A DNA stretch of 64,000 nucleotides, taken from a bacterium. GTDB taxonomy: Bacteria > Desulfobacterota > Binatia > HRBIN30 > CADEER01. Positions 1-64,000 of the stretch are shown here, in pieces. The translations under genes and the position numbers were made by a program. Under the pieces are notes generated by a model that was given only the letters and a program-made list of their open reading frames with translations, ran no database searches and was not told the origin of the DNA. The stretch spans positions 4,001 through 68,000 of the forward strand of contig JANNRA010000127.1 in NCBI GenBank assembly GCA_031401035.1, given 5' to 3'. Position 1 is the stretch's first letter, and each line of letters begins with the position of its first letter.

Positions 1-126
1 CTGCTGAATCACCCGCCGCGCCTCGGCGGGCGACGTGAGGGGCTTCGCCGTGTAGGGCAGAAAGGTCCGGCAGGCCGGCAGCAGGACTAGCACGCAGACG
101 AGAGCGAGCCGGGACGTCGTGCGCAT
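1..126 (-). CDS. Partial gene (N-terminus only): putative lipoprotein
   Basis: The reverse complement from 126 reads ATG..MRTTSRLALVCVLVLLPACRTF.., a signal peptide with a lipobox-like LLPAC. The frame stays open to the window edge. It is too short for the ORF track. Confidence 0.4.
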   Translation of the reverse strand, partial: MRTTSRLALVCVLVLLPACRTFLPYTAKPLTSPAEARRVIQQ

Positions 127-220
127 CCCCGGCCCTATAGCGGTCGACGTCCGTGGTTCCAACAACAGCGGCCGGCCGCCGTGCGAGCCGCCCTCCGATT
201 GTCCGGTCACCAACTCTGAG

Positions 221-250
221 CCCCCCGAGCAATCGGGGGGTTTCTTCCTT
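221..250 (+). terminator. Intrinsic-terminator-like hairpin oriented on the + strand
   Basis: The stem is CCCCCCGA (221-228) paired with TCGGGGGG (233-240), with loop GCAA, followed by TTTCTTCCTT (241-250). The T-tract is present only on the + strand. Confidence 0.45.
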
Positions 251-300
251 AAAGTCGCTCGTCGCACGTGGCACGCGGTCGACGCCGCGACCGCGCGGCG

Positions 301-2478
<2,178 letters not shown>

Positions 2479-2741
2479 GCCGCGGCTACCCCCGCGGCCG
2501 GCCCTTCGACCGCCACCTGCGCCGCCTCAGCGCGGCGGATCGACAAACTGCAGCCGCGCACCAACAGCTCCATCGGATCGCCGAGCGGCGCGACGCCGAC
2601 GATCTCCACCGCCGTCCCCGGCACCAGCCCGAGCTCCATCAGGCGACGCCGGAAGGCCCGGCTACCGCCGACGCGGGCGATGCGGTGCTGATGTCCACGG
2701 GCGGCGTCGGCGAGGGTCATGACTCCCTGACGGTGGCATTA

Positions 2742-2758
2742 TTGAAAACGACTTTCAA
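2742..2758. promoter_or_regulatory. AT-rich palindrome TTGAAA-N5-TTTCAA, a candidate Fur-type operator for feoAB
   Basis: Perfect 6-bp inverted repeat (TTGAAAacgacTTTCAA) embedded in cattattgaaaacgactttcaac. It lies 22-38 nt upstream of the feoA ATG, in the divergent intergenic region, and is the only AT-rich patch there. Confidence 0.35.
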
Positions 2759-2820
2759 CTTCAGACTGGCGATCGCGGCGGCGGGACGCGCGGACGACCG
2801 ATCCCTGCTAGAAGCGCCCG

Positions 2821-3894
2821 GTGATGCGGCGACTGGTGTTGGTGGGCGGCGGCCATGCGCATCTCTTCGTGCTCGCGGCGCTGGGGGCCGCGCCCGAGCC
2901 CGGGCTGACGGTGACGCTCGTCTCGCCCGCCCCGATGTCGCTTTACTCCGGCATGGCGCCCGGGGTGATCGCCGGCACCTACGCCCAGCGCGCGGCGCAA
3001 ATTGACGTCGAGCGCCTGGCGCGGCGCGCCGGCGCGGCATTTGTCGCCGCGCGCGTCGTGGCGATCGACGGCGCCGGGCGCCGTCTGTACACCGATGCGG
3101 GCGGCCCGCTCGACTACGATCAGGCCTCGTTCGATATCGGCGCCGCGACGGCGCTCGAGATCCCCGTCGACGCCGGCGCGACGGTCGTCCCCGTCAAGCC
3201 GCTGGAAGCGACGCTCAGTGCCCTGTGCGGCCCGATCGCCGGCGCCGTCGCCATCCTCGGCGCTGGCGCCGCCGGCGTTGAACTGGCCTTCGCGCTGGCC
3301 GCCCGCCGTGCCGCGGTGACGCTGCTCGATCTCGCCCCGACTCCCCTGCCCTCGTTCCATCCGCGCGTCCGCCGCCTCGCCGTGCGCGCCCTTGCGGCCG
3401 CCGGCGTCACCTGGCGCGGTAACGCGCCAGCGGCCGCGGTCGCCCGCGACGGCGTGACGCTGCGCGACGGCGGTCACATCGCGGCCGCGTTGGTGGTCGC
3501 CGCCAGCGGCGTCGGCCGCCAGACGCTGTTCACCACCGCCGGGCTGCCGACCGACGCGCGCGGCGCCCTCCGCGTCGGCGACGACCTGCGCTGCACCGAT
3601 CACCCGCAGCTGTTCGCCGCCGGCGACTGCGCCGCCCTGGCCGGCCACCCGCGGCTCGCCAGGTCTGGTGTCCACGCCGTACGGCAGGGTCCGCTGCTGG
3701 CCCGCAACCTGTTGGCCGCTACCCGTGGCACTGCGCTCGTTCCGTATCGGCCGCGCAGACACAGCCTGGCGCTGCTCAGCACGGCGGACGGCCGTGCCAT
3801 CCTCGCCTACGGCGGCCTGGCTGGGCACGGCGCGGCGGCGTGGCGCCTGAAGGATTGGATCGACCGCCGCTTCATCGCCCGCTTCGACCGCTGA
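2821..3894 (+). CDS. FAD-dependent pyridine nucleotide-disulfide oxidoreductase (NDH-2-like, SelD-N-terminal-like family)
   Basis: N-terminal dinucleotide-binding motif RRLVLVGGGHAH, a second GAGAAGVELA Rossmann motif, and the FAAGDCA motif near the C-terminus. Confidence 0.8.
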   Translation: MMRRLVLVGGGHAHLFVLAALGAAPEPGLTVTLVSPAPMSLYSGMAPGVIAGTYAQRAAQIDVERLARRAGAAFVAARVVAIDGAGRRLYTDAGGPLDYDQASFDIGAATALEIPVDAGATVVPVKPLEATLSALCGPIAGAVAILGAGAAGVELAFALAARRAAVTLLDLAPTPLPSFHPRVRRLAVRALAAAGVTWRGNAPAAAVARDGVTLRDGGHIAAALVVAASGVGRQTLFTTAGLPTDARGALRVGDDLRCTDHPQLFAAGDCAALAGHPRLARSGVHAVRQGPLLARNLLAATRGTALVPYRPRRHSLALLSTADGRAILAYGGLAGHGAAAWRLKDWIDRRFIARFDR

Positions 3895-3977
3895 CGCGGG
3901 CCCGCGCGGGAGTGCCCGGAGCGGTTGACTCCGCCGCCCCGGCGGGGGATGCGCGGGCCGACCTGAGGAGGGCTTCC

Positions 3978-5732
3978 GTGCCGCAGACTGGCTCTGTCCG
4001 CATCTTCGACCGCCGCTTCGCGCGCCAGCTGTTGCAGCTCACGCGCGTCTACTGGACCTCGCCGGATGCCGGCCGCGGCGCCGTGCTGCTCGCCCTCTGC
4101 GTCGCCGGCGAACTCGGCACCGTCTACGGCACGGTACGCCTCGCCGGCGCCCAGGCGCACGTCTTCGACGCCGTCCAGAACAAGCAGTGGCCGGCGTTCC
4201 TGACGGCGATGGAGATCTTCCTCGCCATCGCGCTGTTGGTGGTGTTCGTCTCCACCTACCGCATGTACGTCCGCAACATCCTGCAGATCCGCTGGCGCGA
4301 GCGCCTCACCGACCACTTCCTCGGCGCCTGGATGGGGCCGCACGCTTTCTGCCACCGCGAGCTGCACCACAAGCAGACCGACAACCCCGACCAGCGCATC
4401 TCCGAGGACGTGCAGAGCTACGTCGCCAGCGCCCTCGGCCTCTCCCTGTCTCTGCTCTCGGCGGTGGCGACGCTGATCTCCTTCTCCAGCATCCTGTGGC
4501 GCCTGTCGGGGGAGTGGCCGCTGCGCATCGGCGCCAGCGAGTACCACATCCCCGGCCTGATGATGTGGGTGGCGATCCTCTACGCGCTGACCGCCACCTG
4601 GCTCACCAACCGCGTCGGCCGGGCGCTGGTGTCGATCAACTTCGACCGCCTGCGCTACGAGGCTGACTTCCGCTACGGATTGGTGCGCTTCCGCGACCAT
4701 GTCGAGGCGGTGGCGCTGTCGCGCGGCGAGGCGGTCGAGCGCAGCGGCGCACTGGGGCGCTTCGGCAACGTGGTCGGCAACTGGTGGCGGCTGATCACCG
4801 CGCAGCGCAATCTCTCCCTGCTCACCACCGGCATCGGCCAGGCCAACGGCGTCGTGCCGCTGCTGGTCGCCGCGCCGGCCTTCTTCGCCGGCCGCATGAC
4901 CCTCGGCGCGCTCACTGAGACCGGCGTTGCCTACGGCCAGGTGTCGGGCGCCCTCTCCTGGTTCGTCGATGCGTACCAGGAGATCGCCGCCTGGCGCGCC
5001 AGCGTCGAGCGCCTGGCCACTTTCAGCGACATGCTCGGCAGTGCCCGCGTCGCGCTGACGCAGGATAACGGCATCAAGGTCGCGGTCGGCACGTCGCCGG
5101 CGCTGCGCCTGATCGACCTGACCCTGGCCGAGCCCGACGGGCCGCCGCTCGCCGAGCACCTCGACGCCACCGTGCCCGCCGGCGAGCGCGTCGCCCTGCT
5201 CGGCCCGGCCGGCCAGCTCAAGACAACGCTGTTCCGCGCCATCGCCGGTATCTGGCCGTTCGGCAGCGGCCGCATCGAACTGCCGGCGGCGGCCAAGGCG
5301 GTCTTCGTGCCGCACCAACCCTACCTGCCGATCGGCACGCTGCGCGATGCGGTCTCGTACCCAGCCGTCGCCGGTACCTTTGCGGACGCGGACATCGCCG
5401 CGGCGCTGCGCCTGGTCGATCTCGAGCCGCTCGCCGCCCGACTCGACGAGGTCGAACCCTGGGATCAGGAACTGTCGATCGACGAACAGCTGTGCCTCAC
5501 CTTCGCCCGCGCCCTGCTGCAACGGCCGGACTGGATCGTCATGGACGACGCCACCGCCGGGCTCGACGAGCGCATGGAGCGGCGGGTCTTCGACCTGCTC
5601 GCCAAAGAGCTGCCCGGCGCGAGCCTGCTGTCGATCACCAACCGCCCGGCGGTGGCGAGCTACCTGCCACGGCGCCTGACGCTCGAGGTGGGAGACGGGA
5701 AGGCGACCATTCACGCGACTCCGGCGGGTTGA
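3978..5732 (+). CDS. SbmA/BacA-type (YddA-like) ABC half-transporter, fused TMD-NBD with degenerate NBD motifs
   Basis: The family-typical NPDQRISEDV motif is in the TMD. The NBD shows GPAGQLKT (Walker A), LSIDEQ (signature), IVMDDATAGLD (Walker B) and SITNR (H-loop position). The start is set at GTG 3978, preceded by GAGGAGG at a 6-nt spacing. The track ORF start at 3840 overlaps the upstream gene. Confidence 0.85.
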   Translation: MPQTGSVRIFDRRFARQLLQLTRVYWTSPDAGRGAVLLALCVAGELGTVYGTVRLAGAQAHVFDAVQNKQWPAFLTAMEIFLAIALLVVFVSTYRMYVRNILQIRWRERLTDHFLGAWMGPHAFCHRELHHKQTDNPDQRISEDVQSYVASALGLSLSLLSAVATLISFSSILWRLSGEWPLRIGASEYHIPGLMMWVAILYALTATWLTNRVGRALVSINFDRLRYEADFRYGLVRFRDHVEAVALSRGEAVERSGALGRFGNVVGNWWRLITAQRNLSLLTTGIGQANGVVPLLVAAPAFFAGRMTLGALTETGVAYGQVSGALSWFVDAYQEIAAWRASVERLATFSDMLGSARVALTQDNGIKVAVGTSPALRLIDLTLAEPDGPPLAEHLDATVPAGERVALLGPAGQLKTTLFRAIAGIWPFGSGRIELPAAAKAVFVPHQPYLPIGTLRDAVSYPAVAGTFADADIAAALRLVDLEPLAARLDEVEPWDQELSIDEQLCLTFARALLQRPDWIVMDDATAGLDERMERRVFDLLAKELPGASLLSITNRPAVASYLPRRLTLEVGDGKATIHATPAG

Positions 5733-5748
5733 GGGCGCCTGCAATCAT

Positions 5749-5829
5749 GGAGGGCGCCCCGCCGTGGGCGCCTGTTGAAATGGGGCCTCCGCCACCCGCT
5801 GCAACAGGCGCCCACGGGGGGCGCCCTCC
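5749..5829. repeat. Palindromic intergenic element, copy A of a GGAGGGCGCC...GGCGCCCTCC family
   Basis: The left arm is ggagggcgccccgccgtgggcgcctgttg (5749-5777), the loop is 24 nt, and the right arm is caacaggcgcccacggggggcgccctcc (5802-5829). It lies between convergent genes. A second copy with identical architecture is at 27750-27831. Confidence 0.75.
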
Positions 5830-5898
5830 AAGGGGCGAGGCGGTGGCGGTTCCTCGCTCGTGTCGTGAATCCGAAATCCCGGCCACGGACGAGCTCGA

Positions 5899-7083
5899 CT
5901 AGAGATCGACGAAGACGATGCGCAGGCTGAGCGACAGGACGAACGTGTCGAAGTTCCCCTGCAGGGTGGGCTGGCCGCGGAAGCGCACCTCGTGGCCGCG
6001 CGAGATGACGTACTTGGCCAGCGCCCCGACGGCGACATTGCTGATCACCCAGTAGTCGACGCCGGCGCCCAGGGCGCCGACCGGCGTCAGATCGTTGCCC
6101 TTCAGGCCGAGCGATTTGCCGGTGCCGTTGAGATCACTGACCTGCCCCACCTCCGCGCCGACGCCGGCAAGCAGATACGGCTCGAGCCGATCGTTCAACA
6201 ACGGATAGCGCAGCCGCCCCTGCACCAGAACCGGGAACAGGGAGTACTCGCCGATCGCCCCGTCACTGCCGTAGTGCAACTGGTACTCGTAGTTGTCCAT
6301 CGAGACCTCGACGGCGGCGTAGCGTCCGATGGTGCTCCCCAGGGTGAAGCCGAACTGGCTGGCGAAGTTGCTCCCGAAGAGCGACTGCTCGGGCTGGATG
6401 CCGATGCCCGAGAAGGGCATCGTCGTCGCCGGTAGCGCTCCACCGGTGCGTAGGTCCATGTACAGCCGAGCGACGGCGGCACTGGCACTGGCCTGCCCGG
6501 CGGCCGGGTCGAGCTGCGGGTAGAACAGGCGCACGCCGACGGTCAGCAGCGGCGCCCCGAGCGAGGTGGCGCCGCTGCGCCCGCCGCTCTCATAGTCGAT
6601 GACGCCGGAGAACAGGTACTTGCCCTCGAAGCCGATGGCGACGTTGTCGGCGACGAAGTACTCCAGACCGGCGCCGGCGCTACCGGCGGCGTGAACCTCG
6701 GTCTTGCCGTTGTCCCAATGCACCGAGGTCTTGGCGTCGTTGGCCTGGGACACGGCCAACCCGACGCCACCAACCAGGTACGGGGTGAGGCGGTCGTCGA
6801 GCAGCGGATAGCGCAGCCGCACCTGCGGCATCAGGCCGAGGACGCTCATCTCGCTGAGCGAGCCGACTTTGCGCTCGTAGGAGTCGATCGCGAACTCGGC
6901 GCCCAGATAGCGATTGTAGTTGAAGCCGATGACGCCGCCGATGGCGTCGTGGGCGTTTGTCAGCGACAGCGCGTCATAGCGCAGGCCCGCGTACCAGCGC
7001 AGACGGTCGCTGTCCTCGCCTCGGGCCGCCACCGCACCGAGCAGGAACGCCACAATCCCCACACCACGCCAGACTCGCCCCAT
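5899..7083 (-). CDS. Outer-membrane beta-barrel protein with two tandem OmpW/OMP_b-brl-like halves
   Basis: Signal peptide MGRVWRGVGIVAFLLGAVAARG and a C-terminal aromatic-rich beta-signal (LSLSLRIVFVDL). The two halves share RLRYPLLDDRLTPYLVGGVGLAV and RLRYPLLNDRLEPYLLAGVGAEV. The start is set at the internal ATG 7083. Confidence 0.75.
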   Translation of the reverse strand: MGRVWRGVGIVAFLLGAVAARGEDSDRLRWYAGLRYDALSLTNAHDAIGGVIGFNYNRYLGAEFAIDSYERKVGSLSEMSVLGLMPQVRLRYPLLDDRLTPYLVGGVGLAVSQANDAKTSVHWDNGKTEVHAAGSAGAGLEYFVADNVAIGFEGKYLFSGVIDYESGGRSGATSLGAPLLTVGVRLFYPQLDPAAGQASASAAVARLYMDLRTGGALPATTMPFSGIGIQPEQSLFGSNFASQFGFTLGSTIGRYAAVEVSMDNYEYQLHYGSDGAIGEYSLFPVLVQGRLRYPLLNDRLEPYLLAGVGAEVGQVSDLNGTGKSLGLKGNDLTPVGALGAGVDYWVISNVAVGALAKYVISRGHEVRFRGQPTLQGNFDTFVLSLSLRIVFVDL

Positions 7084-7317
7084 AAACCCTGCCCAACTCT
7101 CCGGCGCCGCACCACAGCACAGCCGATGGCCGCTTGCACGGCAGACGGTCGAATTCGACCCCCAGCGAACTTTTCTGTTGCGCGAACCGCATCGAACGCG
7201 CTTATGGTGGAGGGGTTCGTAATGAATGGCGGTCGGGCTGGGCAAGAGCGCGAGCCGCCCTGGGGCAGGCACGGGAGGGCAATCCCGGGCCGGCAGATCA
7301 ATCGGGGGGTGGTCGGT

Positions 7318-7524
7318 ATGGACGTGAACGTTTTGATGGGGGCCGTCACGGGGTTGATGCTGAGCGGCCTGCTGGTGACTTCGCGCCAGGAGTGCGCGCA
7401 ATGGCTACTGCCGGCGACCGCGTCGGCGCAACGCTGGACGCCGCCGATCTCGGGCGCCGTCACCGGTACCGGTATCTTCATCGCCAGCGCCAGCCTGTGG
7501 CTGCTGCTGGCGGCACTGCGCTGA
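7318..7524 (+). CDS. Hypothetical small membrane protein (68 aa)
   Basis: MDVNVLMGAVTGLMLSGLLV...GIFIASASLWLLLAALR has two hydrophobic segments, and a G-rich stretch precedes the ATG. It lies in an otherwise gene-free 470-bp gap and could be a spurious frame. Confidence 0.25.
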   Translation: MDVNVLMGAVTGLMLSGLLVTSRQECAQWLLPATASAQRWTPPISGAVTGTGIFIASASLWLLLAALR

Positions 7525-7554
7525 TCACCGGACGCGCCGTGGGGCCTGCGGTCT

Positions 7555-8481
7555 CTACGGCGCGTCGGTCTCGGCCGCGCTCGCGGCCAGTTCCTCGGCG
7601 GCGCGGCGCGGCTGCGACAGCACCACCAGCGTCACCGCCAGCAGGGTGAGCGCTGCCCCGGCGAGTTGCAGCGGCCGCAGGATCTCGCCGAGGAACACCG
7701 CCGCGCCGACGCAGGCCACCACCGGTACGGCGAGGAACATGATCGACACCACGAACGCCGACGTGTGCGGGTGGGCCCAGTTGGCCAGGAAGTGCCCGAG
7801 CGTGCCCGGCAGCACCGCCAGACAGAGCAGCACCGCCCAGTCCGAGCCGCGCGGCGAGGCGAGATCCTGACCGGTAGCGACGCAGAGGACGAGGACGATG
7901 AGGCCGGCGACGGTGGTGAGGCCGAGCAGGTACTCGACCGCGCCGGCGTGGTCGCGGATGCGCTTGGAGGCGAGGAAGTAGGCGGTGAAGGCGAACAGGT
8001 TGGCGGTCGCCAACCCGTCGCCGCCGGGACTCCAGCCCGGCAGGCCCGCGGCGCCGACGAGCACCAGCAGGGCGCCGGCGACCGCCACCAGCGACCAGCC
8101 GAGGGCGCTGCGGCTCGCCGCCTCGCCGAACCAGCGGCGCGCCGCCAGCAGCACCAACGGCGGCTGCAGCGCCCCGATGAGCGCGACGTTGGCGACCGTG
8201 GTGTGCTTGAGGGCGCTGAAGAACAGCACCTGGTGCAGGGCGAAGAGCGAGCCGCCGACGAGGGCCGCGTGCAGCCAGGCGCGGTCGAGCCGCGCCCGCG
8301 TCTGCGGCCGCGCCAGGGCGATCACCCAGAGCAGCGGGATCGAGAACCACAGCCGGTAGAAGGAGGCCACCAGGCCGGTCACCGGCACCGCCTTGATCAC
8401 CACGTTGCTGCAGCCCCAGATGACCACCACCAGGGCGATGGCGAGCAGCGCCAGGCGTTCGCGCGACTCGGATGGCAGCAC
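7555..8481 (-). CDS. EamA/DMT family transporter
   Basis: 308 aa with about 10 hydrophobic segments and the two-EamA-repeat pattern (LLAIALVVVIWGCSNVVIK...). Confidence 0.85.
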   Translation of the reverse strand: MLPSESRERLALLAIALVVVIWGCSNVVIKAVPVTGLVASFYRLWFSIPLLWVIALARPQTRARLDRAWLHAALVGGSLFALHQVLFFSALKHTTVANVALIGALQPPLVLLAARRWFGEAASRSALGWSLVAVAGALLVLVGAAGLPGWSPGGDGLATANLFAFTAYFLASKRIRDHAGAVEYLLGLTTVAGLIVLVLCVATGQDLASPRGSDWAVLLCLAVLPGTLGHFLANWAHPHTSAFVVSIMFLAVPVVACVGAAVFLGEILRPLQLAGAALTLLAVTLVVLSQPRRAAEELAASAAETDAP

Positions 8482-8572
8482 GGCGGCACTCGATCACGCC
8501 GCCGCCGTCGACTCAACGTGGTCCGCCGACGCGTATTGTGCTTGCCGACCCAGCCCTATAGGAGCCCGTCGC

Positions 8573-9220
8573 ATGGAGTTCCTCAAGGAAATTCTCGATG
8601 TGTTCCTGCACCTCGACGCGCATCTCAATGACCTCGCGGTCACCCTCGGGCCGTGGCTCTACGTCCTGCTGTTCGCGATCATTTTTTGCGAGACCGGCCT
8701 GGTGGTCATGCCCTTCCTGCCCGGCGACTCGCTGCTCTTCGCCGTCGGCGCCCTGGCGGCGATCGAGGGGTCGCCGCTGTCGCTCCCCGTCATCATCGCC
8801 GCGCTGATCGTCGCGGCGGTCCTCGGCGACGCGCTCAACTACGCCATCGGCTATCGCATCGGCCCCAGGGTGTTCACCAGCGAGACCTCGCGGCTGCTCA
8901 ACAAAGAGCACCTGGTACGTACGCAGCGCTTCTACGAGAAGTACGGCGCCAAGACGATCATCATCGCCCGCTTCATGCCCATCGTGCGCACCTTCGCTCC
9001 GTTCGTCGCCGGCATCGGCCAGATGCGCTACGCGCGCTTCGCGGCCTACAACGTCGTCGGCGGCATCGTCTGGGTCGTCTCGTTCACGGTCGCCGGCTAC
9101 GTCTTCGGCAACGTGCCGGCGGTGAAGAGCAACTTCCACTACGTGATCCTGGCGATCATCGTCCTGTCGGTGCTGCCGCCGGTCATCGAGTTCCTGCGCG
9201 CTCGGCGCGAAACCGCCTGA
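8573..9220 (+). CDS. DedA family membrane protein
   Basis: MEFLKEILDVFLHLD...FCETGLVVMPFLPGDSLLF and ARFMPIVRTFAPFVAG are typical DedA/SNARE-associated motifs. The start is set at the internal ATG 8573. Confidence 0.9.
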   Translation: MEFLKEILDVFLHLDAHLNDLAVTLGPWLYVLLFAIIFCETGLVVMPFLPGDSLLFAVGALAAIEGSPLSLPVIIAALIVAAVLGDALNYAIGYRIGPRVFTSETSRLLNKEHLVRTQRFYEKYGAKTIIIARFMPIVRTFAPFVAGIGQMRYARFAAYNVVGGIVWVVSFTVAGYVFGNVPAVKSNFHYVILAIIVLSVLPPVIEFLRARRETA

Positions 9221-9245
9221 GGCGCATGCAGGTCGTTGTCCACCG

Positions 9246-11249
9246 TCAGCGCGAGAAGTTCGGCACTCCGGCGCCCCGACCACCACTACCGCTGGCGCCG
9301 CCGCCGGCGCCGCCACCGCTGCCGACGCGCGGCAGCGACGGGGCGGACACCACTTTCGGCATGGCTGTGCCGCGAAAACCGGCCTCCGGAGCGCGCTCGT
9401 AGTTGCGCGCCACCGCGCGCACCTTGGGCACCACCGGCACGGGGCGTTCGACGTCGCCGCCGGACGGGTGCACCGGCGCGGACGCCGGCGCGACATCGAC
9501 CTTACCCACCGCCTGTCGCGGCTGGCTGCGCTGCAGGGGCGGCGCGGCGATGCGGGAGCCGATGCGCGCGTCGGCCGACGCGGTCGGCCCGGTCGAACGC
9601 AAGCGCGTGAAGCCCTCCGTGCCGGCACTCGGCTTTGCCTGACCACGCAACGGCGGCGGCGCCGCGGCGCGGCGCAGGTCGCGCCCGCCCACCGTCGCCG
9701 CGGATTGTCGCGAGGCCACCGCACGCGGCGCGGCGGCGCTACGACGCTGCGAGCGCAGGCGATCGAACGCATCGGCCTCCTGCCCAGGCTTCGCCGATAC
9801 CGTCGAGCCCGGCGCCCGCCCCACGGCAGGCTGCGTCGCCGTCTGAGCACCCAACGGTGCCTGGCGCGCGAAGTCGGTAGGGACCGCACTCGCGGCCGTA
9901 GCGGCTGCACGGCGGCCGCCCAGGTCAGGGAGCGGCGCCTTGACGGTACCCGCCGAGACGGCGCGCGCACCAGCCGCTGGTGCGCGGCCATGCACCGGCT
10001 TGAGGTCCGTGGCGCTGATGTTGGCGAGGCGTGTGCGCTGCATGTTCGGCGTGCCGAACTGGTCCTTCGGGACGCCGACGACGCCGCCCGGCGCGCTGAC
10101 GTTGCGGTAGATGTTGATCGAGTCGGCGGTGATCGTATCGCCGTTGTTGATGACGATGTTGTTCACCACGCGCGGCCCACCCCAGCCGTACCAACAGGGC
10201 GAGCCGATGAAGCCGTACCCACCCCACCACGGCACCAGCGGCTCGCCCCAACCGAGCGGCGCCCAGCCGATCCAGCCCGCGCCGTACCTGCCCGAGAACG
10301 AGACCGACGGGGCGAAGAAGGTGACCAGTGCCGGAGCGTAGAACGGCGTCGCCAGCAGCGGCCCGGGCGCCCACGCCCAGTAGCCGGCATAGACCCATCG
10401 GCCGTAGTGGAACGGCGCCCAACCCCAGGGCGCGTAGTCGACCCACGACCAGCCGTAGAGCGGATCGTACAGCCAGCGCCCCTGCGTGTAGGGGGCCCAG
10501 CCGGCCGGCACGCGGTAGGGGGCCCAGACGCGGCCATAGGTACTGACGTGGCGCCAACCGCCGTGGCGTTCGAGCTCGGCGGCGCCGTACACGTCGGACG
10601 AGACCACGGCGGCGCGCGGCGCGGCGAGAAACTCGTCGGCGCGCGCGTAGTTCCAGCGGTCCCATTCGTCGAAACCGGGCGCCGGCGCGAGGTCGAGCTG
10701 CCCGACGGCACCGCCGCTGACCACCACCGCCTCGCCGGTGGCGAGGTCGACCGGTTGGCCGCCGGTGGGCGCCAGCGATGCCGCGCCGGCGCGGCGGACG
10801 GTCAGGCGGGTCGACTCGGCACCGACATCGACCCGATAGTAGCCGTCGCCGCGCGCGGTCGCCGCCCCATGCGGCGTGTCGATCTGATACACTCGTCCCG
10901 CCGCCAGGCCGCGCAGATCAAGCACGACGCTGCCCTGCGTGACCGCGAGCTGCAGGAAGTCGGGCTCGAGGCTCTGCACCCGCAGCTCCGTGTCGGCGCC
11001 GGCGCGGGCGAACGACTGGCTGCCGATCTGCAGCTCGAACTGCCCGGCGCGGCTGGCGAGCGCGTCGCCAGCCGCCAACGGCACGTTGACCTGCGCGGCC
11101 TCCCAGTCGCCCACGCCGGGGCGCCAGAACGACACGTCTCCTTCGATAAACCCCAGTCGGGGCGGCGTGATGCGCACCGTGCGCTCGTCCACCGCGGCCT
11201 CCGCCACGGCGGCGCCAAGCGCCAGGGCCACCACCAGCAGTCGGTGCAT
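9246..11249 (-). CDS. Secreted FecR-domain protein with a Trp/Tyr/Gly/Pro-rich central region and a disordered C-terminus
   Basis: Signal peptide MHRLLVVALALGAAVAEA, a FecR-like N-terminal beta domain, a W-rich block (YGWSWVDYAPWGWAPFHYGRWVYAGYWAWAPGP), then an Ala/Pro/Arg-rich tail. I cannot assign a function. Confidence 0.6.
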   Translation of the reverse strand: MHRLLVVALALGAAVAEAAVDERTVRITPPRLGFIEGDVSFWRPGVGDWEAAQVNVPLAAGDALASRAGQFELQIGSQSFARAGADTELRVQSLEPDFLQLAVTQGSVVLDLRGLAAGRVYQIDTPHGAATARGDGYYRVDVGAESTRLTVRRAGAASLAPTGGQPVDLATGEAVVVSGGAVGQLDLAPAPGFDEWDRWNYARADEFLAAPRAAVVSSDVYGAAELERHGGWRHVSTYGRVWAPYRVPAGWAPYTQGRWLYDPLYGWSWVDYAPWGWAPFHYGRWVYAGYWAWAPGPLLATPFYAPALVTFFAPSVSFSGRYGAGWIGWAPLGWGEPLVPWWGGYGFIGSPCWYGWGGPRVVNNIVINNGDTITADSINIYRNVSAPGGVVGVPKDQFGTPNMQRTRLANISATDLKPVHGRAPAAGARAVSAGTVKAPLPDLGGRRAAATAASAVPTDFARQAPLGAQTATQPAVGRAPGSTVSAKPGQEADAFDRLRSQRRSAAAPRAVASRQSAATVGGRDLRRAAAPPPLRGQAKPSAGTEGFTRLRSTGPTASADARIGSRIAAPPLQRSQPRQAVGKVDVAPASAPVHPSGGDVERPVPVVPKVRAVARNYERAPEAGFRGTAMPKVVSAPSLPRVGSGGGAGGGASGSGGRGAGVPNFSR

Positions 11250-11389
11250 GCAGCGACCTCTCTGCGCTCGGCGCGGCCGTGCGGCCAGCCCAAGCGCGTG
11301 CAATGGGATCGGGCGGAACAGAGTCACCCGATGGTTCATGATGGTAGCTGCAGCTTAGTGCGCCGCGGCGGTAAGTCAAAGGGGGGCGG

Positions 11390-12598
11390 CTAGGTGTACC
11401 CCAACGCGTCGATGATGTTCATCGCCGCCGCCTTGCGGGCCGGGTAGATGCCGAAGAAGAGCCCGACGGCGACCGAGACGAGGAAGGCGACGGCGACGCT
11501 GATGCCCGAGACAGGAACCGGAACGCCGTAGAGAAATCCCAGATAGAGCGGCACACCAGCGCCGAGCACGGTGCCGGCGAATCCGCCGGCAAGACTCAGG
11601 ATGCTGGCCTCGATGAGGAACTGCAGCAGGATGTCGCGACGACCGGCGCCCAATGCGAGGCGGATGCCGATGTCCTGGGTGCGCTCGGTGACGGTCACCA
11701 GCATGATGTTCATGATGCCGATGCCACCGACCAGCAGCGATACCGCGGCGATGCCGATCAGGCCGAGGCTGACGGCGTCGGAGATCTGCTGCACCAGCAC
11801 CAGGTACTGGTCGAGCGACTCGACCTTGAAGCTGCTCAGCGAGCGGTGCCGCGAGGCGATCACCTCGCTCGCCGCCCGCACCAGGCCGGCCACGGCGGCG
11901 GGCGATTCGGCCTGGAAGTACACGACGTCGACGAAGCGCACGCCGGAGAGATTGCGGAAGGTCGAGAATGGAATGATGGCGACCAGCCCCGCCGCCTCAC
12001 TCTTCTGCAGCGCCGCGGCGCTCTCGACGCCCTCGCGGAAGACACCGATGACGCGGAAGCGCAGACCAAAGATGCGCAGCCACGTCTCGCCCACCGGGGG
12101 ACCGCCGTAGAGCTTCTGCGCCAGCTCCTTGGAGATCAGGCAGACCTTGGCGCCACCGCGCTCTTCGGCGTCGCTGACGAACCGCCCCGCCTCGACGACC
12201 AGGTTGCGCACCTGCGCGTAGGCCGGTGTGACTCCGAGCACGGAGATCGCCTCGGACTGGCCGCGGATCGGTACCAGCTCGTTGCCGTTCAGCACCGGCG
12301 CCATCGCGGCGACGCCGGGAACGCGCGCGCGCAGGGCCTCGACATCCTCGAACGACAGCTCCTCCGGATTGACGCCGCCGCCGACGCCGTAGACGAACAC
12401 CAGGTTGGCTCCAACGCCCTCGATCAGACTGACGACGTAGTCGCGGCCGAGCAGGCCGATCGACACCACCGCGACGACGCTGGCGGTGCCGATGGCCATG
12501 CCGAGCATGGTCAGGAGCGAGCGAAAGCGCTGTCCGGCGAGGCCGTCGAGCGCGAAGCGCACCAGCAGCTTAAGCCAGGCCGTCGTCGGTCGTTCCAT
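11390..12598 (-). CDS. MacB-type ABC transporter permease (MacB_PCD + FtsX domains)
   Basis: 402 aa with an N-terminal TM segment, a periplasmic domain and three C-terminal TM segments (GGIGIMNIMLVTVTERTQDIGIRLALGA). Confidence 0.88.
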   Translation of the reverse strand: MERPTTAWLKLLVRFALDGLAGQRFRSLLTMLGMAIGTASVVAVVSIGLLGRDYVVSLIEGVGANLVFVYGVGGGVNPEELSFEDVEALRARVPGVAAMAPVLNGNELVPIRGQSEAISVLGVTPAYAQVRNLVVEAGRFVSDAEERGGAKVCLISKELAQKLYGGPPVGETWLRIFGLRFRVIGVFREGVESAAALQKSEAAGLVAIIPFSTFRNLSGVRFVDVVYFQAESPAAVAGLVRAASEVIASRHRSLSSFKVESLDQYLVLVQQISDAVSLGLIGIAAVSLLVGGIGIMNIMLVTVTERTQDIGIRLALGAGRRDILLQFLIEASILSLAGGFAGTVLGAGVPLYLGFLYGVPVPVSGISVAVAFLVSVAVGLFFGIYPARKAAAMNIIDALGYT

Positions 12599-13301
12599 CG
12601 CAAATATGGATGATGCGCTCGGCGGCGGCGCCGACCTCGTGATCGTGCGTCACCAGCACCACCGTGACCCCGTCACGATTGAGCCCGCGCAGGATCTCCA
12701 GGATCTCCATCGCCGTGCGGCTGTCGAGGGCGCCGGTCGGTTCGTCGGCCAACACCAGGCGCGGTTCGTTGACCAGCGCGCGCGCGATCGCGGCACGCTG
12801 GCGCTGCCCGATCGAGAGCTCCATCGGCTTGTGGTCGAGGCGCTCGCCCAATCCGAGTTCCTCGAGCCGGCGACGCGCCACGGCGCGACACTCGGCCGGC
12901 GCGCGACCTGCGTAGAGGGCCGGCAGTGCGGCGTTCTCGCTGATCGTCAGCTGCGGCAGCAGGTGGAAGGTCTGGAAGACGAAGCCGATCTTGCGGTTGC
13001 GCAGCCGCGCCAGCGCGTCGGCGCCGCGGCCGGACACCGGCTCGCCGTCGAAGTGGTAGGCGCCCTCGTACTCGGCGTCGAGCAGTCCGAGGATGTGCAG
13101 CAGCGTCGACTTACCCGACCCCGACCGGCCCATGATGGCGGTCAACTCGCCGGCATGGATGTCGAGGTCGAGGCCGCGCAGCGCCTGCACCGGCGCGCCG
13201 TCGCGCCGATACGTCTTGGCGATGCCGCGCAGCGCGATGAGCGGCGCGGCACTCGACGCCCGCGGCGCCCCGGACGACGAGGCCGGTGCGGCGTCGGTCA
13301 C
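12570..13301 (-). CDS. ABC transporter ATP-binding protein (MacB/LolD type)
   Basis: Walker A GRSGSGKST, signature LSIGQRQR, Walker B LVLADEPTGALD, H-loop VTHD. Confidence 0.92.
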   Translation of the reverse strand: MTDAAPASSSGAPRASSAAPLIALRGIAKTYRRDGAPVQALRGLDLDIHAGELTAIMGRSGSGKSTLLHILGLLDAEYEGAYHFDGEPVSGRGADALARLRNRKIGFVFQTFHLLPQLTISENAALPALYAGRAPAECRAVARRRLEELGLGERLDHKPMELSIGQRQRAAIARALVNEPRLVLADEPTGALDSRTAMEILEILRGLNRDGVTVVLVTHDHEVGAAAERIIHICDGTTDDGLA

Positions 13302-14431
13302 GGGCGCTGCCGATCGCGGCGGGCGACGCGCACGCGCGCGCCGTCGACGAGGTCCGGCGTCGGGCCGAGCACCACCACCGCGCCGTCGTCAAGACCACCG
13401 GTGATGGCCACGGCGGCGACGCTGCTCAGGCCGATGGTCACCGGCAGGCGCCGCAGCCGCTGGCTGTCGACGCGGAAGACGTACGACGCGCCGCCGCGCG
13501 ACCACACCGCTTCGGCCGGCACCTGCAGAGCGTCGGCGGACTCGGCGACGACGATCTCGACGTCCACGGTCATCCCGGGCACCAATCCGTCGGTGGGGGG
13601 ATCGAGCGTCGCCAACCCTTCGGCCACCGAGCGGCTGTCCTTCACCACCACGTCCGGCACCACCTCGGCGATGCGCCCCGACCAGGCGCGGCCGGGGAAG
13701 GCGTTGGCGCTGACGCGCACCGACTGGCCTGGCTGCACGCGACCGAGATCGACCTGGTCGACGTTGGCACGGACGCGCAGGCGCTCGAGGTCGGCGAGCC
13801 ACAGCAGCGGATCGCCGATGCGCACCGTGGCGCCCTTTTTCACCTGCCGGCGGTACAGCGTCCCGGCAAACGGCGCCTGCACATCGGTGGCGGCGCGCTG
13901 CGCGCGCAGCTCGGCGATGCGGGTGTCGAGCGCGGCGACGCGCAATGGCACCTCGCGCTCGAGGTGACGCAGCTGCGCCGCCGCCTCGCCGGCAGCGCGC
14001 TCGCTCTGCGCGAAGACATCGCGCGTCAGCGCCCCGGCCGCGAACAGGCCGCGGTCAGTGGCCAGGCGGGCGCGCCGCTCGTCAGCGACGGCGCGCCCGG
14101 CGCGCAGCGACTCGAGCGCGGCAAGGCGCTCCGATTCCGCCGTCGCCGCCTGCCCGGCAACCGGACCGGCGTCGAGCCGCGCCACCACCTCGCCCGCCGC
14201 GACGCGCTTACCCGGCTCGGCAATCTCGATGACGCGGCCGTCGAGACGGGCGCGCACCTCGATATCGTCGATCGGCTCGACCCGTCCGTTGGTCGAGACG
14301 ACGACGCGTAGCGGCCCGCGCGTCGCCGCCGCCGCCTGCACCAGCGGCGGCTCGCCGCGGCCGCACCACAGCGGCGCGGCGACCAGCGCCGCGCCGAGCG
14401 GCAGCAGCCACCACCAGCGGCGGACGCTCAT
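13298..14431 (-). CDS. Efflux periplasmic adaptor (HlyD/MacA family)
   Basis: N-terminal TM segment, a coiled-coil hairpin region and beta-barrel/MPD regions. There is a 4-nt overlap with the downstream ATPase gene. Confidence 0.88.
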   Translation of the reverse strand: MSVRRWWWLLPLGAALVAAPLWCGRGEPPLVQAAAATRGPLRVVVSTNGRVEPIDDIEVRARLDGRVIEIAEPGKRVAAGEVVARLDAGPVAGQAATAESERLAALESLRAGRAVADERRARLATDRGLFAAGALTRDVFAQSERAAGEAAAQLRHLEREVPLRVAALDTRIAELRAQRAATDVQAPFAGTLYRRQVKKGATVRIGDPLLWLADLERLRVRANVDQVDLGRVQPGQSVRVSANAFPGRAWSGRIAEVVPDVVVKDSRSVAEGLATLDPPTDGLVPGMTVDVEIVVAESADALQVPAEAVWSRGGASYVFRVDSQRLRRLPVTIGLSSVAAVAITGGLDDGAVVVLGPTPDLVDGARVRVARRDRQRP

Positions 14432-14459
14432 GCGCGCTCCACCGTTCTCGGCGCCCGGT

Positions 14460-15875
14460 TCATGGCGCCGCCGCCGCCTCGGGCGCCGCCTCGCCGAGCA
14501 GCGCAGCCGCCAGCCGTCCCTGCTCGCGCTGCAGCGCCGCCCAGGCGCGCACGCGCTCGAGTCGGGCGGCGAGCGCCGCCTGCGCGGCGCCCGACGCCTC
14601 GCCGCGCGCCGCCAGGGCCTGCACCACCGAGCCGCGCTGCCCTTGGAGACTCAGGTCGGCGAGCCGTTGGCGCTCGGCCGCCATGCTGGCGCGCCGCTCG
14701 GCCAGCGCCGGCTGCTGCATCGCCAGGCGTAGACGGCGTTGCAGCTCACCCGCGCGCGCCTGCTTGTCGTCGCGCACCGTCGCATAGCGCAGGCGCGCCG
14801 CCGCCGCCGCCTTGCTGGCGCCGTCGATACTGTTCGAGGCTTGAAAGCCATCGAACACCGGCACCTGCAGATCCACCCCCACCGCAACCTCCTGCTCGAA
14901 CGCGTCGAAGCGCTGCGTGCCGTAATGAAAATAGCCGCCGCGCAGCGCGAGAGTCGGATAGCGGCCGGCGCGCGCCATGTCGACGGCGAGCTCGTCCATG
15001 CGGCAGCGCAGCGCCAGGATGCGCAGCTCGGGCGCCGCGGCGAGGGCGGTCTCGCTGTCCGCCGGCGGCGCCGTGTCCACGACCACCGGCAGGCTGGCGG
15101 GCACGATCGACGGCGGCGGCGCGCCCGGTTCGGACCCGACGGCACGCGCCAGGGCGGCCTGCGCCTCGGCGAGCTCCGCCTGGTGCTGCTCTGCATCGAG
15201 CCGCACCTGCTCGACCTCGAGCACCGCCTGGTCGCGTTCGCTCGCCAGCGTGCGCCCGGCGTCGAGCAGCACCGCCGACTGGTGGGCGAGCCACTCGGCG
15301 TCGGCAAGGCGCCGGCGGTCGAGCCCCACGACGCCGTCCAAACGCACCACCTCGAGGTAGCGGTCCAGTACCGTGAAGCTGATCACCTCGCGCTGCTGCG
15401 CCTCCGCCACCGCCGCCACGTCGGCCTCCAGGGCCTCGCGCTCGGCGGCCCGCCACTGGCGCAGATCGAAGAGCATCTGATCGACGTACACGCCGATCCA
15501 CGGCTCCGACGCGCCTTGTGTCGAGAGCGGATAGCGCTTCAACCTGCCCTGTCCGTCGATGGCGTTGATGGTGTCGTCCTGACGGTTCGACCAGCCCGCC
15601 TGGCTGCTGATCGTGGCGCGGGGCCAGTAGATGCTGCGCGCCGCCGCGGCCGTATCGTCAGCCGCCCCGGTCCGCAGACGGGCGATCTGCGCCTCCGGCC
15701 CGTCGCGCAGCGCCTGCCGCACGGCGTCGTCGAGCGGCAACGCGGCTTGGCCACCGGCGCTCGATGCCAGCACGGCGATCAGCACTCCGGCGCCGGCAGC
15801 GGCGCGCGAGAGACGTGCGACAAGAGCGCGCGGCGGTCGGAACGGCTTCATCGCGATGCGGCCCTGCCATGGCAC
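14460..15875 (-). CDS. TolC family outer-membrane efflux protein
   Basis: 471 aa with a signal peptide and two repeats of Ala/Leu/Gln/Arg-rich coiled-coil OEP pattern. It sits upstream of the adaptor and ABC genes. Confidence 0.85.
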   Translation of the reverse strand: MPWQGRIAMKPFRPPRALVARLSRAAAGAGVLIAVLASSAGGQAALPLDDAVRQALRDGPEAQIARLRTGAADDTAAAARSIYWPRATISSQAGWSNRQDDTINAIDGQGRLKRYPLSTQGASEPWIGVYVDQMLFDLRQWRAAEREALEADVAAVAEAQQREVISFTVLDRYLEVVRLDGVVGLDRRRLADAEWLAHQSAVLLDAGRTLASERDQAVLEVEQVRLDAEQHQAELAEAQAALARAVGSEPGAPPPSIVPASLPVVVDTAPPADSETALAAAPELRILALRCRMDELAVDMARAGRYPTLALRGGYFHYGTQRFDAFEQEVAVGVDLQVPVFDGFQASNSIDGASKAAAAARLRYATVRDDKQARAGELQRRLRLAMQQPALAERRASMAAERQRLADLSLQGQRGSVVQALAARGEASGAAQAALAARLERVRAWAALQREQGRLAAALLGEAAPEAAAAP

Positions 15876-15935
15876 GGCGCGGACGGCGAGGCAACGCGGC
15901 CGCGCGCTGCGCTTGCGCCGCCCCGGCGCCGCCGC

Positions 15936-17393
15936 TCAATGCGCGGCGGGGGCGCCGGCGTCTGGGGCGGGCTGACGCCGCTGCGCCATGAACGCGAAGA
16001 ACTCGCGCGCCTCCCGCAGGCGCCGCACCATCACCTGCCGGTCGCGCAGCATGTCCTTGACGATGCGTAGGATCGGCCGCGGCCGCAGATAGTAGGCGCG
16101 GTAGAAGCGCTCCAGCGCGTCGTGCATCTCGGCGCTCGAGAGGCTGTCGTAGGACAACACCGCCTGCTGGATGCCGGCCGCCTGGACCAGGCCATTGTCG
16201 CGGGCGATCGGCATCCAGCCGTTGGCCTGCGCCTGGGCGTAGAGTTCGGTGCCCGGATAGGGCGCCGCGAGCGAGACCTGCAGGCTGTACGGATCGATGT
16301 CCTTGGCGAAGGCGATGGTGGTTTCGATTGTCTCGCGGGTCTCGCCCGGCAGCCCGACGATGAACGTCCCATGCACGAGGATGCCCAGGCTGTGGCAGTC
16401 GCGCATGAACTCGGCGGCGCGGTCGATGCGGGTCCCCTTCTTGATGTTGTTGAGGATGTGCTGGTTGCCGCTCTCGAAGCCGACCAGGAGCAGCCGCAGG
16501 CCGTTGTCCTTGAGCACCCTGAGCGTCTCGTAGGGGACGTTCGCCTTGGCATTGCACGACCAGGTCATGCCGAGCCGGCCGAGGCCGCGCGCGATCGCCT
16601 CGGCGCGCGGGCGGTCGTCGGTGAAGGTGTCGTCGTCGAAGAAAAACTCGCGCACCTGCGGGAATAATTTCTGCGCGTACGCCATCTCGGCAACGACGTG
16701 CTCGACGCTGCGCGTGCGGTAGGCGTGCCCGGCGATGGTCTGCGGCCACAGGCAGAAGGTGCAGCGGCTGCGGCAGCCGCGGCCGGTGTACAGCGAGACG
16801 TACGGGTGCTGCAGGTAGCCGATGTAGTAATGCTCGATGGTGAGATCGCGCTTGTAGACGTCGGTGACGTACGGGAAGGCGTCGAGCTCGTGGATCGGCG
16901 GCTGCGGGCGCGTGCGCACCGGCTGGCCGTCGGCGCCGCGGTAGGCGATGCCGGCGACCTCGGCGAGATCGGCGCCGGCCGCGATGTCGCGCACGGCGTA
17001 GTCGAACTCACCGGTGGTGACGAAGTCCACCGCCGGCGCCAGCTGCAGCGTCTGCTCGGGCAGCACCATCGTGTGCGCGCCGACGAAGCCGATGCGCACA
17101 CCGGGCAGGGCCGCCTTGAGCCGCGCCGCCGTCTCGGCATCATTCGACACCGATGGGGTCGAGGTGTGGACGATGATCAGGTCGTGCCCGCCGGCGCGCC
17201 GCAGCGTCTCGTCGAAGTCCAGTTCGTCGGCCGGCGCGTCGATGACCAGGCTGTCGGGCACCAACGCCGCGGCCTGCGCCAGCCAGGTGGGGTACCAGAA
17301 GGAGCGCACCTCGCGACGCGCCTGATAGCGCGAACCGGCTCCGCCGTCGAAACCCTCGTAGGAGGGCGGGTTGAGAAACAGCGTCTTCGTCAC
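15936..17393 (-). CDS. hpnJ: B12-binding radical SAM protein, HpnJ-like (hopanoid-biosynthesis-associated radical SAM family)
   Basis: The N-terminus VTKTLFLNPPSYEGFDGGAGSRYQARREVRSFWYPTWLAQAAAL matches my memory of HpnJ N-termini. The radical SAM cluster motif is GRGCRSRCTFC. The start is set at GTG 17393; the 946-aa track ORF is a run-through. Confidence 0.78.
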   Translation of the reverse strand: MTKTLFLNPPSYEGFDGGAGSRYQARREVRSFWYPTWLAQAAALVPDSLVIDAPADELDFDETLRRAGGHDLIIVHTSTPSVSNDAETAARLKAALPGVRIGFVGAHTMVLPEQTLQLAPAVDFVTTGEFDYAVRDIAAGADLAEVAGIAYRGADGQPVRTRPQPPIHELDAFPYVTDVYKRDLTIEHYYIGYLQHPYVSLYTGRGCRSRCTFCLWPQTIAGHAYRTRSVEHVVAEMAYAQKLFPQVREFFFDDDTFTDDRPRAEAIARGLGRLGMTWSCNAKANVPYETLRVLKDNGLRLLLVGFESGNQHILNNIKKGTRIDRAAEFMRDCHSLGILVHGTFIVGLPGETRETIETTIAFAKDIDPYSLQVSLAAPYPGTELYAQAQANGWMPIARDNGLVQAAGIQQAVLSYDSLSSAEMHDALERFYRAYYLRPRPILRIVKDMLRDRQVMVRRLREAREFFAFMAQRRQPAPDAGAPAAH

Positions 17394-17403
17394 GGCGCCC
17401 GAT

Positions 17404-17409
17404 AGTATA
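17404..17409 (-). promoter_or_regulatory. -10-like TATACT, 10 nt upstream of the hpnJ GTG
   Basis: The minus strand reads ccttcTATACTatcgggcgccGTG. There is no Shine-Dalgarno sequence between them, which suggests a very short or absent leader. Confidence 0.3.
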
Positions 17410-17538
17410 GAAGGCCCCCGGGCACGAGCAAGGGCGGTGCGGTAGACGACACCGCGCGCCGGCCGCGCGACCGCCCGCGTCGTATCCGACGACACCAGCG
17501 CGTTTTGGGGCCGTGCCGGCGCATGGTAGGCGGACCCG

Positions 17539-20500
17539 TTGCGCATGCGCCGATCTCGCCCAGTCTTCCGCCTGCTCGCCCTCGCCGTCGTCGTCTCCAC
17601 GGCGCTGGCCGGCGCAACCCTGCTGTGGCTGACACATACAGATGGTGGGCACGCCTGGCTGCTGGCCCGCCTCACCGCGTTGGCCGGACCGAACGTGCAC
17701 TTTGCCGACGCGCGGGTGACGCCATGGCCCCCACCGCTGGTCCTCAGCCTCGACGCGGTCGAGCTGCGCACACCCGATGGCGGTGTCGTGGCAGGCGCCG
17801 CGCACGTCCACCTGCGACTGCGCCTGGGCGCACTCCTCGCCGGTCGCGTCGTGCTGTCCGACGTGGGCATCGACGGATTGCAGGCGACGGTCAGCCGCGC
17901 CGCGGACGGCGCCGTGTCGCTCGGCGCTCGCCGGCTCGATGGCGCCGGCAGCGGCGGCGCGGCGGTCGCCCTGCCGGTGCCCCTGCCGCGCCTCGAACTG
18001 CGCGATGCCGCGCTGGCGCTGCGTGACGACAGCGGCGCGGCGCCGCGCACGCTGGCGCTGACCGACCTCGACGCGACGCTCGAGCCGCATGACGCTGCGG
18101 CGCACCTGACCCTCAGCGCACGCTCCGACGCGCTCGGCACCCTGCGCGCCAGCGGCGAGATCGGCGACCTGGCGGCAGGCGCGGGCGCGACGTTGCACCT
18201 CGCCGTCGAGGCCGACGATGCCGCGGGCGCTGCCGCCATGCTGCGGGCCGCGCTCGCACCGCAGCTCCCGGCGGTCCCCCTCGACGCGCCGCTGCGCCTG
18301 GTGCTCACCTTCGACGGCAGCCCGGCGGCGGGCGACGTCAGGTTGGTCTCCGAGCTCGCCAGCGGCAGCGTACCCTGGGACACGTTCACCGTGCAGGCGC
18401 CGGTGGCGCTGCATCTGCAAGGGCGCTGGCGCGAGGGCGGCCTCGAGCCGACGGCCGGCACCGTGGCGGTGGCGCATGTGCGCGCGAAACGGCTCGTCGC
18501 CACCGACGTGCGCGCCACCCTCGCCTGGGCTGATGGCACGCCGAGCGTGCGCGGCGTGCGCTGGCACGCGCTCGGCGGCAACTGGATCCAGCACGGCCGC
18601 GTGACGCTGAGCGACCCACCGCAACTCGACGGCGGCGTGCAGGCCGAGGGCGTCGACGGCGCCGCCCTCGCCGAGGCAGCGCGCGGCCTGCTCAGCCCCG
18701 CGGCTGGGCCGCTGCACCTGGAGGGACCGGTGCGGCTGGCGTTCGCCGGGCGCGGCACGCTCGGCGCGGCCTTCACCGGTCACGTCGACGCCACACTGGC
18801 CAGCGGCTCGGCAACCTGGGCGGCGGCGCGGCTGGGCGCGCCGCTGGCGTTCAGCGCCGAGGTCGCCGCGCACGGCACCCAGGTGCAGGTAGCCAACGCC
18901 CAGGTGCGCGCGGCGACCGCCGGCTATGCCGAGATCGAGGCGAGCGAGCTGGCGATGCGCGGCGGCGTCGCCAATCAGGTGCTGCAGATCGCGTCATGCA
19001 CGGCCAGGGTGTTCGACGGCACCCTCGCGGCGTCCGGCGAGATACCCTTGGCCTCGGACAACTGTGCGACCGATGCGCAGACCAGCCCGCCAGCCAGTCG
19101 GAGGCCAGCGCCGAGCCGCGGCCGGCCGAGTGTCGCGCAGCCGGCCGGGCGGGCGACCGGCCCGGCGATTGCGCGGGCGAACGCCAGGGCGCCGGCGCGG
19201 GGCGGTGCCTGCGCGCCGACCGGCCGCATCACCCTGACCGGCGTCAACGCGGCCCGCCTCGCACACGCGGCGCTGACCGGCAACGCCGCGGCCGACGGCG
19301 CCGCCGGTGCGGTCGACCTCAACGCGACGCTCGACGCACGCGGCATCGGCACGCTGGACTTGCGCCTCGCTTCCCCGGCCCTGACCCTCGGCGACCTGCG
19401 CATCGATGCGCCGGCCAGCGCCAGCGCCGCCGTGGCCTGGCAGGGCGGTGCCCCGCGCCTGACAGGCGGCATCGCCCGTCTCGGCACGCTCGGCTACGAC
19501 GGCGTCACCGCGCGCAACGTCAACACCGCCTTCGCCAGCGCCCCCGGCGGCGGCCTGCGTATCGGACCGCTCACCGCGACGGCGATGGACGGCGCCTGGA
19601 CGGTGGACGCGACCGTATCGCGCCAGCGCATCGACGCCACGCTCAAGACGCGGCGGGTCGACTTCGACGAGATGCTCGCCGCCATGGCCGACGGACCGGA
19701 ATCGCCGGACGCGGTATCCGCCGTCGCCTCGCTGCAGCTGACGCTGTCGCGGCCGCGCGGCGGCGCCAGCACGGCGACAGGCGAGGTGACGCTACACTCC
19801 GGCCGCTTCTTGTACGACGAGCTCAGCGTCGACGGCCCGGCCCGCGCTGCCGGCGCGCTGCGTGTCGACGGTACACGGCTGACGCTCAGCGGCATCGACG
19901 CCAGCGCCGCCGCCGCCGCCTATCCGCCGCTGCGCGGCCGCGCCGCCACCGCCCGTTTCGATTTCGGCGACGCACGCCTGCGTTTCGCCGATCTGCGGCT
20001 GGCCGCCTACGGCGGACAATGGCAGTACGCCGGAGACATCGGGCTGGCCGCGCCCTGGCCAATCAGCGGCACGCTGACGGCGAGCGGCGCCGATCCGCGC
20101 CAGGTGCTGACCATGGTCGGCATGAACCCCGCGACGCTCGACATCCCGTCGATGGATCTGCGTGGCCAGTTCACCGGCGTCCTCGCCGGCGACTGGCGCC
20201 AGGCCCTGCGCGGCGACGGCAGTCTGGCGCTGCACGGCGGCTCGATCGTCTCGACGGCGCTGCTGCGCTCCATCCTCGCCGGCCTGCTACCGGGGCACCA
20301 CTTCGCCGCCCGCCTCGACCAGCCGAACCGCCTGACCAGCCTGACGGAGAGCTTTACCGTCGCCGACGCCGGCATGCGGACCAGCGACCTGCGCGTCGTC
20401 AGCCAGGACTACAGCTTCAGCGGCGCCGGTCGCATCGGCTTCGACGGCAGCCTCGACCTGGCCGGGCCGGTGACCCTGACCGCGCACGGCATGCAGAAGA

Positions 20501-20766
20501 TGTTCGCCCTCAGCGCCCTGCGGCTGCCGACCGGCGACCTGCCGCCGCTGCCGCCGATCCCGGCCCACTTCGGCGGCACGCTGGCACACCCCTCGGTCCG
20601 CCCCGACCTCACCGCCCTACCCGGCGCGACGGCGCGCTGGTTCGTCGATGCTCTGATCGGCGTACCGCGCTCGATCGGCGAAGCCATCGGCCGTCCGGTG
20701 GGACGCTTCCTCGACGAGCTGCGCGGCATGGTCACGTCGACGCCGCCGACGCCGCCGCCGAACTGA
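17539..20766 (+). CDS. AsmA family protein (large envelope lipid-transfer/assembly protein)
   Basis: 1075 aa with an N-terminal TM anchor (VFRLLALAVVVSTALAGATLLWL), a long beta-rich repetitive body and an AsmA-like C-terminal region (SDLRVVSQDYSFSGAGRIGFDGSLDLAGPVTL). Confidence 0.7.
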   Translation: MRMRRSRPVFRLLALAVVVSTALAGATLLWLTHTDGGHAWLLARLTALAGPNVHFADARVTPWPPPLVLSLDAVELRTPDGGVVAGAAHVHLRLRLGALLAGRVVLSDVGIDGLQATVSRAADGAVSLGARRLDGAGSGGAAVALPVPLPRLELRDAALALRDDSGAAPRTLALTDLDATLEPHDAAAHLTLSARSDALGTLRASGEIGDLAAGAGATLHLAVEADDAAGAAAMLRAALAPQLPAVPLDAPLRLVLTFDGSPAAGDVRLVSELASGSVPWDTFTVQAPVALHLQGRWREGGLEPTAGTVAVAHVRAKRLVATDVRATLAWADGTPSVRGVRWHALGGNWIQHGRVTLSDPPQLDGGVQAEGVDGAALAEAARGLLSPAAGPLHLEGPVRLAFAGRGTLGAAFTGHVDATLASGSATWAAARLGAPLAFSAEVAAHGTQVQVANAQVRAATAGYAEIEASELAMRGGVANQVLQIASCTARVFDGTLAASGEIPLASDNCATDAQTSPPASRRPAPSRGRPSVAQPAGRATGPAIARANARAPARGGACAPTGRITLTGVNAARLAHAALTGNAAADGAAGAVDLNATLDARGIGTLDLRLASPALTLGDLRIDAPASASAAVAWQGGAPRLTGGIARLGTLGYDGVTARNVNTAFASAPGGGLRIGPLTATAMDGAWTVDATVSRQRIDATLKTRRVDFDEMLAAMADGPESPDAVSAVASLQLTLSRPRGGASTATGEVTLHSGRFLYDELSVDGPARAAGALRVDGTRLTLSGIDASAAAAAYPPLRGRAATARFDFGDARLRFADLRLAAYGGQWQYAGDIGLAAPWPISGTLTASGADPRQVLTMVGMNPATLDIPSMDLRGQFTGVLAGDWRQALRGDGSLALHGGSIVSTALLRSILAGLLPGHHFAARLDQPNRLTSLTESFTVADAGMRTSDLRVVSQDYSFSGAGRIGFDGSLDLAGPVTLTAHGMQKMFALSALRLPTGDLPPLPPIPAHFGGTLAHPSVRPDLTALPGATARWFVDALIGVPRSIGEAIGRPVGRFLDELRGMVTSTPPTPPPN

Positions 20767-20811
20767 CGACGTTTTGCGAGGCCGCATCGCTTTGCTACGA
20801 ACGCGGCTGCC

Positions 20812-21942
20812 ATGCCAGCCGCCGAGTTCGCCCTCGCTCGCCCCACCGCCGACCGGCTCGTCGTGCAGCTCGGCGGACCGTGGACGATGAGCGGCGGCAT
20901 CCCCGACGCGGCCGCGCTCGAGCAGGCGCTCGGCAACGGCGCGCCGCCGCGCACCATCGGTTTCGAGGCCGCCGACCTCGGCGAGTGGGACAGCGCGCTG
21001 CTCATCTTCCTGACGCGCCTCGCCGAGCTCGCCGGCACGCGCGGAGTCACCATCGATCGCTCCGGACTGCCGGAGGGGGTGCAGCGACTGCTGTCCCTCG
21101 CCGAAGCGGTGCCCGAACGCCAGGGCGCCCGCGGCGGCGGCGACGCGGCACCGTTCCTGGCGCGGGTCGGACTGGCAGCGCAGAGCGCCGTCACGACGGC
21201 GGGCGAGTTCGTGACGTTCCTCGGCCTCCTCACCATCGCCTTCGGCGCCCTGCTGCGGCGCCGCGCGCGCTTCCGCTGGAGCGACCTGCTGCTGTTCATC
21301 CAGCAGGCCGGCCCCGAGGCGCTGCCGATCGTCACCCTGATCGCCTTCCTGGTCGGCGTCATCATGGCCTTCGTCGGCGCCATCCAACTGCAGAAGTTCG
21401 GCGCTGCGATCTTCATCGCCGACCTGGTCGGCATCGCCGTCGTGCGCGAGATGGGCGCTCTGATGACCGGCATCGTCATGGCCGGCCGCACCGGCGCCGC
21501 CTTCGCTGCCCAGCTCGGGACGATGAAGGTGACGCAGGAGATCGATGCGCTGACGACCATGGGCATCGATCCGCTCGAGTTCCTGGTCCTGCCGCGCGCC
21601 CTGGCGCTGATGCTGATGATGCCGCTGCTCGCCCTCTACGCCAACCTCATCGGCGTCATCGGCGGCGCGGTGATCGCCGCCGGCATGCTCGACATCAACC
21701 CCCTGGTCTATTTCCGCGAGCTCGTCCGCGCCGTCAGCCTCACCGACCTGCTCGGCGGCGTCTTCAAGGCCTCCGTGTACGGCGTGCTGATCGCCATCGC
21801 CGGCTGCCTGCGCGGCATGCAGTCCGGCAGCAGCGCCTCGGCGGTCGGCGACGCCGCCACCTCCGCCGTCGTCACCGGCATCGTCCTCATCGTCTGCGCC
21901 TGCGGCCTCTTCGCCGTCCTCTTCTACGTGCTGGGCATCTGA
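20812..21942 (+). CDS. mlaE: MlaE-family ABC permease with an N-terminal STAS (MlaB-like) domain
   Basis: The C-terminal roughly 260 aa is a typical MlaE (MKVTQEIDALTTMGIDP). The N-terminal roughly 110 aa looks STAS-like (LVVQLGGPWTM...IGFEAADLGEWDSALLIFL). Confidence 0.85.
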   Translation: MPAAEFALARPTADRLVVQLGGPWTMSGGIPDAAALEQALGNGAPPRTIGFEAADLGEWDSALLIFLTRLAELAGTRGVTIDRSGLPEGVQRLLSLAEAVPERQGARGGGDAAPFLARVGLAAQSAVTTAGEFVTFLGLLTIAFGALLRRRARFRWSDLLLFIQQAGPEALPIVTLIAFLVGVIMAFVGAIQLQKFGAAIFIADLVGIAVVREMGALMTGIVMAGRTGAAFAAQLGTMKVTQEIDALTTMGIDPLEFLVLPRALALMLMMPLLALYANLIGVIGGAVIAAGMLDINPLVYFRELVRAVSLTDLLGGVFKASVYGVLIAIAGCLRGMQSGSSASAVGDAATSAVVTGIVLIVCACGLFAVLFYVLGI

Positions 21943-21943
21943 G

Positions 21944-22750
21944 ATGGCGACCACCGGCCCCGCCGCACTCGCCGCCGGCACGACGCCGCGCATCGCCGTC
22001 AGCGACCTGACCATGGCCTTCGGCAGCTTCGTGCTCATGCGCGACCTGACGTTCACCGTCGAGCAGCGCGACATCTTCATCATCATGGGCGGCTCGGGCT
22101 GCGGTAAGAGCACGCTGCTGCGCCACCTCATCGGTCTGATCGAGCCGGCCAAGGGCGACATCGCCTACGACGGCCGCAGCTTCACCGGCGCCGGCCTGCC
22201 GGAACGCGAGCAGACACTGCGCCGCCTCGGCATTCTCTACCAGAGCGGCGCCCTCTTCAGCTCCATGACGCTGGCGGAGAACGTCGGGCTGCCGCTCGGT
22301 GAGTTCACGCGTCTGACCGCCGCCGAGGTGCGCGAGGTGGCGGCGCTCAAGCTGGCGCTGGTCGGTCTCAAGGGCTTCGAGGACTTCTACCCGTCGCAGA
22401 TCAGCGGCGGCATGCAGAAGCGCGCCGGCCTGGCGCGCGCCATGGCGCTCGACCCCGACATCCTGTTCTTCGACGAGCCGTCGGCCGGACTCGACCCGAT
22501 CAGCTCCCGCCTGCTCGACGAGCTCATCCTCGAGCTGCGCGACAGCCTCGGAGCGACGATCGTCGTCGTCACGCACGAGTTGGCCAGCATCTTCACCATC
22601 GGCAACAACTGCATCTTCCTCGACGTCGACAGCCGCACCGCCATCGCGCATGGCGACCCGAAAGAGCTGCGCGACCATTCCGACCAGCCGGCGGTGCGGC
22701 GCTTCCTGCGCCGTGGCGCGGAAGAAACGGAGACTCCGCCGCATGGGTAA
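21944..22750 (+). CDS. mlaF: MlaF-family ABC ATP-binding protein
   Basis: Walker A GGSGCGKST, signature ISGGMQKR, Walker B ILFFDEPSAGLD. The start is 2 nt after the mlaE stop. Confidence 0.9.
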   Translation: MATTGPAALAAGTTPRIAVSDLTMAFGSFVLMRDLTFTVEQRDIFIIMGGSGCGKSTLLRHLIGLIEPAKGDIAYDGRSFTGAGLPEREQTLRRLGILYQSGALFSSMTLAENVGLPLGEFTRLTAAEVREVAALKLALVGLKGFEDFYPSQISGGMQKRAGLARAMALDPDILFFDEPSAGLDPISSRLLDELILELRDSLGATIVVVTHELASIFTIGNNCIFLDVDSRTAIAHGDPKELRDHSDQPAVRRFLRRGAEETETPPHG

Positions 22751-23723
22751 GAAAGCCAATCCCGCCGTCGTCGGCGCCTTCGTCCTCGGCGCCCTCGCCC
22801 TCGCCGTCCTCGGCGTGCTGGTCTTCGGCTCCGGCCGCTTCTTCAAGACCACGAACCAGTGGGTGATGTTCTTCCCCGGCTCGATCAACGGCCTGAGTAT
22901 CGGCGCGCCGGTCAAGTTCCGCGGCGTCGAGTTCGGCACCGTGACCGACATCAAACTGGTCATCGCACCCAGCAGTACCGACCAGCAGGTGTCGATCCCC
23001 GTCTATGTCGAGACCGACCCGAGCAAGGTCGACTTCTTGGACAAGGGGTTGCAGATCGCCAATGCCCAGACGCTGGCCGAGTTGGTGCAGCGTGGGCTGC
23101 GCGCCCAGCTGCAAACGCAGAGTCTGCTCACCGGCCTGCTCTTCGTCCAGGTCGATTTCTTTCCCGACACGCCGGAGAGGTATGTCCTGCCGCAGCCCTC
23201 CGACCCGCCGGAGGTGCCGACCACCGAGACGACGCTGGAGCAGGCGACGACGGCGGCGCGCGAGATCATCAACGAGTTGCGCGCCATCAAGTTCGGGCCG
23301 ATGGTGCAGGAGGCGTCCGAGGCTCTGCGGGGCATCAACCAACTGGTCAACGACCCGGCGATCAAGCAGGCGATCGGGAAGCTGCCGGGCACGGTGCAGT
23401 CGTTGAACGCGGCGATGGGCGAGGCGCGCGCCCTGGTGGCACGGCTCGACGGTGTCGTCGCGCCATTGGTGGGTCAGGTGGACACGACGCTGGCGCAGAC
23501 GCAGCGCACACTGTCGTCGATCGAACAGACGGCGGGTAACGCCAACACGTTGATCGCCCCAGGCTCGCCGCTCGACCACGACCTGCGCCGCGCGCTGCAG
23601 GAGCTCGGGCGGGCGGCGCAGGCGATTCAACTCCTCGCCGACTATCTCGAGCGCAACCCGAGCGCGGTGCTCTTCGGCAAGTCCGTCACCGAGGCGCCGA
23701 CGCCAGCAGAGGTCACCAAATGA
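22743..23723 (+). CDS. MCE/MlaD-family substrate-binding protein
   Basis: N-terminal TM segment (AVVGAFVLGALALAVLGVLVF), an MCE domain (GLSIGAPVKFRGVEFGTVTDI) and a helical C-terminus. Its ATG overlaps the mlaF stop (ATGGGTAA). Confidence 0.88.
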   Translation: MGKKANPAVVGAFVLGALALAVLGVLVFGSGRFFKTTNQWVMFFPGSINGLSIGAPVKFRGVEFGTVTDIKLVIAPSSTDQQVSIPVYVETDPSKVDFLDKGLQIANAQTLAELVQRGLRAQLQTQSLLTGLLFVQVDFFPDTPERYVLPQPSDPPEVPTTETTLEQATTAAREIINELRAIKFGPMVQEASEALRGINQLVNDPAIKQAIGKLPGTVQSLNAAMGEARALVARLDGVVAPLVGQVDTTLAQTQRTLSSIEQTAGNANTLIAPGSPLDHDLRRALQELGRAAQAIQLLADYLERNPSAVLFGKSVTEAPTPAEVTK

Positions 23724-24319
23724 CTCCTCGCCACTTGTCCGCCCGCCGCGCGCGGGTCCTTGCCGCCCTCGCCGCCGCACTGCTACTCGGTGGCTGCACC
23801 CTGATCAGCGGTCCGCAGGTGCCGCCGACCGAGTTCTTCGTCCTCAACACGACCGCGCCGGCCAGCGGTGGCCCGACGGCGCTCGCCATCGGCCTCGGGC
23901 CGCTGTCGTTCCCCGAGTATCTCGGCCGTCCGCAGGTCGCGACGCGCCTCGATGCCAACCGCATCGCCTACTCCGAGGTCAATCGTTGGGCCGAACCCCT
24001 GCAACAGAACTTCGCCCGCGCCCTGGCCGGCGATCTCGTTCAGGTCACCGGCGCGGAGCGCATCGAAATCTTCCCGTGGTACAACACCGCGCGGTTCGAT
24101 TTTCTGGTCGAGATGGCCGTGGTGCGTTTCGAGCAGCAGGTGCAGGGCGAAGCGGAGCTGGTCGCCCACTGGACGCTGCGCAGTGGCGCCGGAGCGACCA
24201 TCGCCTCGCGTACCACCTCGCTGCGCCGCATCGCCGAGACGCCGGATCAGTCGGCCGCGGCGTTGAGCGAGTTGATCGCGCAGCTTGCCGCCGAGATCGC
24301 TGCGGCGATGGGACACTGA
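23720..24319 (+). CDS. PqiC/YmbA-like (DUF330) ABC-transport auxiliary lipoprotein
   Basis: Lipobox LLLGGC. The size (199 aa) and the position after the MCE gene are typical, and there is a 4-nt overlap with the MCE gene. Confidence 0.8.
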   Translation: MTPRHLSARRARVLAALAAALLLGGCTLISGPQVPPTEFFVLNTTAPASGGPTALAIGLGPLSFPEYLGRPQVATRLDANRIAYSEVNRWAEPLQQNFARALAGDLVQVTGAERIEIFPWYNTARFDFLVEMAVVRFEQQVQGEAELVAHWTLRSGAGATIASRTTSLRRIAETPDQSAAALSELIAQLAAEIAAAMGH

Positions 24320-24367
24320 ACCTGGCGGCGCCCCGCCGGGGGGGCTGAAAATGGAGGGCGGCGCCCC

Positions 24368-25945
24368 CTACTCCGCCAGCACCAACGTCGCCGCCACGTC
24401 CCCGCTGGTTGCGGTGTTCGCCGCCGGGATCGGCACCACCAACGCGGCGCCACCGGGGGTACGCCAGTTGCGGCAGTCAAAGGCGGTACCGCTGGTGCTC
24501 AGCGTCACCAGCGGCGTGCCGTTCGCATCGACGATGTCCGCGGTCCCCTGCGCGGTGGTCAGCACGGCGCTGAACTCGCTGCCGAAGCGGGCGCCGAAGC
24601 AGTCGCTCGGCGTCGCGTTGGCGGGCAGGACGAGCAGCGCCATCGGCGCCCGCAGGGACGCCGCGCCGGTGCCGGCCGGTAGGCCGAGGCCGGTATCGGA
24701 GCTGATGCGCCCAGTGGCGGCGTCGGCGAAGGCGCGCACGTCCTGGGCCGTGCCGCCGTCGCAGTCGAGTACGCCGCCGCTGCCGCGGGCGAGGATCTTG
24801 CCGCACAGCACCGACCCGTCGGCGATGGTGAGGCCGAAGCGCATGTCCTCGCGCAGCGTCAGGGGATGCACGCCGTCGCCGAGATCGACGCCGGCGCAGA
24901 TGCGCAGCGGGTCGGCGATCCACGGATCGACGCTGGCGTCGCCGGCCAGGGCGGTGGTGAACAGGGCGCTGTCGGGCCGCGTCGGCGTGAAGACGCGTTC
25001 GCCGAGGCCATCGCCGCAATCGAACGGCACCTCGCCGGCGACGCGAATGACGATCTCGCGCGCTGCGCTGACGTTGCCCTGGACGTCGCGGACGCGCGCC
25101 GCGACGATCGTGTCGCCCGGCGGGAACGACCAGGCTTTGGCGATCGGCAGGCAGAACTGCGCCGTGGTGGCGGGGTCGACGAAGCTGAAGAGGGCGCCGA
25201 CGTCGCGGGTGCAGGCGTTGTCCTGACCGGTGCGCGCCTGCGGTTGGCCAGTGCCGTCGTTGACCCGGCAGCCGAGATCGGCGATCGCGTCGACGACGCC
25301 TGGGGCGCTGCTGAACACCGGCGGGTCGACGCCCGGGATACCGCCGATGATCGGCGGATCGTAATCGCAGACGGCCAGGCTGCCGTCACCGAGCGAACGC
25401 GACACCAGAAACTCGACCCCTGGCGGTAGACCGCCCGGGTTGTACGCGGACGTCGCGACGGGGAACGACCCGCGCCGTCCCTCGACCACCAACGTCATGC
25501 CCTGCCCCTGCGCGCGCTCGAAGATCGGCCGCCCTTGCGCATCGACCGCCGAGGGTTCCTGCACCAGGTCGTCGGCGCGGGCAATGCCGAAGTAGGTGAG
25601 CTCCGGCGGACGCGGCGTCGCCGTGGGTGTGGGAGTCAGCGAACTGGTCGGTGTCAGGCTGACGGTCGGGGTCGCGCTGCCGGTCGCCGTCTGCGACGGC
25701 GGTATCGTCACCGTGGCGGTAGCCGCCGCGGTGGCCGGCGGCACTGTCGCGCTCGGCGCCGGGACGCTGGCGGTGGCGGTCGCGGGCACGGTGGCGGTCG
25801 CCGAGACCGTCGCCACGGCCGTGCGGGTTCCCGTCGCCGCCGTCGTGGGCGTGGCCGTCGCCCGCGGCGTGTCATCGCTGTCCCCACAGCCCATCGCCAG
25901 CGCCAGCGCCGGCGCCAGCAGCACCTTCCCCAGTCGTCGATGCAT
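24368..25945 (-). CDS. Hypothetical secreted lipoprotein with an N-terminal Thr/Pro/Ala-rich linker and a Cys-containing globular domain
   Basis: Lipobox ALAMGC, followed by about 90 aa of low-complexity T/P/A linker and about 410 aa of Cys-containing globular sequence. The start is set at the internal ATG 25945. I recognise no family. Confidence 0.6.
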   Translation of the reverse strand: MHRRLGKVLLAPALALAMGCGDSDDTPRATATPTTAATGTRTAVATVSATATVPATATASVPAPSATVPPATAAATATVTIPPSQTATGSATPTVSLTPTSSLTPTPTATPRPPELTYFGIARADDLVQEPSAVDAQGRPIFERAQGQGMTLVVEGRRGSFPVATSAYNPGGLPPGVEFLVSRSLGDGSLAVCDYDPPIIGGIPGVDPPVFSSAPGVVDAIADLGCRVNDGTGQPQARTGQDNACTRDVGALFSFVDPATTAQFCLPIAKAWSFPPGDTIVAARVRDVQGNVSAAREIVIRVAGEVPFDCGDGLGERVFTPTRPDSALFTTALAGDASVDPWIADPLRICAGVDLGDGVHPLTLREDMRFGLTIADGSVLCGKILARGSGGVLDCDGGTAQDVRAFADAATGRISSDTGLGLPAGTGAASLRAPMALLVLPANATPSDCFGARFGSEFSAVLTTAQGTADIVDANGTPLVTLSTSGTAFDCRNWRTPGGAALVVPIPAANTATSGDVAATLVLAE

Positions 25946-26107
25946 CAGCCTCGCCCCTCCCAAGGGAGCCTTATGCTGCCGCGCCCAATAATGGTAACGC
26001 GTGCGGGATCGCGCGTCGGCAGCGGCGCCCTGCAAGACCCGACGCGGCGCCGGCGTGCCGGCCGGTGGCTTGCCCTGCGACCGGATTCCGAGGCATGTAC
26101 GAGGGCT

Positions 26108-27724
<1,617 letters not shown>

Positions 27725-27749
27725 CTCGGGCCGCGGCCGAACTCCCCGT

Positions 27750-27831
27750 GGAGGGCGCCGCCCCGTCGGCGCCTGTTGTATGCGATCACCGGGGACCGTG
27801 TGCAACAGGCGCCGACGGAGCGGCGCCCTCC
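27750..27831. repeat. Palindromic intergenic element, copy B of the GGAGGGCGCC family
   Basis: The left arm is ggagggcgccgccccgtcggcgcctgttg (27750-27778), the loop is 24 nt, and the right arm is caacaggcgccgacggagcggcgccctcc (27803-27831), with one mismatch. It lies between the convergent prfC and ahcY genes. Confidence 0.75.
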
Positions 27832-27850
27832 ATGGGTCTGGAACGCTGCC

Positions 27851-29323
<1,473 letters not shown>

Positions 29324-29381
29324 CTGTCCTCCTTCGATGATGCGTTGATCACGGGCGCGGCGGTAGCCGTGCCCGCACTGC

Positions 29382-30341
29382 CTACGGGGCGATTCCCTCG
29401 CGCCGCGCCGTGGCGACAAACAGCGCCGGGCCCTTGGCCGCCGCCTCGACCGGCAGGGCCTGTACGCGTGCCCGCGCGAAGCCCGCCTGCCCGAGCCAAT
29501 CGAGCAGCTGCCGCGGCGCGAAACCGAGCCAGACGTGACCCATCTGCTGGCGATATTCGACGTGCTCGTGCTGCGCCATGTCGATCAGCAGCAGGCGCCC
29601 GCCCGGACGCAGCGCACGCGCCGCCTCGCGCAACACCGCCGCCGGGTCGGCGACATGATGCAGCACGAGACAGATCACCGCCGCGTCGAGGCCGCCGTCG
29701 TCGATCGGCAGCGCCTCCAGTTCGCCGCGCCGCAGCTCGACATTGGCCAGGTCGGTGAAGCGGCGCCGCGCCGCGCCCAGCATGGCACGCGAGCTCTCGA
29801 CCGCGATCACCTGGTGCACGAAGGGCGCCACCGTCGCGGCGATCTGCCCGGTGCCGCAGCCGAGATCGCCGATCGTCCAGTCGTCGTCGAGAAGCCCAGC
29901 CAGGCCGACGAGATCGAAACGGTCGCCGAACATGTCGCGGCGCACCCGATCCCACTGCCCGGCGGCGCTGCCGAAGAACGCCTGCGAGCGCGTCCGCCGC
30001 CCCGCCAGCACGCTCCCCAGGCGACGATCGTCCTGCTCGGCCAGGCCGCCCTGCGCCGTCTGCTCGCGCAACAACACCCACAGCCGTCGCGCCGCCGGAT
30101 CGAGCTGCGCCGACGCCAGCCGATAGAGGCGGCTGGTCCCCTCGGAGCGCGCCGCCAGCCAGCCGTCGTCGACCAGCACCTTGATGTGCCGGCTGACGGT
30201 CGACTGCGGCAGCTGCAGCACCGTGCACAATTCGGCCACCGCCAACTCGTGCCGTTCGACCAGACGCAACAGGCGCGCCCGCGTCGCATCGGCGAGCGAC
30301 GTCATCCAGCCGAACATCGGCGCAACCGCGGTCGTATTCAT
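29382..30341 (-). CDS. sahR: ArsR-type HTH fused to a SAM-methyltransferase-fold domain (SahR-like SAH-responsive regulator)
   Basis: The N-terminus has an ArsR wHTH ([24 protein letters not shown]). The C-terminus has class I MTase motif I ([10 protein letters not shown]). It lies directly upstream of ahcY on the same strand. Confidence 0.7.
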
Positions 30342-30344
30342 CCG

Positions 30345-30358
30345 TCAATCCGGATTGA
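30345..30358. promoter_or_regulatory. Perfect 14-bp palindrome TCAATCCGGATTGA, a candidate operator at the sahR start
   Basis: Read directly from the sequence. It lies 4-17 nt upstream of the sahR ATG (30341), inside the 69-bp gap after the kinase gene. Confidence 0.4.
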
Positions 30359-30410
30359 TCGGTAGACCGGCCACCGCCCAGATGCAAGCGGTCGTTGCGG
30401 CGCGGTGCCG

Positions 30411-33400
30411 TCACTGCGGCCAGGCGCCGGGCAGCAGCATCTCGACCATCCGGCGCCGATCGCGTACCGCCTCGGTGGCGAACCACGCGTCCCCCTCGGC
30501 GATCAGCGCGGCGCCGGCCTGGCCCCCGAGCAGGGCGCCGCGTCGCCGCCGTGCCGCGCTTGCGTACTGCTGCATGTCCGTGGCCGCGCACTGCGCTTCG
30601 GCCGCTGCCAGGTGCGCCACCGCACGCGGCACCTCCCCGCGACCGACGGCAACCGCGGAGCGAGCCAGCCCCGCCAGGGCGTTCCCCCAGGCTGTTCCCT
30701 CCCGCTCGATGCGGGTCGCATCGCGCTCGGCGTGGGCCAGCAGTGCCTGCACGGCGCGAGGGCGCGCACCCGACCCAGCCAGCACCGCAGCCGACGCCAG
30801 CGCCGCGCGGGCGCGCCACCAGCGGCTCTCGATCAGGATGGGTTGAACGTAGGCGAGGAGGGTGCGGTTCAGGGAGCGCCAGTTGGCACCGATACGGTTC
30901 CATGCTTCGACGCCACGGCCTTCGTAGAGATCGATCTCGATCGAGGCCAGCCAGTCCCAGTAGTGTTGGACCTGAAACGGGGGCTCCGACCACGCGTCGA
31001 TCCCGTCGGCCTGACTGCTGCGCGCCAACGCCGAGCGATCGGCGGCGAGGTGCACGATGTGGGCCGAGCGGGTCCGAACGTAGGTCGCCAGGTAGCGATC
31101 ATTGCGATCGTCCGCATCCTGCAGCACCGACGGAATTCGCTCGCCGAGCTCGCGCCAGCGGCCCATCCAGTTCAGCGAGTGCAGGCGGAAGATCTCGACT
31201 GCGTCGCGCTCCCAGCGCACCCCAGTGCACTGGTCGCGCAGGGTCTCCTCCGCCTCCCGGCCGCGCGCCAGCGACTCGGCGAAGTACCCCTGGAAGCTCA
31301 GAACCGCCGCGCTGTTGGCCGCCGCCAATGCCAGGGCGTGCGGATGGCCGGCGAGGCGTGCCGTTGCCCAGGTACGCGCCTGCAGCTCGCGCGTCCGGCG
31401 GGCCGCGCCGCGGCCGCGAACGACCGACCCGCCCAACTGCAGCGCCAGCGCCCGCGCCACCCGATAGGGTTCGCCGGCACGCAGTGCCAGCAATAGGTGT
31501 CGGACGACGAACTCGGCACCACGCGCAGTGTCGACGAGGGACAGGCCGATCGAGACCGACCAGCACGTGTCGATGCGCAGCAACTCATCCGCGCTCATGG
31601 CCGCCGCGTTGCGCGGCTCGAAATCGAGCCCGCGCCACCACAGGCGGGCCTGGAGCAGCAGCAGCGAGAGAAGCGCCCGGCGCGGCGTCGCCGCCAGACG
31701 CATTCCGACCATGGCCAGGACGTCGCGCAACGTCGCGAGCCCGGTCCCGATGTGCCCGCTGATGAGGTACTGCTCGGCGGCGAGCCGCCGCAGCTCGACT
31801 GCCGCCACGCGCTCGGCCCCAACGGCGGCCTCCAGATAGGTGGACGCCGCCGCGGCGCCGCGGCCCGCATTCGCCAGCGCCGCGGCGAGGCGGGCCTGGC
31901 GGGCGCGCCGCTCGCCATCGTCGGCCTGGGCGATCTCGAGACTCCAGCGGTACAGTCGGACCGCGCGGTCGAACGCCAGCGCCCGCGCGGCGGCGTCGGC
32001 GGCCTGCGCCGCCAGACTCGCCGCGCGGCCGAGGTCGCCGCCGCCGGCCAGATGCACCGCCAAGGTCTCGGCGTCCGCAGCGCCGCTGCGCTCCCAGGCG
32101 TGTGCCAGCGCCGCATGGTGGGCCCGACGGATCTCCGACGGCAGGCGCGCAACCACAGCCTCGCGGATGCGGTCGTGCAGCGCTTCTACCGCCCCGACAC
32201 CCTGCTGGACGCGCGTCCGCGCCAGATGCAGCCGACGCAAGAGGGCGAACGCCGGGTGACGCACGCCCGGCAGCGCGGCGGCTCGCTGCGCGACGTCGAG
32301 GGGCAGCAGTTGCCCGGAGACGGCGATGACCTCGAGTAGGCGCCGCGCCGCCTCCGGCAGGTCCGCCACGCGGGCGCGAATGACATCGTCGAGTGTCAGC
32401 AGCACCGGCGTCGTGGTGGCGACAGCCCGCGTCCGCGCCAATTCTGCGACGAACAGCGGGTTGCCGCTCGCCGCGCGTGCGATCGCCTCGGCGCGCGCGG
32501 CGGTGTCGGCCGACCCACCGGCGAGCAGTGCGGACGCGAGCGAGTGCGCTTGCACTGCCGTCAGCTCGCGCAACTCGAGGTCTCGACGCTCGACCTGCGC
32601 CCCCCACGCGCCGGGATCGCGTTGGAACGCCTTGAGGAACGGACTGGTGTCGATATCCTCGGTGCGGTAGGCGCCGAGCAGCAGCAGCGCCGGGGCCGGC
32701 GACCGGAAGAGCTCCTCCAGGAGGACGATGCTATCGAGATCGCCCCACTGCAGATCGTCGAGCACCAGTATCACGGGCCGATCGGCGGCCAGACGGGCCA
32801 GCAACTGGCGCAGCGCCGCGCCCGCGCGGCGCCGTTGTGCAGGCGTCGCATCCACCCCATCACCCGCCTCGTCCCTCGCCCCTGTCACGTCGCGCAACTG
32901 GGGGAAGAGGCGCGCCAGCACGGCGACATCGGCAGCCATCGCACCGCGTCGGTCGGTTTCGGGCAGTCGGCGCAAGTGTGCGGCCAACTCGTCGACCATG
33001 CCGTCAAGCGCCTTGTACGGAACCGACTCCTGCTCGGTGCAGCGCCCGCAGAACTGCAGCGCCGAGGCCTCGGTCCGCTGCGTTGCGGCGAGGAACTCCT
33101 GCACCAGGCGCGTCTTGCCCATGCCGGATCGGCCGCGCAGGTGCACGATCGTCGGGCGTCCCTGTCGCACGCTCTCGAACGCATCGCGCAGTGCGGCGAG
33201 CTCGGCGCCGCGACCGACCAGGGACGCCTCGGCGCGCGTCGTCTCCGTGGCAATCGCCGCCCGGCCGCCAAAGCACCGCGCCACCGCCGCGCCGGGCGGG
33301 CGCGCGGCGGCAGTAGTGCGCATGAGATCCCTGCACAACGCGTCGAGATCGGCTGGGGCCCCAGGGACCAGCACGGCACCGGGCAGCGGATCGAACCGCA

Positions 33401-34043
33401 ATCGGCGCTGGATCAGCTCCGCCGGCGCGCCCTCCAGCAGCGCCCGCCCGCCCAGGGCTTCGTACAGAATCGTGCCGACGCTGAACCAATCGCTGGATTC
33501 GCATACGGCGCGCCCGGCGAGTTGCTCGGGCGCCATGTAGCGTAAGCTGCCCGCCGCCGACGCTCCGGCGCTGCGGCGCCGGCGGTCGAGCGCCAGACCG
33601 AAGTCCAGCACGACGACGCGCCCGACGGCCGTCACCAGGATGTTCGACGGTTTCAGGTCGCGGTGCAGGATACCGGCGTCGTGCAGGGCGCTGACCGCCT
33701 GGGCCAACTGCGCGAACACGTCGCGCAGCGTCGGCTCGCCCGGATGGCTCTCCAGGTACGCCAGGAGCGCGACGCCCTCGATGCGCTCCATGGTGATGAT
33801 GCAGCTCGTGCCCTGCACCTCGAGGTCATAGAGGGTGACCAGGTTCGGGTGCACGATGTCCGCCATGATGCGGAATTCGTGCTTGAGGTCGGTGAGCGCC
33901 TCCGCAGCGAATTCATGTAACGTCTTCAGGGCGACGCTGACCTGCTGGCGATGATCGAACGCCTCGTAGACGACGCCGAACGCCCCGGAGCCGAGCGGGG
34001 CGCCCACGGTGATCCACTCCGGTACGCCGGGCGGGCGATCCAT
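30411..34043 (-). CDS. PknK-like Ser/Thr protein kinase fused to an AAA/STAND ATPase and a long helical-repeat (TPR-like) C-terminus
   Basis: The kinase motifs are intact: GSGAFGVVY, VALK, HRDLKPSN, DFG and APE. Walker A is GRSGMGKT and Walker B-like is VLVLDDLQW, followed by about 750 aa of Ala/Leu-rich helical repeats. The start is set at ATG 34043, 7 nt after the upstream stop. Confidence 0.88.
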   Translation of the reverse strand: MDRPPGVPEWITVGAPLGSGAFGVVYEAFDHRQQVSVALKTLHEFAAEALTDLKHEFRIMADIVHPNLVTLYDLEVQGTSCIITMERIEGVALLAYLESHPGEPTLRDVFAQLAQAVSALHDAGILHRDLKPSNILVTAVGRVVVLDFGLALDRRRRSAGASAAGSLRYMAPEQLAGRAVCESSDWFSVGTILYEALGGRALLEGAPAELIQRRLRFDPLPGAVLVPGAPADLDALCRDLMRTTAAARPPGAAVARCFGGRAAIATETTRAEASLVGRGAELAALRDAFESVRQGRPTIVHLRGRSGMGKTRLVQEFLAATQRTEASALQFCGRCTEQESVPYKALDGMVDELAAHLRRLPETDRRGAMAADVAVLARLFPQLRDVTGARDEAGDGVDATPAQRRRAGAALRQLLARLAADRPVILVLDDLQWGDLDSIVLLEELFRSPAPALLLLGAYRTEDIDTSPFLKAFQRDPGAWGAQVERRDLELRELTAVQAHSLASALLAGGSADTAARAEAIARAASGNPLFVAELARTRAVATTTPVLLTLDDVIRARVADLPEAARRLLEVIAVSGQLLPLDVAQRAAALPGVRHPAFALLRRLHLARTRVQQGVGAVEALHDRIREAVVARLPSEIRRAHHAALAHAWERSGAADAETLAVHLAGGGDLGRAASLAAQAADAAARALAFDRAVRLYRWSLEIAQADDGERRARQARLAAALANAGRGAAAASTYLEAAVGAERVAAVELRRLAAEQYLISGHIGTGLATLRDVLAMVGMRLAATPRRALLSLLLLQARLWWRGLDFEPRNAAAMSADELLRIDTCWSVSIGLSLVDTARGAEFVVRHLLLALRAGEPYRVARALALQLGGSVVRGRGAARRTRELQARTWATARLAGHPHALALAAANSAAVLSFQGYFAESLARGREAEETLRDQCTGVRWERDAVEIFRLHSLNWMGRWRELGERIPSVLQDADDRNDRYLATYVRTRSAHIVHLAADRSALARSSQADGIDAWSEPPFQVQHYWDWLASIEIDLYEGRGVEAWNRIGANWRSLNRTLLAYVQPILIESRWWRARAALASAAVLAGSGARPRAVQALLAHAERDATRIEREGTAWGNALAGLARSAVAVGRGEVPRAVAHLAAAEAQCAATDMQQYASAARRRRGALLGGQAGAALIAEGDAWFATEAVRDRRRMVEMLLPGAWPQ

Positions 34044-34050
34044 CCGCCCG

Positions 34051-35580
34051 TCATCCCACCAGCAGCGGCAGGTCGGCCTGCGCCGAGGCGCCCGTACTCT
34101 CCGCCGCACGACCGCCCTCGAGCACGGATCCGCTGGCGTCGGTGAGCATCACCGGGTCGAAGAGGTGTCGATAGCGCGGCGCGACCGGCAGCGTCGGTGC
34201 ATAGACGGCGTCGAGCCGGGCCGTGGAGCTGACGTGGCTGCCGGCCCGGCGCAGGCGGCCGATCCCCGCGGTGCTGGCCAGATCTGGCGCCGCCCAGGCC
34301 ACCGCCTGCCCGACGGCGAGGCCCAGCTGGGCCGCGTCGAGGCGGCGGCGATACCGCCAGGCGAAGCGCGCGGCGTGCCGGAGGATTCGGGCCCGGCGGC
34401 CGCGCATCGCCACCAGGTCGGCAGCGAACCGCGCGACGGCATCGAGGGGGTCGAGCGACGCGACACACACCGTCGCCCCATCCAGGTCGCGCACGCGCGT
34501 ATTCGGCAACAGGCGACCGGCCAATGCGCAGGCATCGAAAAACGGGGTGCCCGGGTACGGCGCGGCGATCGAAACATACGCGGGCGTGGTGACATCCGGC
34601 GTGGCGAGGATGCACTCGATCTCGGCGTCGACCTCGGCCACCCGTCGCGTCGAGGGATCGAACACCAGTCCATAGGAGAGCATGATGCCGGCGTCGAGGG
34701 TGCGCCGAATCAAGTCGAGGGGGTTGTCGCGCACGTTCTGCATTTTGCGCGCGCCGCGCAACCAGGCAACGTCGAGCGATTCGATGCCGCTGAACAGCGC
34801 CCGGCACCCGGCCGCCCGGGCCTCGCCCAGCAGCGCATCGTCGCGGAGGAAATCGGCTGTCACCAGCGCGCCCCAGGCGCGAAAACGCCCCGCCGCGTGC
34901 GCGGCGCGCAGGACGTCGATGCGCGCCCGCAGGGCAGCCCGATCCGGCCCGGCGAAGTTGTTGTCGAGAAGTATCACGACCGCGCGGCGGCCGAGCGCCA
35001 GCAATTGCCGCTCGAAGACGACCGGGTCGGACGCCACATGGCGACGCCCCTCGGCGGTGAGCGAGCAGAAGCCGCAGCGGAAGTTGCAGTTGCGGCTCGA
35101 CTCGGCGTAGCCGATGCGGCCGATCCACGGCGCCAGGTCGTAGCGCGGCCACGCCGGCTCGGCGACGCTCGCCGGGCCGAAGACAGCGCGCGCGACGACC
35201 GCCAGTTCTTCAACGTCGCCACGGCACGCGTAATCGAACACGGACCGGCTGAGGACCGGGAAACTGCGCACCGCGTGGCCCCCAGCAACGACGACGACGG
35301 CCGGATTGGCGGTCCGCGCATAGGCCGTGAGCTGACGCATGCGATCCATCGCGCTGGTCAGGCCGGTCAGCACCAACATGTCCGCCCACGCCAGCGCGCT
35401 GCGGTCCAGCAGCGGCCCGCCGGCCAGCTCGCAGTGCAGGCGCACCTCGCACCGCGCCGGAGCCAAGACCCCCGCCAGCAGCACCGGCGCCAGGGCCTGC
35501 GGCACCTTGCGCGGACGGCGCGGACCCGCCCTCGACGCATCGAGGTAGCAGTTGACGATCAGGACCCGTGCGCGTCGCAT
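34051..35580 (-). CDS. B12-binding-domain (class B) radical SAM protein, unknown substrate
   Basis: N-terminal Rossmann-like B12-binding region (VLIVNCY...DMLVLTG...VVVAGGH) and the radical SAM motif SSRNCNFRCGFC. 509 aa. Confidence 0.82.
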   Translation of the reverse strand: MRRARVLIVNCYLDASRAGPRRPRKVPQALAPVLLAGVLAPARCEVRLHCELAGGPLLDRSALAWADMLVLTGLTSAMDRMRQLTAYARTANPAVVVVAGGHAVRSFPVLSRSVFDYACRGDVEELAVVARAVFGPASVAEPAWPRYDLAPWIGRIGYAESSRNCNFRCGFCSLTAEGRRHVASDPVVFERQLLALGRRAVVILLDNNFAGPDRAALRARIDVLRAAHAAGRFRAWGALVTADFLRDDALLGEARAAGCRALFSGIESLDVAWLRGARKMQNVRDNPLDLIRRTLDAGIMLSYGLVFDPSTRRVAEVDAEIECILATPDVTTPAYVSIAAPYPGTPFFDACALAGRLLPNTRVRDLDGATVCVASLDPLDAVARFAADLVAMRGRRARILRHAARFAWRYRRRLDAAQLGLAVGQAVAWAAPDLASTAGIGRLRRAGSHVSSTARLDAVYAPTLPVAPRYRHLFDPVMLTDASGSVLEGGRAAESTGASAQADLPLLVG

Positions 35581-35714
35581 TCCCGTCTCGGCCGGCCGCC
35601 CCCTGCGATGGAGCCTGCGCTGTGGTAACTACGCCCGCTGCCGGCGCGCAAGCGGCGCTTGTCAGCGGCGCGGCGATCCGTTAGGTCCACCGCCATCAGC
35701 ACTCGAGGGCCTTC

Positions 35715-36503
35715 ATGGCGATGCTCCTGACGAACTATGCGGCCGTACGCGACGCGCTGCGCCCCGGCGACGTCCTGGCGTTCGGCGGTACGAACCCGCT
35801 CTCGGTGCTCATCAAGGCCACCGCCAACTCGCCGGTGTCGCACGCGGCGATCGTCACCGCCGCCGCCACCGGCGCGGGCGACGCGGTGCTCGCCGAATCG
35901 ACGGTGGAGCTCAGCTCGCCGCCGGTGTTCGGCGTCCACCAGGCCGCCGGCGGGGCGATCGTCGGCGCCTACAAGGGGGCGGTCTGGTGGCTGCCCCTGG
36001 AGCGCAACGGCTACGGCGCGCACTTCAATCAGGCCGGCTTCAGCCAGTTCATCAAGGATGCCCGCGCACGGCCGTTCGACGTCCTGGGCGGGCTGCGCGT
36101 CGTCCTCAGCGACCTCGTCGACCTGCTGCGCGCGCTGCGCGCCGCGCAGCTCTTCGACAGCGACCGCGACGTCGGCGCGTTGTTCTGCTCGGAGTTGGTC
36201 GCCGGCGCGCTGGTCGGCGCCGGCATCGTCACAACCGTCCCGCCGGTCGACCCGGCCGACGTCTCGCCAACCGACCTCTGCGCCTGGAGAATCTACGAGC
36301 CGGACTACCATCACCTGCGCGGCGCCCAGGCGCCCATCGGCACCTTCGCCACGCGCGCCCCGGGTGCGGTGACGGGAACGCACGCGCTGCACCGGCGCAC
36401 GCTGCTGCAGCAGGCGGCGCAACAGCGGCTGGCGGAGATTCTGGTCAGCGATCCGCTGCACGCGCACGCCCTGCAGCACGCCCTCGACGCCATGCTGAAG
36501 TGA
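35715..36503 (+). CDS. Permuted papain-fold peptidase/amidase, YiiX/YaeF (C92)-like
   Basis: PGDVLAFGG...SPVSHAAIV (the His comes first), then LFCSELVAGAL (the Cys comes later). This is the circularly permuted NlpC/P60-like order. The assignment is from memory of the family. Confidence 0.5.
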   Translation: MAMLLTNYAAVRDALRPGDVLAFGGTNPLSVLIKATANSPVSHAAIVTAAATGAGDAVLAESTVELSSPPVFGVHQAAGGAIVGAYKGAVWWLPLERNGYGAHFNQAGFSQFIKDARARPFDVLGGLRVVLSDLVDLLRALRAAQLFDSDRDVGALFCSELVAGALVGAGIVTTVPPVDPADVSPTDLCAWRIYEPDYHHLRGAQAPIGTFATRAPGAVTGTHALHRRTLLQQAAQQRLAEILVSDPLHAHALQHALDAMLK

Positions 36504-36523
36504 GGCGGAGCGGCCGGCCCGCT

Positions 36524-37093
36524 TCACGGCGTCGTGGGCGCGACGTAGCCGACGCTGCGCTCGACCTCGCGCAGGTAGTCGAGCAGCGCGCGCGCCTCGC
36601 CGCTGGCGTTGGTCGCCGTGCGGTCGCCGCTGCCGGAAAGGACGACCTCTTTATACAGGCGCTTGGTGGGGTCGAGTTGGTAGGCGACCTCGAGCGTGCC
36701 GCCGCTGTCGCCGGTGCCGTCGGCGTGCGTGCGGGTGATGTGGCCGCGGCTGGCGGCAGGGATCAGGCGGGCGTTGTCGAGCAGGGTACGCGTGTCGACG
36801 GTGCCGACCTGGCGCGCCCCCTTGTGCTTGGTGACCATGTCGCGTTCGCTCAGCTCGCCGAGTTTGAGCTTCTCCGGGTACCATGGCGTGCCGTGGTGCT
36901 CGTAGGCCCAGACGATGCCGTCGCCGTCGATGTACATGCCGCTCAGCCGGTAGTCCCAGCCGAGTTGCAGGGTGTAGCGCTCGAGTACCACCGTGCCGGC
37001 AATGTCGTCGGCGGTGATCTTAGGGTCATCCATGGCGCCGCACCCCGCCAGGGTGAACAGCAGAGCCAGCGCCAGCCCTCGCATCCGCATCAT
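36524..37093 (-). CDS. Hypothetical lipoprotein
   Basis: MMRMRGLALALLFTLAGC lipobox; 189 aa; no recognisable family. It is the last gene of the secreted-protein string. Confidence 0.55.
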   Translation of the reverse strand: MMRMRGLALALLFTLAGCGAMDDPKITADDIAGTVVLERYTLQLGWDYRLSGMYIDGDGIVWAYEHHGTPWYPEKLKLGELSERDMVTKHKGARQVGTVDTRTLLDNARLIPAASRGHITRTHADGTGDSGGTLEVAYQLDPTKRLYKEVVLSGSGDRTATNASGEARALLDYLREVERSVGYVAPTTP

Positions 37094-37152
37094 CCGCTCC
37101 TCCTTCCGCGGGCTGCCTATAGCACGCGCCGCGACCCAGGCATCCTGCCTGG

Positions 37153-38877
37153 TCAGCGCCCGACACGCTCCGCGGCGCCGCGGTGCCGCGCCGTGACGCC
37201 GGCGCTGCCGTTCTCGCGCAGCTCGTCGGCGGCGAACACGCTCTCCCAACAGGCACCGGTGGCGGCGCGCCACTGGACGCGCAGCGGGCTGTCGACGCCG
37301 CCGGCCGGCAGGCGGACGCCGGCGGCCTGCGCCTGCAGGCGGGTGCGGCCGGCGCGCAGCACGGCGCGCGACACGCTCGCCGCGGCCGCTGACGCGTCGC
37401 GGTACCTGAACCCGGCCCCACCGTCACTCCGCCAGTGATCTCCCGCGGCGACGACGAGGCCCGCCAGCGGCCGCGGCGCGGCAGCATCGAAGACACACAG
37501 CGCCGCGGTGCCGGCCGGAACGCCGAACCGCGCCAGCGTCGACGCCGCGCCGCGCCGCCAATGCCACGTCAGCGATCCCGCGCCGGTGATCTGCAGCTCG
37601 GCGCGCCGCGCGGCGGCGCAGCCGGACCCGTCGAGCGGCGCATGCGCACAGGCGGCCCGTTCGACGTCGCAGACATCGTCGGTGCAGGGGTCGGCGTCGG
37701 ACTCGCACCGGGTGCCGGCCGGCGCCAGCACGCAGGTCGCCGTGCAGCATTCATCCGCCGACGCGGCGACATCGCAGGCCTCGCCGAGATCGACGACCCC
37801 GTCGCCGCAGGCGCCGGCGGTGGCCTCATGGGCGCCGATGTCGCAGCGGCCGTGGCGCGGCGCGCCGCGCTGGTCGGTGCCGGGGCATCTCGCCTCGTTG
37901 CCGGCGTCGATCGCCGCGCTGGACACGGCCAGGGCGTGTGTCGGCGTCGCCCCGCCGGTGGCACGCAGGGGCAGCAGCGCCGCGACGGCGCGCGAGAGAT
38001 CGGAGGCGCGCGACCACGGGCAGGTGCCGTCGTCGTCGAGGTTGCTGCCGAGCGAACGGCCGCTCCCCGGGGCGCAGTTGCCGGGGGCGTTGCCGGCCAG
38101 CAGCGTAGCGACGAAGAGCAGCGAGAGGGCACCGGCGTCGTTGCGCACGCCACCGCCCTGGTTGTAGGCGATGGTGCTGCTCTCGATGGCGCACGGCGCC
38201 GCGAATCCGCACTCCTGGTCGATGAAGACACCGCCGCCATCGGCCGCGGCGTTGCCGCTCACCGTCGCGTTGCGCAGCAGGAGGGCGCGCGTGAAGCCCT
38301 GGTAGTAGAGGCCGCCGCCGCGACTGGCGCGATTGTCGCGCAGCGTCGAGTCGACGACCGTGAGATCGCCGGCTCCGACGTAGGCGCCGCCGCCCCAGCC
38401 GTCGCTGTCGTTCTCCGCCAGAACGACGCGCTCGAGGGTGAGCCCGCCGCCCTGGACGGCGACGCCGGCGCCATTGCCGGCACCGCCGCGCAGACGCCCG
38501 CCGCGCAGGGTCAGGTCGACCAGGCGCACGACGCCGTTGATCACGTGCACGACGCGGTCGAGACGCTGCGCGTCGATGATGGTCGCCGCGGCGCCGGCGC
38601 CGCTGATGACCACATCGGCGCCGACGTCGAGATCGCCGCGGCGTCCGTCGTCCTCACCGGCGCCGGCGCGCGACAGCAGGAACAGGCCAGCCGGCAGCTC
38701 GATGCGATCCTCGTTGCGCCGCGCGTTGGCCACCGCGATCGCCTCGCGTAGCGAGCAGTGCGCGTCGCAGGCGCCGTCGACGGTGTCGTCGCTGGTGGTG
38801 ACGGTGAACGTCGCGGCGCCGGCGGGCAGGCCGCCGACGGTGACGGCGGCAAGGAGGCAGACGAGCAGGACGCGCAC
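37153..38877 (-). CDS. Secreted CSLREA-domain, right-handed beta-helix protein with C-terminal Cys-rich repeats
   Basis: TVTTSDDTVDGACDAHCSLREAIAVAN is the CSLREA signature. Gly/Asn-rich parallel beta-helix repeats follow, then GACGDGVVDLGEACD..CCTATCVLAPAGTRCESDADPCTDDVCD (a Myxococcus-type Cys-rich repeat). The start is set at GTG 38877 and is uncertain. Confidence 0.7.
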   Translation of the reverse strand: MRVLLVCLLAAVTVGGLPAGAATFTVTTSDDTVDGACDAHCSLREAIAVANARRNEDRIELPAGLFLLSRAGAGEDDGRRGDLDVGADVVISGAGAAATIIDAQRLDRVVHVINGVVRLVDLTLRGGRLRGGAGNGAGVAVQGGGLTLERVVLAENDSDGWGGGAYVGAGDLTVVDSTLRDNRASRGGGLYYQGFTRALLLRNATVSGNAAADGGGVFIDQECGFAAPCAIESSTIAYNQGGGVRNDAGALSLLFVATLLAGNAPGNCAPGSGRSLGSNLDDDGTCPWSRASDLSRAVAALLPLRATGGATPTHALAVSSAAIDAGNEARCPGTDQRGAPRHGRCDIGAHEATAGACGDGVVDLGEACDVAASADECCTATCVLAPAGTRCESDADPCTDDVCDVERAACAHAPLDGSGCAAARRAELQITGAGSLTWHWRRGAASTLARFGVPAGTAALCVFDAAAPRPLAGLVVAAGDHWRSDGGAGFRYRDASAAAASVSRAVLRAGRTRLQAQAAGVRLPAGGVDSPLRVQWRAATGACWESVFAADELRENGSAGVTARHRGAAERVGR

Positions 38878-38926
38878 CGCGGCACTGTGCCTGCCGGCGC
38901 CGCCGACGGGCAAGCGCCGCGCCCTC

Positions 38927-41245
38927 CTACTGACAACTCGGCGGCGGCAGGGTGTGGAACTCGACGCTGGTACCGCCGCCGCCACTCGAGCCGCGCGTGA
39001 TGCCGAGCGTGCCGGCGTGGCCGGGCGCGAAGTGCGGGTTGGAGCCGAGCGCGTCGGCGCTCATCGTGAACGGCTCCAGCACCAGGCCGCTCTGCGCGTC
39101 GCTGCCGAGCAGCTCATAGACGGCGATGACGCCGTTGGTCGCCGTGCGGCTGGTGTACTGCGCCACCCAGTCGGCTCCCATCGGGTGGACCTGCGTCGTC
39201 CAGCGGTGGTTGGTCTTCTCGGCCACCGTGTCGATGACCCGGTCGGCGATGTCGATCGAGTTGCTCGCCGTGCGCGCGAAGGTCGCGAAGTGAATCTGCC
39301 AGGGCGCGCTGTGCGAGCGGGCCGAGTTCTCGGTCCACAGGGCGGCGAAGTGGCCGCCGTTCCAGGCGATGTCCGGGAACTCGTCCCACAGGTATTCCTT
39401 GTCGCCGGGCACTTTCTTGTGGCCGCTGATGACGCCCGTCAGCGGCCAGTACCTGGTCATCGTGCCGCCATCGGCGATTTTGATGTCCTTGACGCTGAGG
39501 ATGGCGAAGCCGGCGCCGTCGAAGGCCGCCGCCGGGTAGAACTGGTGCGTCAGGTCGAAGTCGACCAGGTTGACCACCGCGCTGGTGGCGGCGCCGTTGG
39601 CGTCGAGCTTGAAGGCGTAGGCGCATGAGTGGCCGGCGCACTCGCCCTCGACGACGCCGAGGAAGCCGCCCGGGAAGGCGTCGATGTCCCCGTCCGACTC
39701 CTGGTCGTACACCGGGCTGACGAACAGCGTCGGACCGACCGGGTGGCGATGGCTGAGGGCGCCCAGCGTGGTCATCGACTGGTAATACAGCGTCGCGTTC
39801 TCGGCCGTCAGCAGACCGAAGTGATCGCCGTTCCAGGCGACCATGTAGTAATGGGCGCGGAAGGCGATCTTGGGAATCTGGATCACCATCGTCGGGGCGA
39901 CGGTGATCTGCCCGGCGAGATCGACGTGCGCGTAGTACAGGCGCGCAAAGTTAGTCGCGCCGGGATCCTGGCGCAGCCAGAAGATTCCCCAGCCGCTGTC
40001 GGTGGGGATGGTGCGCGTCAGCCACACCTCGCCGCCCGACTGCTGACTGATGGTGAGCGGCGCCGAGACGTTCCAGGCGAGCCCGCTGACACAGGTCTGC
40101 GTCGGCGTCGGCGACGGCGTCGCGGTCGGCGTCGCGGTCTGCGTGCGCGTGCCCGTGCGCGTCGGGGTGTTGGTCGTCGTCGCGCTCGGCACCAGCGTCG
40201 CGGTGGCGGTGCGCGGCGGCGTGCTGGTGCGGGTCGCCGTGCGCGTGTTGGTCGGCGTGCGCGTGTCGGTGATCGATGGCGTCTGGGTCTGGGTGTTGGT
40301 GCCGGTGGCGCTCGGCGTCGGCGTCTTGGTGCGCGTCGGCGAGAGGGTCGCGGTCGGCGGCACGGTCGCGCTCGGCGGGATGGCGGCGGTGAAGGTCCGC
40401 GTCGCCGCGCTGGTGGTCGTTCGCGTACCGCTGGCGGTCGCGGTCGGCGGCGGCGTCGCGCTGGCACTGGCGGTCGCGGTCCATGTCGCGGTGGGCGGCG
40501 GCGCGGTCCATGTCGCGGTGGCGGTCGACGTTGCGGTGTCGAGCGGCGTTGCGGTGTCGAGCGCCGCGGCCGTGTCGACCGGCGTCGCCGTGGCGGTCGG
40601 CGTCGTGCCCGGCGCCTGCCAGTTACCAGTGCAGTCGCCGAAGAGGATGGCGAGGAAATCCTGCCCGGCGACCGGTGGCGACAACGGCGTGAACGCGATC
40701 GCGCCGGGCACGCAGACCGGCGCCATCTGCGGCGTCACCAGGCTCTGGTTGAGGGCGCTGGCGGGACCGGGGACGAAGGCGAAGTCCGAGCCGCAGGTCT
40801 CGGCGACCGGCAGGCGATCGCGCATGCCGGCGACCAGTTGCAGCATACGCGCCGCGTCGAGGGCGCTGATGCTGCCGTCGCCGGTCACATCGCACGCCAG
40901 GCGCTGCTGGGCGGTGAAGGTGCGGCTGCCGACCACTGCCTGCAACGTCCAGGTGGCGTCGAGCGCGCTGACGCCGGCGCCGCGGTCGCCGAGCTTGCTT
41001 GGCGTCAGCTGCCAGTCGCCCGGCCCCGGATCGGCGAAGGCGAAGGCGCCGCCGAGGTCGCTGTAACTGGCCGTGCTGCCGACGCCGTCGAGCGCGACCA
41101 CCACCGCGGGCACCGCCGCGCCGCCGCTGTAGTAACGCACCTGACCGCTGACTTCGCCCTGCGCCTGCGCGTGCTCAGGCAGGGCGATCAGCGCCAACAG
41201 CGCCAGTCCCACCCGTCCGCAGCAGCTTGCCAACAACGCCTCCAT
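38927..41245 (-). CDS. Large secreted protein: N-terminal beta-sandwich, dockerin-like Ca-binding repeat, 170-aa Thr/Pro linker, 380-aa unknown C-terminal domain
   Basis: It has a signal peptide. The dockerin-like motif is ACDVTGDGSISALDAARMLQLVAG. The T/P/A/R low-complexity linker spans aa 212-384. The C-terminal domain has repeated W/Y-containing beta segments and I recognise no family for it. Confidence 0.65.
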   Translation of the reverse strand: MEALLASCCGRVGLALLALIALPEHAQAQGEVSGQVRYYSGGAAVPAVVVALDGVGSTASYSDLGGAFAFADPGPGDWQLTPSKLGDRGAGVSALDATWTLQAVVGSRTFTAQQRLACDVTGDGSISALDAARMLQLVAGMRDRLPVAETCGSDFAFVPGPASALNQSLVTPQMAPVCVPGAIAFTPLSPPVAGQDFLAILFGDCTGNWQAPGTTPTATATPVDTAAALDTATPLDTATSTATATWTAPPPTATWTATASASATPPPTATASGTRTTTSAATRTFTAAIPPSATVPPTATLSPTRTKTPTPSATGTNTQTQTPSITDTRTPTNTRTATRTSTPPRTATATLVPSATTTNTPTRTGTRTQTATPTATPSPTPTQTCVSGLAWNVSAPLTISQQSGGEVWLTRTIPTDSGWGIFWLRQDPGATNFARLYYAHVDLAGQITVAPTMVIQIPKIAFRAHYYMVAWNGDHFGLLTAENATLYYQSMTTLGALSHRHPVGPTLFVSPVYDQESDGDIDAFPGGFLGVVEGECAGHSCAYAFKLDANGAATSAVVNLVDFDLTHQFYPAAAFDGAGFAILSVKDIKIADGGTMTRYWPLTGVISGHKKVPGDKEYLWDEFPDIAWNGGHFAALWTENSARSHSAPWQIHFATFARTASNSIDIADRVIDTVAEKTNHRWTTQVHPMGADWVAQYTSRTATNGVIAVYELLGSDAQSGLVLEPFTMSADALGSNPHFAPGHAGTLGITRGSSGGGGTSVEFHTLPPPSCQ

Positions 41246-41368
41246 ACTCCCTCGTAACGGAGGCAACGCCAGCAACCCCGGTGCCACCACCTCCCCCTCG
41301 CCGGCGACCGGATATAGCACGTCACGCGGCAAAGCGTGCGGCCATATTGTGACGCTTACGGGCGGCGA

Positions 41369-41626
41369 TCAGCGGCGCGAGCGAGCAGCGCGGCAGGCGG
41401 CATGGTAGACGGCGACGAAATCGGCCTGGCGCAACCAGGTCTGCACGGCGCTCGCGTCGAGTCCGCACTCGCGCGCCGCGGCGCCCACCGTCTCCTGCCG
41501 TAACAGCGCCCGAATGGCGGCGGACTGCTCGCGCGACAACCCGCCGTCGACGGCGGGGAACCTGAGGGGCTCACGCCCCCGCTCAGCCCGCTTCAGGGCC
41601 TCCCAGATCTTGCTCACGCAATACAC
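41369..41626 (-). CDS. Hypothetical small HTH-like protein
   Basis: 85 aa with an HTH-like segment (TVGAAARECGLDASAVQTWLRQ). The coding status is uncertain. Confidence 0.3.
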   Translation of the reverse strand: MYCVSKIWEALKRAERGREPLRFPAVDGGLSREQSAAIRALLRQETVGAAARECGLDASAVQTWLRQADFVAVYHAACRAARSRR

Positions 41627-41876
41627 CGCAACGACCGGGCCGCATTGCGGCGACCGGTCACCTCCGCTTGGTACATGACGCAGCGCGGCAAACCTACCTG
41701 GGGAAAACCCCTAGAGCACGTGGCAGGTTCGCGCGCCTGACGCGCCGCGACCGGGCCGGCTCGACGGCGAGCTCGGCGACCCCACCGCGACGTGGCGGGC
41801 ATCGACGGCGAATCTGCGGCGGTCGGCGGGGCTGCCCGCGAGGCGCGCGGCGCGGCGCCAGGAGAGACGGGGGCGG

Positions 41877-43658
41877 TCAGCCCGCCGCGAGGCGCGCCTG
41901 CACGGTGGCGTCGAGCGGCACGTACGTACGCTGGGCATCGTCGCGGAACCACAGCGGGTCGGAGACGACCGTCGGGTCCCAGCCCTCCTGCTGCAGGCGG
42001 GTCTTGGTGTGCTTCAGTGTCCCGGTGACGTCCATCGCCGCACCGAGCCGCACGAACAGCGGGCGCGCGTAGGATGGCAGCGCGCGTTCCGCGAAGGCGT
42101 AGTACACGGCGGGGTCGAACGCCGCGCCCGGCGCGAGGACGACCAACGCCATACCGGCGCGGCCGTCAGCGTGCGGCACCTGGACGCCGTAGACCGCCGT
42201 CTCGCTGACGCCGGGAGCGCCGTTGAGCAGTTCCGCCACCTCGGCGGTGGCAACGTTCTCGCCCTTCCAGCGGAAGGTGTCGCCGATGCGATCGACGAAG
42301 TAGTAGTACGCAGCGCGGTCGCGGCGCAGCAGGTCGCCGGTACGCAGGTAACAGTCGCCGGCTGCGAAGCAGTTTCGCAGCAGTTTTGCCTCATTGTCGG
42401 CTTTGTTCACGTAGCCGTCGAAGCTCATCGTCGTGTTCTGCGCCACCAGGCCGAGCAGCTCGCCGACCTCGCCCGGCTTGCACTCGACCAGGAAGCCGTC
42501 GGCGCCGCGGCGCGGCTGCTGGGCCGTGACGTCGAACTGCACCAGCTTGAGCTGCGCGTGCGTGAACGGCGCCGCGCGCCCGACCGAGCCGACTCGGCCG
42601 CGGCGGTTCATCAGGCTCAGGTTGGCCTCGGTCTGCCCGTAGGTCTCGATCACCCGGTCGATGCCGAAGCGCCCGACGAAGGCGCCCCAGATGTCTGGCC
42701 GCAGCCCCGGCCCGGTGGCGACGCGCAGCCGGTGGGCGCGGTCGCGCGCCGTCGGCGGCGTGCGCAGCAGGTAGCGGCACAGCTCGCCGACGTACATGAA
42801 GTGCGTCGCGCCGTGGCGCACGACGTCGTCGAGAAAGGCGCTGGCGGAGAAGCGGCGCCGCGACGCGAAGGTGGTACCGGCGTGGAAGGCGGGCGCGAAG
42901 CCGACGAAGTTCGAGTAGCCGTGGTAGAGCGGCGTCGGCGCGTACGAGCAGTCGCCCTCGCGCAGGTCGAGGATGATGCGCAGCGACTGTCCGCCCATGG
43001 TGAAGCGCGCGTGGCGGATGATGGTCGGCTTCGGGAAGCCGGTGGTGCCGGAGGTGTAGATGTACATCATCACGTCGGCGATCTTGACGTCGGGGATGTT
43101 CGGCTCGTGCGCCGCCGTCGCCGCGAGCGCGTCGCTGAGCGAGCGGGCGCCGCCGGCGAGCACCGCCGACGGCGCCAGGGCGTAGAGGACGCGCCCGGCC
43201 AGCGGCGCCAGTTCCGCCACCGCCTCCCAACAGGCGGCGTCGGCCAGCACCACGGCCGCGCCCGCGGCGGCGAGCACGTGCGCCAGGGCGGCCCCGCGCA
43301 AGTTGGTGTTGATCAGCGCGCCGATACTGCCGAGCTTGGCCATCGCTCCTTCCGCCATCAGGAAGTCGGGCGAGTTCTCCATCATGATCGCCACCGTCTG
43401 CCCGCGTGCGACGCCGGCCGCGGCGAGCAGGTTGGCGTAGCGGTTGACGCCGGCGTTGTAGGCACCGAAGGACACCGTCTCGGTCTCGAAACGCAGCAGG
43501 GGTCGATCCGGGATGCGCTCGGCCTGCTCGCGCATCAGGTAGCCGCAGGTGCGGAAGCCGTCGGCGCCGGCCTGCTTCAGCGCCTCGCCGATGCGCTTGT
43601 AGTGGGGAATCTCACGCAGGTCCTCGACCAGCGTGGCCAGGCGCGAGAGCAGGTCCAT
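41877..43658 (-). CDS. Long-chain/very-long-chain acyl-CoA synthetase (FATP/FadD6-like AMP-binding enzyme)
   Basis: The AMP-binding motif is YIYTSGTTGFPK; YGQTE and GDLL..D..GY..F.DR.GDTFRWKGENV motifs are also present. The start is set at the internal ATG 43658. Confidence 0.88.
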   Translation of the reverse strand: MDLLSRLATLVEDLREIPHYKRIGEALKQAGADGFRTCGYLMREQAERIPDRPLLRFETETVSFGAYNAGVNRYANLLAAAGVARGQTVAIMMENSPDFLMAEGAMAKLGSIGALINTNLRGAALAHVLAAAGAAVVLADAACWEAVAELAPLAGRVLYALAPSAVLAGGARSLSDALAATAAHEPNIPDVKIADVMMYIYTSGTTGFPKPTIIRHARFTMGGQSLRIILDLREGDCSYAPTPLYHGYSNFVGFAPAFHAGTTFASRRRFSASAFLDDVVRHGATHFMYVGELCRYLLRTPPTARDRAHRLRVATGPGLRPDIWGAFVGRFGIDRVIETYGQTEANLSLMNRRGRVGSVGRAAPFTHAQLKLVQFDVTAQQPRRGADGFLVECKPGEVGELLGLVAQNTTMSFDGYVNKADNEAKLLRNCFAAGDCYLRTGDLLRRDRAAYYYFVDRIGDTFRWKGENVATAEVAELLNGAPGVSETAVYGVQVPHADGRAGMALVVLAPGAAFDPAVYYAFAERALPSYARPLFVRLGAAMDVTGTLKHTKTRLQQEGWDPTVVSDPLWFRDDAQRTYVPLDATVQARLAAG

Positions 43659-43666
43659 GCCTCGGC

Positions 43667-44608
43667 TCAGCGGCGGGAGAAGGCGAAGCGCAGCGTGCCG
43701 GTGGCCTCGCGCACGGCGGCTACCGCCTGGTCCATGATCGCGCCCATCCCGAAGAAGCCGTGGATCATGCCGTCGTAGCGGCGCAGCTTCGCCGCCACGC
43801 CGGCCGCCTCGAGGGCGTGCGCGTAGGCCTCGCCCTCGTCGCGCAGCGGATCGAACTCGGCGGTGATGACCAGCGCCGGCGGCAGGCCGGCGAGGCTCGC
43901 GGCACGCAACGGCGAGGCGTAGGGCTCGGCGCCACGGGCGGGATCGTCGCCGAGGTAGTGGTCCCAGAACCAGCGCATATCGTCGGTGGTGAGCAGATAG
44001 CCGCTGGCGTTGTCGCGGTAGGAGGCCGAGCGGAAGTCGTGGTCGGTGGCCGGGTAGACGAGCAGTTGCAGCACCAGCCCCGGCCCGCCGCGATCGCGCG
44101 CCATCTGCGCCACCACCGCCGCCAGGTTGCCGCCGGCGCTGTCGCCGCCGACGGCGATGCGCCGGGCGTCGACGCCCAGCTCGGCGGCGTACTCGGCGCA
44201 CCAGCGCGTCGCCGCGTAGCAGTCCTCGGCGGCGGCCGGATAGCGGTACTCAGGCGCCAGGCGGTAGTCGACCGACACCACCACGCAGCCGGCGCCGGCA
44301 GCGAGCTCGCGGCAGGTGCCGTCGTGCGTCTCCAGGCTTCCGATCACCCAGCCGCCGCCGTGGAAGTACACCAACAGCGGCAGCGGCGCCGTGCCGGCCG
44401 GCGTGTAGACGCGCACCGGCATCTCGCCACCCGGCCCCGGCAGGCGGCGGTCGGCGACCGACGCCAGCACTGGCGGCGACGCGGTGCGCATCGACGCCAT
44501 CGCCTCCATCATCTGGCGCGCGTCCGCCACCGGCATCGCCGACAGCGCCGGTCCGCCGAGCGCTTCAATCTGGTCGAGAAAGGCCTTCGCCTGGGGATCG
44601 ATGGGCAT
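43667..44608 (-). CDS. Alpha/beta hydrolase, hormone-sensitive-lipase-like (family IV) esterase
   Basis: HGGGW oxyanion motif, GDSAGGNL nucleophile elbow, and a C-terminal DPLRDEG...HGF. The start is set at ATG 44608. Confidence 0.88.
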   Translation of the reverse strand: MPIDPQAKAFLDQIEALGGPALSAMPVADARQMMEAMASMRTASPPVLASVADRRLPGPGGEMPVRVYTPAGTAPLPLLVYFHGGGWVIGSLETHDGTCRELAAGAGCVVVSVDYRLAPEYRYPAAAEDCYAATRWCAEYAAELGVDARRIAVGGDSAGGNLAAVVAQMARDRGGPGLVLQLLVYPATDHDFRSASYRDNASGYLLTTDDMRWFWDHYLGDDPARGAEPYASPLRAASLAGLPPALVITAEFDPLRDEGEAYAHALEAAGVAAKLRRYDGMIHGFFGMGAIMDQAVAAVREATGTLRFAFSRR

Positions 44609-44675
44609 GGGCAATACCTCCGCAGCAGGGGGATCCTCGTGGCCGGTATCGGCGAGATGGGTAGTAGGGGGTGAT

Positions 44676-44776
44676 CCCCTCACCCTGACCCTCTCCCTGC
44701 GGGAGAGGGGACCTTGCCCAGCAGCGCGTTGCTTGCAGGGTCCCCTCTCCCGCAGGGAGAGGGTCAGGGTGAGGGG
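44676..44776. repeat. Perfect 38-bp inverted repeat with a 25-nt spacer and nested sub-palindromes (REP/MITE-like)
   Basis: The left arm cccctcaccctgaccctctccctgcgggagaggggacc (44676-44713) is the exact reverse complement of 44739-44776. Each arm contains CTCTCCC-TGC-GGGAGAG. It lies between the P450 stop and the esterase start. Confidence 0.85.
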
Positions 44777-44833
44777 GTGTCGACTGCCGATTCAACCGGT
44801 GCATGCCACTAGTACGGGATCTCCGATCGGATT

Positions 44834-44891
44834 TCACACGGAGGCACGGGGGCGGGCCCGTCCCTCTCCGTCGCTCCGCGCCTCCGTGTGA
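44834..44891 (-). other. 12-bp stem hairpin immediately downstream of the P450 stop
   Basis: tcacacggaggc (44834-44845) pairs with gcctccgtgtga (44880-44891). The 34-nt loop contains its own acggg/cccgt stem. There is no U-tract, so its terminator status is unclear. Confidence 0.4.
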
Positions 44892-44896
44892 GAGCG

Positions 44897-46099
44897 TCAG
44901 TGCCGTGCGTCGAAGCGCACCGACAGGCGATTCGGCGAGCGGAAGGCGAGACCGACGATGTGGCAGTCGGGCTCGCGCTCCAGGCGCAGATTGGGCAGGC
45001 GATCGAGCAGGAGATTGAGCGCGGTGCGCGTCTCGAGCAGCGCCAGGTGCGAGCCGGCGCAGAAGTGAGCGCCGAAGCCGAAGGCGAGATGGTCGTCGTT
45101 CTTGCGGTGCAGCATGAAGCGGTCGGGATCCTGGTAGTGGCGCTCGTCGCGGTTGGCCGAGCCGACAATCACCGACAGCAGGCCGCCGGCGGGGACCGCA
45201 TCGCCGCCGATGACCACGTCCTCGGTCGGCTCGCGCGAGACGAACTGCACCGGCGACTCCCAGCGCAGCGTCTCCTGGATGAGCGCGTCGATGGCACCAC
45301 GATCGGCGCGCACCTCCTCGTACACTTCGGGATGGGTCAGCAGCGCGAACAGGCAGCTGCCGGTCAGCCGATAGGTCGTCTCGGCGCCGGCCGGCAACAG
45401 CAGGCGCAGGAAGCCGAGCACTTCCTCGTCGGTCAGGCCGACGCCGTCGACCTCGGCGTGCATCAGCTTGCTGAGCAGGTCGTCTGTCGGCTCGGCCTTA
45501 CGCTGCGCCATCAGCGGCGAGAGGTAGGTGACCAGGTCCTGCGCCGCCTGGAAGCCCTTGCCGGGGTCGTCGCCGACGCTGATCAGATCGAGCGCCATCT
45601 GGTGGAAGGCGCGGTAGTCCTGCACCGGGATGCCGATGATGTGCGCCATCACCTGCATCGGAAACGTGAAGGTCACCTGCCGTACCAGGTCCGCCCGGCC
45701 GGTGGCCGCGAAGTCGTCGATGAGGCCGTTGAGGATGTCGCCGATCGTCGCCGGCATCTCCGCCTTCATCGCGCGCGGGCTGAAGAACGGCGCGATGATG
45801 TTGCGGAAGCGGACGTGCTCCTTGCCCTCCATCTCGAGGATGGTGCGCCCCATGACGAGGCCGATGCCGCGTTGGTTGGCCTTCGAGGAGTACCGCTTGC
45901 CATCCTTCAGCACCGCCTCGACGTCGGCATAGCGGGTGATCATGTAGTTGACGCCCATCATCGTATTCACCGGCAGCGCCGGGTGCTCGTCGCGCAGGCG
46001 CTTGTAGACCGGGTACGGATCGATGATGGGGCTCATCATCGTGCCACCGAAGAGCGAATTGGTCGTCGCCATGCGGGCCTCGGGAGGCGCAGTGGTCAT
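44897..46099 (-). CDS. Cytochrome P450
   Basis: Heme-binding loop FGFGAHFCAGSHLA, EXXR (ETLRW) and an AGAETT I-helix motif. 400 aa. The ATG overlaps the TetR stop (ATGA). Confidence 0.92.
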   Translation of the reverse strand: MTTAPPEARMATTNSLFGGTMMSPIIDPYPVYKRLRDEHPALPVNTMMGVNYMITRYADVEAVLKDGKRYSSKANQRGIGLVMGRTILEMEGKEHVRFRNIIAPFFSPRAMKAEMPATIGDILNGLIDDFAATGRADLVRQVTFTFPMQVMAHIIGIPVQDYRAFHQMALDLISVGDDPGKGFQAAQDLVTYLSPLMAQRKAEPTDDLLSKLMHAEVDGVGLTDEEVLGFLRLLLPAGAETTYRLTGSCLFALLTHPEVYEEVRADRGAIDALIQETLRWESPVQFVSREPTEDVVIGGDAVPAGGLLSVIVGSANRDERHYQDPDRFMLHRKNDDHLAFGFGAHFCAGSHLALLETRTALNLLLDRLPNLRLEREPDCHIVGLAFRSPNRLSVRFDARH

Positions 46100-46704
46100 C
46101 GTCGGTCCTTTCCATTCGGGCCGCGCTGCGGCCGCCGCGGCGGCGCGGTGAGCAGGCCGTAGACGGCGGTGAGGCTGGTCGCCATGCGCTCGGGGTCGGG
46201 ATCGGGGAACAGCACGGCCGAGATCATCAGCCGCGTCATCCAGTCGACCATCTGGTCGGTGCTCGCCAGCCCCTGGCGCACCGGATGAGTCTCCGCCAGC
46301 AGCGGCGCCAGGAAGGCGCCGACGGTGGCGCGCAGGACGGGGAACTGGCCGCGCAGGTAGTCGAGGACGAAGGCCGGCTCGGTCTCGATGATGCGCTGGA
46401 TGGCCGGATGCTCGCGCACGTAGCCGGTGACCTGCTGTAGGGCCGCCTCGAGCCGGCCGGCACCGGCCGGCGCGGCAGCCAACGCCGCGCTGGCGCGCTG
46501 CTGGAAACGCAGCGTCTCGAAGGCGGCGAGGTCGTTCAGCAACTCCTCGCGGTTGGGGAAGTAGCGATACAGGGTCCCGCGCGAGACGCCGGCGCTGGTA
46601 CTGACATCGCTCATGCCGAGCTTGGCCAGCCCGTGCCGCGCGATCGCCTGCATGGCGCCGTCGAGAATGCGCTCGCGCGTGCGCGTGTTCAGGTCGGCGG
46701 CCAT
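46096..46704 (-). CDS. TetR/AcrR family transcriptional regulator
   Basis: TRERILDGAMQAIARHGLAKLGMSDVSTSAGVSRGTLYRYFPNREELL is a canonical TetR HTH. The start is set at the internal ATG 46704. Confidence 0.9.
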   Translation of the reverse strand: MAADLNTRTRERILDGAMQAIARHGLAKLGMSDVSTSAGVSRGTLYRYFPNREELLNDLAAFETLRFQQRASAALAAAPAGAGRLEAALQQVTGYVREHPAIQRIIETEPAFVLDYLRGQFPVLRATVGAFLAPLLAETHPVRQGLASTDQMVDWMTRLMISAVLFPDPDPERMATSLTAVYGLLTAPPRRPQRGPNGKDRR

Positions 46705-46763
46705 TGACCGGCAGATAGAACAGACGGGGCAGGAGTTGTCTAGTTCGTTCTGGCGACTGGACC

Positions 46764-47615
46764 TCAGCGAACGACCGCGCGGCGCCAGGCCCACGCCGCG
46801 GCGACCGCCGCCGCCTGCACCACCACCGCCATCTGCCCCGGCGGGTCGTCGTAGTGGTTGGCGAGGATGAAGCCGACGACGGCGCAGACGAGGGCGATCG
46901 CCGGCGCGGCCCAGAACAGGCTGCGGCTCTCGCGGCACAGCGACGCCGCGGCGATGGCCGGCAGGACCAGATTGCCAAAGGCATAGAGCAGGCCGGTGGC
47001 GCGCATGGCGAGCCCCATGACGAGGCCGAGCCAGACGGCCAGGGCAGCGCCCCACCACGCCGGGCGCATGCCCACCGCCGCGGCCATGGCGGGGTCGAAG
47101 GCGAGCAGCAGCAGGCGGTCGCGCGTCGCCGCGACCACGACCAGGCTGACGGCGGCGAGCGCGGCAAAGGTCCACACGTCGGCGGGCGTCGCGCCGATGA
47201 TGCTCGACGAGAGCAGATGGTGGATCTCCTCGAGGCCGTGCGGGCTGTGTGCCAGCACGATGATCGCCAGACTCGACGAGGCGAGGAAGACCCAGCCAGT
47301 GGCCGCTTCGCGAGTGCCGCCGGCGCCGCCGTCGCGGGCGGTGAACAGGGCGGCGGCGATGGCGAAGAGGACGCCCACCAGCGACAGCGCGCCGTGCGCG
47401 TGGTCGCCGCGTAGCACTTCGCTGCCCAGCACCGCGCCGGCCCACATGCCGACCGCAATGCCGAGCGTCGAGGCCTGCGCCACCGCCGCGCCGATGAAGA
47501 TCTGGTTGCGCGCCACCACCAGCACGCCGACCAGCGCCAGCAGCACGGCGATCAACCAGCCGGCCAGGTAGGCGTGGTGGAACAGGGGCCACGAGGCGGC
47601 GAACTCGCCGATCAC
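46764..47615 (-). CDS. Metal ABC transporter permease (ABC-3 family, ZnuB/MntB-like)
   Basis: 283 aa with about 8-9 TM segments and an ABC-3-like pattern. There is a 4-nt overlap with the upstream ATPase gene. Confidence 0.82.
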   Translation of the reverse strand: MIGEFAASWPLFHHAYLAGWLIAVLLALVGVLVVARNQIFIGAAVAQASTLGIAVGMWAGAVLGSEVLRGDHAHGALSLVGVLFAIAAALFTARDGGAGGTREAATGWVFLASSSLAIIVLAHSPHGLEEIHHLLSSSIIGATPADVWTFAALAAVSLVVVAATRDRLLLLAFDPAMAAAVGMRPAWWGAALAVWLGLVMGLAMRATGLLYAFGNLVLPAIAAASLCRESRSLFWAAPAIALVCAVVGFILANHYDDPPGQMAVVVQAAAVAAAWAWRRAVVR

Positions 47616-48331
47616 GGCGCCTCCGTCGCGGCGTCGTCGCGCGCCAGTCGTTCGGACTGCAACAGCGTCGCGGCGGGGCCGGTCTCGACACGGCCGCCAT
47701 GGAAGTGGGCCACATGCGTGGCGTAGCGCTCGGCGAGGTGCCGGGCGTGGGTGACGAAGAGCAGCGCCGTGCCCTCCTCGCGCCGCAACCCCTGCAGCAG
47801 ATCGAGCACGCCGCGCTCGATGACGGCGTCGAGATGATTGGTCGGCTCGTCGAGCAGCAGCAGGCGCGGCCGCCGCACCAATGCCCGCGCCACCAGGGCG
47901 CGCTGCCGCTCGCCGCCCGACAGGGTCCAGTAGCTCTGCGTCTCGCGGCCGGCGAGACCGGCGTGCGCCAGCGCCCAGGCGATGCGCTCGCGGCGCGCGA
48001 CGGCGTCGACGCGCACGCCGACCAGACCGAGGCCGACGAACTCGCGCACGGTGGTCGGCAGGATGGGGTTCGGCGTGCAGCGCTGCGGGACGAAGCCGAC
48101 GGCGGCGCGGTCGCGCAGCGACGGGTGCAGCGTCAGCTGTCCGGCCAGCGGCGCCAGTTCCCCGAGGGCGGCGCGCACGAAGGTCGTCTTGCCCTCGCCG
48201 TTGCGCCCGAGCAGGAACCAGAACTCGCCGGCGCGCACGGTCAGGTCCACGTCGCGCAGCACCGGCGCACCGCCGTAGCCGAGCGAAAGTCCCTGCGCCG
48301 CCAGCAGCAGCGGTGCCTCAGGCGCGCGCAT
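47612..48331 (-). CDS. Metal ABC transporter ATP-binding protein (ZnuC-like)
   Basis: Walker A GRNGEGKTT, signature LSGGERQR, Walker B LLLLDEPTNHLD. Confidence 0.88.
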   Translation of the reverse strand: MRAPEAPLLLAAQGLSLGYGGAPVLRDVDLTVRAGEFWFLLGRNGEGKTTFVRAALGELAPLAGQLTLHPSLRDRAAVGFVPQRCTPNPILPTTVREFVGLGLVGVRVDAVARRERIAWALAHAGLAGRETQSYWTLSGGERQRALVARALVRRPRLLLLDEPTNHLDAVIERGVLDLLQGLRREEGTALLFVTHARHLAERYATHVAHFHGGRVETGPAATLLQSERLARDDAATEAP

Positions 48332-48531
48332 CGTGCCCCTCGGTCGTCCGCCGCGGAGTCACCCCGCGCGCCTCCTTCGGCCCGGATCGCGCGGGAAAAT
48401 TGCCATCTGCAACGCAGCGCGCGAATACGATCGGTGCATATTGCCAAGGGGTAGGGCGTCCTATAGCAACAACGTCAGCGTCAGGCGGCGAGAGGCGCCC
48501 GCTGCGCAGCCCAGAAAGGACGACGACCGCG

Positions 48532-48792
48532 ATGCGTGCAGACCTGAGACTCTCCGACCTCGAGCGCCGCAAGGTGCCAAGCAAGCTGATGAACGTGAAG
48601 GTGCCCGACAACGTCAGCGAGGGCATCGACCGCGTTGCTGAGGAACTCGGGTGCTCGAAGACCGCCGTGGTCATCGCCCTGCTCAACGAAGGCCTCGACG
48701 CCGCCCTGGCGACGCTGCCACCGCGCAGCGGCAAAGCGACGCCGCGCCTGCCGCGCCGCGGTCGCCCGCCCCTGCCGCTGCCGACGTCGTAA
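48532..48792 (+). CDS. Ribbon-helix-helix (CopG/Arc-like) protein
   Basis: 86 aa. KLMNVKVPDNVSEGIDRVAEELGCSKTAVVIALLNEGL fits a beta-strand plus two helices, followed by a Pro/Arg-rich tail. It is divergent from the znuC-like gene. Confidence 0.5.
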   Translation: MRADLRLSDLERRKVPSKLMNVKVPDNVSEGIDRVAEELGCSKTAVVIALLNEGLDAALATLPPRSGKATPRLPRRGRPPLPLPTS

Positions 48793-48831
48793 CGCATTCA
48801 CCACGCACGGGCACGCTGCACGCCATCGGCG

Positions 48832-49587
48832 TCAGTGGGCGTGCGGCGCCAGCAGGCCGAGTCCGGCGATCAGCGCCATGCCGAGAAAGAACGGCACGGC
48901 GAAGCGCCATTCGTGGCGGGTGTTCGACCGGTGTAGCTCGGGCATCAGGTCCGACGCGGCGATGTAGATGAACATCCCCGCCGTCGCCGCCATGAACCAC
49001 GGCAGGTGTGCCTCGATGGGCGCCTGGAAGGCGAAGCACAGCAGCGCGCCGAGCACCGCCGACAGGCCGGAGAGGAAATTAAGCAGCAGCGCCCGCGGGC
49101 GGCTGAAGCCGGAGCGAAGCAGGATGCCGAAGTCGGCGATCTCCTGCGGGATCTCATGGGCGGCGACGGCCAGCGTCGTCGTCAGGCCGAGCGCCGGGTC
49201 GACCAGAAACGTGGCGGCGATGACGATGCCGTCGATGAAATTGTGCATCGTGTCGCCGATCAGAATGAGATAGCCGGAGGCGACGGCGTGGCTGTCCTCG
49301 TGCGTGTGGAAGCCGTGCAGGAAGCGCTCGAGGAGAAAGAATCCGCCCATCGCCGCCAGCGTCGCGATGAAGAAGTTGCCCTGCGCGTGGCCGGCGCGTT
49401 CGACCGCCTCGGGCAGCAGTTCGAGGAATGTGGTGGCGAGCAGCACGCCGGCGGCGAAACTGACGAACAGCAGGGCGCGACGCTCGTTCCACTCGGTGAA
49501 GAGGAAGACGACGCCGAGCAGCGAGATGGCGCTGACCCCGAACGTGGCGGCGAGCGCCAGCGCGAACGGCGAGAACCCGTCCATCAT
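48832..49587 (-). CDS. ZIP family metal transporter (ZupT-like)
   Basis: HEIPQEIADFGILL signature, HNFIDG motif, 8 TM-like segments. Confidence 0.88.
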   Translation of the reverse strand: MMDGFSPFALALAATFGVSAISLLGVVFLFTEWNERRALLFVSFAAGVLLATTFLELLPEAVERAGHAQGNFFIATLAAMGGFFLLERFLHGFHTHEDSHAVASGYLILIGDTMHNFIDGIVIAATFLVDPALGLTTTLAVAAHEIPQEIADFGILLRSGFSRPRALLLNFLSGLSAVLGALLCFAFQAPIEAHLPWFMAATAGMFIYIAASDLMPELHRSNTRHEWRFAVPFFLGMALIAGLGLLAPHAH

Positions 49588-50540
49588 GGCCGTGGCGCCA
49601 ACAGGTTGAGGTCGATACGCGGCACCTCGCCGGGCGCCAGGAGTACCAGGCGGGCGCGCGGCAGCACCGCCTGCATGGCGTTCAGGTACAGCTCGGTGGC
49701 GGTCTGCTCGGGCGCGGCTTTTTTGCGGGCCAGCAACTCGGCATAGCGCTCGGTGGCGCCGCGCGCCTGCTGCAAGCGCGCATCGGCGCCGCCGCGCGCC
49801 TCCTGCACCAGCCGGCTGGCGTCGCCGCGCGCCAGGCTGACGGCGCGCTCGCGGCCGCTCTGTGCCTCGTTCACCGCGCGCGCCGCGTCGGCCTTGGCGT
49901 CGTTGACGTCGCGAAACGCCTGTGCCGCCTCCGGCGGCGGACTGGCGGACTGCAGGTTGATGCCGAGAAGGGAGATGCCGGCGCCGGCGCCGTCGAGGGT
50001 CGCCTGGGCGGCGCGCCGCACCTCGTTCTGGATCTGCGCCTTCCCCGACGTCAGCACATCATCGACGGGCATGGCGCCGACGGTGCGCACCACGGCCGCG
50101 CGCACCGCCTCGTCGAGCAGCAGCGTCGGATCGTCGACGGCGAACAGGTACTGCCCGAGGCGGCTGATGGTGTACTGCACCACCAGCGTCAGGTCGATGA
50201 AGTTCTCGTCACCGGTGACCAGCGCCAGCTGGCGCGAGAGGTCGTCGCCCACCTCGCGCCGCAGCACCTCGCCGGTGCGCACGCGCGTCAGTCCGTCGAC
50301 GCCCCACGGCAGGCGCGCGCCGAGACCGGGCGGCACGGCATCGTCGATCAGGCGCCCGAAGCGGCGCAGCGCCGCCGACTCGCCGTTGCCGACGACGTAG
50401 ACGGCGTCCGCCGCCGCGGCGAGCAGCGCCAGCCCGAGCAGCACCGCGCCGGCGGCGCGCGGACGCGCCGCGGCCCAGGCGGCGGCGGCGCGGATCCAGC
50501 GCACGCTCGGCGGCTGCTCAGCGCGGTGCGTCGGCGTCAT
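49584..50540 (-). CDS. SPFH/band-7 protein, HflK-like paralog
   Basis: N-terminal TM segment, then the SPFH core (LVTGDENFIDLTLVVQYTI...PPPEAAQAFRDVNDAK) and a coiled-coil tail. There is a 4-nt overlap with the ZIP gene start. Confidence 0.8.
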   Translation of the reverse strand: MTPTHRAEQPPSVRWIRAAAAWAAARPRAAGAVLLGLALLAAAADAVYVVGNGESAALRRFGRLIDDAVPPGLGARLPWGVDGLTRVRTGEVLRREVGDDLSRQLALVTGDENFIDLTLVVQYTISRLGQYLFAVDDPTLLLDEAVRAAVVRTVGAMPVDDVLTSGKAQIQNEVRRAAQATLDGAGAGISLLGINLQSASPPPEAAQAFRDVNDAKADAARAVNEAQSGRERAVSLARGDASRLVQEARGGADARLQQARGATERYAELLARKKAAPEQTATELYLNAMQAVLPRARLVLLAPGEVPRIDLNLLAPRP

Positions 50541-51414
50541 CGGGTCCCTGCAGGGCTCGCAGCAGCGGCGAGTTCGCTTCGAGGAAGATGGTGGTCTGCT
50601 GATCGATAATCTTCTCGTAGGCCTGCAACTGGCGCAGGAAGCGGAAGAAGCCGGGGTCTTCCGCGTAGGCTTCGGAGAACAGGCGCAACGCCTGTGCCTC
50701 GCCGGCGCCGCGGATGCCCTCCGCTTCGGCGCGCGCTTCGGCGAGGATGCGGTCGCGTTCGACCGTCGTCGCCGCCTTGATCTTCAGCGCCTCCTCCTCA
50801 CCCTCGCTGCGGTACTTCGTGGCGATGCGGGCGCGCTCGGCGCGCATGCGGTCGATGACGCTGGCGCGGTTCTGCGCCGGCAGGAAGACGCCGTTGATCT
50901 GCAGGTCGACGACCGCGATGCCGAAGCTGCGGCGCGCCACCGCATCGACCGCGGCGCCGACGCGCGCCGCGATCTCGGCCAACTGCACGCGACCGGGCGC
51001 GGTGCTGATAAAGGCGTCCATCGGCTCGCCGCCGACCGCCGCGCCCATCTCCGCCGCGGCGATGTCGAGCAGGCGCGCCTCGGCCTCGAGGCGCGTCTTG
51101 ACCGTCTGCGTGAACTGCAACGGATCGGCGACGCGCCAGGCGATGAAGCTGTCGAGCAGGATGTTCTTCTTGTCCGCCGTCAGCATTTCGATCGGCTCGT
51201 TGTCGAACACCAACAGGCGCGCGTCGATGCGCACCACCGTGTCGATCGGCCACGGCGCCTTGGCGTGCAGGCCGGGGCCGCGCACGCCGTCGAGCGGCCG
51301 CCCGAAGCGGGTGACGATGGCCTGCTCGCTCTGGTCGACGGTGAACAGCGCCGTCGACAACCACGCCACACCGAGCCCGGCCACCGCCATCGCCGCGCCG
51401 CGTCCAAGACCCAT
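50518..51414 (-). CDS. SPFH/band-7 protein, HflC-like
   Basis: FTVDQSEQAIVTRFGRPL..PGLHAKAPWPIDTVVRIDARL..LTADKKNILLDSFIAWRVADP is an HflC-type pattern. Its ATG overlaps the stop of the upstream fusion gene (TGATG). Confidence 0.82.
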   Translation of the reverse strand: MGLGRGAAMAVAGLGVAWLSTALFTVDQSEQAIVTRFGRPLDGVRGPGLHAKAPWPIDTVVRIDARLLVFDNEPIEMLTADKKNILLDSFIAWRVADPLQFTQTVKTRLEAEARLLDIAAAEMGAAVGGEPMDAFISTAPGRVQLAEIAARVGAAVDAVARRSFGIAVVDLQINGVFLPAQNRASVIDRMRAERARIATKYRSEGEEEALKIKAATTVERDRILAEARAEAEGIRGAGEAQALRLFSEAYAEDPGFFRFLRQLQAYEKIIDQQTTIFLEANSPLLRALQGPDDADAPR

Positions 51415-53690
51415 CAGTTCGCTCCTCGCTCGCCCGGCGGCGTCAGCGCGTCCGGCCCGGTGCCGCGCGGCGCCAGCAGCGGTGCGCCCGGCGGCGCGCT
51501 GCCGGGCGCCGCCTGCCACACCGCCACCTGACGCCCGCCGCTGCCGGCGGGCACGATCAGTTTGTCGCGCCCGGCGAGCACGCGTTCGGCGTTTTCGAGC
51601 CACAGCAGGTCGCCGAGCAGGGCCGGCGCGCCGGCGTAGGCAGCGGCCTCGGCGCTGAAGGCCTCGGCGCGGCCGCGCGCCTCGAGTTCGGCGCTGACGG
51701 CGCCGGCGTGGGCGGTGGCCCGGGTGAGCGCCGCCTGGCCGCGCGCCAGCGGGATCTCGCGCGCCTGCGCGGTGGCGGCGACGTTGATCGCCGTCTCGCG
51801 GTCCTCGCGCGCGCTCGAGACGTCGCGGAAGGCGTCCACCGCCCCCTGCGGCGGGTGCAGGTCGACCACCAGGACGACGCCGACGCGGACGCCGGCGCCG
51901 ATGCGGTCGAGGTGGGCCTGCAGACGCTCGGCCACCGCGGTCTCGAACTCGGCGCGCCCGGCGGTGAGCAGCGCGTCGAGCCGGCGCGTGGCGACGAACT
52001 CGCGCGCCGCCGTCTCGGCGTAGAGGCGCACCGAGTCGCGCTCTTTGTCGACGCCATAAAAGTAGGCTTCGGGGTCGCTGAGGTCGTACTGCACCGCGAA
52101 GCTGATCTCGACCAGGTTCTCGTCGCCGGTCAGGTAGGTCGCCGTCTGCGGGTCGCCGTTGCTCGCCGTCACCGGGCTGTGCCAGAGGTTGGCGCTGGCC
52201 AGGCGGGTGAGCTGGCGGCGGTTGGCGAAGGCCTGCAGGTCGGGCTGGAAACCGACGCTCGCCAGGCGCGGATAGCGGATGCGCCAGACATCAATGCGCC
52301 CGAGTGGCCACGGCGGCACGTAGTGCAGCCCTGGCGCCAGGTCGGGCCAGGCGAGGCGGCCGAAGAGGAATCCGAAACCGCGTGCGTCGGTGGGCACCAT
52401 GCGCACGCCGGCGGCGAGCCAGCCGAACACCACCAGCGCCGCACCGACCTGGACCGCGCGGCGCCCGGCGCGGCGCCAGCGAGCGCGGCGCGCGGCGGCG
52501 TCGGCGTCGGCCGCCAGGCCGAGCAGGCTGTCGGTGTTCTCGACCAGCTCATGCAGGCCCTGGCGCGCCGCCCCGGCCCACAGCCGCCAGGCCATCAGGC
52601 CGGCCAGGCCGGCGGCGCAGAGCCACTGCACCAAGGCGACGCCGCCGAGGCCGCCGCTGAGGGTCGCCGCGACGCGCCAGCCGGTCAACGCCAGCAGCGC
52701 ATCGAGAGCGAGTCCGCAGGCGAGCGCCCCGATGGCGATGCTGGCGACGTAGAGGCGCACGAAGCGCGGCCCGAACTCGCGCGTCAGCAGCACGATCGTC
52801 GCCGCATTGGTCCCCGGACCGGCGAGTAGGAAGACCAGCGCCGCGCCCGGGCTCATGCCTTTGGCGATCAGCGCCGCCGCCACCGGCGTGCTGGCCGAGG
52901 CGCAGATGTACAGCGGCACGCCGATGAGCAGCATGAGCAGCATCGGCGCCAGGCCGCCGCCGAGGCCCCAGGCGGCGAGATCGTCGGGAACTGCCAGGCT
53001 GATCAGCGCCGCCAGGCCGAGGCCGATGACCAGCCAGAAGACGATGTCGTCGAGCAGATCGATGAAGCCGTAGCGGAAGGCGTCGGCCGTCACCGTCTCG
53101 AACGGCCGCACGCCGACCGGCGCCGCATCCTCGGCGCCGCGGCGGCGCGGCGCCAGGTAGACGCGCAGCGCCCGCCAGAAGCCGGCGACGCCGACCACGT
53201 GCGCCTCGTCCGCCGCCTCGTCGTGGCCGTGCGGGTGCGGGGCGGCGGCGGCGGGCAGCGCGGCGGCGCGGGCCGCGTCGGGCCAGGCGATCACGGCGAT
53301 GCCGGCGACGACGGCGGTGACGAAGCTGGCGAGCGGCCGGGCCAGCGCCATGACCGGCCCGAGCATGCCGTAGGTGAGGACGATCGAGTCGACGCCGGAC
53401 TCCGGCGTGGTGATCAGGAACGAGGCGGTGGCCGGGCGGCTGGCGCCCTTGCGGCGCAGGGCCATCGCCACCGGCACGACGCCGCAACTGCAGAGCGGCA
53501 GCGGGATGCCGAAGAGCGCCGCGACGACGACGCCGAGCAGCCCCTCCTGGCCCATCCAGCGCTCGACCAGCCGCCGCGACAGCAGCACGTGCAGCAGCCC
53601 GCCGGCAAACAGGCCGAGGAGGAGGAACGGCGCCGCGACCAGGAGCACATTCCAGGTCTCCCAGAACAGCGATGTGAGGAAGGTCAGCAC
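51414..53690 (-). CDS. Fusion protein: SO_0444/ArsP-type (DUF318) metal permease N-terminal half plus a TM-anchored HflK-like SPFH domain
   Basis: The first ~330 aa (of 758) have the two-repeat permease pattern (IPLPLCSCGVVP... and PLYICASASTPVAAALIAKGMSPGAALVFLLAGPGTN) with a His-rich loop (PHPHGHDEAADEAH). The C-terminal ~350 aa carry an HflK pattern (YLTGDENLVEISFAVQYDLSDPEAYFYGV...PPQGAVDAFRDVSSARED). One uninterrupted frame. Confidence 0.8.
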   Translation of the reverse strand: MLTFLTSLFWETWNVLLVAAPFLLLGLFAGGLLHVLLSRRLVERWMGQEGLLGVVVAALFGIPLPLCSCGVVPVAMALRRKGASRPATASFLITTPESGVDSIVLTYGMLGPVMALARPLASFVTAVVAGIAVIAWPDAARAAALPAAAAPHPHGHDEAADEAHVVGVAGFWRALRVYLAPRRRGAEDAAPVGVRPFETVTADAFRYGFIDLLDDIVFWLVIGLGLAALISLAVPDDLAAWGLGGGLAPMLLMLLIGVPLYICASASTPVAAALIAKGMSPGAALVFLLAGPGTNAATIVLLTREFGPRFVRLYVASIAIGALACGLALDALLALTGWRVAATLSGGLGGVALVQWLCAAGLAGLMAWRLWAGAARQGLHELVENTDSLLGLAADADAAARRARWRRAGRRAVQVGAALVVFGWLAAGVRMVPTDARGFGFLFGRLAWPDLAPGLHYVPPWPLGRIDVWRIRYPRLASVGFQPDLQAFANRRQLTRLASANLWHSPVTASNGDPQTATYLTGDENLVEISFAVQYDLSDPEAYFYGVDKERDSVRLYAETAAREFVATRRLDALLTAGRAEFETAVAERLQAHLDRIGAGVRVGVVLVVDLHPPQGAVDAFRDVSSAREDRETAINVAATAQAREIPLARGQAALTRATAHAGAVSAELEARGRAEAFSAEAAAYAGAPALLGDLLWLENAERVLAGRDKLIVPAGSGGRQVAVWQAAPGSAPPGAPLLAPRGTGPDALTPPGERGAN

Positions 53691-53749
53691 GCAGGTTCGC
53701 TCGGCTCAATACATGGCGCGGCCCCTGGTGTCATGAGAGGGACCACGGA

Positions 53750-53861
53750 GTCCCCCATCCGGGAGCGCGGGCGGCCCGCCCGCCTCCGGAATGGAAGGCG
53801 CCGCGGAGCGGCGCCCTGCAATCCCGAGCGGGCGGGCCGCCCGCGCTCCCGGATGGGGGAC
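53750..53861. repeat. Perfect 34-bp inverted repeat with a 44-nt spacer that contains its own hairpin
   Basis: gtcccccatccgggagcgcgggcggcccgcccgc (53750-53783) is the exact reverse complement of 53828-53861. The spacer contains GGCGCCGC-gga-GCGGCGCC. It lies between the znuA-like stop and the permease-fusion start. Confidence 0.85.
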
Positions 53862-53881
53862 CTTGTCGACGGGCGCCGCCG

Positions 53882-54931
53882 TCATGGGCGGCGCAGCGCC
53901 TGCACCACCTGCTCGACATTGTAATTCACCATGGCGAGGTAGTCGTCTGTGCCGGGACGGGCGCCGACCTGGTTGGCCATGCGTGCCACGCGCGCGCCGG
54001 TCTCGGCGGCGACGAAGTCGGCGTGGCGCGGATCATAGTAGGCATTGGCGAGGATCAGCCGCACGGCGTCCGCCTGCATCATGGTCAGCAACTCCTGCAG
54101 GTGCCGCGTCGTCGGCGGCACGCCCGGCTTGGGCTCGAGATGGCCGACGATGACCAGGCCGAAGCGGCGCGCGAAGTAGGCCCACATTGGATGGTCATCG
54201 ACGGCCTTGGTGCCGAAGTACGGCGCCATGGCGCCAAGCCAGCCGCCGAGCAGAGCCGCATCACCCTGTTGCGCCAGGAAGGGCAGCAGCTTGCCGTACT
54301 CGAAGAGGGTCGCGATCTTCTCGGCGTCGTACTTGCGCGCCAGGGCGGTGCCGACCAGCGCATCGTTGAGGCGGGCACGAAACTCCTCGTAGCGCTGCGC
54401 GAAGGCCCCGGCACTCTCCGGCCGCAGGGCGGCGAGCCGGTCGCGCAAGAGCGCGGCGACGCGCAGACCGTTGAGGGGATCGAGCAGATAGTGCGGACTG
54501 CCGAACGGGTGTACGTCGCCCATGGCGCGATCGATCTGGCCGACCGGCACGTCCAGCGGCGTGATGGCCAGCGACGCGTCGACGAAGCCGGCCTGGCCCG
54601 TCAGGATGCGCGAGTTACGCGCGCCCTGCAGTAACAGCGGGGCGTAGCCGGCCTCCAGTTCGAGGCCGTTCTGAACGTACAGATCTGCGACGCTCATCGC
54701 CTTGACGAAGCTCGGCTTGACCTCGACGAAGTGGGGATCTTCTCCCGCGTTGGCGAGTACGGTCACGGCGACTGCATCGCCGCCGACCGCCTGCACCAGG
54801 CTACCCAGATCGGGCAGGGACGCAACGACGCGCAGCGGCTCGGCGGCGGCGCGGTGAGAGGGATAGGACACGATGGCGGCCAGCAGGACCAGCGGCGCCG
54901 CGACGGAATGCCTCAGCGATTCGTTCCACAT
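53882..54931 (-). CDS. Metal ABC transporter substrate-binding protein (ZnuA/TroA-like)
   Basis: It has a signal peptide. LRVVASLPDLGSLVQAVGGDAVAVTVLANAGEDPHFVEVKPS is the typical cluster-9 SBP N-lobe, and it also has DVHPFGSPHY. Confidence 0.82.
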   Translation of the reverse strand: MWNESLRHSVAAPLVLLAAIVSYPSHRAAAEPLRVVASLPDLGSLVQAVGGDAVAVTVLANAGEDPHFVEVKPSFVKAMSVADLYVQNGLELEAGYAPLLLQGARNSRILTGQAGFVDASLAITPLDVPVGQIDRAMGDVHPFGSPHYLLDPLNGLRVAALLRDRLAALRPESAGAFAQRYEEFRARLNDALVGTALARKYDAEKIATLFEYGKLLPFLAQQGDAALLGGWLGAMAPYFGTKAVDDHPMWAYFARRFGLVIVGHLEPKPGVPPTTRHLQELLTMMQADAVRLILANAYYDPRHADFVAAETGARVARMANQVGARPGTDDYLAMVNYNVEQVVQALRRP

Positions 54932-54942
54932 GGAGGATCACC

Positions 54943-56520
54943 TCAGTACTTGTGCGCGGGATGCGAGCCGTAGAGAACTTCGACGCCGAGCCAGACGCTG
55001 TTCGCGCTCGGATCGCCGGGTAGGAACGGCGTGTTGTCATAGTTGTACTGGAGGCGGATGCGGGAAAACTCGGACGGTTGGTAGACGAGCAACGGCGACA
55101 GACGCCAGCGGTCGGCGCGGAAGGGATCGTTGCGCCGGCTGACCAGTTCGCCGTCCTCGACGCTCTGGCCGTGGCCTGAGGCGTACTCCAGTCGCAACGC
55201 CGCTGCCCAGGGGTGCGCAAAGCCCCACAGCACCTGCGAGTAGAATCCGGCATCGCGCAGGATGTCGCCAGGCAGGTCGTTGGGGAACTCTCCCGGCTCG
55301 TCGGTCCCGCCGTCGCCGTGCGCCGGTGCGCCACCGGCGGCGACCTCTCCCGCCGCGCTCGAGGCGACGAACGGGTCGGCGGTGTAGGCGCGGCTGAGCA
55401 CCTCGCTCTGCCAGACGACGAAGGGCCAGCCGCGGAAGTTCTGCAGCGGGCGCCATTTGAACGTCAGGTCGGTCCCGTAGATGTATGTCGAGGCATCGGC
55501 TCCGGTGGAGTTGGCCCCGTACAGCCCTGAGACGCCGACCAGGGCGCTGAGTTCGGACGAAAGATCCCAGGCGTTGGCCCAGCGGGCCAGGTAGAGAAAG
55601 TCACTCAGATTGCTGACCGTGTCGGTCACGGCTGGGCGGCCGCCGATGCCGCCGTCGGCGTCGAGGAAACTCGGCGTCAGCTCGCCCTCGTCGGCATCCT
55701 GCATGCCGACGCTGAGCTGAGAAAACCACGGCAGCGGCGCCAGCCAACTCACCTCGACGCCGGGCGAGCGCAGGCCCTCCGAACCGAGCAGTCGCGTGAT
55801 GACAAAGGGCTGGTCGAGGTAGGTCCAGGCATGCGCGTGCGTCGGGTTGATGCGGCCGAAGTCGGTGAGGAAGTAGCCGCCCTTCACCTGCAGGTCCCAC
55901 GGCAGCGCGGTGGTGACGACGAACGCCTCCTCGAGTTCCACCGAGCTGTCGGTGAAGATGACGTGCGCCTCGCCGAAGAAATACGGGTCGACCGCGCCGG
56001 CAAGCGACAACTCGCCCTGCTGCAGCGTGAAGCCGCGCCGATTGGGGTCGTGCGCCCCGCCCTGCAGATCGCGCAGCGTCTGCCCGCCGACGGTGGACGA
56101 ACCCGCGGCGGTGAGGATGTCGAACGAGACATCGATCAGCCGCAACTCCGCCCCACCGATGCGGGTCGACAGCAGACTGGGCCGCGCCGAGGCGGCGCCG
56201 AGGCCCGCCGGATCGGCGACGTCGGTCGGCGGGCGCACCTCGGCCAGGGCTCTGTCTATCGCCTGCTCAGCGTTCGGCGTCGGCGCCGCCGCCGCCGCCG
56301 GCACCGCGGCGGTTGGCGCGGCGACCCGTTCGAGCCGTTGCTGTAACTGCTGGATCTGCTGTTGCTGCTCGGCGTTCTGCTCGATGAGCTGTTGCATCTG
56401 GCGCTTGAGCGTTTCGAGCTCGGCGGCCGTGTCGGCGCGCGCCGGCGCGCCGACGGCGACCCCGGCGAGCAGCGCCAGCGCGGCGAACGGCGAGCGTCGC
56501 CTGTGCTGCGATGGAATCAT
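54943..56520 (-). CDS. Putative outer-membrane porin with an N-terminal Gln-rich coiled coil
   Basis: Signal peptide (FAALALLAGVAVGAPARA), coiled coil ELETLKRQMQQLIEQNAEQQQQIQQLQQRLE, a beta-rich body and a C-terminal ..VEVLYGSHPAHKY. It lies 11 nt upstream of the znuA-like gene. Confidence 0.6.
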   Translation of the reverse strand: MIPSQHRRRSPFAALALLAGVAVGAPARADTAAELETLKRQMQQLIEQNAEQQQQIQQLQQRLERVAAPTAAVPAAAAAPTPNAEQAIDRALAEVRPPTDVADPAGLGAASARPSLLSTRIGGAELRLIDVSFDILTAAGSSTVGGQTLRDLQGGAHDPNRRGFTLQQGELSLAGAVDPYFFGEAHVIFTDSSVELEEAFVVTTALPWDLQVKGGYFLTDFGRINPTHAHAWTYLDQPFVITRLLGSEGLRSPGVEVSWLAPLPWFSQLSVGMQDADEGELTPSFLDADGGIGGRPAVTDTVSNLSDFLYLARWANAWDLSSELSALVGVSGLYGANSTGADASTYIYGTDLTFKWRPLQNFRGWPFVVWQSEVLSRAYTADPFVASSAAGEVAAGGAPAHGDGGTDEPGEFPNDLPGDILRDAGFYSQVLWGFAHPWAAALRLEYASGHGQSVEDGELVSRRNDPFRADRWRLSPLLVYQPSEFSRIRLQYNYDNTPFLPGDPSANSVWLGVEVLYGSHPAHKY

Positions 56521-56630
56521 TCCCCTCGTCTCCTCGACTGCGTGCGCGCGCCACAGCCGCGCTACACGGCTGGCGTCGCGACCACGGGGTCGCGCCGCGC
56601 GGATCGACCAGTTACGGACGGATCGGCTGT

Positions 56631-57002
56631 CTAGGCGAGGCGACAGGGCGGCGCGCGCGGCGCTGCCTCGGCGTGCGCGGCGGCGCGCGCGGACTGGGCA
56701 GACGGCGCCGCCGGTGCAGGGCCCGCACAGGGCGGCGTATCGGGAGTGGCGGCGGCACTGCCGACGCCGTGATGTGCCGCGGCGAGCGCGGCGCACAGGG
56801 TGCAGGTTCCGCCATCGTGCGGCGCCGCCCGCGACGCCGCGTCGTGCCACCCATCGGCGCCCGTTGCGAACGCCGCGTCGGCGCAGGCCACCGGCACCCC
56901 GGCATGCACCACATGCAGCGTTGGCACTAACATCTGCACGGCGAATGCGGCCATGCAGAGAAGGCGGGCCAGGAGGCCAGGGGCTCGGATGGTGCCGCTC
57001 AT
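56631..57002 (-). CDS. Hypothetical His/Cys-containing small protein (DUF2946-like?)
   Basis: N-terminal hydrophobic segment LLARLLCMAAFAVQMLVPTLHVVHA, plus CTLC and several His residues. It sits upstream of the porin. The family assignment is weak. Confidence 0.3.
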   Translation of the reverse strand: MSGTIRAPGLLARLLCMAAFAVQMLVPTLHVVHAGVPVACADAAFATGADGWHDAASRAAPHDGGTCTLCAALAAAHHGVGSAAATPDTPPCAGPAPAAPSAQSARAAAHAEAAPRAPPCRLA

Positions 57003-57259
57003 TGGAACCTGCCAGCTACCAGAGCGAGATATCCCAACGCAACGACGGGGCTGACGAAGGGAGCTACGCGGTCAGCGTCTCATCATCCGCCGCGATGGCG
57101 TTCCCACCCGACACATTGCGGCCGTCACCGCGTCGCGGAAGGCGTCTTGGGCAGCGGCACGGTTCACGGAGAGGGACGCAGCGCCCAAGAGCATCGTTGC
57201 AACGGACCGCTTTCCGCCAGCAGAAGGTGACCGGTCTCGGGAACTCCGCTGACCGCGAC

Positions 57260-58435
57260 TCACGCCGGGCAGCCGCCCAGGGCCGCGTTGACGGCCTGGA
57301 TGAGCTGGCTGATCATCGGCGGCTCGCCGCCCGGCGAGAGCGCCGGGCACTGCGCCGCGGGCACGCTGCCGGCGGCGATGTTGACGCCGAGCAGCAGCTC
57401 GTTGATCGCCACCATGCCATCGCCGTTGCAGTCGCCGACGCAGGGTGTCGGCGGCGGCGGCTCCTCGACCACCACCGCGCCGTCCTCGGCCAGCACCAAC
57501 AGCTCTTCCCCGAGTGGACCGCTGGCGCCGACTTGCGAGGCCGCGACCGGATAGGTGCCGGGCGCGGCGGCGGCGGCGATGGCGACGTCGCAGGAGAACA
57601 GGATCGCTCCGTCAGGGAGCGGATCGGCGCTGAGCAGCGACAGGACGAAGGCGCGTACGCCGCTGCAGTCGACTCCAGGCATGCAGCCAATCGGCAGATA
57701 GCCGAAGGTGGTTGCCTCCTTGCCGATCGCGGCGTTCACCACGCAGGCCGGCCGGCCGGCGGCGCCGCTCGCCAGCGGCGTCGCGGGGTCGAAGGCGAGG
57801 TCGATCTGGACGCCGGCGACAACGGCGTCGGCGAGCAGGTCGATGCTGACCGGCACCGCGACGACATCCGCGGCCGCGCCGGTCGCGCGGCCCACCCGCA
57901 AGCGCGCCGCGGGCGCCGCCGGCAGCACCTCGACGGCGCCGTCGCTGCCGTCGCTCGCCACCAGCACGCCGCCGGCCGCCGCGGCGCCCTGCTCGCTGTT
58001 GAGCAGCGGATAGGTTGCGGGCGCCGCGTCGGCGGCCAGGGCGACCGCGCAGGTGTAGAGTACCGCGCCGTCGGCGATCGGGTCGAGGTTGTCGAAGGCG
58101 AGCACGAACACACGCACGCCGCTGCAGTCCGCGGCGGGATCGCAGCCGAGCGGCAGGAAGCGGAAGCCGGTGGCGCCCTTGTCGATGGCCGGGTTGACCG
58201 CGCAGTCGGGCTCGCCGTCGGCGCGCGCGGCGATGAACGCGGCGCGACCGAAATCGATGCGGTTCTGCGTCGCCACGACGGTCCCGCTCGGGTCCGCCAG
58301 GGTCACCGCCACGGCGACCCTGGCGCCGGCCGGCCCGGCCGCCGCGCCGATGTCGATCGACGCGGCGCGCGCCGCCGCCGCCGCCAGCAGCATGCCCACA
58401 CCAAGCAGAATGGCCGTCACTCCGAACCGTCGCAT
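57260..58435 (-). CDS. Secreted protein with two tandem cohesin-like domains and a C-terminal dockerin-like module
   Basis: It has a signal peptide. Two roughly 150-aa repeats share (D/A)CAVNPAIDKGATGFRFLPLGC..ADCSGVRVFVL and ACVVNAAIGKEATTFGYLPIGC..VDCSGVRAFVL. The C-terminus is CVGDCNGDGMVAINELLLGVNIA. The start is set at ATG 58435. Confidence 0.65.
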   Translation of the reverse strand: MRRFGVTAILLGVGMLLAAAAARAASIDIGAAAGPAGARVAVAVTLADPSGTVVATQNRIDFGRAAFIAARADGEPDCAVNPAIDKGATGFRFLPLGCDPAADCSGVRVFVLAFDNLDPIADGAVLYTCAVALAADAAPATYPLLNSEQGAAAAGGVLVASDGSDGAVEVLPAAPAARLRVGRATGAAADVVAVPVSIDLLADAVVAGVQIDLAFDPATPLASGAAGRPACVVNAAIGKEATTFGYLPIGCMPGVDCSGVRAFVLSLLSADPLPDGAILFSCDVAIAAAAAPGTYPVAASQVGASGPLGEELLVLAEDGAVVVEEPPPPTPCVGDCNGDGMVAINELLLGVNIAAGSVPAAQCPALSPGGEPPMISQLIQAVNAALGGCPA

Positions 58436-58572
58436 GGGCGGCTGTCTAGCACACGTCCCGCTGTCGCGCCCGCGCGACTTTGCGCCCGTGCCCCGCCGGC
58501 CCCCGCCCAATAGACACCTCCTGCAGTATATGACAGTGCGCATAGCTTCATGCCTGTCGAGGAGGAGAGCCC

Positions 58573-59973
58573 ATGCCGCAGTCGATGCTGATCAACGGCG
58601 CACTGGTCGACACGCTCGAACGAGACGACGTCGTCAACCCCGCCACCGGTGCGCCGTTCGCCACCTGTCCCCGCGCCGGCGCTGCGCATGTCGACGCGGC
58701 CGTCGCCGCGGCGGCGCGCGCCTATCCGACCTGGCGGCGCGACGCCGCGGCGCGGCGCGCCACGCTGCAGGCCTGCGCGGCGGCGCTGCAAGAACGCGTC
58801 GGCGATATTGCGCCGTTGCTGGTGCAGGAACAGGGCAAGCCGCTGCCGGCAGCGATGGCCGAGGTGTTCGGCGCGGCGCTGTGGTTCAGCTACTTCGCCG
58901 GCCTCGAGGTGGGGCCCGAGGTGCTGCAGGACGACGGCGACAAGCACATCCAGATCGTCCGCAAGCCCCTCGGCGTCGTCGCCGCGATCACGCCGTGGAA
59001 CTTCCCCATCGTCCTGCTCTCGTGGAAGCTCGCGCCGGCCCTCCTGGCCGGCAACACCGTCGTCGCCAAGCCGTCCGAGTTCACGCCGCTCAGCACCCTG
59101 CTGCTCGGCGAGGTGCTGCGCGAGGTGGTGCCGCCAGGGGTCCTCAACATCCTCGCTGGACCGGGCAGCGTCGGCGCGCTGCTCTCGGCGCACCCGGCGG
59201 TGCGCAAGGTCTCGTTCACCGGCAGCGTCGCCACCGGCAAGAAGATCATGCAGGCGGCGGCAAGCGACCTCAAACGCGTCACCCTCGAGCTCGGCGGCAA
59301 CGACCCGGCGATCGTGCTCGACGACGTCGACCCCGCCGCCGTGCTCGACGGCCTCTTCTGGGGCGCCTTCACCAACTCCGGCCAGGTGTGCACGGCGATC
59401 AAGCGCCTCTATGTGCACGAGTCGGTGTACGCGCCGATCGTCGACGGGCTCGTCGATCGGGCCAACAGCGTCAAGGTCGGCGACGGGCTCGACCCCGACA
59501 CGCAGCTCGGTCCGATCAACAACAAGATGCAGTTCGACAAGGTCGTCGATCTGGTCGAGGACGCCCGGCGGCACGGCGGCCGCGTCGTCGCCGGCGGTAC
59601 GCCGCTGGCGCGCCCCGGCTATTTCCTGCCGCCGACCATCGTCACCGACGTCGGCGCCGGCATCCGCCTGGTCGACGAGGAACAGTTCGGCACGGCCCTG
59701 CCGATCATCAAGTACCGCAACCTCGACGACGTCCTCAGCGAGGCCAACCAGACCCACTTCGGCCTCGGCGCCTCGGTGTGGAGCGGCGACGTGGCGCGCG
59801 GCGAGCGCGTCGTGCAGGAGCTCGAGTCCGGCACCGGCTGGGTGAACCAGCACATGGACATCCTCCCCAACGCACCCTTCGGCGGCTGCAAATGGAGCGG
59901 CCTCGGCGCGGAGAACGGCCACTGGGGCTATGAGGAGTTCACCGAGATGCAGGTGGTGAACGCCAAGCGCTAG
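58573..59973 (+). CDS. NAD(P)-dependent aldehyde dehydrogenase
   Basis: ITPWNFP, the catalytic Glu in ELGGNDPAIV, the catalytic Cys in FTNSGQVCTAIKR, and EEQFGTALP. Confidence 0.92.
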   Translation: MPQSMLINGALVDTLERDDVVNPATGAPFATCPRAGAAHVDAAVAAAARAYPTWRRDAAARRATLQACAAALQERVGDIAPLLVQEQGKPLPAAMAEVFGAALWFSYFAGLEVGPEVLQDDGDKHIQIVRKPLGVVAAITPWNFPIVLLSWKLAPALLAGNTVVAKPSEFTPLSTLLLGEVLREVVPPGVLNILAGPGSVGALLSAHPAVRKVSFTGSVATGKKIMQAAASDLKRVTLELGGNDPAIVLDDVDPAAVLDGLFWGAFTNSGQVCTAIKRLYVHESVYAPIVDGLVDRANSVKVGDGLDPDTQLGPINNKMQFDKVVDLVEDARRHGGRVVAGGTPLARPGYFLPPTIVTDVGAGIRLVDEEQFGTALPIIKYRNLDDVLSEANQTHFGLGASVWSGDVARGERVVQELESGTGWVNQHMDILPNAPFGGCKWSGLGAENGHWGYEEFTEMQVVNAKR

Positions 59974-60009
59974 GCGCGGTGACGACGGCGGCGGCTGGCG
60001 CGGTCGGTA

Positions 60010-60663
60010 CTACGCGGGCGCCTGGCGCCGTCGCGCCGACGCCGCCGGCCGCGCGTAGGCCGCGTCATCGATCGACGGCAGCGGATCGCCACCGCTCAGG
60101 TGCTCCTCGAGATACGGGAAGTCGTCGTAGCCCCAGAACACCTCGTCGCCGACCGCCATCGCCGGCACGCCGAAGACGCCGGCGGCGATGGCCGCGTCGG
60201 TCTGCGCCCGCAGGCGCGCCTTCGCCTCCGCCGCCTGCGCCGCCGCGACCCGGTCGGCGCCGGCGATTGCCGCCACCACCTCGGGCTCGCTGACGTGCAG
60301 GCGGTGCACCCACACCGCGTCAAACAGCCCCGTCACCACGCGACTGCGTTCGTCCGCGTCCATCGGCAGCGACGAGACGCGCAATGCCAACAACGGGTTG
60401 AACGGATGGTAGCGCGGCTGTTCGAGGGGGATTCCGAGATGGGCCGCCTTGCGCAGGCAGTTGCGCCACATCCAGCGGGCCTTGATCGGCACCTCCGCCG
60501 GACCGAGCTGGCCTGTCGACGCGAGCAGTCCGGCGAACAGCACTGGGACCGGCTCGATCGTCACCCCGGTGCGCGCCGCCAGGGCTGGCAGCGCCCGCCA
60601 GGCGATGAAGGCGTTGGTGGAGATGTAGTCGAAATAGAAGCGTAGGGTCGGCGTCGCCATCAT
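60010..60663 (-). CDS. 2-hydroxychromene-2-carboxylate isomerase / DsbA-like thioredoxin-fold protein
   Basis: LRFYFDYISTNAFIAW..., 217 aa, and GVFGVPAMAVGDEVFWGYD near the C-terminus are typical of the HCCA isomerase family. Confidence 0.78.
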   Translation of the reverse strand: MMATPTLRFYFDYISTNAFIAWRALPALAARTGVTIEPVPVLFAGLLASTGQLGPAEVPIKARWMWRNCLRKAAHLGIPLEQPRYHPFNPLLALRVSSLPMDADERSRVVTGLFDAVWVHRLHVSEPEVVAAIAGADRVAAAQAAEAKARLRAQTDAAIAAGVFGVPAMAVGDEVFWGYDDFPYLEEHLSGGDPLPSIDDAAYARPAASARRRQAPA

Positions 60664-60904
60664 GTGCGATCATTCACGCCTCGGCCGCGAAGTCCACCAG
60701 CACCGCGGTGGCAGGGGTACTTTGACTGTGGGCTCCGGCGGGAGTAGCGTCCTGACGATGCCTTCGGTGACAGCGGCGCCGCTGCGGTACCGAAGGCACG
60801 TTCGTCGCCCGCGGTCGTAGCCCCGCGCCAGCGGCGCCTGACTCAGGCTGCCAGTCTGGTGCGCGCGTGCCGACAGGGTGACGCGCACCCGATGAGGAGA
60901 CAAT

Positions 60905-61090
60905 ATGGCAACCGCACGGTCTGGTCCCTGCCCGCACTGCAAGTCGGCGCTGACCTTCCTCGAGGGCGTCAGCGGCGCCATGATGATGCCCAAATGCCCG
61001 CGCTGCCGGAAACAGGTCACCGTCACCGCCAGCACGGTACTGGTGGCGGACTACTCGCGTCCGCCGAAGGCCTCGGCCCAGCGCACCTGA
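60905..61090 (+). CDS. Hypothetical zinc-ribbon small protein
   Basis: 61 aa with CPHC...CPRC (two CxxC pairs 23 residues apart). There is no obvious Shine-Dalgarno sequence. Confidence 0.35.
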   Translation: MATARSGPCPHCKSALTFLEGVSGAMMMPKCPRCRKQVTVTASTVLVADYSRPPKASAQRT

Positions 61091-61149
61091 CAGCCCTACC
61101 GACCCGGGCTGGTTGACCGCGGCGGCGCGGCGACCGTAAGCCGGGCGGC

Positions 61150-61683
61150 ATGAGCGACGCGAAGACGCGCTGCGCGCCGCCGGTGGCGGCCGAGGCGGCG
61201 CCTGACGGCAAGGATCCCGGCACCTGGCCGCCGGCGGCGCTGGCCGCCCTGCAGGCGATCCTCGATCACAGTCGCGTCACGGGGGGCGTGGCGGTGCGCG
61301 AGACCTTCGATCACCCCGCCCGGCGCCTGACGGCGGCCGAGTTCGTCGTCTTCTGGAACGGCATCCGCACCAAGGCGATGGCCACCTGCGGCGCCGACGG
61401 CGCGCCGCACCTGGCGCCGGTGCACGCCGAGTTCGTCTCCGGACGGCTGCGCTCGACCGTCTACGAGCATGCGCTGCGCCGGCGCGATCTGCGCGCCAAC
61501 CCGCGCGTCGTCTTCACGACCTGGGGCGCGCACGGCGCCGCGGCGATCGTGCACGGCCTCGCCCGCGAGGTGCCGGGCAGTCTGCGCGAGACGCGCCCGG
61601 GGGCCAGCGGCGCGCCGCGGCGCACCGTCGCGCTGGAGATCGAGGTGACGCGCATCTACGCCATGAAGGGGCGGCCGGAGTAA
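61150..61683 (+). CDS. Pyridoxamine 5-prime-phosphate oxidase-fold (PNPOx-like) family protein
   Basis: 177 aa with a split-barrel-like pattern (MATCGADGAPHLAPVHAEFVSGRL...LRANPRVVFT). Confidence 0.7.
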   Translation: MSDAKTRCAPPVAAEAAPDGKDPGTWPPAALAALQAILDHSRVTGGVAVRETFDHPARRLTAAEFVVFWNGIRTKAMATCGADGAPHLAPVHAEFVSGRLRSTVYEHALRRRDLRANPRVVFTTWGAHGAAAIVHGLAREVPGSLRETRPGASGAPRRTVALEIEVTRIYAMKGRPE

Positions 61684-61748
61684 CGGCGCCACTGACGGAC
61701 GCGTCGAGGCGGCGCCTGGCTGGGGCGGGCAGCACGCCGGCGGAGGCG

Positions 61749-62564
61749 TCATGCCGCCCGACGCAGGGGGACGTCTTCGGCGGCGAGGTCGAGCGCGTCG
61801 GCGATGGCGGCACGCGCCAGCGCCGCCAACTCGCGCCGCGTGCGGCCGACGGGTTCGATGGGGGCGCAGAAGATGACGTCGACGCGCAGGCGCGGTTCGC
61901 GCAGCATCTGGCGCAGCGAGTCGAGGATCGACATCTCCCCGACGAACGCCGCCGCCGTCGATGGCGCCCCGTGCTGGTCGCGATAGCGCAGCGCCACCGG
62001 ACGGATCGGCACGCCCGTCAGGACGGCCGACTGGAACATGGCGGGGTAGAACGGCAGCAGTGTGCGCCCGTCGCTGGTGGTCGACTCCGGGAACGCCGCG
62101 ACCGCGTCGCCGCCGTGCAGCGCCTGGGCGAGCGCCCCGACCGTCCGCGCCGCGGAGCGCACGCAGCCGCGCTTGATGAAGATAGAGCCGAACCGGGAGG
62201 CCAGGACGCCGATCATCGGCCAGGTCGCCACCTCGGACTTGGCGACGAAGCGCGCCGGCGCGACGGTGCTGACGGCATAGCTGTCGAGCCACGAGACATG
62301 GTTGGCGACGAACAATGCCGGCTCGTCGCGACGCGGCAGGTGACCGCGCGCCTGCACCTCGACGCGCAGCGCGGCGAGCAGCGCGCCCGACCAGCGGCGC
62401 ACCAAACGGCGACGCTGCGCATCGCCGAGTCGCGGCACCAGCAGGTGCGCGCCCAGCCACATGCGCACCAGATGGGCGAGCAGGCGCGCGACGCGACCGA
62501 CGCGGCCGCGGCGGCGCGGCCCGATCGTGCGCCGTTCAGGCAGCGCGCAGGAGGCGGTCGACAT
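61749..62564 (-). CDS. olsA: Lysophospholipid acyltransferase (PlsC family), OlsA-like
   Basis: NHVSWLD (HX4D) and FPESTTSDG acyltransferase blocks. It overlaps and follows the olsB-like gene. Confidence 0.75.
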   Translation of the reverse strand: MSTASCALPERRTIGPRRRGRVGRVARLLAHLVRMWLGAHLLVPRLGDAQRRRLVRRWSGALLAALRVEVQARGHLPRRDEPALFVANHVSWLDSYAVSTVAPARFVAKSEVATWPMIGVLASRFGSIFIKRGCVRSAARTVGALAQALHGGDAVAAFPESTTSDGRTLLPFYPAMFQSAVLTGVPIRPVALRYRDQHGAPSTAAAFVGEMSILDSLRQMLREPRLRVDVIFCAPIEPVGRTRRELAALARAAIADALDLAAEDVPLRRAA

Positions 62565-63285
62565 AACGGGGGTTGGCGCGGTTGAGGTCGAGGCGGATGA
62601 GCACGTCGGCGGTACGGAAGGCGGGATCCCAGGCCGGCGGCCCGCAGACCTCGGCTCCGAGCCGCAGGTAGCCTTTCAACAGGGGCGGCAGGGGCGCGTC
62701 GGCGATGTCGCGCCAGCCCTCGAGGACGAAGGCTTGGCGCGGCTGCACGCGCCAGGCATCGGCGGACAGGTGGTCGCGCAGCAGGCGCCGGCAGACGCTG
62801 GCGGCAATGTGGCCGCCGTCGCCGGTGTCGAGGCTGGCGCAGCCGATCATCGTCGGCACGCCTCGGCCGCGCACGTACTTCATCAGGCCGCCCCAGAGCA
62901 TCGCGATCACCAGTCCGGTGCGGTAGGCGGGATCGACACAGGCGCGACCGACCTCGACGATGCGCGTCCGCTCGGCGGCGAGCCGGGCAACGTCGAACTC
63001 GGCACCGCAGTACCAGCCGCCGGCGGCGGCGAGGCGCTCCGGCGGCAGCATACGGTAGGTGCCGATGACGCGACCGCTGGTCCGCTCGCTGACCAGCAGG
63101 TGGTCGCAGAACGGATCGAAGCGGTCGCAGTCGAGGCCGAGCGCGGCGCTCGGCAGGCGCGCGCCCATCTCCAGCGCGAACACCTCGTAGCGCAGCCGCT
63201 GGGCACGGCGCACATCCGCCGCCGACGCGGCGAGGCGCACATCGAATGGCGCCCGGGACTCCGTCTGGACCTGTGCATTCTGCAT
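62536..63285 (-). CDS. olsB: GNAT-fold N-acyltransferase, OlsB-like (ornithine lipid synthesis)
   Basis: FDVRLAASAADVRRAQRLRYEVFALEMGA...RFDPFCDHLLV...VIGTYRML is the OlsB/hemolysin-like Acetyltransf_5 pattern. It is paired with a PlsC-type gene. The start is ATG 63285 (or 63300). Confidence 0.75.
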   Translation of the reverse strand: MQNAQVQTESRAPFDVRLAASAADVRRAQRLRYEVFALEMGARLPSAALGLDCDRFDPFCDHLLVSERTSGRVIGTYRMLPPERLAAAGGWYCGAEFDVARLAAERTRIVEVGRACVDPAYRTGLVIAMLWGGLMKYVRGRGVPTMIGCASLDTGDGGHIAASVCRRLLRDHLSADAWRVQPRQAFVLEGWRDIADAPLPPLLKGYLRLGAEVCGPPAWDPAFRTADVLIRLDLNRANPRYVDRLLRAA

Positions 63286-63568
63286 CTTCACCTCCCGCAC
63301 CCCAACCCTACCGATGCCCGAGGGTAGGCAGCGGACGTGACGGCAGGGTGATGCGCGGGTGAAGATGCGGCGATCAGGTCGTGACGCCCGGGTGACGCGG
63401 CGGCCGCGGCGAACCCCGTTTACTTCCCCGCCCGGGGCGCGGCCGCCGATGCCCAGCGCTCGCCGCCGCTAAGGACGCGGCGCAGCTGGTTCCGCTCCAT
63501 GCGAACGCCGTGTGAAGTTTCGGGTGGCCCCCCAGACGAGGGATTACCTTCGCCGGCCTAACGCTGTT

Positions 63569-63597
63569 GGTATTACTTTCCACGTCATGGTAATACC
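63569..63597. promoter_or_regulatory. Inverted repeat GGTATTAC-N13-GTAATACC overlapping -35/-10-like hexamers upstream of vapB
   Basis: The 8-bp arms are at 63569-63576 and 63590-63597. TTGGTA (63567-63572) and TAATAC (63591-63596) are 18 nt apart. The element ends 7 nt before the vapB ATG, in an AT-richer patch. Confidence 0.4.
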
Positions 63598-63603
63598 CGA
63601 CAC

Positions 63604-63831
63604 ATGCGCGTCACCAGCAAGGGACAAGTGACCGTGCCCAAGGCACTCCGCGAGCGCTTCGGCATCACACGAGAGACCGACGTCCGGTTCGTGGCCGAAA
63701 GGGGAAAACTCGTGCTCGTCAAAGAGAAGCTCGTCGGGTCGGCAGCGACCCGCATTCGTGGGCGGGTGAAACGTCTTCCCGCAGCCCGCACTGTCGACCA
63801 GTATCTGGCGTCGACCCGCGGCACGCGATGA
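63604..63831 (+). CDS. vapB: AbrB/SpoVT-fold antitoxin (VapB family)
   Basis: MRVTSKGQVTVPKALRERFGI is the canonical SpoVT/AbrB N-terminus. 75 aa. Its stop overlaps the PIN gene ATG. Confidence 0.88.
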   Translation: MRVTSKGQVTVPKALRERFGITRETDVRFVAERGKLVLVKEKLVGSAATRIRGRVKRLPAARTVDQYLASTRGTR

Positions 63832-64000
63832 CGCTCGTCGACACCAACGTGCTCCTCGACGTGCTCTTGGTCGGGGCCGAGCACGGTGATGAATCAGAAC
63901 AGCGGCTCACGACCGCCTTGCAGACGGGCCCGGTCGTCGTGAACGACGTCATTGCGGCCGAGCTTGCTCCCGTTTTCGACACGGCGGCGGCGCTCTGGTC
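63828..64000 (+). CDS. vapC: PIN-domain toxin (VapC family), truncated by the window edge
   Basis: MTLVDTNVLLDVLL... carries the first acidic PIN residue. There is an ATGA overlap with vapB, and the frame is open to position 64000. Confidence 0.85.
   Translation, partial: MTLVDTNVLLDVLLVGAEHGDESEQRLTTALQTGPVVVNDVIAAELAPVFDTAAALW

What the first reader, a model, noticed from the sequence alone, without database searches (positions are those of the whole stretch)
30411..35580. Class B (B12-binding) radical SAM gene tightly coupled to a PknK-like kinase-STAND-TPR giant
The radical SAM stop (34051) and the kinase ATG (34043) are 7 nt apart on the same strand. All kinase catalytic motifs are intact, and the kinase is followed by a Walker A/B NTPase and about 750 aa of helical repeats. 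No precursor peptide, sugar or lipid biosynthesis genes accompany the radical SAM enzyme. A cofactor-dependent radical enzyme paired with a STAND-type switch kinase is not a module I recognise. It could be a protein- or metabolite-modification signalling unit, or a STAND-based sensing or defence-like system in which the radical SAM enzyme is the effector.
Basis: partly seen in the sequence, partly recalled or inferred. Interest (0 to 1): 0.65.

Follow-up and report, generated by a model that had tools for sequence, protein, structure and literature searches.

The report
Radical SAM enzyme paired with sensor kinase
An uncharacterised radical SAM enzyme and a giant sensor kinase sit back to back in this window and stay together across several bacterial phyla, so they form a real, undescribed working unit whose chemistry is still unknown.

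Summary
Window 34051-35580 (-) encodes a 509-aa radical SAM protein with a class-B-like fold. Seven bases downstream, 30411-34043 (-) encodes a 1210-aa protein made of an active Ser/Thr kinase, an AAA_16 STAND NTPase, a winged helix and a TPR solenoid.

The adjacency is not accidental. The enzyme belongs to a tight, unnamed family (45-60% identity across phyla). In 30 of 42 genome loci with at least 8 kb of flank on both sides, an orthologue of this same kinase lies within 10 kb. All four additional close homologues looked up have it directly downstream.

In other lineages the neighbour is again an AAA_16/TPR protein, but with a different output domain: sigma-54 activator, adenylate cyclase, TIR or winged-helix DNA binder.

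The link is one-sided: most members of the kinase family have no radical SAM neighbour.

No known defence, RiPP or lipid-methylase family fits. My best reading is an enzyme plus its ligand-gated STAND regulator or receptor, probably acting on acyl chains or lipids. That mechanism is inferred, not shown.

The parts
34051..35580 (-). Radical SAM enzyme of 509 aa, 'family A'. It has an N-terminal Rossmann-like (B12-type) domain (aa 1-140), a radical SAM core (aa 155-350) and a conserved C-terminal domain.
   Evidence: Translation; Pfam; AF2 model; Foldseek. More than 900 full-length homologues at about 45-60% identity; 134 representative clusters (50% identity) at E<=1e-30, many of them fragments.
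35065..35088 (-). CxxxCxxC motif (C165, C169, C172) that binds the [4Fe-4S] cluster and SAM.
   Evidence: invariant in 78 of 78 family members.
34044..34050 (-). 7-nt junction between the radical SAM stop codon and the kinase ATG, implying co-transcription and probably coupled translation.
   Evidence: Relatives have junctions of 0, 9, 10 and 13 nt.
33234..34007 (-). Hanks-type Ser/Thr protein kinase domain (aa 13-270 of the 1210-aa protein), with all catalytic motifs intact.
   Evidence: Pfam Pkinase 1.5e-41. The catalytic motifs are conserved, with their key residues invariant in 38 orthologues.
32364..33221 (-). AAA_16-type STAND NTPase (aa 275-560) with Walker A GRSGMGKT and Walker B LVLDD.
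   Evidence: Pfam AAA_16 4e-25; conservation.
30411..32363 (-). Winged helix plus a TPR-like solenoid of about 26 helices (aa 561-1210), the presumed sensor or partner-binding domain. It carries the near-invariant motif (R/Q)CTGVxWE.
   Evidence: AF2 pLDDT 94.7. Foldseek matches APC5, Tom70, Ski3 and DdvA. Family members and conserved motifs.
35715..36503 (+). Divergently transcribed 262-aa permuted papain-like (NlpC/P60, C92/YiiX-like) cysteine hydrolase. It is the third conserved member of the module in the window's clade. H43 and C158 are invariant.
   Evidence: Profile against PDB 3kw0 'cysteine peptidase', E=1.3e-8. Pfam Peptidase_C92 is weak, 2 of 5 members. Homologues lie within about 5 kb of the pair, mostly directly beside it, in L005, L044, L166 and L167. 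Remote homologues follow the kinase in L165, L080, L098 and L119.
35581..35714 (.). 134-nt divergent intergenic region between the hydrolase gene and the radical SAM gene. It is presumably a shared promoter region and holds no credible peptide ORF.
   Evidence: No promoter consensus found and no Rfam match.

Best explanation
The two genes, plus the divergent cysteine hydrolase gene, form a conserved functional module. It pairs an uncharacterised class-B-type radical SAM enzyme with an AAA_16 STAND signalling protein.

**Shown**
- The genes are co-transcribed, judging from the 7-nt junction.
- Both proteins keep all their catalytic motifs.
- The pairing is kept across phyla and across different gene orders.

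**Inferred**
- The STAND protein is the ligand-gated regulator or receptor for the enzyme's pathway. Its TPR solenoid would bind a conserved endogenous ligand or partner: the enzyme's substrate or product, or the enzyme itself.
- Nucleotide-dependent switching of the NTPase would then turn on the kinase. The kinase would phosphorylate the enzyme or a pathway regulator.
- In other lineages the same job would be done by STAND proteins whose output is a sigma-54 activator, a cyclase, a DNA-binding winged helix or a TIR domain.
- The enzyme's substrate is most likely an acyl chain or membrane lipid. This rests on recurrent neighbours: acyl-CoA ligase, enoyl-CoA hydratase or MaoC, fatty-acid desaturase, patatin, and PLC/EEP-type phosphoesterases.
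- The reaction would be a radical modification, such as C-methylation, of an unactivated carbon.
For: - **Anatomy.**
- **Conserved pairing.** 30 of 42 radical-SAM-centred genome loci with at least 8 kb of flank on both sides hold the orthologous kinase-STAND-TPR. It is immediately downstream on the same strand in L005, L044, L070 and L080, and in 4 of 4 further close homologues, each with different flanking genes. In Pyrinomonadaceae and Blastocatellia it is convergent, 2-5 kb away.
- **Other STAND partners of the same enzyme family.**
  - Sigma54_activat+HTH_8+AAA_16+TPR_12, at a 10-nt gap or a 4-nt overlap.
  - TIR with weak NACHT/AAA_16 matches, at an 8-nt overlap.
  - Cyclase-AAA_16-TPR, a second kinase-AAA_16, kinase-TPR and Trans_reg_C-TPR.
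  - An ECF sigma plus kinase-TPR pair, divergent from a paralogue of the enzyme.
- **Further radical SAM subfamilies.** Two more diverged subfamilies with weak or partial B12-binding and Radical_SAM matches sit next to members of the same kinase family, in four different gene orders.
- **Sensor conservation.** The TPR domain is as conserved as the catalytic domains: 0.67 mean pairwise identity against 0.66 and 0.68. This points to a conserved endogenous ligand.
- **Acyl/lipid-type neighbours in independent lineages.**
Against: - No step of the mechanism is demonstrated. The substrate, the cobalamin dependence, the kinase's target and any physical contact are all unknown.
- The enzyme also occurs without any STAND neighbour, in the Brocadia and Scalindua loci and in L066, L071 and L078.
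- Only about 12 of 82 kinase-centred metagenomic loci show a radical SAM gene, although many of those contigs are short. The kinase family therefore has other jobs as well.
- The TPR parts of the non-kinase STAND partners are not orthologous to the window's sensor. That weakens the idea of one common ligand.
- A TIR output does not fit a simple 'regulator of the enzyme' model.
- The lipid theme rests on neighbour genes from common families. Patatin, EEP, TIR and peptidase domains are also typical effectors of conflict systems.
Confidence: 0.45

Rival explanations
1. This is a signal synthase and receptor pair. The radical SAM enzyme would make or mark a small molecule or peptide that is the specific ligand of the adjacent STAND-TPR receptor. 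The receptor would then fire whichever output it carries: kinase, sigma-54 activator, cyclase or TIR. In logic this resembles LuxI/LuxR or cyclic-nucleotide systems.
For: - The enzyme stays 45-60% identical while the partner's output domain varies.
- The enzyme gene comes first and is tightly joined to the receptor gene in several lineages.
- The sensor domain is under strong purifying selection.
Against: - The sensor solenoids of the different partner types are not orthologous beyond the winged helix and the first repeats.
- Most receptors of the kinase family lack the enzyme.
- No precursor peptide or substrate-supplying gene is conserved.
Confidence: 0.2
2. This is an NLR-like conflict or anti-phage system. 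The STAND protein would sense an invader, and the kinase, the cysteine hydrolase or patatin or TIR, and the radical SAM enzyme would act as effectors.
For: - The architecture is STAND plus TPR.
- One lineage has a TIR-STAND partner.
- Hydrolase neighbours recur: papain-like, patatin and EEP.
- In the window's clade the module sits in a different genomic context in each genome. In one case it lies near an integrase and SbcCD-like genes.
- The kinase domain matches the mad6 and PD-T4-6 models.
Against: - The enzyme has no PADLOC model, and the kinase hits cover only the generic kinase domain.
- The sensor is not hypervariable.
- In Pyrinomonadaceae the pair lies in a conserved block of gene order next to housekeeping-type genes and metabolic genes.
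- Acyl-CoA ligase, enoyl-CoA hydratase and desaturase neighbours are not conflict-type genes.
Confidence: 0.12
3. This is a protein or peptide modification unit, similar to a RiPP pathway. The radical SAM enzyme would modify a peptide or a protein, possibly the kinase itself. The papain-like hydrolase would process it, and the TPR would hold the substrate.
For: - TPR solenoids usually bind peptides or proteins.
- A cysteine peptidase-like gene is conserved in the window's clade.
- One member of the kinase family sits beside YcaO plus a B12-type radical SAM protein.
- The kinase scores against the TOMM kinase/cyclase fusion model TIGR03903, but far below its cut-off.
Against: - There is no precursor ORF in the window, and the intergenic regions are only 134, 7 and 69 nt.
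- The enzyme has no SPASM or RiPP-recognition domain hits.
- The enzyme is far more conserved across phyla than RiPP tailoring enzymes usually are.
- The enzyme persists where the kinase is absent from the 10-kb flanks, which argues against the kinase being its substrate.
Confidence: 0.1
4. The adjacency is accidental. Kinase and TPR proteins are simply abundant in these genomes.
For: The kinase-STAND family is large and mostly has unrelated neighbours.
Against: - The same orthologue pair recurs in several phyla, with different gene orders and different flanks.
- Tight or overlapping junctions recur.
Confidence: 0.02

Closest known systems
Mycobacterium tuberculosis PknK (kinase, AAA_16/MalT-like NTPase, TPR), which regulates the lipid-modifying mymA operon through VirS (from my own knowledge, not retrieved here)
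   Same: The domain order is the same: an active Hanks kinase, then an AAA_16 STAND NTPase, then a helical-repeat C-terminus. As at the PknK locus, relatives of the window pair have acyl-CoA ligase and lipase-type genes nearby.
   Different: Orthology to PknK was not tested. No AraC-type partner such as VirS is present. The conserved partner here is a radical SAM enzyme, which is not part of the PknK/mymA system.
STAND transcription regulators that sit beside the enzymes they control (MalT, the LAL family, AfsR/SARP-NB-ARC-TPR)
   Same: All share a nucleotide-switch NTPase, a winged helix and a superhelical sensor next to pathway genes. Sigma-54 activator and winged-helix output versions occur next to the same enzyme family.
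   Different: The window protein has no DNA-binding domain, and its output is a protein kinase. Neither the inducer nor the regulon is known.
Structurally characterised class B (B12-type) radical SAM enzymes: TokK, OxsB, CysS, MgmA and AprD4
   Same: The three-domain fold is shared: an N-terminal Rossmann-like domain, a partial TIM barrel with CxxxCxxC and a C-terminal domain. The N-domain aligns to the cobalamin-binding stretch of TokK.
   Different: Identity is only 12-17% and TM is 0.5-0.6. The NCBIfam scores for BchE, HpnR, PhpK and AprD4 are far below their cut-offs. The best fold match, AprD4, has the domain but no cobalamin. The family also has three extra near-invariant cysteines in the N-domain.
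TOMM system kinase/cyclase fusion protein (NCBIfam TIGR03903), which lies next to YcaO RiPP clusters
   Same: Both are giant proteins combining a kinase, and in some cases a cyclase, with an NTPase and TPR, next to a post-translational-modification type enzyme. One member of the kinase family here lies beside YcaO plus a radical SAM protein.
   Different: The score is 128 bits against a cut-off of 706, and the best-scoring stretch covers only the kinase domain. The window has no cyclase domain, no YcaO and no precursor peptide.
Bacterial NLR-like / Avs-type STAND defence proteins
   Same: Both have a STAND NTPase with a repeat sensor and an N-terminal effector-type domain. A TIR-STAND variant occurs next to the same enzyme family.
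   Different: The module has no PADLOC match. The sensor is conserved rather than diversifying. The pair lies in a stable block of conserved gene order in one whole bacterial family.

Membership tests
Radical SAM superfamily | CxxxCxxC cluster motif within a partial TIM-barrel core | tested here: met
   C165/C169/C172 are invariant in 78 of 78 relatives. Fold matches to radical SAM cores. Pfam Radical_SAM scores 25.1 bits, below the gathering score of 29.5.
Class B (cobalamin-dependent) radical SAM | N-terminal Rossmann-like cobalamin-binding domain | tested here: inconclusive
   The fold is present. Pfam B12-binding scores 30.8 against a gathering score of 32.1. A (T)xL...GG stretch aligns to TokK. 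However, the top fold match, AprD4, lacks cobalamin, and the N-domain carries three conserved cysteines.
Class B (cobalamin-dependent) radical SAM | Cobalamin actually bound and used in catalysis | not testable with these tools
   This needs the purified protein, UV-vis or EPR spectroscopy and product analysis (SAH plus 5'-deoxyadenosine).
Known lipid/cofactor B12-type radical SAM families (BchE, HpnR, HpnJ, PhpK, AprD4, ApyD) | Score above the NCBIfam equivalog cut-off | tested here: not met
   The best scores are 16-31 bits against cut-offs of 481-750.
PknK-like kinase-STAND-TPR architecture | Active Hanks kinase domain | tested here: met
   Pkinase E=1.5e-41. The catalytic K, E, HRD, N, DFG and APE residues are present and invariant in 38 orthologues.
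PknK-like kinase-STAND-TPR architecture | AAA_16/STAND NTPase with Walker A and B motifs, followed by a winged helix | tested here: met
   AAA_16 E=4e-25. Walker A and B motifs are conserved, with the key residues invariant. The winged helix is in the AF2 model.
PknK-like kinase-STAND-TPR architecture | C-terminal superhelical repeat domain | tested here: met
   pLDDT is 94.7 and the domain is all-helical. Foldseek matches TPR proteins at E of about 1e-4, with TM up to about 0.5 for the APC5 chains.
PknK-like kinase-STAND-TPR architecture | Orthology to M. tuberculosis PknK | not tested
   No PknK sequence was compared. 'PknK' appears only as a source's name for one homologue.
Known anti-phage defence systems (PADLOC-DB) | Match of the component proteins to the models of one system | tested here: not met
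   The radical SAM protein, the hydrolase and the upstream proteins have no hits. The kinase hits only kinase-domain models (mad6, PD-T4-6).
RiPP biosynthetic cluster | Precursor peptide gene plus a recognition, maturation or export set | tested here: not met
   No small ORF lies in the intergenic regions. There is no SPASM or RRE hit. YcaO occurs only in one distant relative locus.
NlpC/P60 permuted papain-like hydrolases (C92/YiiX-like), for the third gene | Permuted His...Cys catalytic pair and sequence similarity to family members | tested here: met
   H43 and C158 are invariant. The profile hits PDB 3kw0 at E=1.3e-8. Pfam Peptidase_C92 matches only weakly, at E=0.006.

The most novel reading that the evidence does not exclude
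The radical SAM enzyme synthesises or marks the ligand for a family of STAND receptors with interchangeable outputs (kinase, sigma-54 activator, cyclase, TIR). That would be a previously unknown bacterial signalling system built on radical chemistry.

A more specific version is also open. The enzyme could be a sensor-controlled C-methylase or C-C coupling enzyme for membrane-spanning or branched lipids in Acidobacteriota. The enzymes for that chemistry have not been identified there: PMC13159169 reports no Mss homologue, and Tes homologues in only 3 of 14 acidobacterial genomes.
Probability: 0.15. Interest if true: 0.85.

Novelty: new variant of a known kind. Interest (0 to 1): 0.6.

Why it matters
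STAND proteins with repeat sensors are switches whose ligands are almost never known. Here a whole family of them is tied to one conserved enzyme, which gives a concrete handle on what they sense or control. The enzyme family has no assigned function, yet it is widespread in soil Acidobacteriota, Gemmatimonadota and related groups. Its neighbours point to acyl-chain or membrane-lipid chemistry. If so, the pair would be a sensor-coupled lipid-modifying unit, which bears on how these bacteria adjust their membranes. More speculatively, it bears on the unknown enzymology behind branched tetraether lipid proxies. If the enzyme instead makes the receptor's ligand, this would be a new kind of signalling system.

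Tried and rejected
- **Defence system.** The enzyme has no PADLOC hit and the kinase only generic kinase-domain hits. The sensor is not hypervariable.
- **Known rSAM families.** NCBIfam scores and a PDB sequence search are far below any assignment.
- **RNA elements.** No riboswitch or other RNA element was found: there are no Rfam matches in the window or in three related loci.
- **Promoters and terminators.** The scan was uninformative at 72% GC.
- **Precursor peptide.** No credible small ORF lies in 35581-35714.
- **ArsR-methyltransferase and AdoHcy hydrolase.** These lie downstream of the kinase and were tempting as a SAM-cycle link. None of the relatives examined keeps them, so I treat them as unrelated neighbours.
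- **Acyl-CoA ligase and enoyl-CoA hydratase as universal members.** They are specific to Pyrinomonadaceae. Elsewhere only weak (25-29% identity) or non-orthologous counterparts occur.
- **Kinase-domain density near versus far from the enzyme.** This was uninformative, because in the convergent arrangement the kinase domain lies 5.5-7.5 kb away.
- **GDGT/brGDGT literature.** It names no enzyme that corresponds to this family. A search for '5-methyl iso-diabolic acid' found no paper holding that term.
- **P0224 (Sorangium).** The context look-up found no record.
- **YcaO.** It lies next to one kinase relative only.

Full report
**What is in the window**

The window is 72% G+C. The radical SAM protein it encodes is also found, with an identical sequence, on two metagenomic contigs.

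On the minus strand, 34051..35580 encodes a 509-aa protein and 30411..34043 encodes a 1210-aa protein. The first gene ends TGA at 34053-34051. The second starts ATG at 34043, seven bases later.

The first protein carries CxxxCxxC at C165, C169 and C172. It scores just under the Pfam gathering thresholds for B12-binding (30.8 against 32.1) and Radical_SAM (25.1 against 29.5).

The second protein has:
- a Pkinase domain (residues 13-205, E=1.5e-41);
- an AAA_16 NTPase (residues 275-451, E=4e-25);
- a long C-terminus with no Pfam match.

**The enzyme**

An AlphaFold2 model built from 26 homologues has pLDDT 84 and pTM 0.87. It shows an N-terminal Rossmann-like domain, a radical SAM barrel and a helical C-terminal domain.

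The best PDB fold matches are AprD4, OxsB, MgmA, CysS, MiaB and TokK, at TM 0.5-0.6 and 12-17% identity. By sequence, only the cobalamin-binding stretch of TokK aligns, and weakly. NCBIfam models for BchE, HpnR, HpnJ, PhpK, AprD4 and ApyD score 16-31 bits against cut-offs of 481-750.

The enzyme is thus class-B-like in fold but belongs to no characterised family. Cobalamin binding is not established, because AprD4 has the same domain without cobalamin.

The family is tight:
- It has more than 900 full-length homologues at roughly 45-60% identity, all unnamed or carrying automatic names.
- It has 134 representative clusters (50% identity) at E<=1e-30, many of them fragments.
- Besides the cluster motif, C11, C44, C119 and C259 are almost invariant. 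I cannot explain this.

**The kinase**

The glycine loop, VALK lysine, alphaC glutamate, HRDLKPSN, DFG, APE, Walker A and Walker B motifs are all present. Their key residues are invariant in 38 full-length orthologues.

Residues 562-1210 model at pLDDT 94.7 as a winged helix followed by about 26 helices. The closest structures are TPR solenoids: APC5, Tom70, Ski3 and the anti-sigma factor DdvA. This is the standard STAND layout of effector, NTPase, winged helix and repeat sensor.

**Is the adjacency conserved? Starting from the enzyme**

A scan of one genome per species returned 80 loci. Most are Pyrinomonadaceae and Blastocatellia. Terriglobia, Gemmatimonadota, Deltaproteobacteria-type MAGs, Brocadia, Scalindua, a Burkholderiales MAG and others are also present.

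An orthologue of the kinase lies in the same locus in 48 of 83 loci. Its C-terminal domain is 38-51% identical to the window's over 650 aa. Among loci with at least 8 kb of flank on both sides, the figure is 30 of 42.

There are two arrangements:
- **The window's own clade** (L005, L044, L070, L080). The kinase gene follows the enzyme gene on the same strand, with junctions of 0-13 nt where gene starts are clear. Four further close homologues were looked up individually, and all four show the same pair. Each has different flanking genes.
- **Pyrinomonadaceae.** The enzyme gene points toward an operon that runs kinase, enoyl-CoA hydratase, acyl-CoA ligase. In 14 loci a patatin-like phospholipase lies just downstream of the enzyme gene on the same strand. 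In 6 loci a fatty-acid desaturase does.

**Other partners of the same enzyme family**

Where the orthologous kinase is absent, the neighbour is often another AAA_16/TPR signalling protein:
- a 1354-1357-aa fusion of a sigma-54 activator and HTH_8 with AAA_16 and TPR_12, joined to the enzyme gene by 10 nt or a 4-nt overlap, in a Methylomirabilota MAG and a second MAG;
- a TIR protein with weak NACHT/AAA_16 matches, overlapping the enzyme's stop codon by 8 nt;
- a zinc-ribbon-cyclase-AAA_16-TPR protein, a second type of kinase-AAA_16, a kinase-TPR and a Trans_reg_C-TPR protein.

A paralogue of the enzyme in Pyrinomonadaceae lies divergent from an ECF sigma factor plus kinase-TPR pair. It is followed by a SAM methyltransferase and an EEP-family protein.

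The Brocadia and Scalindua loci instead have a TonB-dependent receptor next door. A few loci (L066, L071, L078) have nothing comparable.

**Starting from the kinase**

The C-terminal domain family is large. It includes about 1000-aa Sorangium proteins that have no Pkinase hit.

Of 82 kinase-centred loci, mostly short metagenomic contigs, about 12 carry a radical SAM gene nearby:
- four from the window's family, at 44-48% identity;
- four from a subfamily at about 30% identity;
- four from a remote subfamily with weak B12-binding and Radical_SAM matches.

Together these occur in four different gene orders.

Several loci with ample flanks have none. Their neighbours are unrelated to each other: an ECF sigma factor, TonB-type receptors, FG-GAP proteins and a PrsW-FHA protein.

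On a neighbour-joining tree of the sensor domain, the kinases linked to the enzyme form the large Pyrinomonadaceae clade and the window's clade. Kinases linked to the other two subfamilies are scattered.

The association is therefore strong from the enzyme's side and weak from the kinase's side.

**A third member**

The 262-aa gene transcribed divergently from the enzyme gene (35715..36503, +) has no Pfam hit on its own. It does have homologues at about 31-38% identity:
- directly beside the pair in L005, L166 and L167;
- about 5 kb upstream of it in L044.

More remote homologues lie just after the kinase gene in L165, L080, L098 and L119.

A profile of five members hits the PDB cysteine peptidase 3kw0 at E=1.3e-8. 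Two members hit Pfam Peptidase_C92 weakly. H43 and C158 are invariant. This is a permuted papain-like hydrolase of the NlpC/P60 type. It was not found in the Pyrinomonadaceae loci.

**What it probably does**

Several facts tie the enzyme to the STAND switch rather than to the kinase domain as such:
- The junctions are tight.
- The pair is kept across phyla with different flanks.
- The partner's output domain is swapped between lineages while the enzyme stays conserved.

The sensor solenoid is as conserved as the kinase and NTPase domains. Mean pairwise identity is 0.67, against 0.66 and 0.68, and the window's sensor is about 0.40 identical to the acidobacterial clade. This fits a conserved endogenous ligand or partner. 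It argues against a pathogen-sensing arms race.

Partners with transcription-factor outputs, and the divergent ECF sigma plus kinase pair, fit the familiar picture of a regulator sited beside its pathway.

The recurring neighbours in independent lineages point to an acyl-chain or membrane-lipid substrate:
- acyl-CoA ligase, plus enoyl-CoA hydratase or a MaoC dehydratase;
- fatty-acid desaturase;
- patatin;
- PLC-type phosphoesterase;
- EEP proteins;
- BcrAD/BadFG activase plus DUF2229;
- Acyl_transf_3;
- GMC oxidoreductase.

This lipid link is an inference from common gene families, and I hold it with moderate confidence only. Some of these domains (patatin, EEP, TIR, peptidase) are also typical effectors of conflict systems. 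The defence reading therefore cannot be excluded, although PADLOC gives no support for it.

**Comparison with what is known**

I found no paper that links this kind of kinase with a radical SAM enzyme.

The closest paradigms are:
- PknK of M. tuberculosis next to the mymA lipid operon (from my own knowledge);
- MalT-, LAL- and AfsR-type STAND regulators;
- the TOMM kinase/cyclase fusion family (TIGR03903).

None of them includes this enzyme family.

PMC13159169 reports that the enzyme forming membrane-spanning lipids in Acidobacteria is unknown. It found no Mss homologue, and Tes homologues in only 3 of 14 genomes. That leaves room for a speculative role for this family, but nothing here tests it.

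**Verdict**

The pairing is a real, conserved and apparently undescribed module, and in the window's clade it is extended by a third gene. The mechanism remains inferred. I rate it a new variant of a known kind (a STAND regulator or receptor coupled to a neighbouring enzyme), with interest 0.6.

Noticed in passing
window 11390-17435 (-): A second radical SAM gene with a B12-binding domain lies at 15936-17435, and its Pfam scores are above threshold. It sits directly upstream of an outer-membrane efflux protein, a HlyD-type adaptor, an ABC ATPase and a MacB/FtsX permease. This looks like a radical SAM enzyme plus a tripartite exporter.
   Followed up: partly
window 27851-30341 (-): An ArsR-type HTH fused to a class I SAM methyltransferase (29382-30341) is followed by S-adenosylhomocysteine hydrolase. 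Both lie just downstream of the kinase. They are not kept with the pair in any relative examined, so they are probably unrelated methyl-cycle genes.
   Followed up: yes
window 17539-24319 (+): A Mla-like lipid-transport cluster: a 1075-aa DUF748-like protein, an MlaE permease with an N-terminal STAS domain, an ABC ATPase and an ABC_trans_aux lipoprotein. It indicates that the host has an outer membrane.
   Followed up: no
window 36524-41245 (-): Three genes upstream on the same strand have weak or no domain matches. They are a 188-aa predicted lipoprotein, a 586-aa protein with a weak beta-helix hit and a 772-aa protein with a dockerin-like repeat. The 188-aa protein has no counterpart in the related loci; the other two were not compared.
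   Followed up: partly
window 34051-35580 (-), residues C11, C44, C119, C259: Four cysteines outside the CxxxCxxC motif are 94-99% conserved in 78 family members. Three of them lie in the N-terminal Rossmann-like domain. They could mark an auxiliary iron-sulfur site rather than, or as well as, a cobalamin site.
   Followed up: partly
L168 9582-13655 and L169 7502-11566: These are giant fusions of a sigma-54 enhancer-binding module and HTH_8 with an AAA_16 STAND NTPase and TPR repeats. They lie immediately downstream of the same radical SAM family and are followed by a GMC oxidoreductase.
   Followed up: partly
L029 2166-9536; also L036, L042: Pyrinomonadaceae carry a second copy of the enzyme. 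It lies divergent from an ECF sigma factor plus Ser/Thr kinase-TPR pair and is followed by a SAM methyltransferase and an EEP-family protein.
   Followed up: partly
L151 4976-11950: A YcaO cyclodehydratase and a remote B12-type radical SAM gene lie divergent from a member of the same kinase-STAND family. This was the only such case among the loci searched.
   Followed up: partly
L083 8580-12388: The kinase-STAND gene on this long-read contig is broken into several frames, which looks like assembly indels. Its 795-aa gene call is therefore only a fragment.
   Followed up: partly

Follow-up and report, generated by a model that had tools for sequence, protein, structure and literature searches.

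The DNA that we analysed, a bacterial window of 64,000 nucleotides, contains a gene in which a metal permease is fused in frame to an HflK-like SPFH subunit, and comparison with other loci shows that this gene and the HflC-like and HflK-like genes that follow it form a core unit of three genes. The fusion is genuine and no artefact. On balance we favour, without being certain of it, the reading that the three products form a heteromeric SPFH ring and that a metal exporter is scaffolded or controlled by it in zinc homeostasis, though the assembly, the transport and its direction are all inferred.

A permease and an HflK-like subunit in one protein

The fusion gene, here termed Kf, is an uninterrupted ORF on the reverse strand (51414..53690) and encodes 758 aa, joining an SO_0444/ArsP_1-type permease to an HflK-like SPFH subunit. 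Both domains, which the initial annotation had read from this single frame, were confirmed by Pfam and NCBIfam profile searches. The Pfam family ArsP_1 matches residues 15–329 (E = 3.8e-39; 135 bits compared to a cutoff of 32.3), and the NCBIfam model of the SO_0444 Cu/Zn efflux family (NF033936) scores 357 bits compared to a cutoff of 300, covering residues 13–367 of Kf and positions 2–348 of the 351 in the model. The C-terminal half also proved to be SPFH as proposed: Band_7 matches residues 499–639 (E = 2.5e-14), and the hflK model TIGR01933 matches residues 513–715 with 134.7 bits, which is under its equivalog cutoff of 159.4. Owing to this low score, and to the fact that Kf belongs to a separate clade, it is not simply to be filed as HflK; what survives of the HflK-type label first given to it is the likeness in fold and sequence. 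The AlphaFold2 (AF2) model of the whole protein has a mean pLDDT of 85.9.

The junction is equally well supported at the level of the DNA and of the assemblies. GC3 remains at 0.85–1.00 in the same frame through codons 321–480, which span the junction, and the product is 758 aa long in all eight members that we examined of a 98%-identical cluster (NCBI, ENA, Logan and JGI contigs). Moreover, the two domains occur together in at least 115 clusters (at the 90% identity level) that are 41–98% identical to Kf, with conserved residues at the junction. In one related contig (L089) the frame of the permease does differ from that of the SPFH part, but the contig name, “np1212”, suggests a nanopore assembly, where indel errors are common, and the unbroken GC3, the eight independent assemblies with the same product, the many two-domain clusters and the conserved junction together exclude the idea that an assembly or frameshift error joined two ordinary genes. 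The architecture is found across many phyla and is not rare but widespread.

The permease occupies residues 1–372 (52575..53690, reverse strand), as matched by NF033936, and consists of two homologous halves. Translation located the pore motifs and the His-rich loop noticed earlier: CSC at residues 67–69 in the first half (nt 53484–53492), CASASTP at residues 263–269 in the second (nt 52884–52904), and between them a central loop rich in His and in K/R, AAPHPHGHDEAADEAH, at residues 149–165 (nt 53196–53246). Among 116 fusion proteins the two motifs are invariant or nearly so, with C67, S68, C69, C263, T268 and P269 never replaced. The CSC tripeptide has been described as a signature of the SO_0444 family (10.1101/2022.07.06.499078). 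Matched over its full length, above the curated cutoff, and bearing the signature, the Kf permease is by sequence a member of the SO_0444/ArsP_1 family (ArsP superfamily, TC 2.A.119); that it exports Cu or Zn is itself an inference from annotation. Annotation pipelines name proteins of the Kf type only “SO_0444 family Cu/Zn efflux transporter” or “YraQ/HflC”.

The join between the two parts (residues 373–434; 52389..52574, reverse strand) was delineated by the helices of the AF2 model and by alignment of the membrane anchor. Helices are predicted at residues 352–391 and 398–426, such that the last permease helix would run into the cytoplasm, turn, and lead through an Arg-rich stretch into an HflK-type anchor; the loop at 369–410 contains 8 K/R, in agreement with the positive-inside rule. 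The anchor aligns to residues 76–127 of E. coli HflK and a further part to residues 147–362. Beyond it lies the SPFH and coiled-coil domain (residues 435–705; 51576..52388, reverse strand; from alignment and AF2), which we infer to face the periplasm from the positive-inside rule and the homology to HflK. Kf thus has the layout of HflK, with an N-terminal anchor, an SPFH domain (its periplasmic side inferred), a coiled coil and an adjoining HflC-like gene. E. coli HflK is the top match to this half in both sequence and fold, the best PDB matches being its chains in 7vhq_E, 9cz2, 9paw and 7wi3.

Two features set the fused subunits apart from HflK. The first is a clade-specific insertion of roughly 35 aa in the SPFH domain (52143–52259, reverse strand, from the alignments) with an invariant W503-H504 (nt 52179–52184). 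The second is an invariant H612-P-P (nt 51849–51857), with His where HflK has Arg, Asp or Asn ahead of the PP motif. Both the insertion and this His, which lies in a “VHPP” motif, are common to the ArsP, P1B and unknown-N-terminus fusions that were aligned and to one of the two CDF fusions, the other (P0146) lacking both; neither is seen in K2 (the second, unfused HflK-like subunit), the HflC-like protein or canonical HflK in the alignments. Most fused K subunits match one another ahead of canonical HflK, and do so across transporter classes. The HflK_N domain (PF12221), present in canonical relatives, gave no Pfam match in either Kf or K2.

The three-gene module and its variants

Three further genes follow on the same reverse strand. 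The first encodes an HflC-like SPFH subunit of 298 aa (50518..51414; Band_7 E = 8e-25) and the second K2, of 318 aa (49584..50540); the former passes the NCBIfam equivalog cutoff for HflC (TIGR01932, 184 bits compared to 134.4) and the latter that for HflK (TIGR01933, 184.4 bits compared to 159.4). The third (48832..49587, 251 aa) encodes a metal transporter that by its sequence is a member of the ZIP family (Pfam Zip, 152 bits compared to 35.1) and cannot be assigned to ZupT, the NCBIfam equivalog cutoff for which is not reached (82 bits compared to 252). The stop codon of the fusion overlaps the start of the HflC-like gene as TGATG, the HflC-like stop lies beyond the K2 ATG at 50540 with an overlap of 23 nt, and the K2 stop and ZIP start overlap by 4 nt as ATGA; inspection of the junctions thereby upheld the coupled order of genes given in the initial annotation. 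A second metal transporter in the operon, claimed there too, is real in the window, but ZIP does not belong to the universal core and occupies this position only in a close clade (the window, L091 and L092).

The order Kf, HflC-like, HflK-like is found in all 21 ArsP-type fusion loci examined, which carry at least 10 labels at the level of phylum or class and include the cultured Bradyrhizobium erythrophlei GAS478. By comparison, an SPFH gene within 8 kb is absent from all 68 loci at which the SO_0444 permease stands alone. The same set of three genes is also found in versions where the permease is replaced by a CDF membrane domain (P0147 at L087) or by a fused P1B heavy-metal ATPase (P0331 at L090 and P0461 at L093; about 50 clusters in all). 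The fused CDF has no cytoplasmic C-terminal domain, and the HMA domain is missing from both full-length fused P1B ATPases that were scanned (P0331 and P0338), losses that would fit regulation having passed to the SPFH part.

Zinc-related surroundings and the direction of transport

Directly upstream of the fusion, on the same strand, is a gene for a ZnuA-type protein, the metal-binding component of an ABC importer (53882..54931; Pfam ZnuA, 142 bits); its best NCBIfam match is the zinc protein AztC, below its cutoff. Downstream of the module, on the same strand and as a separate unit (46764..48331), Pfam profile searches found a ZnuC-like ATPase (47612–48331) and a ZnuB-like ABC-3 permease (46764–47615). 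The 195-nt spacer between znuA and the fusion contains a perfect 34-nt inverted repeat (53750..53861) with arms 44 nt apart that is unique in the window; the spacer has a predicted RNA fold of -149 kcal/mol (z = -9.8), and Rfam gave no match.

Similar surroundings are seen elsewhere. Genes of the zinc-uptake type are found no further than 8 kb from 11 of the 21 fusion loci, compared to 3 of the 68 stand-alone loci (Fisher p = 2.4e-6, an optimistic value since the loci are not phylogenetically independent); the fused clade thus adjoins zinc-uptake genes where stand-alone members do not. At L085 a FUR-ZnuABC block comes after the module, and at L092 FUR, COG0523 and the L28, S18 and L33 ribosomal-protein genes adjoin it. 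No zinc-uptake neighbours were seen at the CDF and P1B loci examined. A candidate Zur-type palindrome, TTGCATATGCAA, occurs at L085 and L092 alone, in each case beside the FUR gene; the FUR proteins score below both the Zur and the Fur equivalog cutoffs. The palindrome was found neither upstream of the fusion operons nor near the operon of the window, and zinc-responsive expression has not been shown.

These surroundings are the main reason to consider that the permease is instead an importer, taking up zinc beside ZnuABC and ZIP in starvation and gated or stabilised by the SPFH ring. ZnuABC, ZIP and FUR genes are enriched at fusion loci and not at stand-alone ones, the module at L086 begins with a fusion start that is overlapped by 4 nt by the ZnuB stop, and that at L092 lies inside a zinc-starvation island. 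High-affinity zinc importers so near to an exporter, and translationally coupled to it at L086, would be odd, and on this point an importer fits equally well. To our knowledge, no biochemical measurement has established in which direction any member of the SO_0444 family transports. CDF transporters and P1B ATPases, the partners in the sister fusions, belong to exporter families, and a direction shared by all transporters with this common SPFH partner is the simpler explanation. In addition, Kf passes the NCBIfam equivalog model of an efflux family, and a transcriptomic study found one stand-alone homolog to be induced by an excess of Cd and Cu (PMC10092412). We thus regard import as unlikely, though a reading that has to be kept in mind.

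A proposed ring dedicated to a metal exporter

The reading that we prefer is that of an exporter held in an SPFH ring. By homology to HflK/C of E. coli, Kf, the HflC-like protein and K2 would assemble as a heteromeric HflK/C-type ring in the inner membrane, in which Kf would be the subunit carrying a complete SO_0444-type permease with its cysteine-lined pathway. Since only a short helical hairpin, predicted to be cytoplasmic, connects the two parts of Kf, the permease would sit right against the ring wall. The HflC-like protein and the unfused K2 would complete the ring, K2 probably as a spacer between the bulky fused subunits. The ring is probably a dedicated scaffold that would keep the transporter within a platform of high molecular weight and govern how stable or active it is, and periplasmic metal may be sensed through the W503-H504 insertion and H612, though no metal-binding site has been demonstrated. 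The CDF, P1B and SO_0444 families are annotated as exporters of soft transition metals from cytoplasm to periplasm, and on this basis we settle on export, with Zn(II) or thiophilic competitors such as Cu or Cd as the cargo. In this genome, where genes for ZnuA, ZnuCB and ZIP surround the module, it would be part of zinc homeostasis, balancing or proof-reading what uptake systems of low selectivity bring into the cell. The idea suggested at first, that of a dedicated microdomain or of a device for the quality control of metal flux, is strengthened by the strict SPFH linkage and by the recurrence with CDF and P1B partners, but remains unproven.

The module resembles HflK/HflC–FtsH of E. coli (PDB IDs: 7VHP, 7WI3, 9CZ2, 9PAW) in its N-terminal anchor, its long coiled coils and an SPFH domain on the periplasmic side (inferred for the module), and in both systems K-type and C-type genes are adjacent. 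It differs in having three paralogs (K, C, K) rather than two and in the 10-helix metal permease joined to the first of them, and lies amid metal-transport genes rather than in an hfq-hflX-hflK-hflC or hflK-hflC context, with no ftsH or hfq-hflX genes near it. It could nevertheless serve FtsH-dependent quality control, with the SPFH trio modulating FtsH and the tether presenting or shielding the transporter for conditional degradation. The HflC-like protein and K2 do score as HflC and HflK, the closest structures are FtsH–HflK/C complexes, and a cell would benefit from removing a metal transporter quickly once the supply of metal changes. However, there is no ftsH in any of the loci (and loci only) whose called genes were listed with their Pfam domains, Kf is below the HflK cutoff and without HflK_N, and degradation of the client would also remove its own ring subunit. 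Moreover, the module at L010 is probably an extra paralogous set beside a canonical HflK and not the housekeeping pair, since Bradyrhizobium species (not the L010 genome itself) encode such an HflK (P0222). We consider this role rather improbable.

A more speculative extension of the exporter reading, to which we would give little weight, is that bacteria have SPFH cages, as a family, each specific to a client among the transition-metal exporters. A dome of Kf, the HflC-like protein and K2, with permease, CDF or P1B pumps covalently built into its wall, would seal off a small periplasmic chamber as a gated metal store or metallation compartment, which the clade-specific His and Trp would read out. 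If true, this would be the first case in bacteria of an SPFH cage for which the client, other than a protease, and the chemical cargo are both defined. The plain form of a closed periplasmic chamber, an SPFH dome that closes off a small volume over the exporters, in which exported metal would not be lost but kept in store, buffered or passed on to clients in the periplasm, is very doubtful as it stands. One partner for three mechanistically unrelated exporters does suggest a role at the periplasmic exit side, there are clade-specific invariant His residues in the predicted periplasmic domain, and the HflK/C dome of E. coli is closed, one of the PDB titles being that of a variant stabilised in its closed form. 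It is wholly inferential without a demonstrated metal site, however, and open “nautilus” assemblies of HflK/C exist too (PDB ID: 9cz2).

Among other systems the closest functional analogue, as far as analogy can carry, is PacL1/CtpC of M. tuberculosis, known from scaffolded metal-efflux platforms or “effluxosomes” (PMC9374683, PMC13043812). There too a scaffold gene adjoins an exporter, is needed for its stability and yields high-molecular-weight membrane platforms (PMC9374683), though PacL, a small DUF1490 protein, lies on the cytoplasmic face of the membrane and is unrelated to SPFH, flotillin-independent and not covalently fused (PMC9374683, PMC13043812). To judge from its entry title, the complex of aquaporin-1 with human stomatin (PDB ID: 9ZD2) likewise places an SPFH oligomer on a channel or transporter client, but non-covalently, as a homo-oligomer and with SPFH on the cytoplasmic face, whereas Kf is a gene fusion with its SPFH predicted to be periplasmic. 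SPFH-NfeD operons (E. coli QmcA-YbbJ; PDB ID: 8Z5G) are similar in giving a bacterial SPFH protein a dedicated partner in the same operon; the partners in our module are further SPFH paralogs and a transporter, and Pfam found no NfeD domain among the window genes or the listed neighbours of the compared loci.

In the full-text literature searches and SPFH reviews, as far as their text was accessible, we found no description of an SPFH–metal transporter fusion. The novelty claimed for Kf thus holds for its description within that literature and not for the architecture, which is common. The fusion and its CDF and P1B variants point to a cage that is dedicated to transporters of metals and has apparently not been described before.

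A metal permease fused to an HflK-like SPFH subunit

By Pfam, the 758-aa ORF at 51414–53690 (reverse strand; the fusion, whose residue numbers are used throughout) carries ArsP_1 at residues 15–329 and Band_7 at residues 499–639. The NCBIfam equivalog for SO_0444 Cu/Zn efflux scores 357 bits against a cutoff of 300 over residues 13–367, taking in approximately the whole of its 351-position model. These matches make the N-terminal half a complete permease of the SO_0444 type, with matching motifs in its two halves (PLPLCSCGVVPVA and PLYICASASTPVA) and a His-rich, Lys/Arg-rich loop between them; no sequence match to it was found in the PDB. The C-terminal half aligns with E. coli HflK at the membrane anchor (76–127) and over the SPFH domain and coiled coil (147–362). 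Its best PDB matches are HflK chains, both by sequence and by fold, and all 47 of the Foldseek matches at E ≤ 1e-3 are SPFH proteins.

An AlphaFold2 model built from 116 homologs is confident (mean pLDDT 85.9, pTM 0.64). In this prediction the last permease helix (352–391) extends into the cytoplasm, turns, and returns as a helix (398–426) that includes the HflK-type anchor, so the tether would be a short helical hairpin rather than a long flexible linker. Eight Arg or Lys residues lie in the loop 369–410, and from the positive-inside rule and the homology to HflK we infer that the SPFH domain is periplasmic. Three positions in the junction (G373, G428 and P433) are conserved, and W503, H504 and H612 are invariant across 116 fusions of the ArsP type.

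The fusion is genuine and widespread

The initial annotation had proposed a single uninterrupted frame, and this is confirmed. GC3 stays at 0.85–1.00 in one frame throughout the junction, and a cluster at 98% identity contains eight sequences, each 758 aa long, which come from independent assemblies (NCBI, ENA, Logan and JGI). A homology search found at least 115 clusters (90% identity level) with both Pfam domains, 41–98% identical to the query and 685–907 aa in length. This continuity, the independent assemblies and the wide conservation together rule out a frameshift artefact. The sources of these clusters are labelled Deltaproteobacteria, Acidobacteriota, Thermoanaerobaculia and Eisenbacteria, and species-representative genomes, when scanned, extended this range to Zixiibacteriota, Tectimicrobiota, Phycisphaerae, Burkholderiales, an alphaproteobacterial MAG and a cultured carrier, Bradyrhizobium erythrophlei GAS478 (locus L010). 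The finding is real and reproducible across phyla. Because the genome scan relied on query motifs of the permease half alone, every count is a minimum.

Nothing pointed to a real split form in which permease and SPFH part are encoded by different genes. The sole candidate (protein P0135, locus L089) has its permease half in another frame and was rejected; the name of its contig suggests a nanopore assembly. A separate oddity is found in an alphaproteobacterial MAG (locus L012, 8001–11216), where one 1071-aa ORF spans permease, K subunit and HflC-like subunit. If real, this ORF would have an inconsistent topology, in that the HflC anchor is placed after a periplasmic C-terminus; the cause may be a lost stop codon or an assembly error.

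A conserved three-gene set

On the reverse strand the fusion is followed by an HflC-like gene (50518–51414), a second, unfused HflK-like gene (K2, 49584–50540) and a ZIP gene (48832–49587). The tight coupling of these genes described earlier is confirmed: the fusion and the HflC-like gene meet at TGATG, the HflC-like and HflK-like genes overlap by 23 nt, and the latter joins ZIP at ATGA. When ORFs were called in all fetched loci and searched with the proteins of the window, the fusion, HflC-like and HflK-like genes were directly consecutive in this order in 21 of 21 distinct ArsP-type fusion loci, compared to 0 of 68 loci of stand-alone SO_0444-type permeases with any SPFH gene within 8 kb. 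The gene directly behind the set is ZIP only in the window and in L091 and L092, its closest relatives; in L011 and L018 ZIP lies nearby. Of the operon originally proposed, the fusion, HflC-like and HflK-like genes form the core, and ZIP falls outside it. Three loci (L010, from Bradyrhizobium, at 5773–7900; L011 and L012), from Bradyrhizobium, Burkholderiales and alphaproteobacterial sources, have an extra HflC-like gene 1–2 kb upstream of the fusion, separated from it in L010 by a gene of the acetamidase/formamidase family.

The same set on other transporters

Searches with the SPFH half of the fusion, with its junction against 1.84 billion representative proteins, and with the SPFH half of a P-type ATPase fusion revealed the same arrangement on other transporters, so the finding is broader than the initial annotation supposed. 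In the CDF-type fusions (P0145–P0147, P0165, P0167, P0206, P0213, P0454 and P0468) an N-terminal CDF membrane domain (Cation_efflux, residues 9–193) occurs without its usual cytoplasmic C-terminal domain. A P1B-type fusion, P0331, scores 550 bits on TIGR01525 and has a CPC motif but no HMA domain, which is absent from both full-length P1B fusions scanned (P0331 and P0338). About 50 clusters pair a P-type ATPase hydrolase domain with Band_7, mostly as fragments from short contigs; proteins P0392–P0462 are among those listed for the CDF- and P1B-type fusions. Two Band_7 genes follow the fusion at each of the loci retrieved for these types, encoding 293 and 319 aa at the CDF-type locus L087 (P0147; also L088), 290 and 306 aa at the P1B-type locus L090 (P0331), and 323 and 258 aa at the P1B-type locus L093 (P0461) of a Gemmatales genome. 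Four proteins of 550–610 aa (P0276, P0289, P0299 and P0283) join a multi-pass N-terminus of about 300 aa to an HflK-like domain of the same kind. No family assignment was obtained for this membrane domain, and the type may be a fourth client class.

Most fused K subunits, in all classes, share a His in ‘VHPP’ and an insertion with a conserved Trp (LWHSP, LWESRH, EWNTQH and LWTAPH) that separates the ‘VGF’ strand from the ‘TGDEN’ motif. Both the Trp-containing insertion and VHPP are seen in P0276 and P0299 when these are aligned, and one of two aligned CDF fusions, P0146, lacks the insertion and the VHPP His. Neither feature occurs in K2, the HflC-like protein or canonical HflK. A search with the SPFH half of a P1B fusion ranks CDF-fused and ArsP-fused proteins ahead of canonical HflK, which points to one lineage of fused K subunits in which the transporter has been exchanged, as far as sequence relationships can tell. 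A neighbour-joining tree of SPFH domains sets the HflC-like proteins cleanly apart, but is too crude to choose between single and multiple origins of the fusions; the ranking of matches and the common insertion are better, if still similarity-based, evidence for a common fused-K clade.

Association with zinc-uptake genes

Genes of the zinc-uptake type (ZnuA, ZnuB, ZIP or FUR-family regulators) are found no more than 8 kb from 11 of 21 ArsP-type fusions, compared to 3 of 68 stand-alone permeases (Fisher p = 2.4e-6, an optimistic value as the loci are not phylogenetically independent). For ZnuA alone the numbers are 7 of 21 and 0 of 68. At L086 the order is ZnuA-ZnuC-ZnuB-fusion, with a 4-nt overlap of ZnuB and the fusion, and at L085 an ABC/FtsX/DUF3299 set, the three-gene module and FUR-ZnuA-ZnuC-ZnuB follow one another on a single strand. 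At L092 the module and ZIP have as neighbours a FUR gene that runs divergently, ribosomal-protein genes (L28, S18 and L33) and a GTPase of the COG0523/CobW type. The mix of FUR, L28/S18/L33 and COG0523 genes is that of a classic zinc-starvation island, as known from Zur regulons. L002 and L005 have TonB-dependent receptors upstream, and L089 has a related gene there. Among the close relatives, L092 has a MerC-family gene immediately upstream of the module (8413–8850) and L091 a separate CDF gene after ZIP (13953–14915), so that more metal transporters cluster around it. No zinc-uptake neighbours were seen at the CDF and P1B loci examined.

In the window, where G+C is about 72%, a ZnuA-type binding protein (53882–54931, reverse strand) is encoded upstream of the fusion, and genes like ZnuC (47612–48331) and ZnuB (46764–47615) lie on the same strand beyond ZIP. 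Directly upstream of znuA is a gene for a 525-aa secreted, probably outer-membrane protein (54943–56520, reverse strand) with a signal peptide and a coiled-coil N-terminus, but no match to any Pfam or NCBIfam family. It is preceded by a small ORF (56631–57002, reverse strand) with a weak DUF2946 match, full-length but sub-threshold (E 0.021), and the two may be an outer-membrane metal uptake pair. An 86-aa ORF (48532–48792, forward strand) that converges on ZIP and diverges from znuC resembles a ribbon-helix-helix regulator by eye (KLMNVKVPDNVSEGIDRVAEELGCSKTAVVIALLNEGL), without a significant Pfam match, and the 200-nt promoter region it shares with znuC has two TGGCAAT repeats. A 427-aa secreted protein encoded upstream of the metal cluster (57260–58543, reverse strand) gives a weak cohesin-domain match, and its C-terminal motif looks dockerin-like by eye; it probably has no bearing on the fusion.

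The spacer of about 190–195 nt from the stop of znuA to the start of the fusion contains a perfect 34-nt inverted repeat (53750–53783 and 53828–53861) with arms 44 nt apart, and its predicted RNA fold (195 nt) reaches −149 kcal/mol (z = −9.8). The repeat lacks a T-run and a second copy in the window, and Rfam has no match to it; it may be a REP-type-like element that stabilises the mRNA of the upstream binding protein or dampens read-through. No known RNA or riboswitch was found in the spacers of 46000–59000 in Rfam at E ≤ 1, and scans for promoters and terminators gave no signal above shuffled background. The palindrome TTGCATATGCAA occurs in one exact copy each at L085 (12493–12504) and L092 (14366–14377), immediately beside the FUR-family gene, with a similar second site 5 nt downstream of the first in L085. 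On sequence grounds it is a candidate Zur box for these two lineages; it is absent upstream of fusion operons, and from the operon of the window at up to two mismatches. The FUR proteins score under both the Zur and the Fur cutoffs, and zinc regulation of the fusion operons is not shown.

Discussion

Comparison shows that the unit has three genes, that transporter and SPFH part are covalently linked, that the transport motifs are intact and that the fold resembles HflK/C. From these we infer a model in which the three SPFH proteins would form a single heteromeric HflK/C-like ring, with their SPFH parts facing the periplasm and the permease held against the ring wall, and in which the ring would scaffold, stabilise or regulate the transporter. 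The E. coli HflK/C ring is about 16–20 nm across. Were every K position fused, twelve 10-helix permeases would be too many for its interior, so the unfused K2 may space out the bulky fused subunits, though this is a rough geometric argument. In the fusions the CDF transporter lacks its C-terminal domain and the P1B ATPase its HMA domain, which fits a transfer of regulation to the SPFH part.

SO_0444, CDF and P1B transporters are all exporter families by annotation and general family knowledge. If one partner serves all three, a common direction of transport is the simplest explanation, and the favoured reading is export of Zn(II) or competing soft metals. The first rival, that it is an importer, has the zinc-uptake neighbours of the ArsP-type fusions on its side and these family assignments against it; for an exporter, such neighbours could be explained by a flow equilibrium or by metal proof-reading during low-selectivity uptake, which is a guess. 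Secondly, the module might be a device for FtsH-directed turnover. By fold and gene pairing the closest known system is indeed HflK/C-FtsH, and the HflC-like and K2 proteins score above their HflC and HflK equivalog cutoffs, whereas the fused subunit falls under the HflK cutoff and lacks both HflK_N and the usual operon context. A sealed periplasmic chamber comes last and is not favoured over the scaffold for an exporter.

By function, the closest described idea is the ‘metal efflux platform’ of mycobacterial PacL1/CtpC, in which a P1B zinc exporter owes its stability to a scaffold that acts without flotillin (PMC9374683, PMC13043812). Unlike the fused subunit, the PacL1 scaffold is unrelated to SPFH proteins and is not fused. 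In eukaryotic stomatins channel binding is non-covalent, as for aquaporin-1 with stomatin (PDB ID: 9ZD2), in contrast to the covalent fusion seen here. The literature searched contained no description of SPFH, HflK or Band 7 domains joined to SO_0444, ArsP, CDF or P-type ATPase transporters, and no transporter fusion is mentioned in the accessible reviews or surveys on SPFH proteins of bacteria (PMC2636767, PMC13086221). Within these limits the architecture remains undescribed, as first suggested: the parts were already known, and the combination is new.

The role and client proteins of bacterial SPFH cages are a long-standing question. To our knowledge FtsH is essentially the sole well-defined client. 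That SPFH cage and transporter are physical partners is strongly supported, on comparative grounds, by their being fused, and the fusion of three unrelated metal-transporter families to the same SPFH set names both a client class and a theme, metal homeostasis, that defined constructs make directly testable. For annotation, a conserved composite system has been hidden behind the labels ‘SO_0444 family Cu/Zn efflux transporter’, ‘HflK protein’ and ‘Cu+-exporting ATPase’. For metal biology, the finding bears on why a family annotated for Cu/Zn efflux sits in zinc-uptake islands, and the module may be an SPFH-based counterpart of the mycobacterial ‘effluxosome’.
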